A stretch of 64,000 nucleotides of DNA from an uncultured bacterium (GTDB lineage Bacteria; Planctomycetota; DG-23; CBDVDV01): NCBI GenBank assembly GCA_965372835.1, contig CBDVDV010000003.1, positions 71 through 64,070 of the forward strand, given 5' to 3'. Below are positions 1 to 64,000 of the stretch, piece by piece (position 1 is the stretch's first letter; every line of letters starts with the position of its first letter). The notes under the pieces were generated by a model. The model had not been told where the DNA came from. It was given only the letters and a program-made list of their open reading frames with translations, and did not search any database. The position numbers and the translations under genes are program-made.

Positions 1-628
1 TGCCGAAGCCGGTCACCTCGACGATCGGTTCGCCAACGAACCAGCGTAACACATCGAGGGGATGGACCCCACCACCGACCATCGGTATTTCGCGTTCAAG
101 GTACCAGTTCATCCCAAGGTCACGGTTGAACCGGTCGGCAGACGCCTGGTACCTCAAGTTATGGATGTAGTCCCCTTCCAGGTAGAAGAGCTCCCCCAGT
201 TCTCCTCTGTCTATGATCTCCTTGACCTGAGAGAATACGGGGTTGAAACGCAGTATCTGCCCGACCAGAACCTTTTGCTCTGGGAATCTTCGGACCACTG
301 CTATCATGGACTCAAGGTCCTCCAGAGAGTTCCCCATCGGTTTCTCGACAAAGACGTGCTTGCCAGCCTCGATGGCTTTGACGAAAGGCTCGGCGTGCAG
401 ATGGTCGGGGGTGTGAATGGAAATCGCGTCGATATTCTGGCACTCAACGATGCCGTAGTCCTGGAACTGATGGGGTACGTCAAAGCGCCTACCCACCCGT
501 GCGGTTTTCTCTTCCGACAGGTCACAGACGGCGAGTACCTGTGAACGTGGGTTCGCCTTGTGGGCTGCTATGTGGGCTTGCGCATTGCCCCCCAGGCCAA
601 TGAATCCCATCCTGACCACTTCCCTCAT
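1..628 (-). CDS. Gfo/Idh/MocA family NAD(P)-dependent oxidoreductase, N-terminal part (gene runs off the window start)
   Basis: My reverse-complement translation of 1-628 reads MREVVRMGFIGLGGNAQAHIAAHKANPRSQVLAVCDLSEEKTARVGRRF...VFVEKP..., the classic Rossmann GxGxxG N-terminus and EKP motif of Gfo/Idh/MocA enzymes. It is absent from the ORF track because there is no in-window stop, and the + strand ORF 62..544 is its antisense shadow. Confidence 0.7.
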   Translation of the reverse strand, partial: MREVVRMGFIGLGGNAQAHIAAHKANPRSQVLAVCDLSEEKTARVGRRFDVPHQFQDYGIVECQNIDAISIHTPDHLHAEPFVKAIEAGKHVFVEKPMGNSLEDLESMIAVVRRFPEQKVLVGQILRFNPVFSQVKEIIDRGELGELFYLEGDYIHNLRYQASADRFNRDLGMNWYLEREIPMVGGGVHPLDVLRWFVGEPIVEVTGFG

Positions 629-724
629 CGCCCTTTGTCCTCTTTAGAGAAGATATCGTTTAGCCGGCGAATCGGCGAGCTTACCGGCCTCGGTCCCAAG
701 ACAGGCGAGTCGGTGATAGAGGAA

Positions 725-1603
725 TCAACGAGTCTCGCTTCCCTCCACCTTCTCTTGCGAACCCTCCGTCTTGAGGGGGCCGATGCGCTGAGTGCCCACG
801 GCCAGCTCGTCAATCCACAGGGCCTGGGCGTGAGGCAGAAGGCCTGGACCAAAATATGGAGTCAGCAGGAACTGGTTGAACTTCATGTTGGGAAAGTCAA
901 CGGTGCGGAAGACGATATCGGTGTGCTCGACGACGAGTTTCCCGTCGAACCAACCTCGGATCTTACCATCGGGGTTCCACCTGCCCGTTGCCGTGTCCAC
1001 GGTATTCAGTTTGAACATGGCCTCGACGCAGTGCCACTTGCTGTCGTTGAAGAGGACCTGGCTGCTGTCGTAGAGTTTGCCGTTGTAGCCACCCCGCAGG
1101 GGGCCTTGGGTCAGGCCATGGGGCGAGTCCGCGTTTTGCATGTCGGTCGCGCCCAGTCGCAGTTTCCCGTTCACCGGCTCAATGTACAAGGTGAGGTGGC
1201 TGGAGGCCGGACCGTGGAACTTGGTATTCTCCGTAGTCATGAAGTGGGTCAGGTGAGGGTGCCAGTTCCGCCCGCTCCACCCCCAGTTCGGGGAGAATTT
1301 GATGTAGAAACGGAGGTAGACGGTGTCAGTTGGCTCGATCAGGTGCCTGAGACCCGAGGAAGCGACCTGGCCGCCACCCTTCTTCTTCCAGTGGTACTCG
1401 ATGCAGCCGTCACCGGCGTACGCCCCCTTCTTGATGAGGAACTTGTCGCCGTCGTACCAGCCCCGCTTGAGCAGGTTAGCATCGTCGAAACTTTCGCTGA
1501 AGAGGAGGCCGGGAACCTGGTCTTCAGCAGCCTCTACCCTCAAGACAAGCAAGCCGACGATGAGCAGTCCGCCTGCCAGCACTACCAACGAACCTATTCT
1601 CAT
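725..1603 (-). CDS. Secreted paralog family member (divergent; lacks the LPEGPGLAAKYPGD module) - last gene of the tandem array
   Basis: Signal peptide (MRIGSLVVLAGGLLIVGLLVL). Shares core motifs with neighbours (YLRFYIKF, HFMT, KWHCVEAMFKLNT, GWFDGKLV, LWIDELAVG..IGP). Start trimmed to the internal Met that precedes the hydrophobic signal. Confidence 0.65.
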   Translation of the reverse strand: MRIGSLVVLAGGLLIVGLLVLRVEAAEDQVPGLLFSESFDDANLLKRGWYDGDKFLIKKGAYAGDGCIEYHWKKKGGGQVASSGLRHLIEPTDTVYLRFYIKFSPNWGWSGRNWHPHLTHFMTTENTKFHGPASSHLTLYIEPVNGKLRLGATDMQNADSPHGLTQGPLRGGYNGKLYDSSQVLFNDSKWHCVEAMFKLNTVDTATGRWNPDGKIRGWFDGKLVVEHTDIVFRTVDFPNMKFNQFLLTPYFGPGLLPHAQALWIDELAVGTQRIGPLKTEGSQEKVEGSETR

Positions 1604-1666
1604 GGCCCTTCCCTCCTGCCTTGCAGACACGGAACTACTGCCCCGTTCACCTCCCAAAGAACGAAC

Positions 1667-2728
1667 CTACTTAGTCAGGGGCCCGATGTATTCCTTAGCC
1701 ACGACCACGTGGTCGAAGCAGACGCTGTTCTCCTTGGTATTCACCGCTGCGCCGAGCGAGTCCTTTTCGGTTCCGCTGAATGCGCCCTCCGACATGTAGT
1801 AGAGGAACCAGAACTTGTTGATCTGGACGCGCGGGTCGGTCCGCCAACGGATGCCTTCGAAGGGTCGGCTCCGCTGGTCCGTCGGATCGTTGCGGAAGGT
1901 GTCGCGCATCCAGTAGCCCTTCACGGCCCCGGGCATGAAGTTGCCGGCGAGTTCGCCGTCGATCCAGAAGGCCTGGCCGCCGTTAGGCTTGCCCACATCG
2001 TTCAACTTGACCATGAACTCCACGCACACCCACCGGTCACGCGGGACCACGTATGGCTTCACCGGCGTGAAGGAGTTCCCGTAGAATTTGGTTCCCCGCC
2101 CCTCGGGCGTTTCGTAACTGCGCATCTCGGGCCAGTAGGTGTAGAAATGCCAGATGCCGGGCGGGGCGAACCGCGTGCGGGGGTACTTGTTCGTGTCGGC
2201 CGCCGTCGGTTCGATGCCGGTGGTGAAGGAAGTGGTCGGTCGGCTGCCTGCGCCTCCCATGGGGTAGGGGGGTGGGTCGATGGCCCCCTGGAGTTTGATG
2301 AAGTGATGGAGGTAGCCGTGGTCGGCTGAGAACTTGACGTAGAAGCGGGCGAAGAGTTGCTCGTAGCCCGGCTTGAAGACCTTGAAGAGATGTGCGCCCT
2401 CGTTCTGGCCACGGGTGGCCGTCATCTGCAGTGACTTGCCGCCCGGGCTCATATCGGGGATGTCGTCGACGAACGCTAAGCCCTCCGGGTTCTTGGCCTC
2501 GTTCCAGCGCTTGCGCACCGCGTCCAGGCTGTCCTCGTCGAAGTTCTCGACGAAGACTACGATCTCGTCGCCTTCTATGCCCTTGTCGCCGGGGTACTTG
2601 GCAGATAGGCCTGGGCCCTCGGGGAGATCGGCCGCTTTGGCCGCGCTTCCCTCCTGAGCGGAACTTGCGGTCGTAAGGAGTCCTAACAGACACGTACCGG
2701 CGAAGAGTGCTACACACATCAATTTCAC
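1667..2728 (-). CDS. Secreted paralog family member (conserved N-terminal LPEGPGLSAKYPGDKGIEGD module; beta-rich Tyr/His/Arg-rich core, possible polysaccharide-lyase-like fold)
   Basis: Signal peptide ending SSAQEGSA, then LPEGPGLSAKYPGDKGIEGDEIVVFVENF. Core motifs YARFYVKF..HH, FYTYWPEM, RWVCVEFMVKLN, FWIDGEL, YIGP shared with 10 neighbours. Confidence 0.8.
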   Translation of the reverse strand: MKLMCVALFAGTCLLGLLTTASSAQEGSAAKAADLPEGPGLSAKYPGDKGIEGDEIVVFVENFDEDSLDAVRKRWNEAKNPEGLAFVDDIPDMSPGGKSLQMTATRGQNEGAHLFKVFKPGYEQLFARFYVKFSADHGYLHHFIKLQGAIDPPPYPMGGAGSRPTTSFTTGIEPTAADTNKYPRTRFAPPGIWHFYTYWPEMRSYETPEGRGTKFYGNSFTPVKPYVVPRDRWVCVEFMVKLNDVGKPNGGQAFWIDGELAGNFMPGAVKGYWMRDTFRNDPTDQRSRPFEGIRWRTDPRVQINKFWFLYYMSEGAFSGTEKDSLGAAVNTKENSVCFDHVVVAKEYIGPLTK

Positions 2729-2765
2729 GCCCTTTCCTCCTTATGTCGATGTCCCACAAGAGCGA

Positions 2766-3749
2766 TCAGTCTGTCCTTGCCGAACCCTTAGCCGTTGCCG
2801 GCGCCAAGGGCCCGATGTAGTCGGTGGCCACAACGACGTCGTCGAACCACACTCGATTGAACCGCCCGTTGGGGTAGTAGCGTTTGGTCTCGAAGGGTGC
2901 GCCGGCCCCGATTCCGATGTGGTGCTCCAGCCAGAGCTTGTTGATCTTGAGTTCGTCGGTGCTTCGCCAGCGGAAACCCCTGAACCGGCCGGTCAGCTTC
3001 CCGTCAATCCAGAAGGCTTGCTCGCCGTCGGCCTTCTCGGGCGAGGAGTTCGCCTTGATCAGAAACTCGGCGCATATCCAGCGGTCACGGGGGATCAGCA
3101 CCGGTGGCTTGGGAGTGAAACTGTTCCCCCAGTACTTGTTCATCTTGGGGTCGATCTTCATCTCCTGCCAGTAGGTGTAGAAGTTCCACTGACCCGGTGG
3201 CGGCACCTGGGCCTTCCAGTCGCCCTTGGGTTCCAGGCCGGTGGAGAAGCGTTTGTCGCCGGCCGGTCGCGTGCCTGCCTGTGGGTTGGGCCACGGCGCG
3301 CCGGTTCGTTCAGCCTCCAGCCACACGAAGTGATGGATGTAGCCGGCCTCCCGGTGGAACTTGACGTAGAACCGACAGTACATCTGGTCAGCGCCGGGTT
3401 TGAACACCGTGTAGAGGTGCCCGCCTTTGTTCTGTCCCAGGGTCGCCGTCATCTGCAACGAGCGCCGGCCCGCAGTGCCTGCAGGCACGTCCTCGACCAA
3501 CTGCATGACCTTGCCGTCCTTGTTGCTGATGCTGCCCCACCGCTGACCAATGTCCTTGACGGTGCCCGTCTCGAAGTTCTCGACAAAGACCACGGCCTCG
3601 TCGCCTTCTATGCCTTTGTCACCGGGGTACCTGGCGGCTAGGCCCGGGCCCTCAGGCAGATGCCCCGGTGGCATAGTTTCCACCTGCGCGAAGGTGGCCT
3701 GAGCCACGAGGGACACCAGAAACGCCATTCCCAGTGTGCTTACGAGCAT
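2766..3749 (-). CDS. Secreted paralog family member (LPEGPGLAARYPGDKGIEGD module)
   Basis: Paralog motifs (CRFYVKFH..HHF, FYTYWQEM, RWICAEFLIKAN, FWIDGKL, YIGP). Start moved to internal Met (MLVSTLGMAFLVSLVAQA signal peptide), which removes the 70-nt overlap with the upstream gene. Confidence 0.75.
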   Translation of the reverse strand: MLVSTLGMAFLVSLVAQATFAQVETMPPGHLPEGPGLAARYPGDKGIEGDEAVVFVENFETGTVKDIGQRWGSISNKDGKVMQLVEDVPAGTAGRRSLQMTATLGQNKGGHLYTVFKPGADQMYCRFYVKFHREAGYIHHFVWLEAERTGAPWPNPQAGTRPAGDKRFSTGLEPKGDWKAQVPPPGQWNFYTYWQEMKIDPKMNKYWGNSFTPKPPVLIPRDRWICAEFLIKANSSPEKADGEQAFWIDGKLTGRFRGFRWRSTDELKINKLWLEHHIGIGAGAPFETKRYYPNGRFNRVWFDDVVVATDYIGPLAPATAKGSARTD

Positions 3750-3792
3750 CCTTCTCACTTCCTCTCCTCCTACCAGTGTCTCGGCCTCCCGG

Positions 3793-4737
3793 TCACTGTG
3801 CCTTCGCGCCCGGACCCTCCCCGGCAACGGGCACTGTGGGGCCGATGTACTGGGTAGCCACAACGACGTCGTCGTACCAGACCGTGCGACTTTCTTCTCT
3901 CCCGGACCCTCTGTAGTTAGACCACTCCAGATAGAGCGAGAGCTGCACCTGGTTGACCTTCAGGCTCTCCGCGCTGCGCCAGTTTATCTCTCGAAACTCG
4001 CCGCACTTGACGCCGTTCACCCAGCAGTCCAGCTCTCCGTCGGGCTCACCGGGGCTGTTCACTTTCACCCGCCACTCGATGCAGGTCCACTTGCCCAAGC
4101 CGGGCACTTGGGGCGGGTCGGGTTGGAAAAGGTTGCCCCAGTAGTTGCCTCGCCCGTCCGGCTTCATCTTCCACCAGTAGGCGTAGAACATCAGGGCCCC
4201 CGGTGGCTTGTACCTTTCCCGCCTTCCGATGGGCTCAAGGGTGTTCCAGAAGTACGTGTCCCCCTTGGGCGCCCGCCCGGCGTGCCCACCGGGACCGAAG
4301 CTGTCCTCCCTGGCCGAGGCGCAGAAACCGCTCCCACCGTGATGCAGATATCCGAAGTCATTACCGTAGCGGACGTAACACCTCATATAGAGTTCATCCT
4401 GTCCGGGGGTCCGCTTCCAGAACCCCGCGTTGGTGTTTCGCCCCTGCTTGACGACGAATCTAGCAGACTGCTTGCTGCGGGCAATCTCCGGATCGGTCTC
4501 TGCCTCCACGTACCGGCCCCCCGTCACTTGGTCCCACTTGCTGCCGGGCTTGCCGACCTCGAAGTCGTCGTGAAAGAGGACCGTGGGATCCTTCTCGATG
4601 CCAACATCGCCGGGGTATTTGGCCGCCAGCCCCGGACCTTCGGGCAGAGGCACGCTCTTCCCGGCACTTCCCTCCTGGGCGAAGATCACAACAACCAGGA
4701 ACGTGAGCACCAGCAGCAACCCAACCGTCATCTTCAC
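3793..4737 (-). CDS. Secreted paralog family member (LPEGPGLAAKYPGDVGIEKD module)
   Basis: Signal peptide ending IFAQEGSA. Motifs YMRCYVRY..HH, FYAYWWKM, KWTCIEWRVKVN, CWVNGVK, WYDDVVVATQYIGP. Confidence 0.8.
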   Translation of the reverse strand: MKMTVGLLLVLTFLVVVIFAQEGSAGKSVPLPEGPGLAAKYPGDVGIEKDPTVLFHDDFEVGKPGSKWDQVTGGRYVEAETDPEIARSKQSARFVVKQGRNTNAGFWKRTPGQDELYMRCYVRYGNDFGYLHHGGSGFCASAREDSFGPGGHAGRAPKGDTYFWNTLEPIGRRERYKPPGALMFYAYWWKMKPDGRGNYWGNLFQPDPPQVPGLGKWTCIEWRVKVNSPGEPDGELDCWVNGVKCGEFREINWRSAESLKVNQVQLSLYLEWSNYRGSGREESRTVWYDDVVVATQYIGPTVPVAGEGPGAKAQ

Positions 4738-4784
4738 GCCCTCTCCTCCTTTTCGCTCCTGGGGAACTCGGCCGCCTATTGCCT

Positions 4785-5741
4785 TTAGCGTGGCTCTCCG
4801 GTGCTGGCTCGCACCATCGGTCCAATGTATTCGGTGGCGATGACGATGTCATCAAACCACTGGCGACGAGGTGACTGGTCGGCTTGCCAAGACCGCCCAG
4901 CCTTGTTCATATAGTGGTGCAGGTGCACGGAGTTCAGTTTGAGGTCGTTCGTGGTGCGCCAGTTGAAGCCGGTGCCGTGGTAGCGGAGTTCGCCGTCGAC
5001 CCAGTAGGCGCACTCTCCGTCGCGGGCACCGGGAGCCGAGTTCGCCTTGAACATCGTCTCGCAAGAAATCCATCGGTCCTTCTCCACACGAGTTGGCGGG
5101 TCGCTCTGGAATACGTTTCCCCACCGGCCCTTCATCTCGTGCCAGTAGACGTAGAGGCACCAGAAGCCGGGCGTGGATGAACGGTCACCCGGCTCCGGCT
5201 CGAGCATCCCTCCGAAGCGAGCATCTCCGGTGGGCACGATACCGGCTCGGCCGACGGGCCAGGGAAGCGTTTCCTTCCTCGCGCCCAACGAGAGGCCCGT
5301 GTGCGACTCGTTGGGGTAGTCCTCATCGAACTTGATGTAGAAACGACCGTACAGGCGGTCGTAGCCGGGCTTGAGGCGAGCGAACAGATTTCCGCTCTCC
5401 CGGCTGGTTCCTGTGACCAGGATTTCCAGGGCGTGTTTGCCCGAGTGGACATGAGCGGGGTCGGAAACGATGTCAAGCGTTTTGTCATCTCCCTTGGCCC
5501 CGGCGATGCTGGTCCAGCGGGCGCCCGTAGTGGTCTTGTCTGAACGGGCCCGGGCCAGAGCCTCCAGGCTGCCTCCCTCGAAGTTCTCGACGATGATGAC
5601 GGCCGGGTCGCTCTGGAGACCTGCGTCCCCAGGGTACTTAGCGGAAAGTCCGGGGCCTTCGGGAAGCCCGGAGGCAAGGATCCCGTTCGCCAGCACCAGA
5701 GCGAATGCCAGCCCGCCGATGAGTACCGTCCAATACCGCAT
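4785..5741 (-). CDS. Secreted paralog family member (LPEGPGLSAKYPGDAGLQSD module)
   Basis: Signal peptide, then the conserved N-module. Motifs YGRFYIKF, WCLYVYWHEM, RWISCETMFKAN, YWVDGEL, WFDDIVIATEYIGP. Confidence 0.8.
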   Translation of the reverse strand: MRYWTVLIGGLAFALVLANGILASGLPEGPGLSAKYPGDAGLQSDPAVIIVENFEGGSLEALARARSDKTTTGARWTSIAGAKGDDKTLDIVSDPAHVHSGKHALEILVTGTSRESGNLFARLKPGYDRLYGRFYIKFDEDYPNESHTGLSLGARKETLPWPVGRAGIVPTGDARFGGMLEPEPGDRSSTPGFWCLYVYWHEMKGRWGNVFQSDPPTRVEKDRWISCETMFKANSAPGARDGECAYWVDGELRYHGTGFNWRTTNDLKLNSVHLHHYMNKAGRSWQADQSPRRQWFDDIVIATEYIGPMVRASTGEPR

Positions 5742-5769
5742 GTGTTGTCCTTTCCCGAAACGGTTCTGT

Positions 5770-6636
5770 CTACTTCGTCTTCACGGGTGTGCTCGGAGCC
5801 ATGGGGCCGATGTATTCGGTGGCCACCACCAGGTTGTCGTAGAAGCAGCGGTTGAGACCCGTGTCGTTCTTGTGAAGGTAGAGCATGAGGATGACTTTGT
5901 TGATCCGGAGTTCGGCGACGTCCCTCAGGTGCAGGTTCGTCCACTGGCCGACCCGCTTGCCGTCGACCCAGAGGGCCATTTCACCGTCACGCTTCCCGGG
6001 CGTATTGGCGTTCTGCATAACCTCCACACAATACCACCGACCCGGCTGCATTCTCACGTCGGTGCCAAAGTGGTCGCCCCACTGCGACTTCTGCTCCGGG
6101 TGGTAGACGTACAGGGCCATGCCCTGGTGTGGGCGGTCGATGATGGCACAGAACTTGTTTGTGCCGTCGGCCCGCCGACCCGCGTCACCCGGAACCGACA
6201 CGCCCGGCTTCGCCGCCGAGATGCCCCAGCCGTGCATCTTGGTGACCGTCCAGTCATCGGCCAGCTTCCAGTATACGCGGGCGTGAACCTTGTCGTACCC
6301 GGGCTTGAGCCACTTGTAGATGTGTCCGCCGCTGTCGTCCTTGGGCACGGCCCACTCCATCGCGAAGCGGCCTTGGTAAACATTGGCTTGGTCGCTGGTG
6401 AGTGTGACCCGGTCGCGCTTGTGGCCGCCTTCCCAGTTGTCCAGACTCCCGGACTCGAAGTTCTCGACGAAGATGACGGCCTCGTCCTGCTCGATCCCGA
6501 CGTCGCCTGGGTACCGGGAGGCGATGCCTGCTGGCGGCTCCGATTCGGCGAAACCCACCTGGGCCAGGGCCAGCCCGGCAATCAGTGCAACTGAAATGAT
6601 AACGGGGACCACAGTTCTTGCTCCGTTCTTCCTCAT
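5770..6636 (-). CDS. Secreted paralog family member (shortened N-module: AGIASRYPGDVGIEQD)
   Basis: Signal peptide. Motifs VYWKLADDW, RWYCVEVMQNANTPG, LWVDGKRVG, YDNLVVATEYIGP. Confidence 0.8.
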   Translation of the reverse strand: MRKNGARTVVPVIISVALIAGLALAQVGFAESEPPAGIASRYPGDVGIEQDEAVIFVENFESGSLDNWEGGHKRDRVTLTSDQANVYQGRFAMEWAVPKDDSGGHIYKWLKPGYDKVHARVYWKLADDWTVTKMHGWGISAAKPGVSVPGDAGRRADGTNKFCAIIDRPHQGMALYVYHPEQKSQWGDHFGTDVRMQPGRWYCVEVMQNANTPGKRDGEMALWVDGKRVGQWTNLHLRDVAELRINKVILMLYLHKNDTGLNRCFYDNLVVATEYIGPMAPSTPVKTK

Positions 6637-6646
6637 CGGACTGCGA

Positions 6647-7663
6647 TCACGGGCGCTTCACTCCAGCGCCCGCTGTCGGGCGAGCCGCCTGGGGACCAAT
6701 GTATTCGGTGGCCAGGACGACGTCGTCGTACCACATTCGGCTGACCGGTGCCACGCCTTCGCCCTGAGAGACGTACAGGCCCATCGAGTAGCAGTTGATC
6801 TTCACGTCCTCCCGTGTCCGCCAGTTGTAGCCTTCGAAGGGCCCCTTGGGTGGATCGTTGAACCAGCGGTCGCGGAGCCAGTAGCCCTTGGGTACCCCGG
6901 GCCCAAAGTGGGCGACGAGGCTGCCGTCAATCCAGGCGGCCTGCTCACCGTCGTACTTGCCGGGGGTGTTTGCCTTGAGCATGACCTCCATGCCGACCCA
7001 CCGGCCTTTCTCGACAGGCTGAGGTTCAAAGGGGGAGAAGTTGTTGCCCCAGGTGGTCTCACCCACGCCCTCCGGGGTCTCGTGACTGTGCATCTCGGGC
7101 CAGTAGGTGTAGAAGTGCCAGACCCCGGGCATGGGCACCCCCTTCGACCGTACCGGCTCAAAGGTGGTCCAGAAGGCATCGATGGGACGCTTGCCGGCGC
7201 CGCCTCCCTTGGTCCAGCCCCACTTGTCGTTGGTGCGCTGGGCGATGGGGGTGCTGAAGACGTGGCTGGTCTTGCCGATGTCCTCGGCGAACTTGACGTA
7301 CCAGCGGACGAAGACGGTGTCGTGACCGGGCATGAACCAGGTCTTGGCGGTGGCGTCCTTCACCTCCTGGTCACACACGAACTCGCAGGCGTATTTGCCG
7401 CTGTGGACGTTGGTAGGTTCCTTCGCGAAGATGATGTTCTTGCCGCCTCTCACGTCCTCCCAGCGGCTCCGGTCAAGTTCGCCGGCCTCGAAGTTCTCGA
7501 CGAAGATGACGGCCGGGTCCTTCTCGAGGCCGGCGTCCCCAGGATACTTCGCGGCCAACCCGGCGCCTTGGGGGAGTAGGGGAGGGGTGTCTCCCTGAGC
7601 CAACGTCGCCTCAGTGAGCATGAGAAGAGCACCAACCATGAGCACTGGCAGAACGTGATCCAT
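6647..7663 (-). CDS. Secreted paralog family member (LPQGAGLAAKYPGDAGLEKD module)
   Basis: Signal peptide ending ATLAQG. Motifs VRWYVKF, FYTYWPEM, RWVGMEVMLKANTPG, AWIDGSL, WYDDVVLATEYIGP. The otherwise conserved Cys in the RW-C-E motif is replaced by Gly here. Confidence 0.8.
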   Translation of the reverse strand: MDHVLPVLMVGALLMLTEATLAQGDTPPLLPQGAGLAAKYPGDAGLEKDPAVIFVENFEAGELDRSRWEDVRGGKNIIFAKEPTNVHSGKYACEFVCDQEVKDATAKTWFMPGHDTVFVRWYVKFAEDIGKTSHVFSTPIAQRTNDKWGWTKGGGAGKRPIDAFWTTFEPVRSKGVPMPGVWHFYTYWPEMHSHETPEGVGETTWGNNFSPFEPQPVEKGRWVGMEVMLKANTPGKYDGEQAAWIDGSLVAHFGPGVPKGYWLRDRWFNDPPKGPFEGYNWRTREDVKINCYSMGLYVSQGEGVAPVSRMWYDDVVLATEYIGPQAARPTAGAGVKRP

Positions 7664-7698
7664 TGTTCCTGTTCTCCGGCAAGGGTGCTGGGACTGAA

Positions 7699-8799
7699 TC
7701 AGCCCTCTCCTTCATCGATCTTCTGCAAGCGGTCACGGGAAGACCGACCGATCCACGTTGTCCCGAAATGCTGGGCCAGTTTTTCAAAGCGGCTCCTGGC
7801 TTCTTCGACCCGGCCTTCACCGAGCCACTTGTCCGCTTCGTAGAATGCATCAGCCCCGGTCGTGAACACCTCCGCTCCCAAGGCTGCTGCTTCTTCGCCC
7901 GAAGGAACGTAGATGTCTTTCAGCTTCTCGAGAATAGGCGGGTTATCGTCCAGCAGGATGCCGTAAGCCCCCGGGACGCGCTCGCGGAAGAGTCGGGCGC
8001 GGAAATCGGGCGTGACGCCACCGTGGGCGTCGCCGGCGTCGCGACCCGAGGTGGGGTCGATGTCTGCGGTGAGGATGCCTTCCGGGTCGCTTCGACCGTC
8101 GGCAAGCACCTCGGCCTTGGGGTTGATGATGAGGCTGTTGCCGCCTCGGAAAGCCACCACGACGTAGACGTAGTTGTCGGCGGCGCGTGCTCTGAAGCAC
8201 GCTAGGCTGGCCTCCCGACCGGCGGACGACGCTCCCCCCATAGTCAGATGAAAAACGATGTCGGCGCCAGCAAGCGCCAGGGCCCGGGTGGTCTCCGGGA
8301 ACACCATGTCGTAGCAGATGCACATGCCTATGGTGCCGATACCGGGGGCCTGGAAGACCGGGAAGCCCTCGCCCCGGGTACGGGCCTGCTCGTGCAGGGG
8401 AAGTTGAACCTTGCGGTACCGACCGATTTCCTTGCCGTCTTTGCCGATGAGGATGGCGGTGTTGTGCACCTTGTCGTCGGTCGCACAGTCGTTACAGACG
8501 ATGATGTACATCCCACGTGTGTTGGCGATCTCACCGAAGCGGCCCAGCATGGCCTCCTCGGCGGGGAGCAGGAGTTTCTCGACCTCGTTCCAGTGTCCAG
8601 CCTCCCATTCGATGGTCCCGAGCGTGTCCTCAGGGAAGGCGGCGATGTCACAGCCCATCTCGGCGGCCTCTTCGGCCAGGGCTGTCAACTGGTCCAGGTT
8701 TTCGTTGACTTGTTTCAGGGCTTCATCGGCTGTGGGCACTTTGTAGGAGATGGTTCGGCGTTTGGTCTGGACCGCGCCGACCCGCACAGTGTTGGCCAT
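7699..8799 (-). CDS. Carbon-nitrogen hydrolase (nitrilase/amidase superfamily) embedded in the paralog array
   Basis: The N-terminal portion of the frame has no signal peptide. It contains a CN-hydrolase-type catalytic Cys motif (GMCICYD) and an EKC-type fold signature. Co-directional with and tightly spaced between array genes. Confidence 0.7.
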   Translation of the reverse strand: MANTVRVGAVQTKRRTISYKVPTADEALKQVNENLDQLTALAEEAAEMGCDIAAFPEDTLGTIEWEAGHWNEVEKLLLPAEEAMLGRFGEIANTRGMYIIVCNDCATDDKVHNTAILIGKDGKEIGRYRKVQLPLHEQARTRGEGFPVFQAPGIGTIGMCICYDMVFPETTRALALAGADIVFHLTMGGASSAGREASLACFRARAADNYVYVVVAFRGGNSLIINPKAEVLADGRSDPEGILTADIDPTSGRDAGDAHGGVTPDFRARLFRERVPGAYGILLDDNPPILEKLKDIYVPSGEEAAALGAEVFTTGADAFYEADKWLGEGRVEEARSRFEKLAQHFGTTWIGRSSRDRLQKIDEGEG

Positions 8800-8832
8800 T
8801 GTTCTATCCTGTCCTTTCTTACTAGTTCCGTG

Positions 8833-9957
8833 CTATCGACTTGCCGAGCCCTCGTCCGGTTTGGCCAGCAGCAGGGGGCCGATGTACTCGGTGGCCAAAA
8901 CGGTGTTGTCGAACCAGCAGGTGTATTGCTGGGTGTTGATGGGGAAGTCGGGGTGCTCGCCAGCGTACTTTTCGCTGGCCTTGAAGGAGCCCTCGGAGAC
9001 GTAGTTCTCGACCTTGAACTTGTTGATCTGCACGCGCATGTCGGTCCGCCAGCGGAAGCCCTCGAAGGGTCCCTGACGCTTGTCGCCTGGAACGATGCGG
9101 AAGTTCTCCCGCACCCAGTACCCCTCGACCGACCGCGGGCCCCAGTCACCGACGAGTTTCCCGTCGATCCAGAAGCGTTGGGCGCCGTCGGACTTCTCCG
9201 GGTCGGAGTTGAGTTTCACCATCCACTCCAGGCAGATCCACTTATCACGCAGAGCCAGGGTCGGCTCGGCGGGGCTGAAGTTGTTTCCGTAGAAACTCGT
9301 GCCCGTCCCTTCTGGCGGATTGTTCTTGACGACACCCTCGACCGTCTCCCAGGAGTGCATCTCCGGCCAGTAGGTATAGAAGTGCCAAAAGCCCGGCGGG
9401 GGGGACCTCTTGGGGGGCCAGGTGTGAAGCAGGGCCGTCGTGGGCTCCAGGCCGGTGCCGAAGCGCCTCTTCGGCCTGAGCCCCGCCTTGCCGACCGGCC
9501 AGGGCTTGGGGTCGATCTCGCCACCCAAAGAGCAGAAGTGGTGGTCGAAGCCGTAGTCAGGAGCGAACTTGACGTATAGGCGCGCGTACAGTTCGTCGTA
9601 GCCCGGCTTCAGAATCTTGTAGAGGTAGCCGCCTTCGTTCTCTCCACGCTTGGCCGTGACGGCCAGGGAGTGTAGGCCGGCGCTCCCCGGCGCAATCTCC
9701 TCGGAAAGGGAGAGCGCACCGGCCTTGTTCCCTACCGAGGACCAGCGCCCTTTGAGCGACTCGACCCCACCGGCCTCGAAGTTCTCAGCGAAAACGACGG
9801 CCCGGTCTTTCTCGATGCCTTTGTCACCCGGATACCTGGCTGCTAGGCCTGGCCCTCCCGGCAGTGCGGCCTTGGGGGCGCTGCCCTCCTGGGCGAAGGC
9901 GACCGCAACCAGCAGAAGGCAGATACAAAGCGACCCTGTTGACACGTTGCCAATCAC
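8833..9957 (-). CDS. Secreted paralog family member (LPGGPGLAARYPGDKGIEKD module)
   Basis: Signal peptide ending VAFAQEGSA. Motifs YARLYVKF, FYTYWPEM, KWICLEWMVKLN, FWIDGKLVG, YIGP. Confidence 0.8.
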   Translation of the reverse strand: MIGNVSTGSLCICLLLVAVAFAQEGSAPKAALPGGPGLAARYPGDKGIEKDRAVVFAENFEAGGVESLKGRWSSVGNKAGALSLSEEIAPGSAGLHSLAVTAKRGENEGGYLYKILKPGYDELYARLYVKFAPDYGFDHHFCSLGGEIDPKPWPVGKAGLRPKRRFGTGLEPTTALLHTWPPKRSPPPGFWHFYTYWPEMHSWETVEGVVKNNPPEGTGTSFYGNNFSPAEPTLALRDKWICLEWMVKLNSDPEKSDGAQRFWIDGKLVGDWGPRSVEGYWVRENFRIVPGDKRQGPFEGFRWRTDMRVQINKFKVENYVSEGSFKASEKYAGEHPDFPINTQQYTCWFDNTVLATEYIGPLLLAKPDEGSASR

Positions 9958-9975
9958 GCTTTATCTCCTTGTCCG

Positions 9976-10956
9976 TTACGGCTTGTGGCCCGAGCCGCCA
10001 CCGGCGGCGGGCTGTAGGGGGCCGATGTACTCAGTAGCCACGACGAGCGCGTCCAGGAAACTTGACTGGTCCTTGGTCGTTCCGCCGTGGAAGTAAGGCC
10101 CCAGCCACCACTGCCTGACCTTCAACTCCGGATTGTTCCCGTCGCGCAGGATGATGCCATCGACGTCGAAGGTGAGCACCCCGTCGATCCACTGCTTGAC
10201 GGCGCCGTCCGCCTGGCCCACCGTGTTCATCCGCACCATGGTCTCTATGCAGTACCATCTGCCTGGGATGATGGGCGTGCGCTGTCCAGTCACCGTGGGG
10301 AAGCGAAACTCGTTGCCACTGACTCGCGCTCCCTGTGCCTCGAACCCTTTGTAACTCTCGAAGAGCGTCGGGTCTTGTCCCTTCTGAGATATGCAGATTC
10401 CGAAGAAGCCGCGCTTCCACGGGCCGTAGACCTTGGAGGCGCACTCCAGGTAGATGCGCAGTTTGTGGGCCTCGTGATAGGTGTGCTCGGGGCCGCCCGG
10501 CGGCTCGAGGTAGATCATCCCGTCGTGCCCGTTGCCGTCACCAGGGCCGCCCCAGTCCCAGTTCTCCTCCCACTTGCGATAGTAGCGGATGTACAGCGTG
10601 TCGTGGCCCTCGAGTCGAGGAGCGCGCAGCCACGGTCCCATCGAGCCCTTCGGATAGAAGACCTCGAGGCTGTGGGTGCCGTCGGCATGTTCCTCCTCGG
10701 TGACCTTCAGGTTCTTCCCCCAGTCCTTGAGGTCGTAGAAGCCCTGCTCGGTGAGCCTGTCGTCCTCAAAGTCCTCCGCAAGGACGACAGCGTCGTCCTG
10801 CTCAATGCCGACGTCACCGGGGTACCTGGCCGCTAAGCCCGGGCCCTCGGGCAAGTCGGGCGCTCTCGGCGCACTTCCCTCCTGGGCAAAGCCACTGACT
10901 GCATGAATGACACAGCACAGCCCCACCACCAAGCCAACCCGTAGGCTCCCAGTCAC
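9976..10956 (-). CDS. Secreted paralog family member, divergent core (keeps LPEGPGLAARYPGDVGIEQD module)
   Basis: Signal peptide ending SGFAQEGSA and the conserved N-module. The core diverges (YIRYYRKWEENWDWGG, RWYCIETMVRMNT, WIDGVL, VVATEYIGP). Confidence 0.75.
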   Translation of the reverse strand: MTGSLRVGLVVGLCCVIHAVSGFAQEGSAPRAPDLPEGPGLAARYPGDVGIEQDDAVVLAEDFEDDRLTEQGFYDLKDWGKNLKVTEEEHADGTHSLEVFYPKGSMGPWLRAPRLEGHDTLYIRYYRKWEENWDWGGPGDGNGHDGMIYLEPPGGPEHTYHEAHKLRIYLECASKVYGPWKRGFFGICISQKGQDPTLFESYKGFEAQGARVSGNEFRFPTVTGQRTPIIPGRWYCIETMVRMNTVGQADGAVKQWIDGVLTFDVDGIILRDGNNPELKVRQWWLGPYFHGGTTKDQSSFLDALVVATEYIGPLQPAAGGGSGHKP

Positions 10957-11004
10957 TTGCGCGCTCCTTCCGTCTTCTGGCCTCAGTCAAGTCACTCCGT
11001 CCGG

Positions 11005-11898
11005 CTACCGTTCGTCGGCCGGCACGCGGGGTCCGACGTACTCCCTGGCCACCACGACGTCGTCGAACCAGACGCGGTTAGTCTGCTTGTTGTTGTGGAT
11101 GTAGAGGAGGACCCAAAGGCAGTTGATCTTCAGTTTGTCCGTTGTTCGCCAGTGGATGCCTGTGTAGTGACCCTTCAGTTGGCCGTCAACCCAGAAGGCC
11201 TGCTCACCGTCAGCCTGGTCCGGCGTGTTGGCCTTGACCATCATCTCCATACAGTACCAGCGCCCACGTTGGATGAGGACGGGCGGTTCGTTTGGCCGGA
11301 AGGCGTTGCCGTAGTAGGGCCCCGACGGGTCGGGCTTCATGTCCACGAAGTAAGAGTAGAAGCCCATGGCCCCGGGGGCCGGGTTCCGGCCCCAGTTCCG
11401 CCAGGGCTCAAGGCCGGTGGAAAAGAAGTCGGTGCCGTCCGGCTTCTGCCCCGAGCGGCCCAGTTGCCAGCGGTCCTTCAGCCCGGCCAGGTGGACGAAG
11501 TGCATCAGATTCCCCTGGTCGAAGTCGGGGGCGAACCGGCAGTACCAGCGCGCGTACACCTGATCGAAGCCGGGCATAAAGAGTTTGGTCAGGTCGCCCC
11601 CGGTGCCGTCGCCGACCCGCGCCTCCAGTTGGACAGCCCCGCGCCCGCTGTGGACGAGTTCCTTCTTGGTCACCAGGCGCACCTCAGGCGGCGCGTTGGG
11701 GTCGTTGTCATCCCAGCGGCTGAGGTCACCCGACTCGAAGTCTTCCACGAAAATGACCGCGTCGTTTTTCTCGATACCAACGTCGCCAGGGTACTTGGCG
11801 GCCAAGCCTGGGCCCTCGGGCAGTTGCTGGGCCTGGGCGGGACCGGTAAGCAAGGCCAGGACCATTAGGACCAGCCAGGGGAGTATGGTGCGTATCAT
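11005..11898 (-). CDS. Secreted paralog family member (LPEGPGLAAKYPGDVGIEKN module)
   Basis: Start trimmed to internal Met (MIRTILPWLVLMVLALLTGPAQA signal peptide), which removes the overlap with the upstream paralog. Motifs YARWYCRF, FYSYFVDM, RWYCMEMMVKANTP, FWVDGQL, VVVAREYVGP. Confidence 0.75.
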   Translation of the reverse strand: MIRTILPWLVLMVLALLTGPAQAQQLPEGPGLAAKYPGDVGIEKNDAVIFVEDFESGDLSRWDDNDPNAPPEVRLVTKKELVHSGRGAVQLEARVGDGTGGDLTKLFMPGFDQVYARWYCRFAPDFDQGNLMHFVHLAGLKDRWQLGRSGQKPDGTDFFSTGLEPWRNWGRNPAPGAMGFYSYFVDMKPDPSGPYYGNAFRPNEPPVLIQRGRWYCMEMMVKANTPDQADGEQAFWVDGQLKGHYTGIHWRTTDKLKINCLWVLLYIHNNKQTNRVWFDDVVVAREYVGPRVPADER

Positions 11899-11923
11899 GG
11901 TTTCGCTCCTGAGGTGAACCTCC

Positions 11924-12847
11924 TCATTGGGCCTCGCCGGCGGACTCGGCCGGTGCCATGGGGCCGATGTAGGAGCGGGCGACCACGACATCGTCCACCC
12001 ACATCTGCTGGTCCTGCTCCGGAGGCTTGGTCATCCAGAAGCCCATGCTGATGGCGTTACATTTGAGGATGTCCGAGGTCCGCCAAACGCGCCCTTCGAC
12101 GAGAACCTGATGGATGCCGTTGACCCACAGTTGCTCTTCGCCGTCCTCGAGGTAGGTGCCGTCGGGTTTGACGGTGTTGACCTTGCAGCGGTGCTCCACG
12201 CAGTACCAGGTGTCGGGTTTGATGAGGATGGGGTTTTCCGGGTCGCTGGTGTTCCCCCAGTACTTGTTCTGCCAACCCGCTTTCATGGTGGGAAAGTAAC
12301 TGTAGAAGTGGAAGTAGCCGGCTCCGGGATGCCTCTTCCACCTCGTGTAGGCGTCGATCCCGGCGCTGAAGGCGTCGTCGCCTTTGGGCCGACTGCCGGC
12401 GCTCACCCACTTGCGCTCGCCCCGGCTTCGGCGGCCCTGGATGCGCTGGTGGTGGAGGTCGTTCTCCACGACGAAGTTCCTGCTGAACTTGACGTACCAG
12501 CGGACGTATATCTCGTCGTAGCCGGGCAAGAATGCATGGGAGATGCCACCGGCCTGGCTTTCGCCCTTGATGTAGTTGGCGCGGGCCGCATACCTCCCCG
12601 TGTGGACGTTGTGCGGGTCGGAGATGACGATCACAGGATGCTCCTTCTCCCGCCTATTGCCTCCGCTCCATGCACTGATGTCCCCGGATTCGAAGCCGTC
12701 TGCGAAGATGACGGCACCGTGGTCAGTGATACCTTTGTCGCCCGGGTACTTGGCCGAGAGGCCCGGGCCGGGCTTTTCCTGGGCCGCGGCCAGCCCCGCC
12801 AAGACAGTTAGGACAACCACGATGCCACAGACACGGGTACTCGTCAT
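11924..12847 (-). CDS. Secreted paralog family member - first gene of the array (EKPGPGLSAKYPGDKGITDH module)
   Basis: Signal peptide ending LAAAQ. Motifs YVRWYVKF, FHFYSYFPTM, TWYCVEHRCKVN, LWVNGIH, VVVARSYIGP. Divergent intergenic region upstream (12848-13005). Confidence 0.8.
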   Translation of the reverse strand: MTSTRVCGIVVVLTVLAGLAAAQEKPGPGLSAKYPGDKGITDHGAVIFADGFESGDISAWSGGNRREKEHPVIVISDPHNVHTGRYAARANYIKGESQAGGISHAFLPGYDEIYVRWYVKFSRNFVVENDLHHQRIQGRRSRGERKWVSAGSRPKGDDAFSAGIDAYTRWKRHPGAGYFHFYSYFPTMKAGWQNKYWGNTSDPENPILIKPDTWYCVEHRCKVNTVKPDGTYLEDGEEQLWVNGIHQVLVEGRVWRTSDILKCNAISMGFWMTKPPEQDQQMWVDDVVVARSYIGPMAPAESAGEAQ

Positions 12848-13005
12848 GTCTCACCTCGTCCTTTCTTGCCGACCGCAGTCGCCATTGGAGTTGACGACTT
12901 TCCCTGTCGTCCACTTCACGAAAACTCTACCTCTCCTCTCACTCATCGAGCCTACCGGCCGAGGAGCGCCCTGTCAACTCATACGAGTCGCAGGACGAGG
13001 TCGCT

Positions 13006-14280
13006 TTGGCCTTGCCCCGGTGCGAGCGGCGACCCTATGATGGCCTTGGACGTGTTTGCCAAAGTGGTGGTGCTGAGGCCGGTGAAGGAGTAGGTGTGGT
13101 CGCCGAGGCCGCGACGGAGGGGCGGGACCTGAAGCCTTTCTCACTGCTGGTGAAGCCCGTCTCCGCCAACTGCAACCTGCGCTGTAAGTACTGCTTCTAC
13201 CGCCGGGTGGGGCGGATGTACCGGGGTCGTCGGCGCATGTCGTCCAAGGTTCTGGACGCGATGGTCAAGCAACTGGTGGGCCTGGGTTTCTCCCCGGCGG
13301 CTTTCTCCTGGCAGGGGGGAGAGCCCACGCTGGCCGGGCTGGACTTTTACCGCCAGGCGGTGGCGTGTCAGGCGCGGTTCGGCTCTCGCGGCCAGGTGAT
13401 CTCCAACTCGCTTCAGACCAACGGCCTGCTCATCGATGAGGAGTGGGGGGAGTTCCTGGCTGAGTACCGCTTCCTGGTCGGCCTCAGTCTCGATGGCCCC
13501 CAGGGGCTCAATGATGCCTACCGGAAGCGAGGAGACGGTCGAGGGAGCTTCAGCGATGCGCTCCGGGCCGTGGCAGTGCTGCGGCGACATAAAGTGGAGT
13601 TCAACATCCTCTCGGTGCTCACACCCCTGACAGTGGACCGGGCCAGGGAACTCTACCACTTCTTCGTGGAGGAAGGGCTGAACTACCTGCAGTTCATTCC
13701 TTGCGTGGAGCGGGTGCCGCAGGGCGGCACCGCTCCCTTCACCGTGGACGCAGACGGATACGGGCGTTTTCTCTGTGACCTCTTCGACGTGTGGCTTGCC
13801 GACGGCCGGCGGGCCTCCATCAGGCTGTTCGATGCCATCCTGGAAAGGCTGGTCACGGGTGAGTCGCCGCTGTGCGTCCTGGGCCGCCGATGCGACCACT
13901 ACCTGGTGGTGGAGCATTCCGGGGACGTCTACCCGTGCGATTTCTTCGTCGTCCGCCGATGGCATCTGGGGAACCTGCTCAAGACCCCTCTGGCCAGGCT
14001 CTTCGGCGGAGAAAAGCACGAGCAGTTCACTTCGATGAAGACCCAGTTGGCCCCGGGGTGCCGGGACTGCGAGTGGGTGGAGATGTGCTGGGGTGGGTGC
14101 CCGAAGGACCGCCAGTTCGTCGGGGACCCCCGACGCGTGCCTACCTACTTGTGCCCCGCATACCAGATGCTCTTCGCCCACGCTGGCGAAACGTTCCGGC
14201 GACTGGCCACAGAGCTGGCCGGTCGAGTGGGCGGTCCGCCAGCCAAAGGTGTGAAAGAAACGTCCTCACCTGCTCAGTAG
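13006..14280 (+). CDS. Radical SAM/SPASM-domain enzyme, anaerobic sulfatase-maturating enzyme (anSME)-like
   Basis: FSLLVKPVSANCNLRCKYCFY radical-SAM CxxxCxxC cluster near the N-terminus. C-terminal Cys-rich SPASM region (CDFF..., CRDCEWVEMCWGGCPKDR). The true start may be the in-frame GTG near 13096. Confidence 0.7.
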   Translation: MALPRCERRPYDGLGRVCQSGGAEAGEGVGVVAEAATEGRDLKPFSLLVKPVSANCNLRCKYCFYRRVGRMYRGRRRMSSKVLDAMVKQLVGLGFSPAAFSWQGGEPTLAGLDFYRQAVACQARFGSRGQVISNSLQTNGLLIDEEWGEFLAEYRFLVGLSLDGPQGLNDAYRKRGDGRGSFSDALRAVAVLRRHKVEFNILSVLTPLTVDRARELYHFFVEEGLNYLQFIPCVERVPQGGTAPFTVDADGYGRFLCDLFDVWLADGRRASIRLFDAILERLVTGESPLCVLGRRCDHYLVVEHSGDVYPCDFFVVRRWHLGNLLKTPLARLFGGEKHEQFTSMKTQLAPGCRDCEWVEMCWGGCPKDRQFVGDPRRVPTYLCPAYQMLFAHAGETFRRLATELAGRVGGPPAKGVKETSSPAQ

Positions 14281-15515
14281 CCATCCATGGGGAAACGGCC
14301 GGCACGCGTAGGCGGGAAGAGGTCGCAGAGCCGCTGGAGGCTGGCCTCACTCTCGGGCCGGACCTTGACTGCCTTGGCCTTCAGGAGTTCACCCATCGCC
14401 TCACCGTTGTAGAGCAGAGCCGCCAAATGGCTCGGGCCTACAGACAGGGCCAGGTCGGTGTCCCCTGAACCCACCTGCAGGTGGTGGCCGGGGGTGCCCT
14501 GGACGGTAAGGGTCAGGGCAAGGCCGGCGGCGTCTGCCCGACGGGTCAGGATGGGCGCGGCCAACTCCAGGAACCTACCGACGTCGTGCAGGCGGAGGAA
14601 GACGAGTTCACGCTTCCGCTGGACCCCGGTGGCAAACGAGGCGAACATCTCTTCGGACCCCATCCAACTCGGTAGCGTGATTTGCACCTGCTCGGTCCCT
14701 ACCGTTCGGGCCGACGCCAGGACCCCGGCCATCAGGTTGCGGGCCACGTCCTCAGCCCCCTCCCGATGCGCCAACTCGACGATCTGCCACCGGGGGCCTT
14801 CCCGGACGGTGGCCACGTAGGCCAAGGGTTCCCCCCCGACGGCCAGTTCGAAGTCGGGACAGCCCGACAGCCAGAGCTTGGCACGGCCCTGGAGTCGGCG
14901 CTTCCAGAAGAGGTCATTCCGACTCCAGGCACCCGTGCCTCGACTCGCCGTCTCCCGGTAGAGCGAATCGAGGATGGCGGCGTCGGCCGGGAGCGCTCGA
15001 CGTCGGCGGAGGCCCGGCCCGAGGGACGCCTGTCTCTTCAAGATACTCCCTTGGAGGTCCGTCACCTCGGCTACTGCCGTCACCTGCTCGTGGGGGGTGG
15101 GAGTATAGCCGAGCCGACGGTAGAAGTTGTAGCGTGGGGGGATGGTGTGAAGGTAGGTTAACACCACGCCTGATCCCCGGAGCACCTCAAAACTGTAGCG
15201 AAGCATCCCCGCGCCAATGCCCCGGCCCCGGTAGTCGGGATGGGTGCAGACGGTGCCGACCAGGGCCGCCGGGAAGGGGTGCCCGGAGAGCCAGAGGTAC
15301 CCGTCGCGCAGGCCCATCTGGCTGGTTACCCGACCGTCCACCTCCGCCACCAGCAGGTTGTCGGGCTGGTAGTAGGCCTCGTTTGGGTATTCAGCAAGCG
15401 CCCGGGGATGAGTCTCCACCTCCTCGCTGAAACTCTTGCTGATGATGTCGCGGACCGCCTTCAGGTCGGCGGCCCTGAACGGTCGGTAATGAACGCGCCC
15501 TGCTCTGGTTCCCAT
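14274..15515 (-). CDS. GNAT N-acetyltransferase with C-terminal SCP2-like domain (Eis-like)
   Basis: About 410 aa. N-terminal acetyltransferase fold motifs (FRAADLKAVRDII...YRGRGIG...). Overall Eis-type architecture. Confidence 0.55.
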   Translation of the reverse strand: MGTRAGRVHYRPFRAADLKAVRDIISKSFSEEVETHPRALAEYPNEAYYQPDNLLVAEVDGRVTSQMGLRDGYLWLSGHPFPAALVGTVCTHPDYRGRGIGAGMLRYSFEVLRGSGVVLTYLHTIPPRYNFYRRLGYTPTPHEQVTAVAEVTDLQGSILKRQASLGPGLRRRRALPADAAILDSLYRETASRGTGAWSRNDLFWKRRLQGRAKLWLSGCPDFELAVGGEPLAYVATVREGPRWQIVELAHREGAEDVARNLMAGVLASARTVGTEQVQITLPSWMGSEEMFASFATGVQRKRELVFLRLHDVGRFLELAAPILTRRADAAGLALTLTVQGTPGHHLQVGSGDTDLALSVGPSHLAALLYNGEAMGELLKAKAVKVRPESEASLQRLCDLFPPTRAGRFPMDGY

Positions 15516-15581
15516 CGTTTTCAGCGTAACCTGGGGTCGTGTGGTCGCTTACGCTCCTTGTCCCAGTCGGCGATGACGAGG

Positions 15582-16931
15582 TCACCCTGAACCGGCCACC
15601 TGCACGTCCTGGATGCGGATGGTGGGGAGGGTGTTGCCGGGTTCCCGCCGACAGTCGCTGGAGACGGCATCGATGTTCTGGAGGAAGTCCAGGATGTGAC
15701 CGGCCACCATGGTGTTGGTAACTGGATAGGCCAACTCACCCCGCTCGATTCTGAAGCCGAAGTCCACGGACGAGGAGATGTCGCCGCTGACCGGGTTGGC
15801 GCCTATGCCCCCCGCGTTGATGTAGATGCCCTCGTGGGTGTCGACGATGATCTGCTGGGCGGTCCGGGTGCCCAGTTCGACCTGGACGTTGGTGGGGGCG
15901 ATGCCTCCGCCCTGGCTCCCGTGCCCGGTGTTGGGCTCACCGGCTTTGTTGGCGGTGTAGGAGTTGTGTAGCACCGCTTCGAAGACGCCCCGGCGGATGA
16001 GGGTGACCCGCCGTCGGGGTGCCCCCTCGCCGTCATGGCCCCCCGAACTGATGCCCGCGGGCACCAGGCCGTCATCAAGAAAGGTCAGGTGGGAGGAGCC
16101 AATCTGCTCACCTTGTCGACCTACCAGGAAGGACCGGTTCCGCTGGATGCTCTCAGCGTTGCAGTTGCCAGCCAGGCTGCGGAGGAAGCCGAAACAGGCC
16201 AGCGGCCCCAACACCAGGGCCATGCGCCCGGAAGGCACCCGCCTGACCCCCAGGAAGCGTAACGCCCAGCGTGCCGCTTCGGCCGAGAGCGCTGACAGAG
16301 CCACGTCCTCCAGCCTCCGGCCTATGTCAAAGTCGTAGTACGACCCCACCTCCTCGTCCCGACGCACCACCACAAACATCCCCGCAGATATGCGCGTGGA
16401 ACGATGGGCCCAGGTCACACCGAGTGAGTTGGCAAAGGCCGACGCGCCGGTCACCGCGCTCACACTGCCGGAGAGGATGGCGTCGGCGGCAACGGTGCGT
16501 GCCGTCTCGATGTTACTGGCAGCAACGGCCACTGCCTCCTCGACGGTCAAGGCCGCCACCGCCGGGTCGTAGAGCCCGGGGACGTCCTGGGCAGGCGACG
16601 GCCCGGGCAAATCGACGAAGTCGGGGTCCGGAGTGGCCTGACGGGCCAGTTCGGCCGCCTGACGGCCGGCGGTCTCGGCGTCGTCCTCCCCCAAACCATG
16701 CAGGAGCACCATCCCCCGGGCGCCGCCCACGATGGCCCGTACCGAGAGGACCTGGGAGCGGATCGTTTCCGCCAAGCCAATGGCGCTTTTCTCCACCTCC
16801 ACGCTGATTTCGTGCTGGCGAGCGACGATGGCGTCGGCCCACTCGGCTCCTGCGCGAGTGGCCGCGGCGCACACCCGTCCTGCAGTTCTCAGCAACTGGT
16901 CCTCCTGATGTTCCCACCCTTCAGCCATCAT
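15582..16931 (-). CDS. pmbA: PmbA/TldE family metalloprotease-modulator
   Basis: TldD/PmbA family architecture, immediately downstream of and co-directional with the tldD-like gene. Start trimmed to MMAEGWEH, which removes the overlap. Confidence 0.65.
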   Translation of the reverse strand: MMAEGWEHQEDQLLRTAGRVCAAATRAGAEWADAIVARQHEISVEVEKSAIGLAETIRSQVLSVRAIVGGARGMVLLHGLGEDDAETAGRQAAELARQATPDPDFVDLPGPSPAQDVPGLYDPAVAALTVEEAVAVAASNIETARTVAADAILSGSVSAVTGASAFANSLGVTWAHRSTRISAGMFVVVRRDEEVGSYYDFDIGRRLEDVALSALSAEAARWALRFLGVRRVPSGRMALVLGPLACFGFLRSLAGNCNAESIQRNRSFLVGRQGEQIGSSHLTFLDDGLVPAGISSGGHDGEGAPRRRVTLIRRGVFEAVLHNSYTANKAGEPNTGHGSQGGGIAPTNVQVELGTRTAQQIIVDTHEGIYINAGGIGANPVSGDISSSVDFGFRIERGELAYPVTNTMVAGHILDFLQNIDAVSSDCRREPGNTLPTIRIQDVQVAGSG

Positions 16932-16960
16932 CCCTCGTCCAACCCTCAAGAGAAGGCAAC

Positions 16961-18376
16961 CTACTCCGCCTGGCGGCCACCCACAAGCAGCCGACGGACC
17001 CGCACATGAGGCCCGCCGGCATTGATGGATACTCCCTGACCGCCTTTGCCACAAGTCCCCGGCATCAGCATCTCGAAGTCCGACCCGACGGCATCGATGT
17101 CCCGCAACACCTCCAGCGTCAGCCCCGAAACCGACACGTCCCGCAGCAACTCACCCAACGTGCCGTTCTCAATCATTCGGCTCACCGAGGCGTGGCAGGT
17201 AAAGTGCCCCTTCTCTACGAAAACGTAGCCCCACTGCCCCTGCGCTAAATAGATGCCCCGGTCGATGCCCTGCAGGAGTTCTTCGAAGCTGCTTTCGCCC
17301 GGGGCCAAAAAGGTGTTGCTCATCCTGACGATGGGCGGGTAGGAGAAGCCGTCAGCCCGCCCGTGGCCGTTAGGGGCCTGGTCCAGCCGCGCCGCGCTCT
17401 GTAGGTCGTGGAGGTAACTGGCGAGGCGACCCTGGTCAATGATGACGGTCCGCTGAGCCGGGGTGCCTTCATCGTCGTACCCGTAGGAGCCGTAGAGGTC
17501 CGGAACTGTGGGGTCGTCCACGATGGTGACCGCCGGCGAGGCAATCTCTTCACCCAGTCGCCCGGTCAGGATGCTCTCTCCGCTCCAGATGCCGTCGGCC
17601 TCGGCGTTGTGGCCCAGGGCCTCATGGGTCAGAAGCCCGGTGATGGAGGGGTGAAAGACCACGGGAAAAACTCCTGCTGGCGCCGGCCGGGCCGACAGCA
17701 GGTCTACCGCCCGCTGGGCCGCCCGAAGGGTAAACTCTTCAGGTTCCAGATCGCGCAGCAGTTCGTAGCCCGCCAGCGCGGCCCGGGTCTCGGCGCCTCG
17801 CTGTCGCTGTCGACCCTCGGCGGCAGTGATATGGGTGTTGACGGAAGTGCGCACGGTGTGTCGTTCGATGCAGGTGCCCAGGCTGTTGACGATGAGTTCC
17901 TCAGTCACCACGTCACCATAGGCAACGATGGTGTTGACCAGTTGGCTGGAGAACTGTTTTCGGGCCGCCTGCTCGAGGGCGAGCAGGCGCTGGACCTTCT
18001 CTCCGATAGCGACCCCTCGGGGATCCTCCTGGCAGGGACCCTCCTCGCGGGCCTCGACCGGATCGATGTCCGCCACCATGCCCTGCTTGCTGGCGTGAGG
18101 GGCGGTGGCTCGTGCTGCCTCGACGGCTTCCTCGAGGGCCGTCTGGAGTTTGTTGCGATCCACCTGCTCGGAGGCGGCGAAACCCCAGCAACCTTCTACC
18201 AGTACCCGAAGACCTGCCCCCAGGCTGTGGCTGGCTTGCAGCCGGTCGGCCCGACCGTCCTGCAAAAGCAGGCTGGTGGCGTCATGGCGAATGAGTCGGA
18301 GGTCGGCAAAAGAGGCTCCCAGTTGGCCGGAGGCCTCGACGGTCGAACGGACCAGGTCAACATACTCGCTCAGCAT
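16961..18376 (-). CDS. tldD: TldD family zinc metalloprotease
   Basis: HEALGHNAEAD (HExxxH-type) motif. About 470 aa. Paired with the PmbA-like gene. Confidence 0.75.
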   Translation of the reverse strand: MLSEYVDLVRSTVEASGQLGASFADLRLIRHDATSLLLQDGRADRLQASHSLGAGLRVLVEGCWGFAASEQVDRNKLQTALEEAVEAARATAPHASKQGMVADIDPVEAREEGPCQEDPRGVAIGEKVQRLLALEQAARKQFSSQLVNTIVAYGDVVTEELIVNSLGTCIERHTVRTSVNTHITAAEGRQRQRGAETRAALAGYELLRDLEPEEFTLRAAQRAVDLLSARPAPAGVFPVVFHPSITGLLTHEALGHNAEADGIWSGESILTGRLGEEIASPAVTIVDDPTVPDLYGSYGYDDEGTPAQRTVIIDQGRLASYLHDLQSAARLDQAPNGHGRADGFSYPPIVRMSNTFLAPGESSFEELLQGIDRGIYLAQGQWGYVFVEKGHFTCHASVSRMIENGTLGELLRDVSVSGLTLEVLRDIDAVGSDFEMLMPGTCGKGGQGVSINAGGPHVRVRRLLVGGRQAE

Positions 18377-18562
18377 AGCAGACTCCTGCCCGAATGTGGG
18401 CCGTTAGGTGAGCGGCATTATACGGCGTGGGCGGGGTCGGTCAACGACAAAAGGGAGCGGCCGCGGGCCCAGGCGGCGAGGTCCTCCTCTGGGGTGGCGT
18501 GGGGAGCGAGTGGGGGGATGAGAGGAGTTTGTCCAGGGAGGAAGTTTTTTGGCAAAAACTCC

Positions 18563-18590
18563 TTGACACCGCCGGGGGGAGGCATAGAAT
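18563..18590 (+). promoter_or_regulatory. Sigma70-like promoter (TTGACA - 16 nt - TAGAAT) upstream of the DUF1559 gene
   Basis: TTGACA near 18563-18568 and TAGAAT near 18585-18590, read directly. Followed by the palindrome GCAGCATGGATGCTGC (about 18618-18633) and a strong SD (AAGGAGGTG) before the 18681 start. Confidence 0.5.
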
Positions 18591-18680
18591 TCCAACAGAT
18601 GAGGATGCAGCATGGATGCTGCGTCCGGTCTGAAGGTGGGAAGTTTGGGACCCAGGTCCTGAGAGTAGCCAAGAAAGGAG

Positions 18681-19400
18681 GTGAGCCACATGAAGAGGCT
18701 ACGAGCGTTTACGCTCATCGAGCTTTTGGTAGTCATTGCCATCATTTCCATCTTAGCAGCAATGTTACTTCCCGCACTGTCCAGAGCTCGTGAGGAAGCG
18801 CGGAAGGCCGTCTGCCGGAGCAACCTGAAGCAGATCGGACTGGGGCTGGCCATCTACGCGAATGACTTTGGGGACTTCTACCCCTGCTTCGCGGCCCCGC
18901 CCGGGATGGGGACGCAGCTGAATGCTGCCGACACGGGTGGCGGTACCAGTCTGTTAGGGTCGCGCAACCAGCTCGGGTTGCTCTTCCGCAACTACATCTC
19001 GGACGCTATGCTGTTCTGCTGCCCGAGTGCGCCACAGGATGCACACGAGTACAAGGGTTGGTACTCGGATGATTACCTGGACGACACGCGGGTGAGTTAT
19101 GCCTACGACCCGTTCAAGATGGTCGGGCACCGTCCGATGGTAGGTGTGGCAGGCGACCGGCCCGCCGGTCCAGACGGGAATCCTGACGTCGACCGCAACT
19201 CTCCCAACCACCAGAATACGGGTCAGAACTTGCTCTTCGTTGACGGGCACGTGGACTTCCGTGTGACGGCCATCGAAGTCGATTCGTATTTGGCCTCACA
19301 GGGCGATACCATTTGGGAGGCAGGGGACAACAACCAGTTCCTGACCTCCGATGGGATGCCCTTGCACTCGGAAACTGACACTTATCTGCGTTGGGACTGA
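18681..19400 (+). CDS. DUF1559 protein with prepilin-type N-terminal cleavage/methylation domain (type II secretion pseudopilin-like, Planctomycete-abundant family)
   Basis: [55 protein letters not shown]... and C-terminal ...LLFVDGHV. This is the hallmark DUF1559/H-X9-DG family signature. Confidence 0.85.
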
Positions 19401-19437
19401 GCGACGGACACGGGAGCTGAGCCAAAAGCTCACCTCG

Positions 19438-19476
19438 GAAGAGGCAGCACCTGCGGGTGCTGCCTCTTCTTTTTTT
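19438..19476 (+). terminator. Rho-independent terminator (perfect 14-bp GC-rich stem, 4-nt loop, T7 tail)
   Basis: GAAGAGGCAGCACC-TGCG-GGTGCTGCCTCTTC followed by TTTTTTT, 38 nt after the DUF1559 stop. The next ORF starts at 19488. Confidence 0.85.
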
Positions 19477-19487
19477 GAGACGGAGTC

Positions 19488-21461
19488 ATGAAGATCGGTC
19501 GCCCTTCTCCCGAACAGTTGTGTGTGCTCGGCACCGTGGTCCTGGTGTCCTTCGCCTGGGCCCCAACCCCGCACGCCACCGAGGTCAAGACTTCGGTCCT
19601 GGTGACGGGGACACTGCTGCTGGTGGTGGTGACATTGGGTCGGCTGGCAAGGATACGGGGACTCGCCGCTCGCGCGCCTGCGCACTGGGCGGTGCTGGCC
19701 TGGCTGGGGCTGAACTGGGTGTCGCTCGTCTGGAGCGCCTTCCCTCAGGCGACGCTGGATCGGCTGACGGAGCTGACGCTGCTGGTGGTCTGGGCCTGGC
19801 TGGTGATGGTCAATGTGCGCGGTCGGAGTCAACTGCGTCTGGTGCTTGTCGCCTACCTGGTGTGTGCTGTGGGTGTCTCTGTAGTTGCTCTGGCCAGTTT
19901 CTTTTCTGGTGCCACGCGGGTGGCCGTCTGGCCTTTCGGGAACCCCAACTTCCTGGCTGGTTACCTCCTCGTGCCGGTCGGGGTCTCCTTCGGGCTGCTG
20001 CTGGGCCGGCGGGCACTGCCGAGGCGGCGGATGCTGGCTGGGGCGGCGCTGGTAGTCGTGCTGCTGGCTTTGTGGTTCACGGACTCGCTTTCGGCTCGGC
20101 TCGCCGCCATCGTGGTGCTCGGCGTGGTGGGCATGGGTCAACTGAAGCCTGAACGCCGATACCGGGCAGCGGAACTGGTGGTCGGTGTGGGCGGACTGGT
20201 GGGGTTCCTCGGAGCAGTGATCGTCTACGGCCTGGGTGCAGAAGGGCTGGTGGCTTTTGGCCGGGGCTTGGCCGTACGCGGGTTCTTCTGGAAGTGGTCG
20301 ATGGTACTCTTTCGCCAGCACCCCTCTCTGGGGTCAGGGGCCGGTACGGTCTTCCCTTCCATCATGCCCGTCTCCAACCTGGACCGCTTCGGGCATCCGG
20401 GGCTTTTCAATCCCCTCACCCTCCACAGTCACAACGAGTTCTTGGAGGTGATGGTGGAGTTGGGGCTGGTGGGGCTCGTCGTCTTCCTGGTGATGCTTTA
20501 TCTGCTGAGCAGACCTCTGGGCAGAGCCTGGATGAGGAAACAGCCTGGTGGGGTGCCTGGGCCGGAACTGGGACTGTTCGCCGGCTTCCTGGGGCTCAAT
20601 CTGCAGGCATGTGCTTCGGTGGCCCCCCGGTTCGTGGAAGTGGGCTGCTTCTACTGGCTGGCTGTGGGACTTCTTTCGGCTTGGCCTCGTGTCGCCGGGG
20701 GCGCAAAACCTGACCGGCCTGCGGACGTGTCCGCTCCGAGGCCCAGCGGACAGGTGGCGAGAAGGCTGTTTCTCGGGGCGGCGGTGCTTGTTTGTGGTTG
20801 GCTTTGGTACTCCTTCGCCTGGCTTCCATTGCGCTCAGCGTGGCAGTTCGGTTCAGGCGTACGGGCTGGTTCTGAGAAAGACTGGGTCCGGGCCGGGGAA
20901 GCCTTCCGCCAAGCGCTTTCAGGCCGGCCGAGGTACGCGGACCGGGTTCGGCTTTTGAAGCGCCTGGGCGACGTGGAACTCAAGAGGGACCAGTTTTCTG
21001 AAGCCTCGAGGTACTATCGGGAGGCCCTGCTTCTCGCCCCGGGTGTGGCGCACGTTCAGGCCGCCCTGGCTAATGCCGTGACACTTTCGGGCGATGTGGA
21101 GCAGGGGCTTAAACACTATCGGCAAACAGCGCTGCTGGCGCCCGGCTATCCCGGTCTCGGGGAGCGGACCGCGCAGGTCTGTGCCAAGTTGGCCGAGCGC
21201 GAGCAGCGGGTCGGCCGTCTTGACTCCGCCATTAGCCACTGGCGCGAGGCGGTCTGGTTGAACCCGGACGAGGTCGAGTATCACCTGCGACTGGCTGAGT
21301 GCCTGGTAGAGGCCGGGCGCGGGGCCGAGGCGGAGGAGGAACTCCGCCGGACGGCCGAGCGCTTTGCTGAGCAGCGGGAGGTCCGGGAGCGGGTGGAGCA
21401 TCTGTGGTCGCGCTTGCCGCCGCAGCCGGAATCCGGCGGGGGCGGGTGTCAAGGGGATTGA
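19488..21461 (+). CDS. Polytopic membrane protein with O-antigen ligase (Wzy_C-like) domain fused to C-terminal TPR repeats
   Basis: More than 10 predicted TM helices. HSHNEFLEVMVELGLVGLVVF motif typical of O-antigen ligase/WaaL-type loops. C-terminal TPR-like repeats (YYREALLLAPGVAHVQAALANA...). Confidence 0.6.
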   Translation: MKIGRPSPEQLCVLGTVVLVSFAWAPTPHATEVKTSVLVTGTLLLVVVTLGRLARIRGLAARAPAHWAVLAWLGLNWVSLVWSAFPQATLDRLTELTLLVVWAWLVMVNVRGRSQLRLVLVAYLVCAVGVSVVALASFFSGATRVAVWPFGNPNFLAGYLLVPVGVSFGLLLGRRALPRRRMLAGAALVVVLLALWFTDSLSARLAAIVVLGVVGMGQLKPERRYRAAELVVGVGGLVGFLGAVIVYGLGAEGLVAFGRGLAVRGFFWKWSMVLFRQHPSLGSGAGTVFPSIMPVSNLDRFGHPGLFNPLTLHSHNEFLEVMVELGLVGLVVFLVMLYLLSRPLGRAWMRKQPGGVPGPELGLFAGFLGLNLQACASVAPRFVEVGCFYWLAVGLLSAWPRVAGGAKPDRPADVSAPRPSGQVARRLFLGAAVLVCGWLWYSFAWLPLRSAWQFGSGVRAGSEKDWVRAGEAFRQALSGRPRYADRVRLLKRLGDVELKRDQFSEASRYYREALLLAPGVAHVQAALANAVTLSGDVEQGLKHYRQTALLAPGYPGLGERTAQVCAKLAEREQRVGRLDSAISHWREAVWLNPDEVEYHLRLAECLVEAGRGAEAEEELRRTAERFAEQREVRERVEHLWSRLPPQPESGGGGCQGD

Positions 21462-21730
21462 CTTTCATCGGCTCAGGGCCCACCATGCGTGAGGGGAGGG
21501 GCATCGATGGACGACGCCCTGGCTTCGGCCGAACTGGAGCAACTGGCCCGCAGGCTGGGCGTCGAGGTCCGCCGGGAGGCGCTGCCGGTGCCGGGTGGGT
21601 TGTGCCAACTCCGGGGGCGCTGGACCCTGTTCCTGGACACCGCTCTGAGTGTGGCTGAGCAGGTGGAAGTGCTGGTGTCCGCCTTGCGTCGGTTTGACCT
21701 GAGCCAGGTGTACGTGCGACCGGCGCTTCG

Positions 21731-22378
21731 TCAGTTGCTGGAGGCCGGGGAGGTTGCCGACGGCGCTTCGCAGCGATAGAGGTGGTGTTCGTGCAGGTAT
21801 CGGCGGACCGGCTCGGGCACGAGGTAGCGGATGCTCCGCCCTTGGCTCACTTTCGAGCGGATGCTGCTGGCCGAGATGCCGACGGGGTCGATGGGCATGG
21901 CGTCCCGGCGGAGTTGCTCGACGGTGTCGGCCGGAAAGATGGCGGTCAGCGAACTGATGTGCTCCAGGGGATGACCCGGGCGGGCGATGACGATGAGCCG
22001 ACAGAGTTGGGGGAACCTCTCGATGTCCTTCCAGGTGGGGAGTTCACCGACCGTGTCGGAGCCTACCAGGAAGCACAGTTCGTCCCCGGGAGCCAGTGAG
22101 CGGGAAAACTCCTCCAGGGTGTCGACAGAGTAGGAGCGGCCGCAGCGTCGATGCTCGATGTCGGAGACGGTGAACCTGGGGTCGTCCGCGAGAGCCAGTT
22201 CGACCATGCGGTAGCGGTGCTCTCCGGAAGCCACCGCTCCAGTGGGCTTGTGTGGCGGCTGCGCGGCAGGGACAAAGATGACCGTCGTCAGCCCGAGGGC
22301 TTCGAGGGCTTCTTCGGCGATGATGAGGTGACCGTAGTGGATCGGGTCGAAAGTGCCTCCCAGCACACCAATGCGCAC
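21731..22378 (-). CDS. nadD: Nicotinate-nucleotide adenylyltransferase
   Basis: MRIGVLGGTFDPIHYGHL (HxGH nucleotidyltransferase motif) at the N-terminus. About 215 aa. Confidence 0.85.
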   Translation of the reverse strand: MRIGVLGGTFDPIHYGHLIIAEEALEALGLTTVIFVPAAQPPHKPTGAVASGEHRYRMVELALADDPRFTVSDIEHRRCGRSYSVDTLEEFSRSLAPGDELCFLVGSDTVGELPTWKDIERFPQLCRLIVIARPGHPLEHISSLTAIFPADTVEQLRRDAMPIDPVGISASSIRSKVSQGRSIRYLVPEPVRRYLHEHHLYRCEAPSATSPASSN

Positions 22379-22474
22379 GGCCGCTCACTCCTCCTGGCTC
22401 GCGAGTTTCCCGGGCCCACTTCTCTACGGGCTGCGACCGGCTACCGTCAATGGAAAAGCGACCCCACGACCGGG

Positions 22475-23068
22475 CTGCTGACCGCTGCCGTGGCTGTGGT
22501 CTTGCTGGTGGCCACGTGCTCGATGGGGGCCGAGGAGCCGGGCGCTCCTGCTCCAGGTGGGCCGCCGGCCTCGCCTCTGGCGCCGGTGGGTCCGCCGGCG
22601 CGCCAGGCACGTCCGGCCACCGTGGTCTTCTCCGATGGCTCCAAGCGGTCGGGCCCGGTATGGCTGACCCCGGGGAAACGCTTGAAGATCTTCGAGCGGG
22701 CCCAGGAAAAGTACCGCGAGTTCGCCCTGGCGGACGTGGTCCGCATCGACGTGAACCCGGAGAAGGAGGTGATGGAGCGAGTGTGGCGGTGGAAGGAGCA
22801 CGCCTCCGATGAGAAAGTTTACACGGGGGAAGCCTATCCCTGGCGAAAGTATGTCACCACGCTGGCCGTCCGTGACCGGAAGGGCAAACTTCAAAACGTC
22901 GTCGGTGATATGACCGCCGTGCTGTATCTCCAGGAAGACCCGGAGAAGAAGCCCGTCCGGCTCCTCATCCATCGCCGAGAGAAGGGCGAGGTCGGCCAGA
23001 CCCTCCAGGACCTGGTCTACGTCACCGCGGTCGTCTTCGAGACCCCGAAAGAGGAAGAGAAACAATGA
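22475..23068 (+). CDS. Hypothetical secreted/lipoprotein
   Basis: The frame reads a signal/lipobox-like segment (LLTAAVAVVLLVATCS) then a coherent protein (VVFSDGSKRSGPVWLTPGKRLKIFERAQEKYREF...). There is no ATG before the signal, so the start is probably a non-canonical CTG/GTG about 22475-22490. The upstream part of track ORF 22151 overlaps nadD and is spurious. Confidence 0.4.
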   Translation: MLTAAVAVVLLVATCSMGAEEPGAPAPGGPPASPLAPVGPPARQARPATVVFSDGSKRSGPVWLTPGKRLKIFERAQEKYREFALADVVRIDVNPEKEVMERVWRWKEHASDEKVYTGEAYPWRKYVTTLAVRDRKGKLQNVVGDMTAVLYLQEDPEKKPVRLLIHRREKGEVGQTLQDLVYVTAVVFETPKEEEKQ

Positions 23069-23370
23069 GCATACTCCGCGCGCTGATATGGCTGCAGCAG
23101 GCCGTTCCAACACCTGGGCTGCCGGGAACGGCTCCTGAAACTGTCCTGAGCACCGAGCCAAGCGTGAGTAACTGGTTCATCATCTACATCGTACTGATGA
23201 GCACAGCGGCCTTCCTGGGAATCCTGCTGCTCATTCTCATCTTGAGCATCAAACTCTCTCAGATCTCCAAGCAGTTAGACGAGCTCTCCGACAGCGCCAC
23301 CACCTTCATCCGCATCGGCCTGGACCACTTCAAAGATCGCACGGGAAAGCGCCTCGACAAGCGCACCTGA
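23065..23370 (+). CDS. Small membrane protein (hypothetical)
   Basis: ATGA start/stop overlap with the upstream ORF. One strongly hydrophobic helix (FIIYIVLMSTAAFLGILLLILILSI). Followed by an intrinsic terminator. Confidence 0.4.
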   Translation: MSILRALIWLQQAVPTPGLPGTAPETVLSTEPSVSNWFIIYIVLMSTAAFLGILLLILILSIKLSQISKQLDELSDSATTFIRIGLDHFKDRTGKRLDKRT

Positions 23371-23374
23371 AACG

Positions 23375-23407
23375 GCCCCGCAGGCCTCTGCGGGGCTCCT
23401 TTTCCTT
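23375..23407 (+). terminator. Rho-independent terminator (9-bp GC stem GCCCCGCAG/CTGCGGGGC + T-rich tail)
   Basis: GCCCCGCAG-GCCT-CTGCGGGGC then TCCTTTTCCTT, 5 nt after the stop at 23370. Confidence 0.55.
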
Positions 23408-23502
23408 GGCGCCAGGACCGGTTCCTGGGTATAGTGAGGTACCTTGGCAGCCGGTGCGGCTTCACTTCGAGTGTGCTGAGGGCATGCGAGTGAGGAGGCG
23501 GT

Positions 23503-24720
23503 ATGCGCGTCGCCTACGTGGACTGCTTTTCCGGAGCCAGCGGCGACATGCTTCTGGGTGTGTGTGTGGACAGCGGGGTCCCCCTGGCCGAGCTGCGGGC
23601 GGACCTGGCCGGTCTGGCGGTCAGCGGCTACCAGTTGCGGGAAGAGGCGGTCCGCCGGGGTGGTATCACGGCCACCCGGGTGCGCGTCCAACTTGCCGAC
23701 GAGCATCAACCGCCTCGTCACTTACGGCACATCCTGGAGATCATCGAGCGGAGCACGCTTTCAGAGCGGGTCAAGGAGCAGAGCAGCCGGACCTTTCGGG
23801 CTCTGGCCGAGGCCGAGGCAGCGGTCCACGGCGCGGACGTCGAGTCGGTCCACTTTCACGAGGTCGGCGCGGTCGACGCCGTGGTGGATGTCGTGGGCAC
23901 AGCGGTCTGTCTGGAACGTCTGGGCGTTGAATGCCTGTACTGCTCACCCTTGACGGTGGGGACCGGGTGGGTGGAGACGGCCCACGGTCGGCTCCCGGTG
24001 CCGGTGCCGGCCACGGCTGCGCTTATTCGTGGCGTGCCCGTGCGCCAGGTGGAGACGGGCTGTGAACTGCTGACCCCGACGGGGGCCGCGCTCCTGGTCA
24101 CCTTGGCTGAGGGGTTTGGGTCGCTGCCGGCGATGCGGGTGACCTCCGTGGGCTACGGCGCTGGCAGCCGGGAGTTGTCTCAGCACCCGAACCTGCTTCG
24201 CCTGATGGTGGGAGAGGCCGATGAGGAGTGGCGGGGGGACGAGGTGGTGGTCTTGGAAACGAACCTGGACGACACCTCGGGCGAGGTCCTCGGGCACCTG
24301 AGTGGGCTGCTCATGGAGCGAGGGGCGCTCGACGTCTTTCTTGTTCCCCTCCAGATGAAGAAACAGCGGCCGGGGGTGCTGCTGAGCGTGCTGAGTGCGC
24401 CCGAGAAAGCAGCCGAAGTGGAGCGGCTCATTTTCACCCACACCGGGACCTTCGGGGTCCGCTGGCGGCGAACCTGGCGGCACACGCTGGCTCGTGAGCA
24501 CCGGGTCGTGGAGACGGCCTTCGGCTCCCTTCGCCTCAAGGTGGGTCGGCTGGGTGAGGAGGTGGTAGCCGTGGCCCCTGAGTACGAGGACTGCGCCCGG
24601 CTGGCCCGGGAGCGCGGGGTCCCCCTGTGGCGAGTGTACCAGGCAGCGCTGGTGGCCGGCCACGAGCAGGGGCTTCAGGCAGGCGATCCGGAACCGTCTG
24701 TAGAGGAGAGCGCGCGATGA
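23503..24720 (+). CDS. larC: LarC family nickel-insertion protein (DUF111; nickel-pincer cofactor biosynthesis)
   Basis: N-terminal MRVAYVDCFSGASGDMLLG signature of LarC/UPF0272. About 400 aa. Confidence 0.75.
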   Translation: MRVAYVDCFSGASGDMLLGVCVDSGVPLAELRADLAGLAVSGYQLREEAVRRGGITATRVRVQLADEHQPPRHLRHILEIIERSTLSERVKEQSSRTFRALAEAEAAVHGADVESVHFHEVGAVDAVVDVVGTAVCLERLGVECLYCSPLTVGTGWVETAHGRLPVPVPATAALIRGVPVRQVETGCELLTPTGAALLVTLAEGFGSLPAMRVTSVGYGAGSRELSQHPNLLRLMVGEADEEWRGDEVVVLETNLDDTSGEVLGHLSGLLMERGALDVFLVPLQMKKQRPGVLLSVLSAPEKAAEVERLIFTHTGTFGVRWRRTWRHTLAREHRVVETAFGSLRLKVGRLGEEVVAVAPEYEDCARLARERGVPLWRVYQAALVAGHEQGLQAGDPEPSVEESAR

Positions 24721-25541
24721 CCGAGCGCGCCCGGTCTCCCAAAGAGGGGCAACAGCGGGTGCGGGCCATTGCCTGCGAGATCGTCTGCCGCGAACTGTGC
24801 TTCCTGGCGGCTCTGGCGCGGAACATCGTGGACCTGGCCTTTCTCCCCAAGGGACTTCACGACGTCGAGACCCCCGACATGGTGACTGCCATTCAGCAGG
24901 CCATCGACGCCACCGGCCCAGACACCTATGACGCAATCGTGCTCGCCTACGGCCTGTGCAACAACGGTACGGTAGGGCTGCGGGCCAGGGAGGTCCCCTT
25001 GGTCATCCCTCGGGCGCACGATTGCATCACCTTCTTCCTGGGCTCCCGGCAGCATTACCAGGAGCAGTTCGAAAAACATCCCGGGACCTATTACCGGACC
25101 ACCGGGTGGTCGGAGCGCAACTTCGCCGTGGTCGAGGGTCGGGTGCGCGACCGATTGGGCCTGAACCGAACGTACGATGAATTGGTACACCAGTACGGTG
25201 AGGATAACGCCCGCTACATTCACGAAATGACCACCGGCTGGCAGCGGAACTACGAGCGCATGGCTTACATCGAGCTGGGTCTGGGCGGAGCCCTGGGGCA
25301 CGACCGGGACGCGGCGCAGGAAGCTGACCGACGGGGGTGGCGATTCGTGAAACTGGCCGGCGACCTCACACTGCTGGCTCGTTTGCTGGACGGCCCCTGG
25401 GAGGACGAGTTCCTGGTGGTGCCGCCCGGCTACCGGGTGGTGGCCACCAACGACACTCAGATCCTCACCGCTCAGCCCGACCAAGGCGTGGCGGAGCCGG
25501 CGATCGATCGGGGGAAGACTGGGGAAGGCAGCGGCACATGA
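24717..25541 (+). CDS. DUF1638-like protein (hypothetical)
   Basis: Start ATG overlaps the larC stop (ATGA). Motifs IVLAYGLCNNGTVGL and HDCITFF resemble DUF1638. The family assignment is from memory and tentative. Confidence 0.45.
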   Translation: MTERARSPKEGQQRVRAIACEIVCRELCFLAALARNIVDLAFLPKGLHDVETPDMVTAIQQAIDATGPDTYDAIVLAYGLCNNGTVGLRAREVPLVIPRAHDCITFFLGSRQHYQEQFEKHPGTYYRTTGWSERNFAVVEGRVRDRLGLNRTYDELVHQYGEDNARYIHEMTTGWQRNYERMAYIELGLGGALGHDRDAAQEADRRGWRFVKLAGDLTLLARLLDGPWEDEFLVVPPGYRVVATNDTQILTAQPDQGVAEPAIDRGKTGEGSGT

Positions 25542-26728
25542 GTCCCTGGCTGGTGGGCTTCCTGGGCGCGCAGGCGTTCATCCTGGGATTGTGGATGTAC
25601 CGCTACTGGCGGCTGAGTTGGGCGCTGCGAAATGAGCCGAGCCTGTCCGTGGACCCGCCCGGCGAGTTCGTGGACCCGCCGTTGGTTTCCGTCATTGTCC
25701 CGGCGCGAAACGAAGAGGCGAACATCCCCGCCTGTCTGGACAGCCTGCTGGCTCAGAGTTACCCCCGCCGGGAGATCATCGTTGTCGATGACCGTTCCCA
25801 GGACGACACCGCCCAGGTCGTTCGCCGGTACCAGGGCCAGCACTCCGAAGTGCGTCTCATTCAGGTCGATCACCTTCCCGCTGGCTGGACCGGCAAGACC
25901 CACGCCCTGGCCCAGGCCGCTGGAGAGGCCCGAGGCGATTGGCTCCTGTTCGTGGACGCAGACATGCGCCTCCACGAACACAATCTGGCCAACGCTGTGG
26001 CCTACGCCCAGGAGCGCGGGGTCGACCTGCTCACCCTTTTGGCGCGTACGGACTGTCAGACGTTCTGGGAGGGTGTGCTCCAGCCCCTGCTGGGAAGCAT
26101 GCTGATGCTTCGTTTCCCGCTGCTCACGGTCAACGATCCCAACCATCGACTGGCTTTCGCCAACGGGCAGTACATCCTCATCCGTCGGTCCTGCTACCGG
26201 GCCCTGGGAGGCCACGAGGCCGTGCGCGCTCAACTCCTGGAGGACATCGCCCTGGCCAACCGGGCCAAAGCGCAAGGCCTCCGACTGGCACTGCTCCACG
26301 GGTACCGGGCCGCCAGTGTGCGCATGTACGGGTCGTTCGTGGACATGTGGAGGGGTTGGCGGCGCATCTACATCCACGCCTTCGGACGAAGTGTCTGGCG
26401 TCTCCTCTTGAGCATCCTGCTCATTCTTGTCCTTTCACTCAACCCCACGATCATCACCGTTGCCGGCGCTGTGGGGGTGCTGGCTGGTGGGACGAGCGCG
26501 ATCTGGTGGTGGTTGCTGGTGCTGGGGGTCAGTCAGATCATTGCCTTGCTTTCTGTAGTCTACCGGATGTACACGCGGCTTATCCTGGCCGACCCTCGGT
26601 ATCTGCCCCTCTATGTGGTAGCCATGGTGGTGGGAGCAGGCATCTTCCTGGATGCCCTGCTCAGCGTTCTGCTGCGGCGGGAACTTGTCTGGCGGGGAAC
26701 CGCCTATCCTTCCGTCACCCACGAGTGA
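25538..26728 (+). CDS. Family 2 glycosyltransferase with C-terminal multi-TM domain
   Basis: VSVIVPARNEEANIPACLDSLLAQSYPRREIIVVDDRSQDDT GT2 signature. Start ATG overlaps the DUF1638-like stop (ATGA). C-terminal hydrophobic helices. Confidence 0.75.
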   Translation: MSPWLVGFLGAQAFILGLWMYRYWRLSWALRNEPSLSVDPPGEFVDPPLVSVIVPARNEEANIPACLDSLLAQSYPRREIIVVDDRSQDDTAQVVRRYQGQHSEVRLIQVDHLPAGWTGKTHALAQAAGEARGDWLLFVDADMRLHEHNLANAVAYAQERGVDLLTLLARTDCQTFWEGVLQPLLGSMLMLRFPLLTVNDPNHRLAFANGQYILIRRSCYRALGGHEAVRAQLLEDIALANRAKAQGLRLALLHGYRAASVRMYGSFVDMWRGWRRIYIHAFGRSVWRLLLSILLILVLSLNPTIITVAGAVGVLAGGTSAIWWWLLVLGVSQIIALLSVVYRMYTRLILADPRYLPLYVVAMVVGAGIFLDALLSVLLRRELVWRGTAYPSVTHE

Positions 26729-26751
26729 GCCCGGGGCCGGCTCCCGGGCCC

Positions 26752-27984
26752 TCATTTGAAGATGAAACCCCGCCGAGGAGGCTGCGGCTTCCGTGGTTCG
26801 TAGGGGGCAGGCAGGCGGTGTTTGGCCAGCCAGCGCTCGATGGCGGGAAAGACGTCACGTGGAGCGTAGCGGCCGATGACCAAGTCCAGGTGGCCGTAGT
26901 TGATGGTGTCGTTGTTGACCACGGCAAAGATGTGAAATGCTTTGTCCTGAGACCCGATATGGTTGTACACGTAACGGATGCTCTCCGGCTCGGCGATCAG
27001 GTCCACCAGCCCACCGGCCACAAAGCAAGGCACCGTGATCTTCTGCAGCTCCTGCTCCTGCGCGTAGTTGACCTCACCGTCGTGGCTGCGCATGTTCCCG
27101 GTCTTCACGAACTCCACCATCTGCTCCAGGACTCCGGTAGGGATATCCTCCACCCCCTTGGTGTAGAGCTCTCGGAGCACGGAGCGATCAACGTTGCGTG
27201 GGTTGTACATGGCGGCCCTGACGCCATTGCGCTGACCGAGAATCTGCCAGGACGCCGGCACGCTGGCGTTGATGAGGAAGTTGATCAGTTTGAAGAGTTC
27301 CTTGTTGTCGGCAAACCCCCGCAGAAACTCGTTGGGGGGGTGGGGGACGGTCAGCGGGGACCCCAGGGTAGTGATAGTGGCCAGGCCCTCGTCACCGAAG
27401 CGCTCGACATAGGCGTAGATGATGACGCCCCCCATGCTGTGGCCCACCCAGTGCACGGCCGGAGCCCCGGTCTGCTCGCGCACCGCGGCCAGGATGGCGG
27501 GGACGTCGTACTCGACGTAGTCGTCCATGGTCCAGTTGAGCGTGTTGGGGTCGATGATGCGCAGGGACAGTTCGCTGGGAAGCTCGGGGAGCACCGGGCG
27601 AATGAGTCGGCGTATCAGCACGAACCCGTGCTTGGTGGAGCGGCCTGCTCCCCGTAGGGCCGGCACCCAGACGTCGTAGCCCCGCCCGGCGAGGTACCGT
27701 GCCAGGCTCACCTTTTCGCGCAGGTCCCAGAAATGGTCGTTGCAGTTGAGCCCGTGGCACAGGACCACGGGCGCCCGTGAGGGGTCCACCACCTCGGGTT
27801 CGAATCGGCGGAGGGACAGACGCCAGCCGTCCGCGGTATCGATGCGAACACGGTAGGTTGAAGTGACCGGCTGCTGACATCCGGAAAAGAGCAGGAGAGC
27901 GGCCACCGCGGCCACCGCCGCCCACCTCGTCACTCGCTCCCCACCACCGGCCCGCTGAGGGGCTACTGCATTTTCAGGACCCAT
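26752..27984 (-). CDS. Alpha/beta-hydrolase fold protein (secreted esterase/lipase-like)
   Basis: GHSMGG nucleophile-elbow motif. N-terminal hydrophobic segment. Confidence 0.65.
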   Translation of the reverse strand: MGPENAVAPQRAGGGERVTRWAAVAAVAALLLFSGCQQPVTSTYRVRIDTADGWRLSLRRFEPEVVDPSRAPVVLCHGLNCNDHFWDLREKVSLARYLAGRGYDVWVPALRGAGRSTKHGFVLIRRLIRPVLPELPSELSLRIIDPNTLNWTMDDYVEYDVPAILAAVREQTGAPAVHWVGHSMGGVIIYAYVERFGDEGLATITTLGSPLTVPHPPNEFLRGFADNKELFKLINFLINASVPASWQILGQRNGVRAAMYNPRNVDRSVLRELYTKGVEDIPTGVLEQMVEFVKTGNMRSHDGEVNYAQEQELQKITVPCFVAGGLVDLIAEPESIRYVYNHIGSQDKAFHIFAVVNNDTINYGHLDLVIGRYAPRDVFPAIERWLAKHRLPAPYEPRKPQPPRRGFIFK

Positions 27985-28787
27985 CGGATGATCTCTTCAG
28001 AAAAAGGCTGTGGGTCGGATTCAAACTCCAGCGTGTGCTGCGCCTGCGGGTACACCACGAGGCGCTTGCGACCATCAGCCACCGCCTGGAAGAAGCGCCT
28101 CAACTTCAGGTTGTCGAGGATCCTATCCTCCCCAGCCAGAAAAAGCAACAGGGGAAGCCGGAGCGCCGGGGCCTTGCCCCGAAGCAGGCGGTCGAGCCAG
28201 CGGGAGGCCATCAGGAACCGGGCCGTCGCTCGGTGCAGGCTCAGGGGATCGGTGGCGATGTAGCGTACCCGGTCGGGGTTGGCCGTGAACAGGTGAGGGT
28301 CATCCAGGGGGACAGGGAAGAGCCGTCGCGGCTGCCAGAAGCGCCAGAAAAGCACGGCCAGTTTGCCAATCGGGCGCAGGTCCACCTGGGGGAAGAGGCC
28401 GGGGGCCACGAGGATGAGGCTCCGGAGCAGGTGCCGGTATCGCAGGGCAAAGGCCGTGGCCAACTTCCCACCCCAGGAAATCCCCACCAGGTGGAGCGGC
28501 CGCCCGGGGAAGAGCCGGCGGGCCTCCACCACCGTTCGTCGCACGTCCTCCAAGAGGACCCGGTAGTTGGGGGTGTCGCCGCGATTGTTGCTGTTCATGC
28601 CCGACCCCCGCCGGTCGGGTGCTATCACCGCCACCCCGGCCCGGGCCAACCGCTCAGCGGATCCTATATACCATCCGCTATGGCTCTGAATGCCATGGAG
28701 CATCACCACAAGGGCCCGGCACTCGGGCACAGACCAGACTCGCTCCCACAGGCCGGTGGCCGCCGAGCGCTGGACCGTTGGCTGCAC
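27963..28787 (-). CDS. Alpha/beta-hydrolase (lysophospholipase/monoacylglycerol-lipase-like)
   Basis: HGIQSHSGWY and GISWGG (GxSxG) motifs. Confidence 0.65.
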   Translation of the reverse strand: MQPTVQRSAATGLWERVWSVPECRALVVMLHGIQSHSGWYIGSAERLARAGVAVIAPDRRGSGMNSNNRGDTPNYRVLLEDVRRTVVEARRLFPGRPLHLVGISWGGKLATAFALRYRHLLRSLILVAPGLFPQVDLRPIGKLAVLFWRFWQPRRLFPVPLDDPHLFTANPDRVRYIATDPLSLHRATARFLMASRWLDRLLRGKAPALRLPLLLFLAGEDRILDNLKLRRFFQAVADGRKRLVVYPQAQHTLEFESDPQPFSEEIIRWVLKMQ

Positions 28788-28799
28788 GGATGGCCCCTT

Positions 28800-30002
28800 T
28801 TACCAGGGAACTGCTGATTGCCTGACGCAGAATCGTTCGAGAACTCGCTGGCGGACCGTCACTCCCAGACCGGGCCCCCTCAAGGCCGGGGCCCAGCCAC
28901 CAGTGCCAAAGGTGATGTCGGGCTCCGTCAACTGCACCGACAACAGATAGCGGTCGTAGGCGCCTTCCAGATATTCCAGGTGGTTGAGGGTACAAGCCAA
29001 GTGTCGGCCGGCCGCCGACAGCAAACCCGTCTCACCGACCTGACAACCCAACTGGGCCCGCCCCCCGGCCTCCCGGACCGCCGCCAGCAGGCGCACGCTC
29101 GCCAACACCCCACCACACTTGGAGATGCGGATGTTAACCAGGTCGCACCACCCCCTGGAGAGGGCGTGCTTGGCCTCGGCCAGGCTTCGCACCGACTCAT
29201 CCAACATGACCGGGGTACCCAGTTCCCTCAAGTAGGGCAGGGCCTCTTCCTGTCCGGGCGCCACCGGCTGTTCGATGCAGTTGAGTTTGTACGGTGCGAT
29301 CGCTTCCAGGGCTGCCCGGGCGTCGGTCACCGTCCAGGCCCCATTGGCGTCGAGGCGAAGGTCGTTGCGGCCCAGGGCGCGGCGGAGCCACTGTACTCGC
29401 TTCGCGTCCTCCTCGGGGCCGAAGCCCACCTTGGCCTTGAAGTGGTGGAAGCCGGCCAGAAGCATGGCTCCGGCGATCAGGCATTCGCGCCAGAGGGGGG
29501 CGCTGGAGATCACTGCCGAGTACTGCACGAAAGGGCTGGGCTGAAGATCGTCGGGTTCAGCAACCCGGGTCACCACGTCGGACAGGGAGAAACGGAGCGC
29601 GTGGCCGAAGGCGTCCAGCAGAGCGGTTTCACAGGCGCACCAGTAGGCGTAGGGGAGGTAACGCCGGGCTTGCTCAGTGTGGCCTGCGGAGGGCGGGCCC
29701 GGCCCGGTTGCCTCTGAGGTCAGCGTGTGGTCGTTCAGCCAGCCGATGAGTTCGTCGAGGGTTTCCGCCCGGCAGCCGAGCAGGGCCCGGCCCCAGTGGC
29801 TGAACTCCCGAAAGCATGTCTCCGGGGTCTCGCCGGTGACGTAGCCGCGGGGCACGCCTTCGCCCCAGCCTTCGGTCTCGTCGTCCAGGGTCACCTGGCA
29901 GACCACGTTGTCGGCGACGGCGCGTTCGGCGACGGCGTGTTTGAAGCGCCGACGCAGCGGTATCTGCACTTGATAGAGGCGAACAGAGTGAACGCCTGGC
30001 AC
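28800..30002 (-). CDS. Enolase-superfamily enzyme (mandelate racemase/muconate-lactonizing, OSBS/N-acylamino-acid racemase-like)
   Basis: KAKVG (KxK), LDANGAW, IEQP and LMLDES metal-ligand/catalytic motifs of the MR/MLE subgroup. Confidence 0.7.
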   Translation of the reverse strand: MPGVHSVRLYQVQIPLRRRFKHAVAERAVADNVVCQVTLDDETEGWGEGVPRGYVTGETPETCFREFSHWGRALLGCRAETLDELIGWLNDHTLTSEATGPGPPSAGHTEQARRYLPYAYWCACETALLDAFGHALRFSLSDVVTRVAEPDDLQPSPFVQYSAVISSAPLWRECLIAGAMLLAGFHHFKAKVGFGPEEDAKRVQWLRRALGRNDLRLDANGAWTVTDARAALEAIAPYKLNCIEQPVAPGQEEALPYLRELGTPVMLDESVRSLAEAKHALSRGWCDLVNIRISKCGGVLASVRLLAAVREAGGRAQLGCQVGETGLLSAAGRHLACTLNHLEYLEGAYDRYLLSVQLTEPDITFGTGGWAPALRGPGLGVTVRQRVLERFCVRQSAVPW

Positions 30003-30104
30003 CAGGGCCTCCCCCGGGGAACCCGTCTGTCTCAGGCAGCCACAGAGGCGCGGTCGGCTATCGGCCTTCCGTCGAGGCGGACCGTCCGGGCGCAGCAGAT
30101 CGTG

Positions 30105-30896
30105 CTACCACAACACCTGAGGGTCAAAATCGTCATCGGTCAGGCCTACGTTGAGTTGCAGGTCTTTGAAGCTGTAGGCTTCCTGGAGCTGATGGCGGGC
30201 ATCGTAGGTGATGACCCGGATGGGGAGCAAGAGTTCGGTGTCGATGTTCCAGTAGCGGTAGCCACCATCCTCCAGGACGCGCATGATCTTGTAGGTTGGC
30301 CGGCCGAGGTAGCGCTCGGCGCCCAGATACCGAGCCCGTAAGTCACCCCGGTCGCGGGCCTGGCGGCACTGCACGTAGAGGCGCTTGGTGATGTGGCCGA
30401 TGCCGGCCTCGGTTATGGGGTGACGGTTTTCCTGCATGGCCTCGGCGCCGGTGGGCGAGAAGGTGAAGATGCTTTCGAAGCCGAAGAGGTCGCCGAGATA
30501 GGCGACCATCTTGCCGTCGAAACGACCTTCCTGGTACACCACCTCGCGACCCTTGTGAGGGGCTTCGAGCCAACGCATATGGATGGAGAGTGGTTCCTGG
30601 CGCACCTTGAGTTCAATGGTACGAGTGGGGAGCATCCGGCCACCCACGCGCTCGGTCTTCAGGAAGATGCAGGTTGAATCCTGGAGCTCTCCCCGGCGCT
30701 GCCAGGCCTGTTGCGCCAGTTCCCAGGGGTCGGGTAGCGGTGAGCCGGACGCGGACTCGGCCGGCTGCTCTCCTGCCAGCAGTGCCGCAAGCACCATCGC
30801 CAGCAGAACGACCGTCACCCGCCGACGCAGGACGGTCTTGCTGCGGGCCTCAGGGTCCGAGGATTTTGAAGATGCTGAAGATCTTGTCCTTGTCAA
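30105..30896 (-). CDS. Secreted hypothetical protein, paralog A (ENRHPITEAGIG motif)
   Basis: Signal peptide. Shares the ENRHPIT(E/K)AG(I/V)G block and overall similarity with the adjacent gene 30850..31731. Confidence 0.55.
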   Translation of the reverse strand: MTRTRSSASSKSSDPEARSKTVLRRRVTVVLLAMVLAALLAGEQPAESASGSPLPDPWELAQQAWQRRGELQDSTCIFLKTERVGGRMLPTRTIELKVRQEPLSIHMRWLEAPHKGREVVYQEGRFDGKMVAYLGDLFGFESIFTFSPTGAEAMQENRHPITEAGIGHITKRLYVQCRQARDRGDLRARYLGAERYLGRPTYKIMRVLEDGGYRYWNIDTELLLPIRVITYDARHQLQEAYSFKDLQLNVGLTDDDFDPQVLW

Positions 30897-31731
30897 ATTG
30901 CTTCTCTGTGACCTTGGGGTCGTTCAACTTAATGTTCCTGTACCTGACGTCTTCCAAGACGATGCCGTTCCAGTTGACGGTCTGAATTTTGACTGGGTAC
31001 CCCCACTCCAGGTCCAGTTCCAGAACGGCTTTGTGGCAGTAGTAGAAGTCCCGTTTGGGTAGTTTGCGGGCAATTCTGATGGTAGGTCGGCCGCCGACCA
31101 CTCCTCGGCCCAGATACTCGAAGGCCTCGGGTGCGTCACCGGCTTTCTCGGCCAGTTCGCACTGGTCCAGCAGGGAGTCCATCAGCCTGCCCACTCCTGC
31201 TTTGGTAATCGGGTGGCGGTTTTCCTTCATCACCACCGGGTCGCGCAGCTCGAAGGAGAAGGGGGGCAGGAGCCGCAGCAAGGGGTGCTTGACCCAGACC
31301 TTGTCCTCGTATTTGCCGTGGACGTAGAGGGCTTCGAGCCCTTCGATGGGCCCCTTTTCCCAGTACAGGTAGACGGCCCAGGGGCCGCCCTTCTCACGCA
31401 CGCGGATCCGAATCCTCTCCCACTTGCTCAGCCCGCCGGGCTTCTCCGATTTGTTCTGTCGGCGCTCCAGCGTGGCTGAAAAGTGCCTGACCTCCCGATG
31501 GTAGCGCGCTCGGGCCTCACGCAGGACATCGGGAAACAGGTTGGGTTGCTTCGCCAGGGCCTCCACGCGAGGGTTCGGCTCGGCCAGGCTGTTCGGGGGC
31601 GCTGCCATCGCGACCAGACCGAGGAGCAGGCCCACTCGCAGGGGTAGTGGGAGTCTTCGCCGGACCCACCGCAGACCCCCGGCGAACCTGCCGGCGCCGC
31701 CGGACACGCTTTCCAGGGCTCTCCATGACAT
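30850..31731 (-). CDS. Secreted hypothetical protein, paralog B (ENRHPITKAGVG motif)
   Basis: Signal peptide (LLLGLVAMAAP). Paralogous to 30105..30896. Confidence 0.55.
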   Translation of the reverse strand: MSWRALESVSGGAGRFAGGLRWVRRRLPLPLRVGLLLGLVAMAAPPNSLAEPNPRVEALAKQPNLFPDVLREARARYHREVRHFSATLERRQNKSEKPGGLSKWERIRIRVREKGGPWAVYLYWEKGPIEGLEALYVHGKYEDKVWVKHPLLRLLPPFSFELRDPVVMKENRHPITKAGVGRLMDSLLDQCELAEKAGDAPEAFEYLGRGVVGGRPTIRIARKLPKRDFYYCHKAVLELDLEWGYPVKIQTVNWNGIVLEDVRYRNIKLNDPKVTEKQFDKDKIFSIFKILGP

Positions 31732-31758
31732 GACGGTCTCCCAAACTGGGTGGACGAA

Positions 31759-32856
31759 TCAGTACTTGAAGCGTTTGCGGAAGAACTTGATCCTCTTGGC
31801 TACGTCCATGGCGTTGTGTTTGCAGAACTCGTGGCAGCAGAAGCAACTGATGCAGCGCCGCTTGTCAATGACCGGATAGGGGTCCAGGGTAACCGCCTCC
31901 ACGGGGCAGTGCCGGGCGCACATGCCGCAGCGGACGCATTTCTCTTTGATGAGTATGGGCTGGCTGACCATGACGTGGGTGAGCAGTCGCGCGGCCAGGG
32001 TTTCCACCCAGCCGCCGCTCAGACTGCTCGGGAGTTTGTAGTTGGGCAGTGGGGCCAGGTCACCGTTCAGGGAAAGGTCGTTGGGGTCGATGCTCCCCAG
32101 GGCCCGCGCCGCCGCCACCGACAGCAACGGCACCTTCTCGGGCGGAGCTCCCATCAGGGTGGCCACCACGGCGTCGACCTCCACGCCGTTGGTCCCGGCA
32201 ATGATGACCCCGGCCTCGTAGAGTTCATCGCTGGAAGGGCCCTTGCCCTCCATGGCCACGATGCCGTCCACGACGACGAAATCAGGAGGACGCAGTTGAT
32301 AAACGTCCACCACCAGTTCGCTGAAGTTCCAGGCCCCCAAGGCGCGCCGGTGCAGTTCCGACTTTTGCCCGCCCACCAGGTGACCGAATGCGTTCTTCAC
32401 GGCCGCGGTCAGCGTGGTCACCAGGTGGGTCTTCATTTTGGGAACGGTGATGAGCACATCGGCATCCATGACCTGGTGGCTGACCAGTACCTCGTCGACG
32501 AAACGGGACTTGATAGGCACGCTGCGGGCGCCCTCACTGAGGTTGACGTAGGTTCCGTTACAGACGGCGAGGATGCCGGCCCGTTGGGCGCACTCAAGGT
32601 TGGCCCCGTAGCCGCGCATGCCCGGGTTGTCTCCCACCATGACCTCGCGGGGACCGCGCCGGCGCACTTCCTTCAGCACCGCAGCCACCACGGCCGGGTG
32701 GGTGGTGATGTGCCGTTCGACTTCGAAGGGGCCTAAGATGTTGGGCTTGACCAGGACCGACTTCCCGGTCACATCCAGGGGGAGGTCCTCAAAGGCCTGG
32801 CGGACGACCTGCTCGACCGTCTCGTAGGAACTCCGGTAGATGGCGACCGTTCCCAT
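31759..32856 (-). CDS. DUF362 domain iron-sulfur protein (2x 4Fe-4S ferredoxin motifs)
   Basis: DUF362 hallmark VVVDGIVAMEGKGP. C-terminal CVRCGMCARHCP and CISCFCCHEFC ferredoxin-type clusters. Confidence 0.7.
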   Translation of the reverse strand: MGTVAIYRSSYETVEQVVRQAFEDLPLDVTGKSVLVKPNILGPFEVERHITTHPAVVAAVLKEVRRRGPREVMVGDNPGMRGYGANLECAQRAGILAVCNGTYVNLSEGARSVPIKSRFVDEVLVSHQVMDADVLITVPKMKTHLVTTLTAAVKNAFGHLVGGQKSELHRRALGAWNFSELVVDVYQLRPPDFVVVDGIVAMEGKGPSSDELYEAGVIIAGTNGVEVDAVVATLMGAPPEKVPLLSVAAARALGSIDPNDLSLNGDLAPLPNYKLPSSLSGGWVETLAARLLTHVMVSQPILIKEKCVRCGMCARHCPVEAVTLDPYPVIDKRRCISCFCCHEFCKHNAMDVAKRIKFFRKRFKY

Positions 32857-32860
32857 GTGC

Positions 32861-33916
32861 CTACCCAGTCGGTTTCAGAGCGAAGTAGCCGTGCCCCACG
32901 ATGTCAAAGACCCGCTCCATCGCAATTTCGTAGCCAGCCTCCCCGAACAGAGCGCGCCATCGGTGAGCCGGAAGAATGACCTGGTTGGTCAGTTGATGGA
33001 ACAGGTGATGCTCCACGAAGGCCGTGGGCCGTCGCCGCAGACGCTCCCGCGACTGCAGACAAAACTCGGCAACCACAAGCGCGCTGCGTGGAAACGCCTC
33101 CCTGAGTTCCTCCAAGAGTTTTCGAATGCGACTCTCGCCCTCAGACAGATACTCATGAAAAACGTCGATGGCAGTCAGTGCCTCGACGTCGCCCCAGCGC
33201 CGACGAAGGTCACCCACGGCGAACATATCGGCCTGGTGCACCTGTATTCTATGGGCGAAGGCGCTCTCCTGCAACCTCTTTTCCGCATGGGCAACGGCGG
33301 CAGCGTTGTTGTCAATGCCAATGCAGCTCACCGGCAGCTCCTGACAGAGGAGGAAAAGGAACTCCAGGTCGCCGCAGCCCAGGTCCAGCACCTGGCGCAC
33401 ACCTAACTTCCGGAGAAGGTCACACATGACCGGAAAGGGAAGTTGGCGGCCGAGTTGGCCGCTGCCCATGGCGATGTACTCACCCCGACGATGCAGGTCC
33501 ACGCCGACATGCCTTTTCCCGCGCAGCAGTTCCGGCAGGGCCACGAAAATGGGCTCGTAGCCGTAGGCCAGGTCGAAGACGCCCCGGGGCTCGGCCAGCA
33601 GAGCGGCCAGCCTCCCAGTGGGGTGACAAAGGCCGTCCTCGAAGCGGGTCAGTCCCAGGGCGTCCAAGTACTCACACAGGCTCTCCAGGATCGCTTCCTG
33701 GAGACCTCGCTCCCGGGCGTAAGGAAGGATGGCGAGTCTCCCCCGGCTGAGCAGTCGGTCGAGGAAGCCCTCCTGGGTCAGGGCCCAAAGGATGCGGGTG
33801 GTAACGTAGCCACGCAGGTAGGGGAGGGCCCGATCATGGCGGTACTTTCGGCGAACCAGAGCGCGGAGGCCAAACAGTCTGATGAGTTGCCAGAGTTGTT
33901 TCAGCGTCTCCTTCAC
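32861..33916 (-). CDS. Class I SAM-dependent methyltransferase
   Basis: VLDLGCGDLEF motif I. Within the biosynthetic cluster. Confidence 0.65.
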   Translation of the reverse strand: MKETLKQLWQLIRLFGLRALVRRKYRHDRALPYLRGYVTTRILWALTQEGFLDRLLSRGRLAILPYARERGLQEAILESLCEYLDALGLTRFEDGLCHPTGRLAALLAEPRGVFDLAYGYEPIFVALPELLRGKRHVGVDLHRRGEYIAMGSGQLGRQLPFPVMCDLLRKLGVRQVLDLGCGDLEFLFLLCQELPVSCIGIDNNAAAVAHAEKRLQESAFAHRIQVHQADMFAVGDLRRRWGDVEALTAIDVFHEYLSEGESRIRKLLEELREAFPRSALVVAEFCLQSRERLRRRPTAFVEHHLFHQLTNQVILPAHRWRALFGEAGYEIAMERVFDIVGHGYFALKPTG

Positions 33917-33953
33917 CGGCGAGCGGACCCCCTGGCGTCGAGCGTGGTTCCCA

Positions 33954-34862
33954 TCAGCGCTTGCGTCCCACGAGGATGGAGTAGATGCCCAGGGGTTCGG
34001 AGCGGACAGTGAAATTGGTGTAGCCGGCGTCGCTCAGCAGCCGGCGCAGGTGGTCGGGTTCTCGGTAGTTCACGTGAAGTCCCAGCACGGTCCGTAAGAA
34101 TCGGTCCGAGCCGTGGGCCGGCTGGATGCTGTTGGCCACGAAGGTGCCTCCGGAGGGGGCAGCCTTGTACATGGCCTTGAGCAGGTCGGCCACCTGCTCG
34201 TCGGTGAAGTACTCCAAGATGCCCACGGCCACGACGATGTCGGGCTGGACGTCGATGAGCTTATCGATTTCCAGGACGTTGCCCTGGATGAAGGTGATAC
34301 GGTCGGCCAGGCCCAACCGTTGGGCCAGCTCCAGTCCGAAGCTCACGGCCCCGCCGGAAAGGTCCACCATATAAGCGTGGCTGTCGGAATTCGGCGCAAG
34401 CCGCATCGCCTCCATAATGTTGTGACCAGTGCCCGCGGCCACCCCCACGATGTGGATCGGCCCCTGGTGGCTGAAGACGAGTTCGCGCAGTACCCCGCTC
34501 ACCGAGAAAGCCCTGCCAACGGGGGAACCGAGAACTGGGTGTTTGAAGATGAGTTCGCTCAGCATCCGGGTCACCAGGCGCTTGCGGTTGCGCAGAGCCA
34601 TGGGAAAGGAACCGTATTTCTGCACCAACTTGTCGATTGCCCCTTGGGCCTCCTGGTCTTCGTAACTGAGACGCATGCATTCCCAACTCCCCGGCTCCCT
34701 CACGCAGGCGTCCACCAGGGGGCTGCGGCCGCGCAGCAGCGCCCGCAGCAACCAGCGGGGAAGGATGTAGTTGATCATGGGGTTGATGAACCAGTCGCGC
34801 ATCACCCGGTTCCCGGTGGTCAACGCTTCGAACTGGATGCCGTCGATCTCAACGTACTTCAT
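33954..34862 (-). CDS. Class I SAM-dependent methyltransferase
   Basis: Rossmann MTase-like glycine-rich motif (IVGVAAGTGHN) and an acidic residue after beta-2. Adjacent to the second MTase. Confidence 0.55.
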   Translation of the reverse strand: MKYVEIDGIQFEALTTGNRVMRDWFINPMINYILPRWLLRALLRGRSPLVDACVREPGSWECMRLSYEDQEAQGAIDKLVQKYGSFPMALRNRKRLVTRMLSELIFKHPVLGSPVGRAFSVSGVLRELVFSHQGPIHIVGVAAGTGHNIMEAMRLAPNSDSHAYMVDLSGGAVSFGLELAQRLGLADRITFIQGNVLEIDKLIDVQPDIVVAVGILEYFTDEQVADLLKAMYKAAPSGGTFVANSIQPAHGSDRFLRTVLGLHVNYREPDHLRRLLSDAGYTNFTVRSEPLGIYSILVGRKR

Positions 34863-36571
34863 GGCCTCAGACCCCCTTCTGCGGGTACGCTCTCGGCCAC
34901 ACAGCCAAGCTCTTGCACGGCCTCGAAGCGCCCGTGGTAGTCTACGTCGGGAACCAGAAAGACGTGCTTCTGCTGTTCCGGATTCCGCAGACGTGTTCGC
35001 TCCTCACTCAAGGCCGCGGCGAACTGCTCGGGACGAACGATCCGTACTCGGGGCGGTCCCAGACGACCGCTTTCTCGCTTCTGGGCGTATTCGATGTTGC
35101 TCAGACACAATTCCCGCTCCAGTCTCCTCAGGAGCGTTGACCACCGGTTGGGATCGATAGAGCCGTCGGGAGCCAGCAGGAGGTAGTACGGCGGGTCGTC
35201 CCAGACGGGCGTCAGTGTCAGTTGCTCCACAGACGGGATGCCGAGACCATCCTGTGCCCGTTGCAGGGAGTAAACAACCTGCCTTTCGGTCAACTTCTCG
35301 CCGGTCAGGGAAGAAATGTGCTCCCCTTTGTTGAGGAACTCGATGACAGGCGTCTGCTTGTATCTGTCGACCACCTCGACGTGATCCATGATGTTGTACC
35401 GGTAGCACCCGCCCGACGTGGTCAGCACCACGTAGTACCGCTGTCCCAACTCCACCTCGTGGGCCAGAAGCGTGTGTGGATGCTCGCTGTCGACCTCATC
35501 TTCCGGGATGAACTCGAAGAACTGGTGCATCAGGTCCAGTACGCCTGCACTCCCGTCGTCGGAGAGTGGAATGCTCATTCTCCCTTCCGAGGCAAGCAGT
35601 CCTATGTCGCGTGTGGGTACCGGTCCGAACGCCTCGGCCAGACGGGGCAAGTACAGTGACACTGTGCCACCTTTCCAGACGGCGAGGATCTTGAGCCGGG
35701 GCCAGTAGTCCCGGGGCAGCAACCGGCCCTCTCGGTCGAGGAGTTTGGCCAGTCGGCGAGCCCGCCGCGGGCTGGGCCGAAGTCGTCGGCGCAAACGGTC
35801 CCGCACCGAATCCGGAATAGAGCACCGTTCGGAGACCCCTCCTTGCTCGATGTCGCGGATGAGTTCCCGGGCTCGTCGATTGCCGATCTCGCTCAGGCGC
35901 AGCAGCGTCGAAGGGTTGGGTGTGCAGCAGAAGGTGATGTTGCGGGTCAAGCACAACCGGAGGATCAGGTAGTATTTGCTCTCGGCGTCGTGGACGCGGT
36001 TGACGACCGTGGAGGCGGGGTAGAACCAGCGCAGCATCCGTGGCTGCATTTCGGCCATAAGTCCACTGACGGCGCCACATGGGGTTCCCGTCGGAGTCGT
36101 CTGCTCGTCGTGCCGGCTGACGATGGTGAGCAGGTCGCCCTCATATGCCAAACGGTGGTCGCGGTAGACACCCCAGCCCCATATGTGCCAACCAGTGCGG
36201 TATTCCTTGAGGAAACTCTCAGTGATGGGGATGTACTTGGGCTCGTCGGTGGTCCCGCTGGTCAGGGCAAACATCCGCACCTGCTCGCCGGGGCCGAACA
36301 GGGCACCGAACTCACCCCGCCGGACACGATCGATGTAAGGACGAAGGTAGGAGTAGTCGCAGACCGGCACCCGTTGGCGGAAGTTTTCGACCGAGTCGAT
36401 GTGGGTGAAGCCGTGCCGACGGCCGAAATCGGAGTCGGCGTTGCGGGCCACCTTGGCCAGCAGCACCTGTTCCTGCACCCGCCGGATATCCGAGGCCGCC
36501 TGGTCAAAGCGACTGAAGCACTTGCGGGCCCGCAGGCGCACCAAGGCCAAGACCAGGTCCCTCCAAAACAC
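34859..36571 (-). CDS. GH3 (auxin-responsive GH3) family acyl-adenylate-forming enzyme / amido synthetase-like
   Basis: FALTSGTTDEPKYIPITESF matches the GH3-family phosphate-binding SSGTT motif region. About 570 aa. Confidence 0.65.
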   Translation of the reverse strand: MFWRDLVLALVRLRARKCFSRFDQAASDIRRVQEQVLLAKVARNADSDFGRRHGFTHIDSVENFRQRVPVCDYSYLRPYIDRVRRGEFGALFGPGEQVRMFALTSGTTDEPKYIPITESFLKEYRTGWHIWGWGVYRDHRLAYEGDLLTIVSRHDEQTTPTGTPCGAVSGLMAEMQPRMLRWFYPASTVVNRVHDAESKYYLILRLCLTRNITFCCTPNPSTLLRLSEIGNRRARELIRDIEQGGVSERCSIPDSVRDRLRRRLRPSPRRARRLAKLLDREGRLLPRDYWPRLKILAVWKGGTVSLYLPRLAEAFGPVPTRDIGLLASEGRMSIPLSDDGSAGVLDLMHQFFEFIPEDEVDSEHPHTLLAHEVELGQRYYVVLTTSGGCYRYNIMDHVEVVDRYKQTPVIEFLNKGEHISSLTGEKLTERQVVYSLQRAQDGLGIPSVEQLTLTPVWDDPPYYLLLAPDGSIDPNRWSTLLRRLERELCLSNIEYAQKRESGRLGPPRVRIVRPEQFAAALSEERTRLRNPEQQKHVFLVPDVDYHGRFEAVQELGCVAESVPAEGGLRP

Positions 36572-36584
36572 AGCGTCGGCCTCC

Positions 36585-37562
36585 TCAGTTCTGATTGCTG
36601 GACGAGTGCACGGCCACAGGGGTCGGGACGGGCAGACAGGCGGCGACGAACTCGAGGACCCGTTGTTGGTAGCGTTGCCCAGCGACGGTCACGGCCTGGT
36701 TGTGCCGCGCCCCCGGAACTATCCAAAGCGCCTTGGGTGGGGCCGCCCGTTCGTGCAACCAGCGGGCCTGATCTGCGCCGACGTAACTGTCGGCCTCACC
36801 GTGAATCATCAGCAGAGGACACCGGCGCTCACGCACCGCTTTCTCCACGGGCAAGAACCTCACCCCCAACCGTAGTTCCGAGACCAGCAGCGTCAACTTC
36901 TCGTACATCCGGAACACCCACTCGGGCAGGTGGTTGTAGACGAGCCGGACGTCTGCAAAGATGGACACCCATCGGCGCATGTACTCCAACAGTGTCCGCC
37001 GGGTGCTGAACAGGCCGTCAGTAACCAGGGCCAGCACCTCCGGGTCCCGGCTGGCCAATGCCGTGGCCGCGGCTCCGCCGCGGGAAATGCCGAAGAGCAC
37101 CAGTTGCTCACCGGCAAGGTCGCTGCGGGCGCGCACGTACGCCACCGCCGCTTCCAGATCCGCCAACTCCCGCTCCGTCGCCCACTGTCGGGGGACGTAA
37201 TCGTCCGTGTTCTTGCTATCACCGTGACCACGGAAGTCAAAGGCCAGAACCGCGTAACCTGCCTCCAGGAGCCAGTGGGCATAGGGCCCCGCCGAGCGAC
37301 GGTCGGCTCCGAACTCAGGGCAGAAGACCACCACCGGCGGACGCTCACCTCTGGCCGGGCGCGCCAGGGTGCCCGCCAGCTCCACACCGTCCCCCGTGCG
37401 CAGTATCAGTTCCTCGCCTTCGAAGCGCTGTTCTTCGTCGGGGGTGCTGCGCACCACGACTCCCAGGAAGAGGTTGACGACGATGCGCAGGTAGCGCTGC
37501 CAGACCCAGGCCACGAAGCCCACGCCCGATATGGTGACCAGCAGGGCGATCTTCCAGAACAC
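36585..37562 (-). CDS. Membrane-anchored alpha/beta-hydrolase (possible thioesterase/acyl-hydrolase)
   Basis: N-terminal TM helix. GISRGG nucleophile elbow and a later catalytic His region. Confidence 0.6.
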   Translation of the reverse strand: MFWKIALLVTISGVGFVAWVWQRYLRIVVNLFLGVVVRSTPDEEQRFEGEELILRTGDGVELAGTLARPARGERPPVVVFCPEFGADRRSAGPYAHWLLEAGYAVLAFDFRGHGDSKNTDDYVPRQWATERELADLEAAVAYVRARSDLAGEQLVLFGISRGGAAATALASRDPEVLALVTDGLFSTRRTLLEYMRRWVSIFADVRLVYNHLPEWVFRMYEKLTLLVSELRLGVRFLPVEKAVRERRCPLLMIHGEADSYVGADQARWLHERAAPPKALWIVPGARHNQAVTVAGQRYQQRVLEFVAACLPVPTPVAVHSSSNQN

Positions 37563-37567
37563 CCTCG

Positions 37568-38872
37568 TTACTCCTCGAACCGACGCAGGATCAGGCTGAT
37601 ATTCTGTCCTCCGAAACCGAAGGAATTGCTCATGGCCGTTCGTACCGTCCCTCGACGAGCTTGGTTGGGCACGTAGTCGAGGTCACAGTTGGGGTCGGGT
37701 GTCTCGTGGTTGATCGTCGGGGGGATGATGCCGTCACGGATGGCCAGCAAGCAGATGATGGCTTCGACGGCGCCGGCGGCCGCGATCAAGTGACCCATCA
37801 TCGACTTGGTGGAACTGAGCGGAATGCGGTGGGCCAGGTCGCCGAAGACGGCCTTGACCGCTTTGGTCTCCACGCGGTCGTTGACCTCGGTAGAGGTCCC
37901 GTGAGCATTGATGTAGTCGATCTGGTCGGGAGTAAGTCCGGCGTCGGCCAGCGCCGCCCGCATCGCCGCCTCGGCTCCCCGCCCTTCCGGGTGACTGTCG
38001 GTGATCCGGAAGGCGTCGGCCGTGCTCCCGTAGCCGAGGAGTTCACCATAGATGTGGGCGCCGCGTCGGCGGGCGTGTTCCAGTTCTTCAAGGACAACCA
38101 TTCCGGAGCCCTCTCCCAGAATGAAACCCTCACGGTCCAGGTCGAAAGGCCGACTGGCCTGCTTCGGATTGTCATTGTAACTTGTGGCCAGGGCGGTGAG
38201 CAAGTTGAAACCGGCCATGCCCAGGGGGTGAATCATGGAGTGGCATCCTCCGGTGACCATGACCTCGACGTCACCTCGACGGATGACCTCACCGGCTTCA
38301 CCCAGGGCCTGGCTGCTGGCGGCGCAGGCGGTGAGGCAGTTGGAGTTGTAGCCCTGGGCGCCGACGAACTCGGCCACATAGCCAGCGGGCATGTTAGGCT
38401 CTTGCTCCAGCTCGGCCACGGCATTCAGTTGACGGAGGCCGTTGGCCAGGAAGTCGGCCACGTCCACGTGGTCGCCCTTCCAGTTGTTGACCACCAGGGC
38501 GGCGAACTTGAGGAAGTCCATGGCCCCCTCCCCGGAGCCCAGGTAGACGCCCGTTCGACGAGGGTTGGGCGAAGGACGGGGCAGACCGCTGTCTCGATAG
38601 GCTTCGGCCGCAGCGGTTAGGGCAAAGCATTCGTTGCGGCCCACGTAGTCGCGGCTGGCCAGTTCCGGCACGTGGTCGGCCAGGTCGTATGTGGGAACCT
38701 GGGCGGCGATGGCGGTGGGGTAGGTGCTTGCATCGAACAGGCGAATTCGAGAGATGGCGCTCCGCCCCAGTCGCAGCCCCTCCCAGGTCGATTCGACGTC
38801 GAGACCCAAGGGTGTCACCATGCCCATGCCAGTGATTACCACCCGCCTTCGTTGCCGACCGTCTCCCATCAC
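37568..38872 (-). CDS. Beta-ketoacyl-ACP synthase II (FabF-like KS)
   Basis: Catalytic Cys (LTACAASSQ), HGTST and KSMMGHL His motifs. Confidence 0.85.
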   Translation of the reverse strand: MMGDGRQRRRVVITGMGMVTPLGLDVESTWEGLRLGRSAISRIRLFDASTYPTAIAAQVPTYDLADHVPELASRDYVGRNECFALTAAAEAYRDSGLPRPSPNPRRTGVYLGSGEGAMDFLKFAALVVNNWKGDHVDVADFLANGLRQLNAVAELEQEPNMPAGYVAEFVGAQGYNSNCLTACAASSQALGEAGEVIRRGDVEVMVTGGCHSMIHPLGMAGFNLLTALATSYNDNPKQASRPFDLDREGFILGEGSGMVVLEELEHARRRGAHIYGELLGYGSTADAFRITDSHPEGRGAEAAMRAALADAGLTPDQIDYINAHGTSTEVNDRVETKAVKAVFGDLAHRIPLSSTKSMMGHLIAAAGAVEAIICLLAIRDGIIPPTINHETPDPNCDLDYVPNQARRGTVRTAMSNSFGFGGQNISLILRRFEE

Positions 38873-38900
38873 CCCCCCCGCTCCTGTCTTGTGGGGACCT

Positions 38901-40268
38901 TCATTTCGGAGGCCCCCCGACCAGCAAAGCCGCGCTCTGGCCGCCGAAACTGAAAGTGTTAACCATGGCCAGGGTCACCTCCGCCTGGGTCGCTCCGCCG
39001 GTCACCAGGTTCACGGCACACTCGGGGTCCGGCTCACGACAGTGAAGGGTCGCCGGTACCACCCCCTCAGTGAGAGCGAGACAGCAAGCAGCCACCTCCA
39101 GACCTCCAGCCGCTGCGCTCACGTGCCCGGTCATGGGCTGCAGCGCGGTGACCAGCGGCCGGGCGTTCGTTGACCCAAAGACCTTGCGGATGGCCCGGGC
39201 CTCCGCCGCGTCCGTCTCTGGGAGCCCCAGTCCGTGGGCGTAAACCACGTCCACGTCCTCCGGTCCGACCCCGGCATCTTCCAGGGCGGAACACATGGCC
39301 AGTTCGCCTCCTCCCCGGCTGTGTTGACGGATCTCCCCGGGTTCCCAGGCCGAGCCGAAGCCCACGATCTCTCCCAGAACCCGGGCTCCGCGCTGGTGAG
39401 CGTGCGCCAGTTCCTCCAGTACCAGACACACCGCCCCTTCCCCGACCACGAAGCCGTCCCGTCGGCGATCGAAGGGTGAGGGCGTCTCGCTCTGGCGGTG
39501 GCTGAGCCAGCCCAGCAGTTCGTAACGCAGGAGGTTCAGGGGAGTGATCTTGCCGTCGGCCCCTCCGGCCAGGCAGACGTCGGCGCTCCCGCGGGTGATG
39601 ATGCGGGCGGCCTCGCCGATGGCCAGGGTCGCGGAGCAGTCACCGGCGGTGACGCTGTTGTTGGGGCCCCGGCAATCGTAGAAAATGGAGATGTGGCAGG
39701 CGTGCATGTTGGGCAGGTACTTCAGGAGCCAGAGGGGGAAGAGGTTGGCCATGCCCTCGCGGCCGAACCGTTGGAGGTCAAACTGGTTCTCCTCGTCCAG
39801 CGCGCAGGTGAAGGCCGCTCCCAGTTCATCGATGTCACTGGTTATGAGCCCGGCGCCGAAACTGACGCCGGTGCGGTCCGGGTCCAGTTGGCCCTCCAGA
39901 GCAGCGTCTTCCAGAGCCAGTTGGGCGGAGCCGGTGGCAAGTTGGATTTCCCGACACATCACCTTGACGGCCTTGCGCTGGGCGACGAGTTTCCGGGGGT
40001 CAAACCCCTTGACCTCGGCCACCAGCCGCGCGGGAAACTCACCGAGGTCGAGACTGCTGGGAGGGGCGATGCCCGAGCGTCCTTGGCGGAGGCCCTGCCA
40101 GTAGGCGTCGCGGCCCAGGCCTGCGGCCGAGGCCACTCCGATACCCGTAATGACCACGCGGCGAGTGTTCACGGGTGCTCCAAATCCTGTAAGTAGAGTT
40201 GTGGGGCAAGAGCGGAGGCGGTCACGACGGTGCCGAATCGGCGTCCGCTTCCGGGGCTTCCACCTCAA
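38901..40268 (-). CDS. Beta-ketoacyl synthase, second KS (partner/CLF-like but retains the Cys-His-His triad)
   Basis: VITGIGV N-terminus, Cys (TAGDCSAT), HGLGL and MTGHVSAAAG motifs. A true start near VNTRRVVITG would remove the overlap with the downstream dehydratase. Confidence 0.8.
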   Translation of the reverse strand: MRWKPRKRTPIRHRRDRLRSCPTTLLTGFGAPVNTRRVVITGIGVASAAGLGRDAYWQGLRQGRSGIAPPSSLDLGEFPARLVAEVKGFDPRKLVAQRKAVKVMCREIQLATGSAQLALEDAALEGQLDPDRTGVSFGAGLITSDIDELGAAFTCALDEENQFDLQRFGREGMANLFPLWLLKYLPNMHACHISIFYDCRGPNNSVTAGDCSATLAIGEAARIITRGSADVCLAGGADGKITPLNLLRYELLGWLSHRQSETPSPFDRRRDGFVVGEGAVCLVLEELAHAHQRGARVLGEIVGFGSAWEPGEIRQHSRGGGELAMCSALEDAGVGPEDVDVVYAHGLGLPETDAAEARAIRKVFGSTNARPLVTALQPMTGHVSAAAGGLEVAACCLALTEGVVPATLHCREPDPECAVNLVTGGATQAEVTLAMVNTFSFGGQSAALLVGGPPK

Positions 40269-40728
40269 TGGCCTCGCTAATTCGCAGCAACTGCATCAGG
40301 TCTTCGGTGAAGACGAAGTTCCCTTCGGGCGCCGACACCAGCTTTGACCGGTCCAGGTTGACAAACATGATAGTGGCCGTAGCCACCTCCCGACCATCGA
40401 CCGTGCAGCGACAGCCGAGACGGGAGCCCTCTTCCCGGACCCCCAGCAGTTCGGCCTCGACGAGCATCTGGTCGCCCGGAAGCACCGGATCACCAAACGT
40501 GGCCCGCTCGATTTTGGCCAGGATGACCTCGTGCTTCCAATCGTCGGTGTAGCCGGCCAGCACCCCAGCCGTCTGGGCCATGGACTCAATCACCAGTGCG
40601 GCAGGCATCCTCGGGTAGTACGGACTGAAGTCGTGCAGATGTTCCTCCGCCAGGGTCACGTTTTTCACCGCCTTGGCGAAGGCGCCCTTCTTCAGGGACA
40701 GGAACCGATCAACCCACATCCAGCGCAA
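40222..40728 (-). CDS. FabZ/FabA-like hot-dog fold 3-hydroxyacyl-ACP dehydratase
   Basis: HDFSPYYPRMPAALVIESMAQTAG matches the FabZ active-site His region. Confidence 0.75.
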   Translation of the reverse strand: MRWMWVDRFLSLKKGAFAKAVKNVTLAEEHLHDFSPYYPRMPAALVIESMAQTAGVLAGYTDDWKHEVILAKIERATFGDPVLPGDQMLVEAELLGVREEGSRLGCRCTVDGREVATATIMFVNLDRSKLVSAPEGNFVFTEDLMQLLRISEAIEVEAPEADADSAPS

Positions 40729-40767
40729 TGGCCCGCTCCTCCTCGTGCCCCATCCTCACAACGGGGC

Positions 40768-41163
40768 TCAAGCCTCCTGGGCGTTCAGCCGCTCGGACAC
40801 GTAGTTGACGATCATGCCCACGGTGAAGAGTTGACCCAGTTCGGAGACCAGGGGGTTGGCTTCGAACTGGCTCAGGTCCGCATGGGGCATCTTCTCCCGC
40901 AGTACACCCAGCCCCTCATCGGTGAGTTTGCCGTCTTTGACGTACTCGGGGCTGGAGAGCAGGTTCTCCGGGAACAGGTCGCCACGGGGGATCTTGATGC
41001 CGAACGCCTTTTCCAGACGGAAGACGATATCCAGGAAGTCGATGGATTCCGCGCCCAGGTCCTCGGTCAGCGAGGCCGTCAGTGTCACCTCCTCCTCTTC
41101 CACACCCAGGGCGTCGACCATGCTCTCAGTGACCCTGTTGAGGATTTCGTCGTGATCAGGCAT
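40768..41163 (-). CDS. Acyl carrier protein (extended, about 130 aa)
   Basis: DLGAESIDFLDIVFRLEKAFGI, a phosphopantetheine attachment Ser in a DSL-like context. Confidence 0.75.
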   Translation of the reverse strand: MPDHDEILNRVTESMVDALGVEEEEVTLTASLTEDLGAESIDFLDIVFRLEKAFGIKIPRGDLFPENLLSSPEYVKDGKLTDEGLGVLREKMPHADLSQFEANPLVSELGQLFTVGMIVNYVSERLNAQEA

Positions 41164-41217
41164 CCAGTCCGCCTCCTTCAGTCACCTCTTGCTTATCTCC
41201 TTGTGGTCGAGCCGGGC

Positions 41218-41973
<756 letters not shown>

Positions 41974-42001
41974 GTTCTCCCCGCTCCTCTCCCCTTGCTC
42001 T

Positions 42002-43306
42002 TCACCCGCGCAGCGGATGCATGCCCGCCCGCAGGCTCCGTCGGTGCAGCAGGTTGTACTTGAACTGAGCCAGCAGCCGGATGCCCGAGGTCCGGGGTGG
42101 CAGCAGTCGCCGCAGAATCGACGGCAGAGAATAAAACTTCCGGTACAGCCGCCAGAAGCCCTCTTCCAACTGCTCGGGCGTCATCTTGGTCGGCTGGATG
42201 ATCGCTTCATCGCCGTTGTATCGCGACCAGTCCGTATGGGACAGGCGGCCGGCCTCCTGCAATCGCTTGAACAGCACCGTACCCGGTGCCGGCGTAAGGA
42301 TAAAGAAATATGCCAGGGGGATGCGTAAGTCCACCAAAAACCGGTAGGTCTCCTCGAAGACCTCAGGCCCGTCACCGTCCAGCCCCATGATCATGCTCAC
42401 CATCGGCGAGATGCCAACCTGGGCCATCTTGGTGAGCAGTTCGTGGTATTCCTCGACCTGGTTGCAGACCTTGTGCACCGACTCCAGGCTCTCGGGGTTG
42501 ATGCTCTCCACACCTACGAACATCGAGAAGCAGCCCGCATCGTGGGCTGCTTGCAGCAGTTCCTCATCGCGGGCCACGGTAATGTTGCACTGACACCCCC
42601 AGAGCAAATCCAGGGGTTTGAGTGCCTGGAAGAGCTTCAGGGCGTAAGTGCGCTGGGCGGCGATGTTGTCGTCAATGAAGAAGATGTACTTGGAGCCGGT
42701 GGCCTTGATGTCCCGGATGACGTGCTCCACCGGCCGGTGGCGGTAACTGCGGCCGAAGAACTCTTGCACCGAACAAAAGTCACAGCTCATCGGGCACCCT
42801 CGGGTGGTCTGCACCGGCCACACTCTCATGGAGTACTTGTACGTTCGCAGCAGCTCGTAGCGTGGCGTCGGAAGTCTGCTCAGGTCGGCCAGGTGGTCAC
42901 TCATGTAGATGGGCTTCAGTCGGCCCCCCCGGAAATCCTCGACTACCTCAGCCCAGATCTCGTCGGCTTCGCCGACGACCACGGCGTCAGCGTGCTCGGC
43001 CGCTTCCTCGGGCAGGAGGGAGGCGTGGAAGCCGCCGATGACTACCTTCTTTCCTCTGGCCCGGAAGCGGTCGGCGATCTGGTAGGCCCGGGGGCCCTGC
43101 GGGGTCATGGCCGAGATGGCCACCAGATCACAGAGGTCCTCCTTGGCAGCGTCCTGGTAGAAGTCGTTACAGATCTCCACGTCGAAATCACTGGGGGTCA
43201 GCGCCGCCAGCAGGGGCAGGGCCAGACCCGGGTAGGGGAGGCGCCCGGGCCGAAAGACACGGCCGTCGGGGAGCAAACTTGACGCCTGTATCAGCAGCAG
43301 CTTCAT
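42002..43306 (-). CDS. B12-binding domain radical SAM enzyme (class B; putative C-methyltransferase or rearrangement enzyme)
   Basis: N-terminal B12-binding Rossmann-like region. TTRGCPMSCDFCSV radical-SAM cluster. Confidence 0.8.
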   Translation of the reverse strand: MKLLLIQASSLLPDGRVFRPGRLPYPGLALPLLAALTPSDFDVEICNDFYQDAAKEDLCDLVAISAMTPQGPRAYQIADRFRARGKKVVIGGFHASLLPEEAAEHADAVVVGEADEIWAEVVEDFRGGRLKPIYMSDHLADLSRLPTPRYELLRTYKYSMRVWPVQTTRGCPMSCDFCSVQEFFGRSYRHRPVEHVIRDIKATGSKYIFFIDDNIAAQRTYALKLFQALKPLDLLWGCQCNITVARDEELLQAAHDAGCFSMFVGVESINPESLESVHKVCNQVEEYHELLTKMAQVGISPMVSMIMGLDGDGPEVFEETYRFLVDLRIPLAYFFILTPAPGTVLFKRLQEAGRLSHTDWSRYNGDEAIIQPTKMTPEQLEEGFWRLYRKFYSLPSILRRLLPPRTSGIRLLAQFKYNLLHRRSLRAGMHPLRG

Positions 43307-43336
43307 CGAATCAGTTCCGCTTCGGCGCCGGCCCGA

Positions 43337-43894
43337 TCATGTGTTTACAGTTGTGTCCCGGTCCGCCAGCGCTCGGCCACCCAACGCATGAAACCGTTGC
43401 TTGGCTGACTCGATGAGCCGCTCGTCAGTGCGCTGGTAACGGGGGTCGCGGTCGCACAGGTTGTAGTATCGCAACCGGAATCGACCGCTGACCGCGGCCT
43501 GCGTCGCCACCGTGCCCTGACCGGAGAACAGGGCTTGGTTCTCTTCCCACTTGAGGGATCGGACCACGACCTCCAGGGTGTTGCCCGGGGTGACAAAGCG
43601 ACCGTACTTGACGTTGCGCACCTCGGCCAGGCACACCAGTGAGTAGCGAAAGTTGGTCTTGAGCCGCACCAGCCAACACCCCGCTTCGACCAGGGCCTCC
43701 AACATCATCACCCCGGGCATCACCGGGTATCCGGGAAAGTGGTCCCGCAGGTACTCCTCGGCCAATGACAGGTTCTTGGTGGCCCGAATGACCCGGCCGC
43801 CGTCCAGCTCCACAATCCGGTCGAGCAGAACGAAATCCATGATGCTTATGAGCCTTTGTCTCGGGGCCAGCAGGAGCGGCCTGCGCTCCGACAC
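43337..43894 (-). CDS. FabZ/FabA-like hot-dog dehydratase (second copy)
   Basis: HFPGYPVMPGVMMLEALVEAG FabZ signature. Confidence 0.75.
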   Translation of the reverse strand: MSERRPLLLAPRQRLISIMDFVLLDRIVELDGGRVIRATKNLSLAEEYLRDHFPGYPVMPGVMMLEALVEAGCWLVRLKTNFRYSLVCLAEVRNVKYGRFVTPGNTLEVVVRSLKWEENQALFSGQGTVATQAAVSGRFRLRYYNLCDRDPRYQRTDERLIESAKQRFHALGGRALADRDTTVNT

Positions 43895-43955
43895 CTCATC
43901 CGCTGAGCAGCAACTTGCCCAGAATCTTAATACCGTTTTCCTGTCCCGCTGTCAA

Positions 43956-45083
43956 TCACGAAAAGCCCCTTTGCGCCCACTGCCGCAGCATCGCCACACC
44001 CGCCGAGAGCGTCTCCTCGCTGGCGGCGAAAGAGAGGCGGAAGTGGCGGTGACGCTCGGAAAAGACACTTCCCGGGATAATCAGGAGGTTGTGCTCGATG
44101 GCTGCCGTGACAAACTCCTCGTCCGTCCCCCGGGGCACGCGGGGAAAGAGGTAGAACGCACCTTCGGGCCGAGTCACCTGGTAGCAATCGGCCAGGCCCT
44201 CGTAGATGAGGTCGCGCTTGGCCCGATAGTCGCTGCGAATCTGCTCCACGGGCAGTTTTAGGGCCGCCAGGGCCGCCTCCTGCATGGGGGAGGGCGCACA
44301 CACGAAACTGAACTGCTGCAGTTTGGTCATCTCCTGGATAATGACCTGAGGGCCGGCGGCGTACCCCACCCGCCACCCGGTCATGCCGTAACTCTTGGAA
44401 AAACCGTCCAGCAGGAGCAGTTGGTCGGTCCACTGAGCGGGGCTGTGGTGGGGGCCGTCGTAGACGAAGTCGTGGTAGATCTCGTCGCTGATGAGAAAGA
44501 GCCCGTGTTCGCGAGCGAACTCCGCCGCTGTACGGAGTTCCTCTGCCGAATAGACCGCCCCGGTAGGGTTGGCCGGGCTGTTGAGTATGAGGAGTTTGCT
44601 CCGCGCTCCCAGAGCCGCCTCCAAGGCCTCCCGCCGCAGGCGGAAGTCGGGATAGGTATCCACAAAACTGGGCACACCTCCGAAGAGATTGACCAACTGC
44701 TTGTAACTGACGAAGTAGGGGTCGGGAATGAGCACCTCGTCGCCTGGGTCCACCAGAACCAGCAGCGCCAGCATCAGCCCTCCGCTGACCCCGGCGGTCA
44801 CCATCACGTCTTCGGGTTCCCAGCCCGTCCGTGCTGTGAGTTGTTGGCGGATGCTCCGACGGAGTTCGGGGATGCCCTGGGTGACGGTGTAACGGTTGTG
44901 ACCTTTGCGAATGGCGGCGATTGCCGCCTCCTTGACCCGTTCGGGCACGTCGAAGTCAGGCTGGCCGATGCTCAGGTTGACCGGTCGCTCCAACTTCTGT
45001 GCCAGGTCGAAAACGCGACGAATGCCCGAGATCTCGATACCAGCTAACCGCCGAGCAATGAACTTCTCAGGAGCAAGGGACAC
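43956..45083 (-). CDS. Class I/II pyridoxal-phosphate aminotransferase (aspartate/aromatic aminotransferase-like)
   Basis: SFSKSYGMTGWRVGY PLP-lysine motif. About 375 aa. Confidence 0.8.
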   Translation of the reverse strand: MSLAPEKFIARRLAGIEISGIRRVFDLAQKLERPVNLSIGQPDFDVPERVKEAAIAAIRKGHNRYTVTQGIPELRRSIRQQLTARTGWEPEDVMVTAGVSGGLMLALLVLVDPGDEVLIPDPYFVSYKQLVNLFGGVPSFVDTYPDFRLRREALEAALGARSKLLILNSPANPTGAVYSAEELRTAAEFAREHGLFLISDEIYHDFVYDGPHHSPAQWTDQLLLLDGFSKSYGMTGWRVGYAAGPQVIIQEMTKLQQFSFVCAPSPMQEAALAALKLPVEQIRSDYRAKRDLIYEGLADCYQVTRPEGAFYLFPRVPRGTDEEFVTAAIEHNLLIIPGSVFSERHRHFRLSFAASEETLSAGVAMLRQWAQRGFS

Positions 45084-45112
45084 GCTGGTTCCTCGGAGGT
45101 GTGCGGCTCATC

Positions 45113-45385
45113 TCAAGACGCGGGGCTTTCGTCGCCGGGTTCGCCGGCCGCCGTCTCAGCACCCTCAGGGGTACCCTCGAGGGCTGCTTCGGGCTTGGCC
45201 TCTTTGGTCTTCTTCTTGCCGCGGACTTTTCGGATGCGCAGCGAGACCTTGGGCAGCCCGAAAATGGACTCGCCCGGCTGCCACCGGCCTTCCTGCTCGA
45301 GCATCAGCAGGCGCTCCTCCCGGGAAAGGACATTTCGCCGGCGAAGCAGCTGCCCTTTGGTCTTCAGGCTCTTGTCAACAGCCAC
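45113..45385 (-). CDS. Small basic hypothetical protein
   Basis: 90 aa, Lys/Arg-rich (RIRKVRGKKKTKE). Sits between the cluster and the SPOR gene. No confident family. Confidence 0.35.
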   Translation of the reverse strand: MAVDKSLKTKGQLLRRRNVLSREERLLMLEQEGRWQPGESIFGLPKVSLRIRKVRGKKKTKEAKPEAALEGTPEGAETAAGEPGDESPAS

Positions 45386-45415
45386 TCGGACTACTCCTCT
45401 TGCGGGCTCTCCCGG

Positions 45416-46087
45416 TTAGCGCAGTTGGTTGATGTAAGCAGTCCTGAAGTCCGGGCTGAGTTCCCGCACGCGCTTCAGCGCGAGTTTGGCCACCGCGTTG
45501 TCGGCGGTGGGCAAGCGGCCCACACAGACGCGGTACTGGTTGCCGATCCGAACCACCATTACGTCCGGAATGCCCTCGCTGAGCAGGCGGGACTTCAGTT
45601 CTTCCGCCGCCCCGACCTTGCCAGCGCCGTAGGTGGCGACCTGTACTGTATACACGGCCGCCTGAGCCACCTCTGGTTTGCTCGGTGTCGTAGGCGTCCG
45701 GCCTGGGGGTACCGCCCCAGGCAGTGCCGCCCGCCGACTCTCCGCGGTCGGTGCGCGAGCCCCGGCCGCTGGCACCTGCTCGCCGGCGACAGCCGGCGCG
45801 ACCTTCTTGGCTCCTCCGGAGACCCGACCCAGGAGGAATGCTAAGACCGCCAGCACCAGGACGCCCACGACGACCACTGCGACCATCCGGGCGCTGATCC
45901 TGACGATCAGACAGGGGAACTCTCCCAGGGTGACCTGCCTCGGCCCCGTTGGGGCCCCCGCCGACGGACGGTCCGCCTCCATCGGGGGCCGGGGCCGGGG
46001 CCGGAGGCCCTGCTCCCCCTCGCCCATCTCAGCTGCGCGAAAGGCCTCCAGCAGGTGAGGAGATCGACGGAGCTTTGCCATGACCAT
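45416..46087 (-). CDS. SPOR-domain (peptidoglycan-binding) membrane protein
   Basis: N-terminal TM helix, Pro/Ala-rich linker, C-terminal YTVQVATYG...VGRL SPOR-like repeat. Confidence 0.55.
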   Translation of the reverse strand: MVMAKLRRSPHLLEAFRAAEMGEGEQGLRPRPRPPMEADRPSAGAPTGPRQVTLGEFPCLIVRISARMVAVVVVGVLVLAVLAFLLGRVSGGAKKVAPAVAGEQVPAAGARAPTAESRRAALPGAVPPGRTPTTPSKPEVAQAAVYTVQVATYGAGKVGAAEELKSRLLSEGIPDVMVVRIGNQYRVCVGRLPTADNAVAKLALKRVRELSPDFRTAYINQLR

Positions 46088-46301
46088 CCTCCACGCGCGA
46101 AATACACAAACCCGTAAGGCAACCCCGTTGCACCCTGTCCACTGAGCTCCTTGATGATACCCGTCCCCTGCAGATTAGTCAAACGATTTCTGCTGAAAGT
46201 ACCGTGGTTGGTCTTCGCGCTTTCGCGCCCGTCTCTTGCCGGCCCGCTGGGAGGCCCCTGCGCCGCGCGAGAGGTGCTCGTTGGTAGGCAACTCGCCGCA
46301 G

Positions 46302-46321
46302 GTCAGGCATTCCTGCCTGAC
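46302..46321. repeat. Hairpin element copy 1 (GTCAGGCA-TTCC-TGCCTGAC)
   Basis: A 22-nt core AGGTCAGGCATTCCTGCCTGAC in the intergenic region upstream of the RACo-like gene. It recurs reverse-complemented at 49370. Confidence 0.6.
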
Positions 46322-46467
46322 CCACCCCGGGCGGACACGCATGTCCGCTTGCCCCCCGTACTTGTAGGCGCCTTGACATCGCCGCCCGCGTGGGGCTATG
46401 GTTTACGTTGGTCGGGCGTTGGCGCCCCGAGGCTGCAGGCCGATGATTGGGAAAGGAGCAGGCGGCG

Positions 46468-48327
46468 GTGACAGGACCTTCCCAGACGGTTCGGGTGACC
46501 CTCCAACCCGAGGGTAGGCGGGTGCGTATGCCCCGAGGGGTCGCCCTTCTGGAAGGCGCCCGGCAGGCTGGCCTGGAGATGGCCTCACCGTGTGGGGGTA
46601 TGGGCACCTGTGGTGGTTGCCGGGTGAGGGTGGAGTCGCCTGGGGTTGCCGTCACCAGCGCGGACGCCAGGTTCTTTGACCACGAGGAACTGGAGGAGGG
46701 GTGGCGGCTGGCCTGTCAGCTGCGCCTGAAGCAGAACCTGGTGGTCACCGTGCCGCGGGGGACCCGAGCCTTCGACCAGAAAATCCTGGAGGCCGGCATC
46801 GCCGCCGAAATCCGCCTGGAGCCAGCTGTCCGCCGGGTGAGAGTCGGGCTGGAGCCTCCGGACCTGACGGATCTCGCCAGCGACCTCGACCGACTGCAGC
46901 GGGGCCTGGAGCAGGCTGGCATGGCCTCGGTCAGCGTCCCGCACGACATCCTCCAGTGTCTGCCGGAGACACTTCGCGCAGCCGACTTCCAGCTCGCGGC
47001 TACGGTGGTGGACGGCCGGCTGGCCGCGCTGGAGCCCGGCGGGGTCTCCCGGGCTCCTTTGGGTGTGGCTGTCGATGTCGGCACCACGACCGTAGTGGGG
47101 ATGCTTCTGGACTTGGAGACGGGGCAGGAACTGGCCGTGGCCAGCGCCACCAACCCCCAGGTCGCTTACGGTGACGACGTGGTCAGTCGCATCAACTATG
47201 CGCAGACGCAGCCGAGCGGCCTACGGACCCTCCAGCGTGCGGTCGTTGGGTGCGTCAACGACATCATCGGACGGCTCTGTCGTCAGGCCCGGGTGCGTCG
47301 GCGGGACGTCTACGAAGTGGTGGTGGTGGGGAACACCACCATGAGCCACCTGCTCCTGAGCGTCGATCCCCAGTTCATCGCCCAGGCTCCCTACGTGGGG
47401 GTCTGGCGGGAAGGCCGGAACTTGCCGGCCCGCCTGGTGGGCGTGCGCATCCACCGTCGGGGTCAGCTCACAGTGCTGCCCAATATCGCCGGGTTCGTGG
47501 GGAGTGACACGGTGGGGGTGGTGCTGGCGACGGGGCTGATGGACAGTGAGCAGGTCGAACTGGCCATCGACATCGGCACCAACGGAGAAATGGTTCTCGG
47601 CTCCAAGGGACGGCTCGTCTGTTGCTCGACGGCGGCCGGCCCCGCTTTTGAAGGCGCGCGGATCCGTTTCGGTATGCGGGCTGCATCCGGAGCCATCGAA
47701 CGGGTCTCGATGGTGGAGGACGTGGAGCTTGAGGTCATCGGGGCGGCCGATCCCGTGGGACTGTGCGGCACGGGGCTCATCGACACGGTGGCCGAACTGG
47801 TTCGCCTGGGGGTGGTGGACACGGGAGGTCGACTTCGCACGGCCGAGGAACTGGAGCAGGTGCCTGAGCCGATCCGCCGGCGGGTTCGGCGGCACGATGA
47901 TGGGCTCATCTTTGTCCTGGCCACTCCGGACGACGGGGCAGCCGAGGACATCTACCTCACGCAGCGGGACGTCCGGGAGGTGCAGCTGGCCAAGGGGGCC
48001 ATCGCCGCCGGGATTCAGATTCTGAAGCAGGAGTTGGGCGTGACCGATGCGGACATCAGTCGTGTCTTTCTCGCCGGCGCTTTCGGGAACTACATTCGAC
48101 GTGATATGGCGCTACGTGTCGGACTGCTTCCTCAGGTGTCGCTGGAACGGGTGGAGTTCGTGGGTAACAGCGCCGGCACCGGGGCCAAACTGGCGCTGTT
48201 GAGTACCGCAGCCCGTCGCTCTGCGGAGCGCATTTCGCAGGCCGTGGAGTACCTGGAGTTGGCGGCCCGACCTGAGTTCCAGCAGGCCTTCGTGCAGGCC
48301 TTGTTCTTCCCCAGCCCGAAGACTTGA
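46468..48327 (+). CDS. 2Fe-2S ferredoxin-domain / ASKHA (DUF4445) protein, corrinoid reductive-activase (RACo/RamA)-like
   Basis: N-terminal plant-type ferredoxin motif CGGMGTCGGCRV. Large C-terminal ASKHA-like domain. Likely GTG start at 46468 with AAGGAG 10 nt upstream (the track uses TTG at 46447). Confidence 0.6.
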   Translation: MTGPSQTVRVTLQPEGRRVRMPRGVALLEGARQAGLEMASPCGGMGTCGGCRVRVESPGVAVTSADARFFDHEELEEGWRLACQLRLKQNLVVTVPRGTRAFDQKILEAGIAAEIRLEPAVRRVRVGLEPPDLTDLASDLDRLQRGLEQAGMASVSVPHDILQCLPETLRAADFQLAATVVDGRLAALEPGGVSRAPLGVAVDVGTTTVVGMLLDLETGQELAVASATNPQVAYGDDVVSRINYAQTQPSGLRTLQRAVVGCVNDIIGRLCRQARVRRRDVYEVVVVGNTTMSHLLLSVDPQFIAQAPYVGVWREGRNLPARLVGVRIHRRGQLTVLPNIAGFVGSDTVGVVLATGLMDSEQVELAIDIGTNGEMVLGSKGRLVCCSTAAGPAFEGARIRFGMRAASGAIERVSMVEDVELEVIGAADPVGLCGTGLIDTVAELVRLGVVDTGGRLRTAEELEQVPEPIRRRVRRHDDGLIFVLATPDDGAAEDIYLTQRDVREVQLAKGAIAAGIQILKQELGVTDADISRVFLAGAFGNYIRRDMALRVGLLPQVSLERVEFVGNSAGTGAKLALLSTAARRSAERISQAVEYLELAARPEFQQAFVQALFFPSPKT

Positions 48328-48375
48328 GCCCCGGACGAGACGGATGGGTGGGCGGGAGCGGCACCCGCAGGTCGC

Positions 48376-48726
48376 TTACTCGGGGAGCCGGTCGTCCTCA
48401 CGACCTTCTTGGAATTCACTTTCCGTTTCGCTCAGCATGCGGCGGACTCGGCGCTCACCTTCGCTAAGCCTCGTGCCCCGTACCCGATCCATCCTCATGG
48501 CCAGAAGGATGGTGGCCACTGCCGCCACCACGGCCACCACCGCCACGAGAATGTAGAGGACGTTCATGAAACTCTCAGGGTCAATGGGCTGGGCCGACGC
48601 CGGGGTGGGACCGGGAACGGCCCCCTCACCGCCGACGACCTCCTGGGCCAGAAGGTGGGGCGCTCCCAGCCACAGGACTCCGAGCAGGGCCACCACGCTT
48701 AGCAGGTTCTTGCTGGCTGACATCAT
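48376..48726 (-). CDS. Small bitopic membrane protein (hypothetical)
   Basis: Signal/TM segments and an acidic C-terminal tail. Confidence 0.35.
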   Translation of the reverse strand: MMSASKNLLSVVALLGVLWLGAPHLLAQEVVGGEGAVPGPTPASAQPIDPESFMNVLYILVAVVAVVAAVATILLAMRMDRVRGTRLSEGERRVRRMLSETESEFQEGREDDRLPE

Positions 48727-48823
48727 TTGCTCCTCTCCGGTGAGCTTGACCCCGTCTTGTCGCTCTATCGGCTACTACCATACAGGCGACGCCTCGCCGG
48801 AACAAGCGGCCAAAGGACCTCGG

Positions 48824-49303
48824 TCACTCAGGCTCTGGGTCGTCACCTGGGGGAGGTCCCTTCTCGGCCTCGCCATTTTCGGACATAATCCGCTCGATGT
48901 CCACTTCCGCCAGCGTCTCTTCCTTCACTTCCCACCAGAGGTCTTTGAGTTGCGTGGGCTTACGGCGCTTCCGACTCGGCAAGCGGCGCCGCCTCCAGTA
49001 CACCGTCAGAAGTATGAGGGCGAGCAGGAACGCTACCAGCAGGAGGGCCAGAATGACCATCCCCGCGAGCGCCGCGCGCCTCTGCTCAATCTTGCGCTGG
49101 GCTTCGTCCGATTCCGTCTGCGACGGTGCCACCGTTTGCTCACGGGACAGTTGCGGGGGTGACGGCTCGGCATCGTTGCCTTGGGAGCCAGACTGACCCT
49201 GACCGCATGCTTGTCGGGCAAGGCCGACCACCGTGACCATGAGAACACATACCAGGAAGCGGTGCACCGGAGTCTCCTTGTTCCGCAGCCGACTACTATT
49301 CAA
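48824..49303 (-). CDS. Small bitopic membrane protein (hypothetical)
   Basis: N-terminal signal, a central TM (MVILALLLVAFLLALILLTVYW) followed by RRRR, and an acidic C-terminus. Confidence 0.4.
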   Translation of the reverse strand: MNSSRLRNKETPVHRFLVCVLMVTVVGLARQACGQGQSGSQGNDAEPSPPQLSREQTVAPSQTESDEAQRKIEQRRAALAGMVILALLLVAFLLALILLTVYWRRRRLPSRKRRKPTQLKDLWWEVKEETLAEVDIERIMSENGEAEKGPPPGDDPEPE

Positions 49304-49369
49304 TTATAGGGGACTTGGCAACGCCGTCAACTCTGAGCCGCCAGAACCTGGCTCCCGTCGCCGGGGTCA

Positions 49370-49389
49370 GTCAGGCAGGAATGCCTGAC
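49370..49389. repeat. Hairpin element copy 2 (reverse-complement orientation of the 46302 element)
   Basis: GTCAGGCAGGAATGCCTGAC. Flanks extend the match to about 22-24 nt. Lies in the intergenic region upstream of the 49534 lipoprotein gene. Confidence 0.6.
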
Positions 49390-49533
49390 CTACGGAAAGC
49401 CCGAACCGTGACAGTACCCACCCGCCGGCTGGCGGGTCGCTCAACCTCTGCGCACGACCACTTGCCTCTTCAGCACAGCAGGCTATAATGTGACTTGAGC
49501 GAGAATGTGACTTGAGCGGGAAGGACCGAACGT

Positions 49534-50229
49534 TTGGCTGGAGGGTACCGGGTGCGCTGGTGGAAGGTCGGACTCCTGTTGGCCATGGTGATGGGCCTCG
49601 GCGCCTGTCGGCAGCAAGAAGGCCCGCGGCTTGCCTGTCAGGGGCACCTGGTTGATTCCCTCGAGGAAGAGTTGGAGGCCCCACCAACCGAGCAGGATCA
49701 GGAGCGGCTCCAGGCGCTCCTGGAGGAGTTGCGGCAGGAGTTCAAGGAGCAGGAGCGCATCCGGGAGCAGCAGAGCCGGGTTATCGAAGCCCTGCTCAAG
49801 CGCCTCGAGAAAGCGTCGCCCAGCGGTCACCTCCCGCTGCGGACGGGGCCGGTAGTGGTCGAGGTTCAGTTTAGTTTCGATACCCTTCCTCGCGACCGGG
49901 ACGGGGACGGCACCCAGGATTACCTCTACGTGACCGTCTGGCCGAAGGACGGAGCCCGGGACACGGTCAAGGCCGTGGGGACCATGCGGTTCGTGCTCAG
50001 TCGGCGACCGCCTTTTGACTTCGGTGTGCGTGGCGAGGTTCTTCAGAGTTGGCGGCGGGAGCCTGAGGCCGTCGATGAGGCCTGGCAGGACGCCTGGGTC
50101 TTCGACGGCCACCATTTCGAACTGACCCTGGAGGAGGGGGCGAGGGCAGCCGGCAAGGTGGTTTTGGAAGTGAGTTACATCGGTGCTGACGGTCGGGAAC
50201 TCACGGCCAAGAAGGCACTGGAATTCTAA
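49534..50229 (+). CDS. Hypothetical lipoprotein (coiled-coil N-term + conserved C-terminal domain), paralog 1
   Basis: Lipoprotein-like signal (LLLAMVMGLGAC). The C-terminal block (DGDGTQDYLYVTVWPKDGARDTVKAVGTMRFVL) is similar to the block in 50253..50963 (GDDGVIIYLYPLDRSGDTVKRAGDCTFELF). Confidence 0.55.
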   Translation: MAGGYRVRWWKVGLLLAMVMGLGACRQQEGPRLACQGHLVDSLEEELEAPPTEQDQERLQALLEELRQEFKEQERIREQQSRVIEALLKRLEKASPSGHLPLRTGPVVVEVQFSFDTLPRDRDGDGTQDYLYVTVWPKDGARDTVKAVGTMRFVLSRRPPFDFGVRGEVLQSWRREPEAVDEAWQDAWVFDGHHFELTLEEGARAAGKVVLEVSYIGADGRELTAKKALEF

Positions 50230-50252
50230 AAGTTCGGGGCGGCTTGCCGAGC

Positions 50253-50963
50253 CTACTTGGCCTCTTCGGCGGCAGGTGGCGGGACGACGCGCAAGCGTTT
50301 GGTGGCCGTGAACTCCCGGCCCGAGAGGACGACGAAACTCGTTTTGAGGATAGGTTCGGTGGTTGTCGGCGCCGAGTCGCGCCAGGCCAGTTTGAAGCGA
50401 TAGCATCCGGGGAAGGTCTGCCAGGACTCAGCCGCCTGGGCGGCGGGGATGTGCCAAGTCATTATCAGCGCGCGCTCTGAACGATTGAGGTCAAAGAGTT
50501 CGAAGGTGCAGTCCCCCGCTCGCTTGACCGTGTCGCCTGACCGGTCCAGCGGATAAAGGTAGATGATAACGCCGTCGTCGCCGGGCTGGCCGTCCCAGTC
50601 GGTCGCACCGGTGAGCATTCCCAGGGCAAGGGAGGCCACTTCAAAGTCCCGCATCGGCTCTGCGCTCGGCTGACGTTCGCTGGTTGGGGGAAGGGGGTCT
50701 AACTCCAACGGCGCCAGCGGTGAGGCCCGACGAGCGCGGGTCAACTCGTCGGCCAGGGCGTTGGTACGGGTGTCCAGCTCGTCAAATCGGCGGCCGAGAG
50801 CCTCCAGGGAGACAGTGACTTCTTGGAGTTGGGCCTGAACCTGCTGGAGTTGTTCGCGCTGGGGGCTGGGCGACGCGGACCGTCGAGGCGGCCCCATGCA
50901 GCCAGCCAGCAAGCCCCACACCAGCAGACAGGCAATAAGTCCATGCGGCCCGGGACGTTTCAC
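50253..50963 (-). CDS. Hypothetical lipoprotein, paralog 2 (convergent with paralog 1)
   Basis: Signal with lipobox (LLAGCMG), coiled-coil region, shared C-terminal domain. Confidence 0.55.
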   Translation of the reverse strand: MKRPGPHGLIACLLVWGLLAGCMGPPRRSASPSPQREQLQQVQAQLQEVTVSLEALGRRFDELDTRTNALADELTRARRASPLAPLELDPLPPTSERQPSAEPMRDFEVASLALGMLTGATDWDGQPGDDGVIIYLYPLDRSGDTVKRAGDCTFELFDLNRSERALIMTWHIPAAQAAESWQTFPGCYRFKLAWRDSAPTTTEPILKTSFVVLSGREFTATKRLRVVPPPAAEEAK

Positions 50964-51196
50964 CGGAGACCCCCACGAGCAGAACCAAGATATCCACAGT
51001 AGGCTGGACTACTCCACGTCATCGCCAGAATACGATACTCACCCCAGGAGTCAACTGAAAAACGGATGGCGGTGACTTTGAGCGCCGGGGGAGAATGGGA
51101 GTGGAGAGGGCTTCTGGGAAAATTTCCCTTGAAAACCGGCCTACGTGGGGGGAAGATGAAAGATGTCCGCAGGTGATGCCTGGCGGCGCTTGCGGT

Positions 51197-51272
51197 GCGG
51201 GTGTAGCTCAGCTGGTAGAGCACAGCGTTGCCAACGCTGCTGTCGTGGGTTCGAGTCCCATCACCCGCTCCA
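51197..51272 (+). tRNA. tRNA-Gly (anticodon GCC)
   Basis: Cloverleaf read by hand. Acceptor stem GCGGGTG/CACCCGC, D-arm GCTC-AGCTGGTA-GAGC, anticodon stem-loop CAGCG-TTGCCAA-CGCTG, T-arm GTGGG-TTCGAGT-CCCAT, 3' CCA encoded. Confidence 0.85.
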
Positions 51273-51304
51273 TTCTTTGACACTTCCGCGCGGGGAGTTG
51301 ACGT

Positions 51305-52723
51305 GTGACAGAACCAGAAAAGACCACCGAAGCGACAGCGGCTCAGATCGAAATCGAGGAACTGGGGCCCTGCAAGCGCCGGCTCACCGTTCGTGTCCCC
51401 AAGGATACCATCCAGGCGGAAGTGGCCCGGAGTTTCGACGAGTTAACGGACAAGGCCGTGGTGCCCGGGTTCCGCCGGGGTCGAGCGCCCCGCCGACTAC
51501 TGGAGGCCCGCTTCGGCGAGGCCGTCCGTGAACAGGTCAAGGAGCAGCTCATCACCCGCAGTTACCAGGAGGCCCTCGAAGAACACCGTCTGGAGCCGGT
51601 GGGCACCCCCGACGTCGAAAACGTCGAGTTCGACCCCGAGGCAGAACTCAGCTACGACGTAACCCTGGAAATCAAGCCCATCTTCGAGGTGGGGGAGTAT
51701 GAGGGCCTCGAACTCGAGAAGCCTACCACGGACTCGACCGAAGAGGAACTGGTCCAGGCCCTGGACAGGCTCCGGGACCGGGAGGCCCGCTACGAGACTG
51801 CTGAGGGGGCGGCGTTCGGCGACGGGTGTCTGGCCGTGGTCGATTGCGAGGTGACCATCGACGGTGAGTCCTATATCCGCCGCGAGCAAACCGAACTCAT
51901 CGCCGGGCAGGAAAACTGGCTCCGCCTGCTCTCCGACGAGGTCAACGAGCCACTGATGGGCAAGGCCGCGGGCGACGAGGTGACCTTCTCCACGGTGATC
52001 CGTCCCGACTTCCCTGAGGAAAGCCGCCAGGGCAAGGTGGCTGAGGTGCGGGTGAAGTTCTACGAGATCAAAGAACGCCGGGTGCCGGAGGCCGACGATG
52101 AGTTCGCCCGCAGTCTGGGGACCGAGGGGCTGGACGAGCTCAAAGAGCGCATCCGCACCGAACTGGCTCGCCAGAAGGAGGCCGAGGCGCAGGCCTCTTT
52201 GCGCCGACAGGTCGGCGATCGGCTGTTAGAGAAGTTCGACTTCGAACTGCCCGGGGAACTGCTCCAAGAGCACGCCGAGGATGTCCTTCGTCGTCAGCGT
52301 CTCGACCTCCAGTACCGTGGCGTTCCTCTGGAGGAGATTGACAAGCACACCGGCGAGTTGGAGGAAGCCTCCCAGGAGCGGGCCGAGCGGCAGTTTAAAC
52401 TGTTGTTTATCCTGGAAAAGATCGCCGAGAAGGAAAAGGTTTTTGCCACGGAGAACGACTTGGAGAACGAGATCGGTGTGCTGGCCTCCAACTACCAGGT
52501 TCGGCCGGCGCGGATGCGGGCCGAGTTGCAGCGTCGGCGGATGCTCAGCGAACTCCGCATCCGCATCCGTGAACGGAAGACCATTGACCTTCTCTTGTCC
52601 AAAGCGAACGTCGTGGAGACGACTCCGGCGAGTGCGGACGAGCCCGCCGAACCCCAGAAGGAACCTGAGTCCCCGGACGCTCAGGAGCCCAGTGAAGAGG
52701 CTGCCGGGGACGCTGAGGAGTGA
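51305..52723 (+). CDS. tig: Trigger factor
   Basis: GTG start. Trigger-factor N-terminal ribosome-binding domain (IEIEELGPCKRRLTVRVP), PPIase and C-terminal domains. About 470 aa. Confidence 0.85.
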   Translation: MTEPEKTTEATAAQIEIEELGPCKRRLTVRVPKDTIQAEVARSFDELTDKAVVPGFRRGRAPRRLLEARFGEAVREQVKEQLITRSYQEALEEHRLEPVGTPDVENVEFDPEAELSYDVTLEIKPIFEVGEYEGLELEKPTTDSTEEELVQALDRLRDREARYETAEGAAFGDGCLAVVDCEVTIDGESYIRREQTELIAGQENWLRLLSDEVNEPLMGKAAGDEVTFSTVIRPDFPEESRQGKVAEVRVKFYEIKERRVPEADDEFARSLGTEGLDELKERIRTELARQKEAEAQASLRRQVGDRLLEKFDFELPGELLQEHAEDVLRRQRLDLQYRGVPLEEIDKHTGELEEASQERAERQFKLLFILEKIAEKEKVFATENDLENEIGVLASNYQVRPARMRAELQRRRMLSELRIRIRERKTIDLLLSKANVVETTPASADEPAEPQKEPESPDAQEPSEEAAGDAEE

Positions 52724-52729
52724 AGTTCC

Positions 52730-53347
52730 ATGGTTTCCATCCCCTATGTCATTGAAAAGACCGGTCGTGAGGAGCGGGTCTACGACCTTTTCAGCCGACT
52801 GCTAAAGGACCGCATCGTCTTCCTGGGCAGCGAGGTCACCGACGTCTCGAGCAACATCGTCATCGCCCAGTTCCTCTTTCTGGCCAACGATAACCCCGAG
52901 GCCGACATCAACTTCTACATCAACTCCCCGGGTGGCTCGGTGACCGCCGGGCTGGCCATCTACGATACCATGCAGTACGTGCCCCCTGACGTGGCTACCT
53001 ACGTCGTCGGCCAGGCCGCCTCACTCGCCGCCGTGCTGCTGGCTGCGGGCGCCCCGGGCAAGCGCCACGCCCTGCCCAACTCACGTATGGTGCTTCACCA
53101 GCCCTGGACCACGGGCATGGCCGGGACCGCCAGCGACATCGCCATCCATGCCGATGACCTGGTCAAGGTCAAAAAGAAACTGGTCCAAATCCTGGCTAAG
53201 CACACCGGCAAGAGCGAAGAGGAAGTCGAGCGTGACACCGACCGCGACTTCATCCTCTGGCCTGAAGACGCCAAGAAATACGGACTGGTCGATGAGGTGC
53301 TGACGGCTCCTCTCAAGGTCGCCGCCCCTGACAAGGGGAAAAAGTAG
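52730..53347 (+). CDS. clpP: ATP-dependent Clp protease proteolytic subunit
   Basis: YDLFSRLLKDRIVFLG...INSPGGSVTAGLAIYDTMQ, with the Ser-His-Asp catalytic motifs. Confidence 0.9.
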   Translation: MVSIPYVIEKTGREERVYDLFSRLLKDRIVFLGSEVTDVSSNIVIAQFLFLANDNPEADINFYINSPGGSVTAGLAIYDTMQYVPPDVATYVVGQAASLAAVLLAAGAPGKRHALPNSRMVLHQPWTTGMAGTASDIAIHADDLVKVKKKLVQILAKHTGKSEEEVERDTDRDFILWPEDAKKYGLVDEVLTAPLKVAAPDKGKK

Positions 53348-53371
53348 CGCCCGGGCTCTTCTTTCCTTGGC

Positions 53372-53500
53372 CTTCTCACTTGAACTTCTCACTAAGCCAA
53401 GGTGCGCAAGCGAGAACAGTAACGGGTTCAAGTTCAAGTTCAAGTGTAAGTGAGGAGGGGAAGCCAAGGGTGCTCGCTGGCTCGCACCTTGGCTTCAATG
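53372..53500 (+). promoter_or_regulatory. Complex nested inverted-repeat/tandem-repeat region (possible structured regulatory RNA or attenuator) between clpP and the creatininase gene
   Basis: CTTCTCACTTGAACTTCTCACT ... GCCAAGGTGCGCAAGCGAG ... GTTCAAGTTCAAGTTCAAGTGTAAGTGAG ... GCCAAGGGTGCTCGCTGGCTCGCACCTTGGC. The inner and outer arms are mutually complementary, there are three tandem GTTCAA hexamers, and the last block is itself a 10-bp-stem hairpin. Confidence 0.4.
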
Positions 53501-53560
53501 GGCCGGGGCTGAGGGCTGTGGTGAGCGTGGTCGCCAGGCACGAGGCGGGAGGCAGGGGTC

Positions 53561-54244
53561 GTGCGAAAGGTCAAACTGGAAGAACTGTTCCCCGATGAGG
53601 TGCGCGCGGCGCTGGCCGAGCGGCCCCTGGCCTACGTACCCATCGGCCAGTTGGAACGCCACGGGCCTCACTGCGCCATTGGTCTGGACGGCCTCAAGGC
53701 GCACGAGATCTGCGTGCGCTGCGCCGAGCGGACCGGCGGCGTGGTGGTGCCGGCGACCTACTGGTCGGTGGGGGAGTGGACCAACGACGAGACCGTCGGC
53801 GACCTGGAGCCCGAAACCATAGAGGCCCTCTACTACCAGGTCTTTCGGGGCCTCAAGCAACTCGGAGCCAAGGCCGTTGTGGCCTTGACCGGGCACTATC
53901 CTCAGAACCAGGTCACCACTCTGAAGTCTGCGGCCGGCCGGTTCCAGGCCGAGCACGGGATACCCGTACTGGCCCTGGGCGAGAACGAACTGACCCAGGA
54001 CATCGGTTATCTGAAAGACCATGCCGGCCGGTGGGAAACGTCTCTCTTGATGTACCTGCGACCCGAACTCGTTGATATGGGTCGGCTGGCTCCCTATGAT
54101 ATCACCACCGAGGAAGGGCGGCGCGCTGCCCGGGTCTGGGACCCCGAGACCAAGGAGGCGTCCTCCCCCGAACTCGGTGAGAAAGTGGCGGCGCTCGTCG
54201 TCGAGCGCCTCTCGGCCAAAGCGTTGGAACTGCTGGGTGGATGA
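53561..54244 (+). CDS. Creatininase (creatinine amidohydrolase) family protein
   Basis: LAYVPIGQLERHGPHCAIGLD metal-binding motif. About 225 aa. Confidence 0.65.
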   Translation: MRKVKLEELFPDEVRAALAERPLAYVPIGQLERHGPHCAIGLDGLKAHEICVRCAERTGGVVVPATYWSVGEWTNDETVGDLEPETIEALYYQVFRGLKQLGAKAVVALTGHYPQNQVTTLKSAAGRFQAEHGIPVLALGENELTQDIGYLKDHAGRWETSLLMYLRPELVDMGRLAPYDITTEEGRRAARVWDPETKEASSPELGEKVAALVVERLSAKALELLGG

Positions 54245-55278
54245 AGCGACGAAAGGGTGAGCGCATGGCAAAGAGGGCAAAACGGGGCAAGAAGGTGCGA
54301 CTGGGACTGTCCGGGTGTGGCGGGATGGCCCGGAGCCACACTCGGGCCTTGAAGGACGTGAAGCAGGTCGAGATGGTGGCTCTCATGGACGTCGTTCCAG
54401 GGTCCACCGAGAAATTGGCTGCTGAACTGGTGGACCAGGGCAACTCCAGGCCGGAACTCTTCACCGACTACGAGAAGATGATCGATTCCATGGACCTCGA
54501 CGGTGTCATCCTGGTGACGCCTCACTCAGTGCACTTCCCGCAGGCCATGTACGCGCTCAAAAAGGGCGTCCACGTCCTGGTGGAGAAGCCCATGACCACC
54601 GACCGCGCCCAGGCCAGGAAGTTGGTGGCCCAGGCCAAGAAGTCGAAGCGGGTCGTGAGCATCGCCTTCCAGTCCACCTATACGCCCGAGTTCCAGTTCA
54701 TCAAATACCTCCGCGAGAGGGGTGAGTTGGGCGAAATCAAGAGTTTCGTAGGTTCTCTTACCCAGAACTGGCTCGAACTCGTCCGTGGCCGTTGGCGGAC
54801 GGACCCGGAACTGAGCGGTGGCGGACAACTGTACGACTCCGGGAGCCATATGCTCAACGCCATGCTTTGGCTCACCGATCTGCAGCCCGTGGAGGTCTTC
54901 GCTTTCAGCGACTACATGGGTCAGAAGGTGGACATCACCTCGGCCCTGACGGTCAAGTTTGACAATGGAGCCCTGGGCAGCATCCTGATCAGCGGCGACT
55001 GCGCGCTCTTTGCCACTCGGATTGAGATCCATTGCAGCAAGGCCGTCATCTACACCGTCAGCCACGGCAACGTGCTGACCTACTACAAAGGCAGGGAACT
55101 GGTGAGGTATCCGCGGGTGAGCGACCGCGGGTCGAAGACACCCGTGGCCAACTTCGTCGCTGCCATCCAGGGCAAAGAGGAGCCGAAGTGCCCGCCGATT
55201 TATGGCGTTCGGTTGGCCCAACTGATGGATGCGATCTACCAATCGATTGAGACGGGTCGGCCGGCCAAAGTCCGCTGA
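54241..55278 (+). CDS. Gfo/Idh/MocA family oxidoreductase
   Basis: VRLGLSGCGGMARSH Rossmann start, EKPM motif. ATGA overlap with the creatininase stop. Confidence 0.75.
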   Translation: MKRRKGERMAKRAKRGKKVRLGLSGCGGMARSHTRALKDVKQVEMVALMDVVPGSTEKLAAELVDQGNSRPELFTDYEKMIDSMDLDGVILVTPHSVHFPQAMYALKKGVHVLVEKPMTTDRAQARKLVAQAKKSKRVVSIAFQSTYTPEFQFIKYLRERGELGEIKSFVGSLTQNWLELVRGRWRTDPELSGGGQLYDSGSHMLNAMLWLTDLQPVEVFAFSDYMGQKVDITSALTVKFDNGALGSILISGDCALFATRIEIHCSKAVIYTVSHGNVLTYYKGRELVRYPRVSDRGSKTPVANFVAAIQGKEEPKCPPIYGVRLAQLMDAIYQSIETGRPAKVR

Positions 55279-56617
55279 GCCGGAACCTACCACGGGAGAG
55301 CCAGTGTCCGAAGACCGCCTCGCCCCCAGGCGCCTGCTTGCGAAGGAAGAGGCGCTTCTGGAGGCGAATCGCTGTCTGCTGTGCGAGGACGCTCCTTGTA
55401 CCCGCGCCTGCCCGGCTGAGGTGGACGTCGCCGGCTTCGTCGACCGGCTGCGCACCGGGAGCCTGCGCGCCGCCGGCCGACTTCTCCGTCAGGCCAATAT
55501 CTTCGCCGACACCTGCGGGCTGGTCTGCCCGGTGAGCCAACTGTGTGAGGGGGCCTGTATGGCCACCAAACTCAGTTACCCCATCATGATTGGCTGCCTG
55601 CAGCATTACGTCTCCCACTACACAGCCGACCATCCCGTACCCGTGCCTGAACCCGCTCCGGAGGCGCCGGCCGTCGCCGTCGTCGGGGGCGGACCAGCAG
55701 GGCTCGCCGCGGGGCGAGCCCTGGCTCTCCAAGGCCTGCGGGTGGAACTGTTCGAGGCTGAGGCCGAGGTGGCAGGACTTCTTCTTCGCGGCATTCCGTC
55801 CTACAGACTTCCCTCTGAGGTGGTCCACCACGAGAGTTGCCTGGCCGCGCGGGGCCTGACCGTCCACCCGAACACGGCCTTGGGTCGCGACGTGACCCTC
55901 AAGGAAATCCGCGAGCGCTTTGCCGCCGTGGTGTTGGCCGTCGGGCTCGGTGGCTCCGGCGAACTGGCCATCGCGGGCGAGGGCCTGAAGGGAGTGGGAA
56001 GCGCACTTGGGTTCATCACGGCCGTTCGTCGGGGAGACGTCACGGAGGTCCCTGACGAGGTCGTGGTCGTTGGCGGAGGCAACGTGGCCGCCGACGCGGC
56101 GATCACCGCCAGGGAACTGGGGGCCAGGGACGTTTATCTGCTGTACCGGCGAAGTTTCCTGCAAATGCCCGCCTGGCCCGTGGAGCGCAATGCAGCGCTG
56201 ACTGAAGGTGTGCACGTCCTGGTGCTTACCGTGCCGCTGGAGTTCATCGGCGATGATCGGGGCAGGCTCCAGGCGGTGCGCTGCGCCCACACCACGTTGG
56301 GCGAACCAGATGCGACGGCTCGTCGGCGACCTGACGTGTTGGCAGGAAGCCTCTACATCATCCGCGCGAAGATGGCGCTGCTGGCTCTGGGGCAACGGAT
56401 GGACCCGGGGCTTCAGCAGGGGCTCCCGGGCGTGGAGTTTGACGAGTGGGGTCGGGTGGTCCTCGATGAGTCGGGCATGACCAGCCTGCCCGGGGTCTTC
56501 GCCTGCGGCGACTTCGCCAACGGCGGCCGAACGGTGGTGCAGGCGGTAGGGGAGGGGAAAGCCGTCGCCGAGGCCGTCGTCCGCTACCTCGGCCGGGAGA
56601 AGGAGCCCCAGTCCTAA
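55229..56617 (+). CDS. NAD(P)H-dependent FAD oxidoreductase, glutamate-synthase small-subunit / PreT-like
   Basis: N-terminal CLLCEDAPCTRACP Fe-S motif. VAVVGGGPAGLAAG and VVVVGGGNVAADAA dinucleotide-binding motifs. The true start is possibly the GTG near 55303. Confidence 0.7.
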   Translation: MRSTNRLRRVGRPKSAEPEPTTGEPVSEDRLAPRRLLAKEEALLEANRCLLCEDAPCTRACPAEVDVAGFVDRLRTGSLRAAGRLLRQANIFADTCGLVCPVSQLCEGACMATKLSYPIMIGCLQHYVSHYTADHPVPVPEPAPEAPAVAVVGGGPAGLAAGRALALQGLRVELFEAEAEVAGLLLRGIPSYRLPSEVVHHESCLAARGLTVHPNTALGRDVTLKEIRERFAAVVLAVGLGGSGELAIAGEGLKGVGSALGFITAVRRGDVTEVPDEVVVVGGGNVAADAAITARELGARDVYLLYRRSFLQMPAWPVERNAALTEGVHVLVLTVPLEFIGDDRGRLQAVRCAHTTLGEPDATARRRPDVLAGSLYIIRAKMALLALGQRMDPGLQQGLPGVEFDEWGRVVLDESGMTSLPGVFACGDFANGGRTVVQAVGEGKAVAEAVVRYLGREKEPQS

Positions 56618-57948
56618 CTCACCGCGTCGGTCGGAGTGGGCACTTCGTCCCGGACGTAACTGACGGCCCCCACCGGACAGAGCCGGGCGCAGATCCCGCA
56701 GCGGATGCACTTCTCCGCGTCCACGATCGCCTTCAAGTCCTCTCGATCGTCAGTCACGGTCGTCTCGTCCCAGGTGATGGCCTCGCAGTGGGCCGGCCGA
56801 AGGCACCGCCCGCAGCCGATGCAGCGATCGGGGTCCACCTGGGCGTGGCCTTCCACCAGACGGGCCTCGTCGGGCGGCGTCAAGTACTGAAGGGAAAGGC
56901 CCACCAGTTCCTGAAGGTTCTCCCGTCCCGTCTCGGCCAGGTAGTCCTCGATGCCTTCGTTCATCCGGGTGACGACCTGCCAACCGAACCACATCGGTGC
57001 GCTGCACACGGCAAGCAGGTTTGCACCCCACATCACCATCTGCACACAGTCCTGCCAGGTGTCGATGCCACCGGAGGCGATGATGGGGATGGAGACCACG
57101 CTCCTGGCCCGGGCAACGGTCATGAACGTATTGTATTTGCAGATGCTCCCGTTGGTGGACCCGGGCGCGACGGTGTCCATCAGCGGAATCAGTGGCCTGC
57201 CTTTGTCGTAGATGTCCACGGGAGGGAGACCGGAGATGGGCTCGCCCACGATGTGGAGTCCGTCAGCGCCGCCTTGCTCACAGGCCTTGGCCACGGCCCG
57301 CGGCTCCAGGGCGTTGGGGACATACTTGCAGACCACGGGCACGGTGACGCAGGACTTGACGGCCGCGGTTATTCGCCGACAGAGCCCGGGGTCCTGGCCG
57401 ATGATGGCCCCTGCGTGTTCGGATTCCTGCATGTCCCCGGCCTTGCTCACGTCCAGGTTGGGGCAGCAGAAGTTGAGTTCCAGGGCATCGGCCCCGGCCT
57501 CGACGAAGGTGGTGGCCAGGTCGCTCCACTCGTCCAGGTCGCTGCCCAGAGCGCTGAAGTTGGCGAAGAGGGGAAAGGACACCTCCTTCTTGGCTGCTTT
57601 GAGGAGGTCCACACACTCCTCCCAGCCGAAGCGCTTATCGACGGGGGAGAGGATGACCTGGCCCGGGAGGGAGTAACTGCGCATCTGGGTCTCGAAAGGG
57701 ACCTCCCGGAAGGTCAGTTTGATGCTGGCGCCGGCGAACCCGGCCTCCTCCCCCTTTTTCAGCATCCACAGTTTGGACGTGAGTGGGCCGGAACTTATCA
57801 GGATGGGCTTCTTGAACTCGACGTTGCCCAGGCGGAACATGGCTTCTCCCCTACAGCAAGGGAAGTTGGACGGGCTTGCCCGTCCTGGCTGATTCGTCGA
57901 TGGCGAAGATGACCTCGTGGGTGCCGATGGCGTGCCAGAGGTCGGCAT
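56614..57948 (-). CDS. Dihydroorotate/dihydropyrimidine dehydrogenase family protein with C-terminal 2x 4Fe-4S (PreA-like)
   Basis: DHOD-like TIM-barrel motifs (NFCCPN, IIASGGI). C-terminal CIGCGRCLRPAHC and CIRCGICARLCP. The long N-terminal extension in the track may be over-called. Confidence 0.65.
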   Translation of the reverse strand: MPTSGTPSAPTRSSSPSTNQPGRASPSNFPCCRGEAMFRLGNVEFKKPILISSGPLTSKLWMLKKGEEAGFAGASIKLTFREVPFETQMRSYSLPGQVILSPVDKRFGWEECVDLLKAAKKEVSFPLFANFSALGSDLDEWSDLATTFVEAGADALELNFCCPNLDVSKAGDMQESEHAGAIIGQDPGLCRRITAAVKSCVTVPVVCKYVPNALEPRAVAKACEQGGADGLHIVGEPISGLPPVDIYDKGRPLIPLMDTVAPGSTNGSICKYNTFMTVARARSVVSIPIIASGGIDTWQDCVQMVMWGANLLAVCSAPMWFGWQVVTRMNEGIEDYLAETGRENLQELVGLSLQYLTPPDEARLVEGHAQVDPDRCIGCGRCLRPAHCEAITWDETTVTDDREDLKAIVDAEKCIRCGICARLCPVGAVSYVRDEVPTPTDAVS

Positions 57949-58993
57949 CGTTGGCCTTGTCGTTGACGATGCAGTCGATAAAGTGGTCGATCTCCTCCTG
58001 GAAGGGGTGGTGGGTGACGTCGGGGCTGTCGGGTCGAAGGGTCGGGATGCGGAGAAAACTCTCGACCCCGGCGATGTCTTCGGTCCAGAACTCGTCGTTG
58101 CGGATGGCTCCCTTGGTGCCCATCAGTTCGAGGTTGAAGACGTAGGGCATATTGCACTCGACCGAACTTCCCACCTTGCCCACCGAGCCGTCGGCGAAGC
58201 GCATCATGGCAATCATGTTCGGATCGTACTCGAAGTCCTTCCGGTGGCTGGGTCCGATGGAGTACCCGAACACCTCTTTCACGTCACCGACACCGCTGCG
58301 CAGTTCGTAGAGTTCAGGGTCCTGATCCTTCAGATAGTCGAATCCGCTGCCCGCGTACCAGCGTACCGCGTCCACCGAATGGCAGCCACCCATGAGCAGG
58401 CTGGAGCCGGCGAGGTCGGGCTTGGTCTTCCACTCGCCGAAGACCTCGTGCCAGTAGTCGCTGGCAGCGTAATGGATATGGCCGATAGCACCCTTATCCA
58501 CCAGCGAGCGGATGGCTACGAAGAGCGGGTACCAGCGGGCGACGAAACCGGCCATGGCCCGCACCCCTTTGGGGTAGGCCTTGCCGTAGGCCTCGTTCAG
58601 CCGGCGGAGTTCCTCCAGGCTGATGGAGATGGGCTTCTCGATGAGGACGTGCTTTCCGGCCTCCAGGGCCATGACGGCCTCGGGGGTGTGGAGGAAGCTG
58701 ATGGTGCAGATGGAGACGATGTGGATGTCGTCACGAGCCAGCAGCCTCTCATACGAATCCACGGTCAGTTCGCACTCCAGGCCGTAGGTTGCCTTCTTCT
58801 CGTCCAACTCGCTCTGGAATCGGCTGTTAACCGCTAGCAGTTCGGTGTTGGGGTTGGCGAGATAGGCTTTGATGTGTTCGCCTGAGACCCAACCTGCTCC
58901 CTGCACCAACGCTCCCAACTTCTCGGCCACAGTGTCACCTCCTTGTCGTCGTTGGCCGTCCTCCGAAGCCGCGATCTCTTCCTCCCGACACAC
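57851..58993 (-). CDS. Gfo/Idh/MocA family oxidoreductase
   Basis: GALVQGAGWVSGEHIKAY Rossmann start, EKPI motif. The actual start is probably an alternative codon about 60 nt inside the track ORF. Confidence 0.7.
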   Translation of the reverse strand: MCREEEIAASEDGQRRQGGDTVAEKLGALVQGAGWVSGEHIKAYLANPNTELLAVNSRFQSELDEKKATYGLECELTVDSYERLLARDDIHIVSICTISFLHTPEAVMALEAGKHVLIEKPISISLEELRRLNEAYGKAYPKGVRAMAGFVARWYPLFVAIRSLVDKGAIGHIHYAASDYWHEVFGEWKTKPDLAGSSLLMGGCHSVDAVRWYAGSGFDYLKDQDPELYELRSGVGDVKEVFGYSIGPSHRKDFEYDPNMIAMMRFADGSVGKVGSSVECNMPYVFNLELMGTKGAIRNDEFWTEDIAGVESFLRIPTLRPDSPDVTHHPFQEEIDHFIDCIVNDKANDADLWHAIGTHEVIFAIDESARTGKPVQLPLL

Positions 58994-59013
58994 TGTACCA
59001 TCAAGGGGGGCCG

Positions 59014-59787
59014 TCAGAACTCAGTAACCGTTATCTCCGGTCGGCAGCAGAACCGTGCGGGCACCCGCCACCAGCCGATGCCCGGGTTCACGTACAGCGG
59101 GCCCGCCGCCGTTTGATACAGCCCCCTATCGTATCGTCCTACGCCGAACGGCACGGTCAGAGCTCCCCACAACGGGATGCGGACCTGTCCGCCGTGCGAG
59201 TGACCAGCCAGTATCAGGTCAAATGTCGTCCCGTTCAGTTCATCAACGAAAGCGGGATAGTGGGTCAGCAACAGTCGCTTTGCGGCCGTGGACTCCTGGA
59301 CACGGTCAGCAACCTTGCCGGCTGAACCGAAGATGCTCAGGCCTCCGTCGGCGATGGTCGTTCCCTCATCCACCAGCCAGGCGCCGCCGCTCGCTTTGAA
59401 ACACCCGGCAATTCTCGGAAACGATGCCCCACTCCAGTACTCATGGTTCCCCGGGACACCGAACATGGGAGACCGGATGCCTTTGAGGATTCCCAGCGCC
59501 TCTTTTAGGAATTCTCGGTCTTCCACGATGTCCCCGGTGAAGCACACAAAGTCGGGAGAGAGGTCGTTAATCTTGTCGATGACGCTTGTCAGGTAGGCTT
59601 GGTCCCCCTTGTAGTGAAGGTCCGTAAAGTGGACGATTCGGTGGGTGGGCTTTTCTCCACCAAGTCCCAGGCTCCGTACCACGAGCCATTCAGGTTCCAG
59701 AAGGAACCCCTCCCCAACGCAGCAGGCCGGCACCGTCATCAGCGCCAGGCCGATGAACCTTCGCCGGGTCATTCTCGGAAACTTCAT
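59014..59787 (-). CDS. Tat-secreted calcineurin-like metallophosphoesterase
   Basis: Twin-arginine signal MTRRRFIGLALM. Motifs IVHFTDLHY, GDIVE, GNHE, GHSH. Confidence 0.75.
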   Translation of the reverse strand: MKFPRMTRRRFIGLALMTVPACCVGEGFLLEPEWLVVRSLGLGGEKPTHRIVHFTDLHYKGDQAYLTSVIDKINDLSPDFVCFTGDIVEDREFLKEALGILKGIRSPMFGVPGNHEYWSGASFPRIAGCFKASGGAWLVDEGTTIADGGLSIFGSAGKVADRVQESTAAKRLLLTHYPAFVDELNGTTFDLILAGHSHGGQVRIPLWGALTVPFGVGRYDRGLYQTAAGPLYVNPGIGWWRVPARFCCRPEITVTEF

Positions 59788-59823
59788 TCCTGACCATCCC
59801 TGCCGCAGGCAGCCGCTGCTCCT

Positions 59824-60812
59824 TTATTGGATGCCCAGGCGTTCGAGGACTTCGGGGTTGACGGGTGACTCGGGGCGCTTTCCCGAGAGCACCGCGCAGA
59901 CCGCTGCTGCGGTCCGCCGTTGAAGTTCGGCCAGCGAGTCCTCCGAATACCACGCCGCGTGGTCGGTGACGATGACGTTGTCCAGTTGAAAGAGTTCGCT
60001 GTTCGTGTCAGGAGGCTCCTGTTCGTAGACGTCGAGAGCCGCGGCGGCGATGCGCTTGGCCTTGAGCGCTTCTATGAGGGCCACCTCGTCGATGAGGGGG
60101 CCCCGGGAGGTGTTGACCAACACCGTCGTCTCTTTCATCTGCCCCAGGCGTTCTTTGTTCACGATGTGCCTGGTCTCGTGCGTGGCCGGGGCGTGAAGCG
60201 ACAGCAGGTCAGACTCGCGGAAGAGCGTGTCCAGGTCCACCAGTTCGACGCCCAGTTCGCTGGCGACTTCCGCAGACACGTAAGGGTCGTGTGCGATGGT
60301 ACGAAAGCCGAAACCAGCGACTTTTTCAACCAGCCTGCGGGCGATGGCGCCGAGCCCAAGCAAGCCCAGCGTCCGTCCTTTGAGCCGGTAGACGGGATCG
60401 CGGAAACTGATGTCCCAGGCACCTTTGCGCACCGCCTTGTCGTGGCTGACCACCTTCCGCCAGGCTGACAGCATGAGGGCCAGGGCCTGGTCGGAGACCT
60501 CCTCCAGGCAGTAGCCCGGGACGTTGGCGACGACGATGCCCTTGCGCGTCGCCGCCTCTACGTCCACGTTGTCCACCCCGATGCCGTAGCGGGCAATGAC
60601 CTTGCAGCGCGCCATCTGCTCGATGACCGCAGCCGTCACCGGCGCGACGCGGTTCAGGACGCCGTCGGCGTCCCGGGTAGCCTCGGTCACATCCTCGGCC
60701 GTCTCGCACTCGGCCAGGAACAGTTCGCCGTCGATGGAGTCCACCTGCTGGCGCTCCGAGTCGTAGTTGGGGTATCCCAGGTCCGTTACCACCACTTTGA
60801 AAGTCGCCATGT
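59824..60812 (-). CDS. D-isomer-specific 2-hydroxyacid dehydrogenase (phosphoglycerate dehydrogenase-like)
   Basis: Start at MATFKVVVTD (internal Met of the longer track ORF). GLLGLGAIARRL NAD-binding motif and catalytic His region. Confidence 0.75.
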
Positions 60813-60955
60813 TCGCCCTTCCAATCCGTACGGACTCGTATGAGGGTCGTGTCGTCCGTTTCGCTGCCAACGACAGCACATTAGACCGCTGAACGGAGCG
60901 CTCGTCAAGGCGCATCGCACTCACGTTGGACGGCTGCGCTGGAGGGCCTAACGGT

Positions 60956-62221
60956 CTACTGGCCGGCGATCGCCTCGAAAAGCAGTCCAGCCAGGAGGTG
61001 CTGGCCCTTGGCGTTGGGGTGGGCGGCGTCGTTGGCACGGAAGTACTCGGCGATGAGCGTCTGGCGGCCCAGTCGTCGGAAGGCCGACGAAGCATCACAC
61101 AGCCCGCAGCGCTTTTCCCCGGCCAGTTCGCGCATCACCTCGGCGCCGACCTGGAGACGCTCCCAGGCCTCCTCACTGGTCGCGGGCAGGCTGGTGATGA
61201 GGAGCACTTCAGCGTGACCTTTGGTCAGTCGGCGCACCCGGTCGATGAAGGTGCTGACCGCATCTTTGAACTGGTCCGGGGTGACGCCACCAGGAGCCAG
61301 GTCGTTGTAGCCGTAGAGGACGGTCACGAGGTCGGGCTCATAGGGGGCCACATCACGGGCAATGAGCACACTGCCCTGGAGTACTTGAAGTCCGCCGACG
61401 CCGCTATTGACCACGCGGATCTCCTCGTAGCCGAACTGCTCCCGCAGCAGGGCCTGGAGTTCCCCCGGATAGGCCCCCTGGGGGCCGCCGGCACCGACGC
61501 CGAAGGTGATGCTGTCGCCCATGCAGACGATGGTAACGGGCTCCTTGGCCCGGAGTCTGGCCAGCGTACGGGGGATGCCTGGTTCGCCCGGGGTGTAGTC
61601 CTTGGTGTCGAAGGGGAGGGCGGTTTCCAGGGTGATCTGATCGATGGTCACCTGGTAAGGCTCGAAGTGATTGAGGAAGTAGAACCAGCGCCCGATGAAG
61701 AGGTGGCGGGGGATGTGGGGCTTGAGGCCCCCTCGCGGATGGTAGAGAGGCAGCGGGCTGGCCGATGCATAGTAGATTTCAGGCGTGAACTCGCGCCAGG
61801 GGATGTCCACTCGGTGCCAGGAGGTCTCCGTGAGCGGCACCAGCGCTGCGTAGCGGAGTCCGAAACTGCTATCTACCAGTTCCACGGCGAAGAAGCCGTC
61901 ACTGCCGTCGCCCCTGAGCCAGAGGCTCAGACCCCCTTCGGGGGTGTGCCAGGTGACGTCGCCGCGGACGGGTCGGTGGACGAAGGCGGAGGTCTTCTTC
62001 TCGGTGGTGAAGCGCAGAAGGATGGCCGAGCCCTCGCGCCCCTGCACCTTCGAGACCGTCGCTTCTCCGCTGGTCCGCCAATGGCTGGTGTCTTCGCATG
62101 GGTCAAGGACGGCTTGCGTTTCCGTGTGGGCGCCCCGAGGCAGGAAGGAAACGACGGCCGCCGCCAGTGCGAGTTGGACGATGAAAACGCGGAAGCAGCT
62201 TCCAACTGATGTCCGACGCAT
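60956..62221 (-). CDS. Secreted SGNH/GDSL hydrolase with N-terminal beta-rich domain
   Basis: Signal peptide. VCMGDSITFGVGAG (GDS block), DGAHPN-type C-terminal block. Confidence 0.7.
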   Translation of the reverse strand: MRRTSVGSCFRVFIVQLALAAAVVSFLPRGAHTETQAVLDPCEDTSHWRTSGEATVSKVQGREGSAILLRFTTEKKTSAFVHRPVRGDVTWHTPEGGLSLWLRGDGSDGFFAVELVDSSFGLRYAALVPLTETSWHRVDIPWREFTPEIYYASASPLPLYHPRGGLKPHIPRHLFIGRWFYFLNHFEPYQVTIDQITLETALPFDTKDYTPGEPGIPRTLARLRAKEPVTIVCMGDSITFGVGAGGPQGAYPGELQALLREQFGYEEIRVVNSGVGGLQVLQGSVLIARDVAPYEPDLVTVLYGYNDLAPGGVTPDQFKDAVSTFIDRVRRLTKGHAEVLLITSLPATSEEAWERLQVGAEVMRELAGEKRCGLCDASSAFRRLGRQTLIAEYFRANDAAHPNAKGQHLLAGLLFEAIAGQ

Positions 62222-62296
62222 GGTGTATTGCCCCTCGGTTCTCAGTGGGGGCCCCCTGGCCAGCGCACGGGTTTCAACCCTCCACAGGCACGAGAC

Positions 62297-63052
62297 CTAC
62301 TTGTAGTCGAGCACCCAGATCTCCTGTGACTCGGGCAGGTTCGCAGTCTGGACGGTGACGCTGGCGCTCCCCAGGCGCTTCACCGTGGTCTTGCCTTCGA
62401 TCCAGGTGCTCAGGGGGGCGATGGGCAGCCCGGGCGTGGCCTCGGTCTTGTAGTGCATGGGGATGACGACCTTCGGGCTGAGTTGGGCGATGAGCGCGTC
62501 GACCTTCTCCACGGCGATGGTGTAGTACCCACCCACAGGGACCAAAGCCACGTCCACGGGACCGATGCTCGCGCGCTGTTCGTCGCTCAAGAGGTGGCCG
62601 ATGTCGCCCAGGTGGCAAAACCGCACCCCGGCCAACTCGAAACTGAACACGGTGTTTTTGCCCCGCTTGGCTCCCCCTTCTTCGTCGTGGAAACAGGCCG
62701 TTCCGGTGAACGTCACTCCCCGGACCGTGTGGCTGCCGACCGCCTCGTCTGCCTTCCGTACCGTGGGTGACCCCTGGATGAGACCGACGTTGGCGTGGTC
62801 GAAATGCGTGTGGGTGACCAGCAGCACGTCGGCCCGCAGGCCCTCGGGCATGGGGTACCCCATTTCCTTGAAGGGGTCAATGGCCAGGGTGAAGCCATCG
62901 GCGCGGGTGAGGGTGAAGAACGACTGTCCGTACCAGCGGACGGTAACCTCCGACGGGGGCTCGGCGTCGGCGGTCTGCTCCGCCGCCCACGTGACTGTCA
63001 CAAAGACGAGCACCAGCCCGGCGGCCAGCGCGAAGTGAGGGTCGGGCATCAC
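62297..63052 (-). CDS. Secreted metallo-beta-lactamase-fold hydrolase
   Basis: Signal peptide. LLVTHTHFDH (HxHxDH) zinc-binding motif. Confidence 0.75.
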   Translation of the reverse strand: MMPDPHFALAAGLVLVFVTVTWAAEQTADAEPPSEVTVRWYGQSFFTLTRADGFTLAIDPFKEMGYPMPEGLRADVLLVTHTHFDHANVGLIQGSPTVRKADEAVGSHTVRGVTFTGTACFHDEEGGAKRGKNTVFSFELAGVRFCHLGDIGHLLSDEQRASIGPVDVALVPVGGYYTIAVEKVDALIAQLSPKVVIPMHYKTEATPGLPIAPLSTWIEGKTTVKRLGSASVTVQTANLPESQEIWVLDYK

Positions 63053-63990
63053 TCTTCGCCTCCTTTCTGGGCGGCAGGGCTCTCGTTTCCGACTGCCACC
63101 TCTGCGTCTGCTCCCGTGCTGTCCCGGTCCTCGGGCACGATCTGGGGATACAGGACGATGCGGTCGTGGACCAGAAGCACGATGTCGGTGCGGCCATCAC
63201 CGGTCACGTCAGCCAGGAGCGCTTGGCGTGGTTCATTGCCGCCCCGCTCGCGCCCCCGGAAAACCTTCTTCTCAAAGACGGTGAAGCGGTAGACGCGACG
63301 AAGGCTGGAGGTCTCCTCCCAGCGCAGCAACTCCAGGTTGTGGTTGCGGATGTCGATGGCCAGCACCTCTTCGGAGCCGTCAGCGAAGAGGTCCCCGGCG
63401 ACCAGGTCTGCTAAGTTGGCCTTCTCCGTGTCAGACTCGTAGTCGGCGAGCAGTTCAAACTGGTGTCCAGCCACGCCCAGCGGCACCAGCCCTACTCCTG
63501 TCTGGCTGAGGACGATGAGGTCGGTCCGGCCGTCGCCGGTGAGTTCGCCGGCGACCACCCGCACCTTCTGGAGTGGCAAGCCGCCGAGCGAGATGGAGCG
63601 CGGTTCCCCCAGGGTTCCGTCGGCCAGCCGACGGAGCACCGTCAGTTCCTTGGCCCAACTATCCAGCAGAATGACCTCGGCGACACCGTCACCGTCCAGG
63701 TCCGCAACCGCCGCCGAGGCGATCTGGGAGCGGGCGCTCTTGCCGTTGGCCTGCTCGACTACGCTGGGGGAGCCGTCCGGCCCCACGGTGACGGCCCGGG
63801 CGAAGTTCTTCTCAGCGATGAGCAGTTCCAACCGTCCGTCATCGTCGATATCGCCCAGGCTGACGGAGCCGGGACTCAGCCGACGAAACAGACCGCGGGA
63901 GAATGCGCCTTCGGAGCCGGCCTGGCGAAACTGGCCTTCACCATCGCCCAGGAGAAGCCGGGCGGGCCCGAAGGAGAGGAGCACCAGCAC
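63049..63990 (-). CDS. FG-GAP/VCBS-repeat protein (possibly N-terminally truncated by the window end)
   Basis: Repeated DxDGDG calcium-binding loops (DLDGDGVAEVILL, LTGDGRTDLIVL, VTGDGRTDIVLL). ATGA-type overlap with the MBL gene. Confidence 0.65.
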   Translation of the reverse strand: MLVLLSFGPARLLLGDGEGQFRQAGSEGAFSRGLFRRLSPGSVSLGDIDDDGRLELLIAEKNFARAVTVGPDGSPSVVEQANGKSARSQIASAAVADLDGDGVAEVILLDSWAKELTVLRRLADGTLGEPRSISLGGLPLQKVRVVAGELTGDGRTDLIVLSQTGVGLVPLGVAGHQFELLADYESDTEKANLADLVAGDLFADGSEEVLAIDIRNHNLELLRWEETSSLRRVYRFTVFEKKVFRGRERGGNEPRQALLADVTGDGRTDIVLLVHDRIVLYPQIVPEDRDSTGADAEVAVGNESPAAQKGGEE

Positions 63991-64000
63991 GTCGAGGTGG

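Follow-up and report, generated by a model that had tools for sequence, protein, structure and literature searches.

About 18 genes on the minus strand (approximately positions 26752-45083 of the window, the whole stretch of 64,000 nt analyzed here) form an operon-like biosynthetic cluster in an uncultured member of the Planctomycetota. This cluster is real and conserved in synteny, and it is more than a chance assembly because its gene order recurs in relatives. We propose, tentatively and with somewhat less than even confidence, that it encodes a dedicated acyl carrier protein (ACP) assembly line whose modified acyl chain would be amide-linked by a GH3-family enzyme to an amino acid, possibly β-methylated, to give a lipoamino acid of the envelope.

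A syntenic block of about 18 genes

The initial annotation had counted 14 genes between 31759 and 45083. The open reading frame list gives 13 co-directional minus-strand ORFs across this span, with short gaps between them, and the nearest extra one, encoding a small basic protein of 90 aa (45113-45385), lies beyond it. The functional block is also larger than first assumed: co-directional synteny continues past 31759 to about 26752, which adds on the minus strand (26752-31731) a pair of exported LolA-fold proteins, an enzyme resembling N-acyl-amino-acid racemases and two further hydrolases. Profile searches (Pfam, NCBIfam) matched the domains initially listed for the span, except for the claims on residue states, and the two motifs then quoted, CPMSCDFC and FALTSGTTDEPKYIP, are both present in the sequence. 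The genes are tightly spaced or overlapping (MT_A overlaps the GH3 stop by 4 nt) and the G+C content of the cluster is that of its surroundings. The genes and their neighbors on the plus strand are the following.

46447-48327, plus: RACo/RamA-like reductive activator of corrinoid enzymes, divergent (RACo_C_ter 275 bits, middle 196, linker 62, Fer2 43)
43956-45083, minus: AT, class I PLP aminotransferase, AspAT/aromatic-AT-like (Pfam Aminotran_1_2, 230 bits)
43337-43840, minus: DH1, FabZ-type dehydratase, His/Glu intact (Pfam FabA 64 bits; NCBIfam FabZ 89 bits, below cutoff)
42002-43306, minus: radical SAM enzyme with N-terminal B12-binding-type domain, class B architecture (domain search; motif CPMSCDFC)
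41218-41973, minus: KR, FabG-type 3-oxoacyl-ACP reductase (adh_short_C2, 237 bits)
40768-41163, minus: dedicated ACP, 131 aa (PP-binding, 43 bits)
40222-40728, minus: DH2, FabZ-fold protein without catalytic His (FabA 42 bits, FabZ 86 bits)
38901-40172, minus: KS2, FabF-derived, chain-length-factor (CLF)-like ketosynthase homolog (ketoacyl-synt N and C domains)
37568-38872, minus: KS1, FabF-like condensing ketosynthase (Cys-His-His; TIGR03150 fabF)
36585-37562, minus: ABH, membrane-anchored α/β-hydrolase (Hydrolase_4/Abhydrolase families; N-terminal hydrophobic segments)
34859-36571, minus: GH3-family acyl-acid adenylating/amido synthetase (GH3 N, M and C domains, 228, 73 and 42 bits)
33954-34862, minus: MT_A, class I SAM methyltransferase, Methyltransf_20 (PF12147, 57 bits)
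32861-33916, minus: MT_B, α-keto-acid Cβ-methyltransferase type, MppJ/2-ketoarginine MT-like (PDB and NCBIfam matches)
31759-32856, minus: DUF362 protein with C-terminal 2x[4Fe-4S] ferredoxin domain (DUF362 163 bits, Fer4; CxxCxxCxxxCP motifs)
30850-31731, minus: DUF1571 protein a, exported, LolA/RseB-fold putative lipid carrier (DUF1571 88 bits; signal-peptide-like N-terminus)
30105-30818, minus: DUF1571 protein b, exported, LolA/RseB/LprG-fold putative lipid carrier
28800-30002, minus: MLE enzyme, enolase superfamily, MLE subgroup (MR_MLE_C, 151 bits)
27963-28787, minus: ABH2, soluble α/β-hydrolase, lysophospholipase-like (Hydrolase_4, 157 bits)
26752-27984, minus: ABH3, lipoprotein α/β-hydrolase, last co-directional gene (Abhydrolase_1 68 bits; lipobox-like LLFSGC)
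25337-26728, plus: GT2, lipid-type glycosyltransferase, HpnB/CruG-like, convergent (Glycos_transf_2 and GT21)
24627-25541, plus: DUF1638 protein, convergent (DUF1638, 122 bits)

Related loci were labeled L001, L002, L004 and so on. As the reading of a discrete cluster supposed, gene order is kept among them: the whole cluster is syntenic in L001, L004 and L089, at 88%, 65% and 48% GH3 identity respectively, and the same order is found in relatives at 56-58% radical SAM identity. A simpler core, AT-DH1-ACP-DH2-KS2-KS1-ABH-GH3, recurs in many genomes of uncultured Planctomycetota and Phycisphaerae. The cluster varies in GH3, the radical SAM enzyme, FabG and MT_A, the last three of which are additions seen in a subclade. 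The combination of GH3 with a B12-type radical SAM enzyme, first singled out as unusual, is conserved in four distinct clusters (the window, L001, L004 and L089), but both of its parts vary among loci. In L006 and L008 the cluster is of the radical SAM type, MLE enzyme included, but has no GH3, and 22 loci have GH3 and the FAS-like set without the radical SAM enzyme. Among the 41 loci with full flanks, GH3 occurs with the FAS-like set in 22, and the ABH-GH3 pair stands alone in 7, with no FAS-like genes within 5 kb; 27 fully flanked loci have the FAS-like set, accompanied by GH3 in 22 of them. L063, L066, L069 and L072 show the arrangement DH-KR-ACP-DH-KS1-ABH without GH3. In the literature searched, we found no paper that describes this gene set or a matching cluster.

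Predicted chain-building proteins

Both ketosynthases had been annotated with a Cys-His-His triad. This is correct for KS1, in which the triad is present in 38/38 orthologs and which scores 493.5 bits with the TIGR03150 fabF model (cutoff 493.75). It does not hold for KS2, whose ORF is open to 40268 with a likely GTG start at 40172 preceded by GGAG: by alignment, the Cys position is occupied by an Asp (GDCSAT, the Cys being displaced by +1) with His-His kept, and the full triad is found in 0/31 orthologs. KS2 shares 35% identity with KS1 and reaches 320 bits with the fabF model (cutoff 494); its best PDB matches are FabF first, with type II PKS KS/CLF proteins behind. Because of this Asp and of the triad missing from all 31 orthologs, KS2 is best read as a chain-length-factor-like partner, and the pair, judged from its sequences, as a KS with a CLF-like subunit and not as two full ketosynthases.

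A similar asymmetry affects the two proteins announced as FabZ-type hot-dog dehydratases: both have the fold, but DH2 lacks the catalytic His. DH1 (ORF open to 43894, likely ATG start at 43840, in line with the 167-aa L001 ortholog) keeps His and Glu in 32/32 orthologs. In DH2, the Glu is kept and the His is replaced by Phe in the window and by Tyr in the closest relatives, a change restricted to the window, L001, L002 and L004, the His being kept in 31 of 35 orthologs. DH2 is probably a partner subunit of DH1.

The ACP was rightly described as long, and its length is due to about 44 extra residues (64-107) that, relative to canonical ACP, are inserted between helices III and IV, its alignment to the canonical ACP 6lvt being split at residues 63/108. 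All 35 orthologs have the phosphopantetheine Ser and at least 114 aa. As to KR, it scores 294 bits with TIGR01830 (cutoff 297.75) and passes the FabG subfamily model NF009466 (260.7 against 222).

Genes proposed for amide formation, tailoring and export

Over its full length, GH3 finds its best PDB matches in JAR1 and other plant GH3 enzymes, which are amido synthetases, and the three GH3 nucleotide motifs are kept in 52/52 orthologs. Its initial assignment as an acyl-acid amido synthetase is supported by a planctomycete precedent in which the GH3 enzyme OlsH and the operon-linked α/β-hydrolase OlsI make ornithine lipid (PMC12493201). In ABH, Ser160/Asp258/His287 are kept in 73/73 orthologs; its gene adjoins GH3 in 41/63 loci and KS1 in 29/60, and it is a candidate chain off-loading thioesterase or O-acyltransferase. 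The pairing of GH3 with a hydrolase resembles that of OlsH and OlsI, but neither protein passes the curated family model, GH3 scoring 103 bits with the OlsH model (cutoff 620) and ABH having no OlsI match in NCBIfam at E<=1, so the analogy is one of function and not of orthology. Elsewhere, a stand-alone GH3 paralog adjoins lipid A genes.

The radical SAM enzyme had been classified as a class B, cobalamin-dependent one. Its B12-binding domain is present and cobalamin binding is predicted; the closest structure is that of AprD4, which we take to be a cobalamin-free dehydratase. The DUF362 protein, a candidate electron-transfer partner, comes after MT_B in 10 loci, not all of which have the radical SAM enzyme. 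DUF1638, from a family genetically tied to cobalamin-enzyme reactivation (PMC5764234), accompanies the cluster in nine related loci, lying between GH3 and MT_B in L035, L049, L054, L058, L059 and L068 and convergent in L001, L004 and L089; it is also present in loci devoid of the radical SAM enzyme. The RACo/RamA-like gene, absent from every other fetched locus, is a possible accessory.

AT is closest in the PDB to the Pyrococcus aromatic AT and the Thermus AspAT (about 240 bits), and its sequence shows the PLP-lysine motif, SKS, as well as the arginine of a C-terminal FRLSF (α-carboxylate arginine motif). As the first gene of the conserved block, it probably belongs to the cluster. On the other hand, it could be a syntenic bystander, because only 19/48 related loci with enough upstream sequence have it and because it travels with the conserved small basic protein. 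The sole PDB homologs of MT_B, found in 13 loci, are MppJ (45.8 bits, residues 42-338), 2-ketoarginine MT and one uncharacterized methyltransferase, and its NCBIfam matches, ketoArg_3Met (92.7 bits) and ApyS (85 bits), are both below cutoff. AT goes logically with such a methyltransferase, and the pair speaks for a β-methyl amino or keto acid being supplied; the earlier suggestion that an aminotransferase-derived starter may prime the chain goes a step further than this pairing. MT_A has only weak PDB matches and, among the fetched loci, occurs only with the radical SAM enzyme and KR (the window, L001, L004, L006, L008 and the truncated locus L002). The MLE enzyme, syntenic in L001, L004, L006, L008 and L089, has as top PDB matches the dipeptide epimerase 3jva (118 bits), 2p88, Ala-Glu epimerase and NAAAR/NSAR, which places it nearest to the dipeptide epimerases and the racemases of N-acyl/N-succinyl amino acids.

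Regarding the remaining genes, DUF1571 protein a is syntenic in L001, L004 and L089, and the ORF of protein b is open to 30896. ABH2, syntenic in L001, L004, L008 and L089, reaches only 18.5 bits with the OlsI model, and ABH3, syntenic in L001, L004 and L008, has a weak PhaC-like similarity (PhaC class III, 45 bits, below cutoff). GT2, syntenic in L001, L004 and L089, scores 190 bits with HpnB (cutoff 379) and 165 with CruG (cutoff 600) and is a possible accessory of the cluster.

Alternative readings and proposed pathway

The main rival is a type II PKS-like pathway in which GH3 loads the starter, as the adenylating enzyme ApeH does in aryl-polyene systems. AT, with or without MT_B, would then provide a (β-methyl) 2-oxo acid that GH3 adenylates and transfers to the ACP; KS1/KS2 would extend and possibly cyclize the chain, the DHs, KR and radical SAM enzyme would process it and ABH would hydrolyze the thioester, yielding a polyene, a carbocyclic acid or a non-proteinogenic amino acid instead of an amide. 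Aryl-polyene clusters also contain LolA-fold proteins, GT2 and methyltransferases, and a gene set of KS, non-condensing partner, two DHs, KR and ACP that lacks an enoyl reductase has a polyene-type grammar. Moreover, cispentacin biosynthesis (of the cispentacin/coronafacic-acid kind) uses an adenylating enzyme to load its starter, and the widespread core maps onto it class by class, AT to AmcC, DH to AmcE, ACP to AmcB, KS1 to AmcF, KS2 to AmcG, ABH to AmcD and GH3 to AmcH (PMC10698177). The matches to AmcF (223 bits, cutoff 325), AmcE (40/140) and AmcB (30/80) nevertheless remain below threshold, and every Amc model stays under its cutoff and scores lower than the FabF/FabZ/ACP models on the cluster proteins. 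AmcC belongs to the class III aminotransferases, and AmcH is an adenylate-forming ACP ligase (PMC10698177). The seven ABH-GH3 loci devoid of nearby FAS-like genes also argue against starter loading, as does the MLE enzyme, which suits an N-acyl amino-acid substrate. AmcH is presumably not a GH3-family member, no GH3 enzyme known to us transfers an acyl group to a carrier protein and, to our knowledge, every characterized one forms amides with amino acids. OlsH is a case in point (PMC12493201). Starter loading by GH3 seems to us rather unlikely.

The loose likeness first noted to aryl-polyene and ladderane clusters is one of gene grammar only. A candidate ladderane cluster has the same grammar as ours, with amxACP, amxFabZ, two FabF homologs and a B12 radical SAM enzyme (PMC10139942, PMC13459092), and antiSMASH 'ladderane' calls without known product have been reported in non-anammox phyla (PMC9902471). 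One could imagine that the cluster makes, by ladderane-like logic, an unusual fatty acid, methyl-branched, cyclized or otherwise modified, for ordinary membrane or LPS lipids, with GH3 and the genes related to amino acids as lineage-specific accessories. The loci with the whole radical SAM cluster (L006, L008) or a DH-to-ABH set but no GH3 would fit this idea, and so would the GH3 paralog beside lipid A genes. We find it distinctly unlikely, however, since our radical SAM enzyme falls outside the curated ladderane family (83.5 bits, cutoff 360), ordinary FabZ is a better match than amxFabZ for both DH1 and DH2, the scan of the cluster genes showed none resembling a phytoene desaturase, GH3 goes with most fully flanked FAS-like sets, and the racemase-like and keto-acid-MT-like genes would be left without a role. 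As for the absence of any dedicated pathway, with ordinary housekeeping genes of fatty-acid synthesis or unrelated genes that happen to be neighbors, the FabF equivalog threshold practically reached by KS1, the closeness of KR to FabG and the unremarkable G+C content could be invoked. This explanation is already disfavored and highly improbable: KS2 is never Cys-His-His, DH2 lacks its His, the ACP insertion is conserved, no FabD/FabH/FabI/Acc-type gene was recognized among the block genes scanned, and the order of these closely packed genes persists in distant relatives. The initial view that this is not housekeeping synthesis therefore stands.

The lipoamino-acid reading has its own difficulties, namely the failed OlsH/OlsI models, the absence of GH3 from L006 and L008, the limited occurrence of AT, the starter-loading precedents of aryl polyenes and cispentacin, AprD4 as closest structure and DUF1638 in loci without the radical SAM enzyme. 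From the domain identities, catalytic-residue states, folds, synteny and distribution observed above, we infer substrates, step order, heterodimer formation, cobalamin use and product as follows. KS1 with the CLF-like KS2, the pair of active DH1 and His-less DH2, and FabG would extend an acyl chain on the insertion-bearing ACP, with primary fatty-acid synthesis providing malonyl transfer and any enoyl reduction. While on the ACP, the chain would be modified by the radical SAM enzyme, which has a B12-type domain, by default through C-methylation, alternatively through radical dehydration or C-C bond formation; the DUF362-ferredoxin protein could supply electrons to this step, and DUF1638, with RACo, could keep the corrinoid active. 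The membrane-anchored ABH would remove the chain from the ACP by hydrolysis or O-acyl transfer, after which GH3 would adenylate the free fatty or acyl acid and, like OlsH, couple it to an amino acid through an amide bond. Where a cluster has both, AT and the MppJ/2-ketoarginine-MT-like MT_B would supply this amino acid in β-methylated form. MT_A may add a further methyl group, and the MLE-type enzyme may epimerize the N-acyl amino acid. Finally, the exported LolA-fold DUF1571 proteins and the lipoprotein hydrolase would handle the lipid outside the cytoplasm. The most likely product of the cluster would thus be an acyl-amino-acid conjugate, a lipoamino acid or aminolipid of the cell envelope.

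Gene content and surroundings

Thirteen minus-strand ORFs, identified with Pfam and NCBIfam, occupy the span 31759-45083 and lie back to back with spacings of -4 to about 60 nt. Five more co-directional genes prolong the block downstream to 26752.

Genes of the block, from its upstream end
43956-45083, minus strand: class I aminotransferase (AT)
43337-43894, minus strand: FabZ-type dehydratase (DH1)
42002-43306, minus strand: radical SAM enzyme with a B12-binding domain (rSAM)
41218-41973, minus strand: FabG (KR)
40768-41163, minus strand: acyl carrier protein of 131 aa (ACP)
40222-40728, minus strand: second FabZ-like protein (DH2)
38901-40268, minus strand: divergent ketosynthase (KS2)
37568-38872, minus strand: FabF-like ketosynthase (KS1)
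36585-37562, minus strand: α/β-hydrolase (ABH)
34859-36571, minus strand: GH3 protein (GH3)
33954-34862, minus strand: SAM methyltransferase (MT_A)
32861-33916, minus strand: SAM methyltransferase (MT_B)
31759-32856, minus strand: DUF362 protein with a 2x[4Fe-4S] domain
30105-31731, minus strand: two DUF1571 proteins, downstream extension
28800-30002, minus strand: enolase-superfamily MLE-type enzyme, downstream extension
27963-28787, minus strand: soluble hydrolase (ABH2), downstream extension
26752-27984, minus strand: lipoprotein hydrolase (ABH3), downstream extension

The initial annotation was largely right in its observation of this region. The two motifs it quoted, CPMSCDFC and FALTSGTTDEPKYIP, are located in cluster proteins, and the hydrolase it described as membrane-anchored, ABH, does have hydrophobic segments at its N-terminus. 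Its errors of detail are the gene count (14 for the span holding 13), an extent that left out the five downstream genes, and the KS2 triad; its interpretation is partly supported. Taken together, the five downstream genes are syntenic in four of the related loci fetched from other genomes (L001, L004, L008 and L089). The DUF1571 proteins display an unclosed β-barrel, a significant structural match and an export signal, as lipid carriers of the LolA/LolB/RseB/LprG kind do.

Genes around the block
15582-18376, minus strand: TldD/PmbA metallopeptidase pair, ordinary neighbour
21731-22378, minus strand: cytidylyltransferase-fold gene, near LarC
23503-24720, plus strand: LarC nickel-insertion gene (478 bits), overlapping the DUF1638 start and converging on the block
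24627-25541, plus strand: DUF1638 protein, converging on the block
25337-26728, plus strand: HpnB/CruG-like GT2 glycosyltransferase (HpnB 190 and CruG 165 bits, both below cutoff)
45113-45385, minus strand: small basic protein of 90 aa, directly upstream of AT, conserved in 17 loci
45416-46087, minus strand: SPOR-domain membrane protein, preceding the small basic protein
46447-48327, plus strand: RACo/RamA-like corrinoid reductive activator, upstream and divergent
51197-51269, plus strand: tRNA gene
51305-52723, plus strand: trigger factor, ordinary neighbour

The DUF1638 and GT2 genes keep their convergent position in L001, L004 and L089. HpnB and CruG, which the GT2 resembles, glycosylate hopanoid and carotenoid lipids, so that the cluster product might be glycosylated. 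The small basic and SPOR proteins are probably syntenic bystanders, which casts doubt on the place of AT in the pathway. The cluster DUF362 protein falls in a Pfam clan common to the N-terminal domain of LarA, one of the nickel-pincer cofactor enzymes, and we take the cytidylyltransferase-fold gene near LarC to be NadD-like; there may be a nickel-pincer-cofactor link to the cluster, or a coincidence. The Rfam scan of the window returned no cobalamin or SAM riboswitch, its sole match being the tRNA. Neither the promoter scan nor the terminator scan rose above chance, and a divergent promoter-like pair at 46.15-46.40 kb was the only sensibly placed prediction. Recent horizontal transfer of the cluster is ruled out because G+C is uniform along the window (host genome, ~64%).

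The carrier-protein assembly line

KS1 and KS2 were aligned with their orthologues from 87 related loci. The Cys-His-His triad ascribed to both ketosynthases is present in KS1 (38/38 aligned sequences) and in none of the 31 KS2 orthologues, of which 26 have Asp or Glu in place of the Cys and none has Gln, the residue of classical chain-length factors (CLFs). In the window, the KS2 motif GDCSAT places Asp at the Cys position, with the Cys shifted by one residue and a resulting D-H-H triad. KS2 is 35% identical to KS1 and, in the PDB, matches FabF structures at 253 bits, against 164-176 bits for type II PKS KS or CLF (164 for the actinorhodin CLF). On the fabF model TIGR03150, KS1 scores 493.5 bits, 0.25 short of the cutoff of 493.75, and KS2 scores 320 bits. 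KS2 thus resembles a CLF-type partner in its KS fold, its missing nucleophilic Cys and its gene adjoining KS1, and departs from actinorhodin-type CLFs in lacking Gln and in being outscored by FabF structures. Given the loss of the Cys and the greater closeness to FabF than to type II PKS KS/CLF, we consider KS2 to be, by sequence, a FabF-derived, chain-length-factor-like partner and no second full ketosynthase.

The FabZ His and Glu are kept in 32/32 DH1 sequences. DH2 keeps the Glu, and its His is changed to Phe or Tyr in the window, L001, L002 and L004, with E. coli FabZ as the alignment reference. The unusual length of the ACP stems from ~44 residues inserted between helices III and IV, and all 35 orthologues have at least 114 aa and the Ser. 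The degeneracy of KS2 and DH2 and the unusual ACP lead us to reject housekeeping fatty-acid synthesis; this explanation, or a chance juxtaposition of genes, is in our view highly improbable.

A parallel is found in reducing type II PKS-like systems, namely aryl polyene (Ape), ishigamide (Iga) and cispentacin/coronafacic acid (Amc/Cfa) synthesis. Like them, the cluster associates a KS and a non-condensing partner with hot-dog proteins, a KR, a dedicated ACP, an adenylating enzyme and a hydrolase, and each gene class of its widespread core has a counterpart among AmcB-H of the cispentacin cluster (PMC10698177). The borrowing of FabD and FabI from primary metabolism, presumed for this cluster, is a further likeness. 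Aryl-polyene clusters also offer parallels in a LolA-like protein, a GT2 and a methyltransferase. However, KS1 and KS2 are nearer to FabF than to any type II PKS KS/CLF in the PDB, and the B12-type radical SAM enzyme is the cluster's own addition. Membership in the Amc family is ruled out by curated cutoffs: the AmcF model gives 222.7 bits for KS1 and 171 for KS2 (cutoff 325), AmcE gives 40.5 and 27 (cutoff 140) and AmcB 29.7 (cutoff 80), all below the FabF and FabZ model scores. The main rival to an amide-forming GH3 comes from these systems: the protein could charge the ACP with a starter, either a 2-oxo acid or another acid, in the manner of the Ape and Amc pathways. The class-for-class correspondence would favor such a role, whereas the cluster's adenylating enzyme is a GH3 protein and AmcH, by its description, is an ACP ligase of the adenylate-forming kind (PMC10698177); we regard this rival as unlikely.

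The GH3/hydrolase pair and its distribution

The GH3 protein is a member of its superfamily, with PF03321, PF23571 and PF23572 at 228, 72.6 and 41.5 bits (cutoff 23.6). Plant GH3 structures in the PDB align to it over the full length, and the nucleotide-binding motif residues TSGTT..K, SE and R..D are kept in 52/52 orthologues. In Singulisphaera acidiphila, the GH3 enzyme OlsH uses ATP to join a free fatty acid to ornithine, yielding N-acyl ornithine, which the operon-linked α/β-hydrolase OlsI O-acylates; the methyltransferase OlsG is encoded between olsH and olsI (PMC12493201). The cluster is similar in that a planctomycete GH3 gene with intact nucleotide motifs adjoins α/β-hydrolase and methyltransferase genes, and GH3 comes directly after ABH in 41 of the 63 loci with enough downstream sequence. 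Unlike OlsH/OlsI, the pair sits inside an ACP/KS/DH assembly line, to which are added the radical SAM enzyme, a keto-acid-type methyltransferase, a racemase-like enzyme and exported carriers. Orthology is ruled out by the curated cutoffs, since GH3 scores 103.1 bits on the OlsH model NF052613 (cutoff 620), well aligned at residues 6-226 only, while on the OlsI model NF052614 (cutoff 385) ABH gives no match at E<=1 and ABH2 18.5 bits. We see the relation to OlsHI as a functional analogy, not family membership, and the N-acyl amino-acid lipid demonstrated as product class for OlsH/OlsI is only predicted for the cluster. The synthesis of stieleriacine-type N-acyl tyrosines is set apart by its description, which attributes it to NasY enzymes and does not mention GH3 (PMC12479983).

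The amino acid could be supplied from within the cluster. The only PDB matches of MT_B are MppJ, a 2-ketoarginine methyltransferase and one uncharacterised methyltransferase (full length, 46 bits), and it scores 92.7 bits over its full length on the MppJ/MrsA model TIGR04543, below the cutoff of 425. This suggests a family-level resemblance only to α-keto-acid Cβ-methyltransferases. MppJ with an aminotransferase yields β-methyl-Phe, and MrsA/MrsB yield 3-methylarginine. As in these β-methyl amino-acid pathways, an MppJ-like methyltransferase and a class I aminotransferase, here AspAT/aromatic-AT-like, occur within one cluster. Unlike in them, AT and MT_B stand at opposite ends and are not always found together, and the MT_B match is weak.

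A scan with the ABH alignment, one genome per species, gave 80 loci, nearly all from Planctomycetota or Phycisphaerae MAGs. Loci were compared by tblastn and at ORF level, leaving out many apparent conserved ORF families that are antisense shadow ORFs in high-G+C DNA. As a discrete cluster would predict, gene order is kept in L001, L004 and L089 and the genes are not dispersed. The widespread core has the order [AT]-DH1-ACP-DH2-KS2-KS1-ABH-GH3. Of the 41 loci whose sequence reaches 5 kb or more upstream of ABH and 2.5 kb or more downstream of it, 22 have GH3 and the FAS-like KS/DH/ACP set, 7 have ABH-GH3 only, 5 have the FAS-like set without GH3 and 7 have ABH alone. Six loci (L035, L049, L054, L058, L059 and L068) add DUF1638-MT_B-DUF362 after GH3; this arrangement lies ~3 kb downstream of ABH, and a radical SAM gene is absent from the surrounding 10 kb. 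The radical SAM gene accompanies KR, MT_A and GH3 in the window clade, GH3 without KR or MT_A in L089, and KR and MT_A without GH3 in L006 and L008. This variable content shows that the cluster is modular, and that the pairing of GH3 with the radical SAM enzyme is conserved and not obligatory. A dozen GH3 relatives have 64-99% identity and many more ~45-50%. Radical SAM relatives are cluster-linked down to ~56% identity, and unlinked ones at ~43-47% occur in Isosphaeraceae, NC10 and Deltaproteobacteria, e.g. Singulisphaera sp. GP187 (L007). An exact-sequence query with the window's radical SAM protein matched no recorded gene, and the comparison was made on the contigs of relatives.

Two genomes each hold two ABH copies: one MAG (CAZYDC01) has two ABH-GH3 pairs (L050 and L055), and a Fuerstiella MAG has a lone ABH and another beside DH-KR-ACP-DH-KS1 (L061 and L072), which indicates that paralogous systems coexist in one organism. 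A neighbour-joining tree of 170 GH3 sequences contains several deep clades within Planctomycetota; GH3 genes stand alone in L003, L005 and L088, and that of L089 is deep-branching but clustered. The stand-alone paralogue in L088 (P0043, L088:10001-11584), 47% identical to the window GH3, has its gene directly after genes for LpxK, a lipid A late acyltransferase, an HldE-like protein, a SIS protein and a heptosyltransferase; some planctomycete GH3 enzymes may thus act on LPS or lipid A.

The radical SAM enzyme and the proposed pathway

With PF02310 at 44.2 bits (cutoff 32.1), PF04055 at 72 bits, the CPMSCDFC motif and a fold matching MgmA, CysS, TsrM and TokK, the radical SAM enzyme is by architecture of class-B type, the cobalamin-dependent kind; cobalamin binding and methyl transfer are putative. 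The cluster is bracketed by the RACo/RamA-like activator and the DUF1638 protein. Genetic evidence ties both families to vitamin B12 reactivation (PMC5764234, PMC12478193), and fitness data connect the two with each other (PMC5764234). Nine loci show linkage of DUF1638 to the cluster; a metagenome scan with DUF1638 returned one locus, L090, which is unrelated. These genes give circumstantial support to corrinoid chemistry, weakened because DUF1638 is present also in cluster variants without the radical SAM gene and RACo was not seen beside the cluster in the other loci fetched. The reaction may be a methylation, a dehydration or a C-C bond formation.

A parallel can be drawn with kuste3603-3608, the candidate ladderane cluster of anammox Planctomycetota, whose function is likewise unproven (PMC2649909, PMC10139942). 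It belongs to the same phylum, its genes also lie in one block, and it too encodes a specialised ACP along with one or more homologues of FabZ, two of FabF and a radical SAM enzyme with a B12 domain (PMC10139942, PMC13459092). However, membership in the ladderane radical SAM family TIGR04072 is ruled out by its curated cutoff (83.5 bits against 360, with BchE at 103 and HpnJ at 97), and no phytoene-desaturase-like gene or desaturase domain was found among the cluster genes scanned. The dehydratases do not prefer amxFabZ either: they match PDB entries 7qv0 and 8ayb-8ayi, which we presume to be amxFabZ, at 38-49 bits, against 55-67 bits for the best ordinary FabZ. The host genome, at ~64% G+C, is a further difference, and the scanned ORFs, which represent part of the window, include none recognised as an anammox gene. 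On the strength of the likenesses, one could assume that the genes produce an unusual fatty acid for the membrane and that GH3 has an accessory role; the loci with the FAS-like set and no GH3 would agree with this, the 22 that combine GH3 with that set would not, and we find it rather improbable. Equally doubtful, to our mind, is the bolder idea that the radical SAM enzyme acts on chains tethered to the insertion-bearing ACP and, as the chain grows, introduces methyl branches or creates new C-C bonds under anaerobic conditions, the cluster being a non-anammox counterpart of the ladderane machinery. On this idea, uncultured Planctomycetota and Phycisphaerae would possess a new class of envelope lipid, in which acyl chains modified by the radical SAM enzyme are amidated by GH3 to a β-methylated, possibly D-configured amino acid.

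We prefer, tentatively and as a possibility still short of probable, a pathway towards an amidated envelope lipid. A modified acyl chain would be built on the dedicated ACP by KS1 and KS2, DH1 and DH2, KR and the radical SAM enzyme, then off-loaded by the membrane-anchored ABH. GH3 would join the fatty or acyl acid to an amino acid through an amide bond. AT and MT_B could supply this amino acid in β-methylated form, and the MLE-type enzyme could epimerise the N-acyl amino acid. The resulting envelope lipid would be handled by the LolA-fold carriers and the lipoprotein hydrolase. We infer every substrate and product of this pathway.

The cluster brings together elements of known kinds: a GH3/hydrolase pair resembling OlsHI, a carrier-protein line of KS/CLF type derived from FabF, and a radical SAM enzyme of class-B type. 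It is widespread in uncultured Planctomycetota; no description of this gene set was found in the literature searched. In the radical SAM subclade, such an enzyme with a B12 domain stands, as an independent second example, among ACP, FabF and FabZ homologues, the arrangement that, according to the papers cited, underlies the unsolved ladderane problem. The first link between bacterial GH3 proteins and lipid synthesis dates from 2025, when two genes, those of OlsH and OlsI, were assigned to an ornithine-lipid pathway. Here, a GH3/hydrolase pair is embedded in a carrier-protein assembly line shared by dozens of genomes of uncultured Planctomycetota and Phycisphaerae, many of which, by their record titles, derive from groundwater, anoxic sediments or stratified water bodies. 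Bacterial GH3-based acyl-amino-acid chemistry may therefore be much wider than ornithine lipids. If the cluster makes a lipoamino acid that is methylated and distinctive, this compound could be used as a biomarker of the uncultured lineages concerned.
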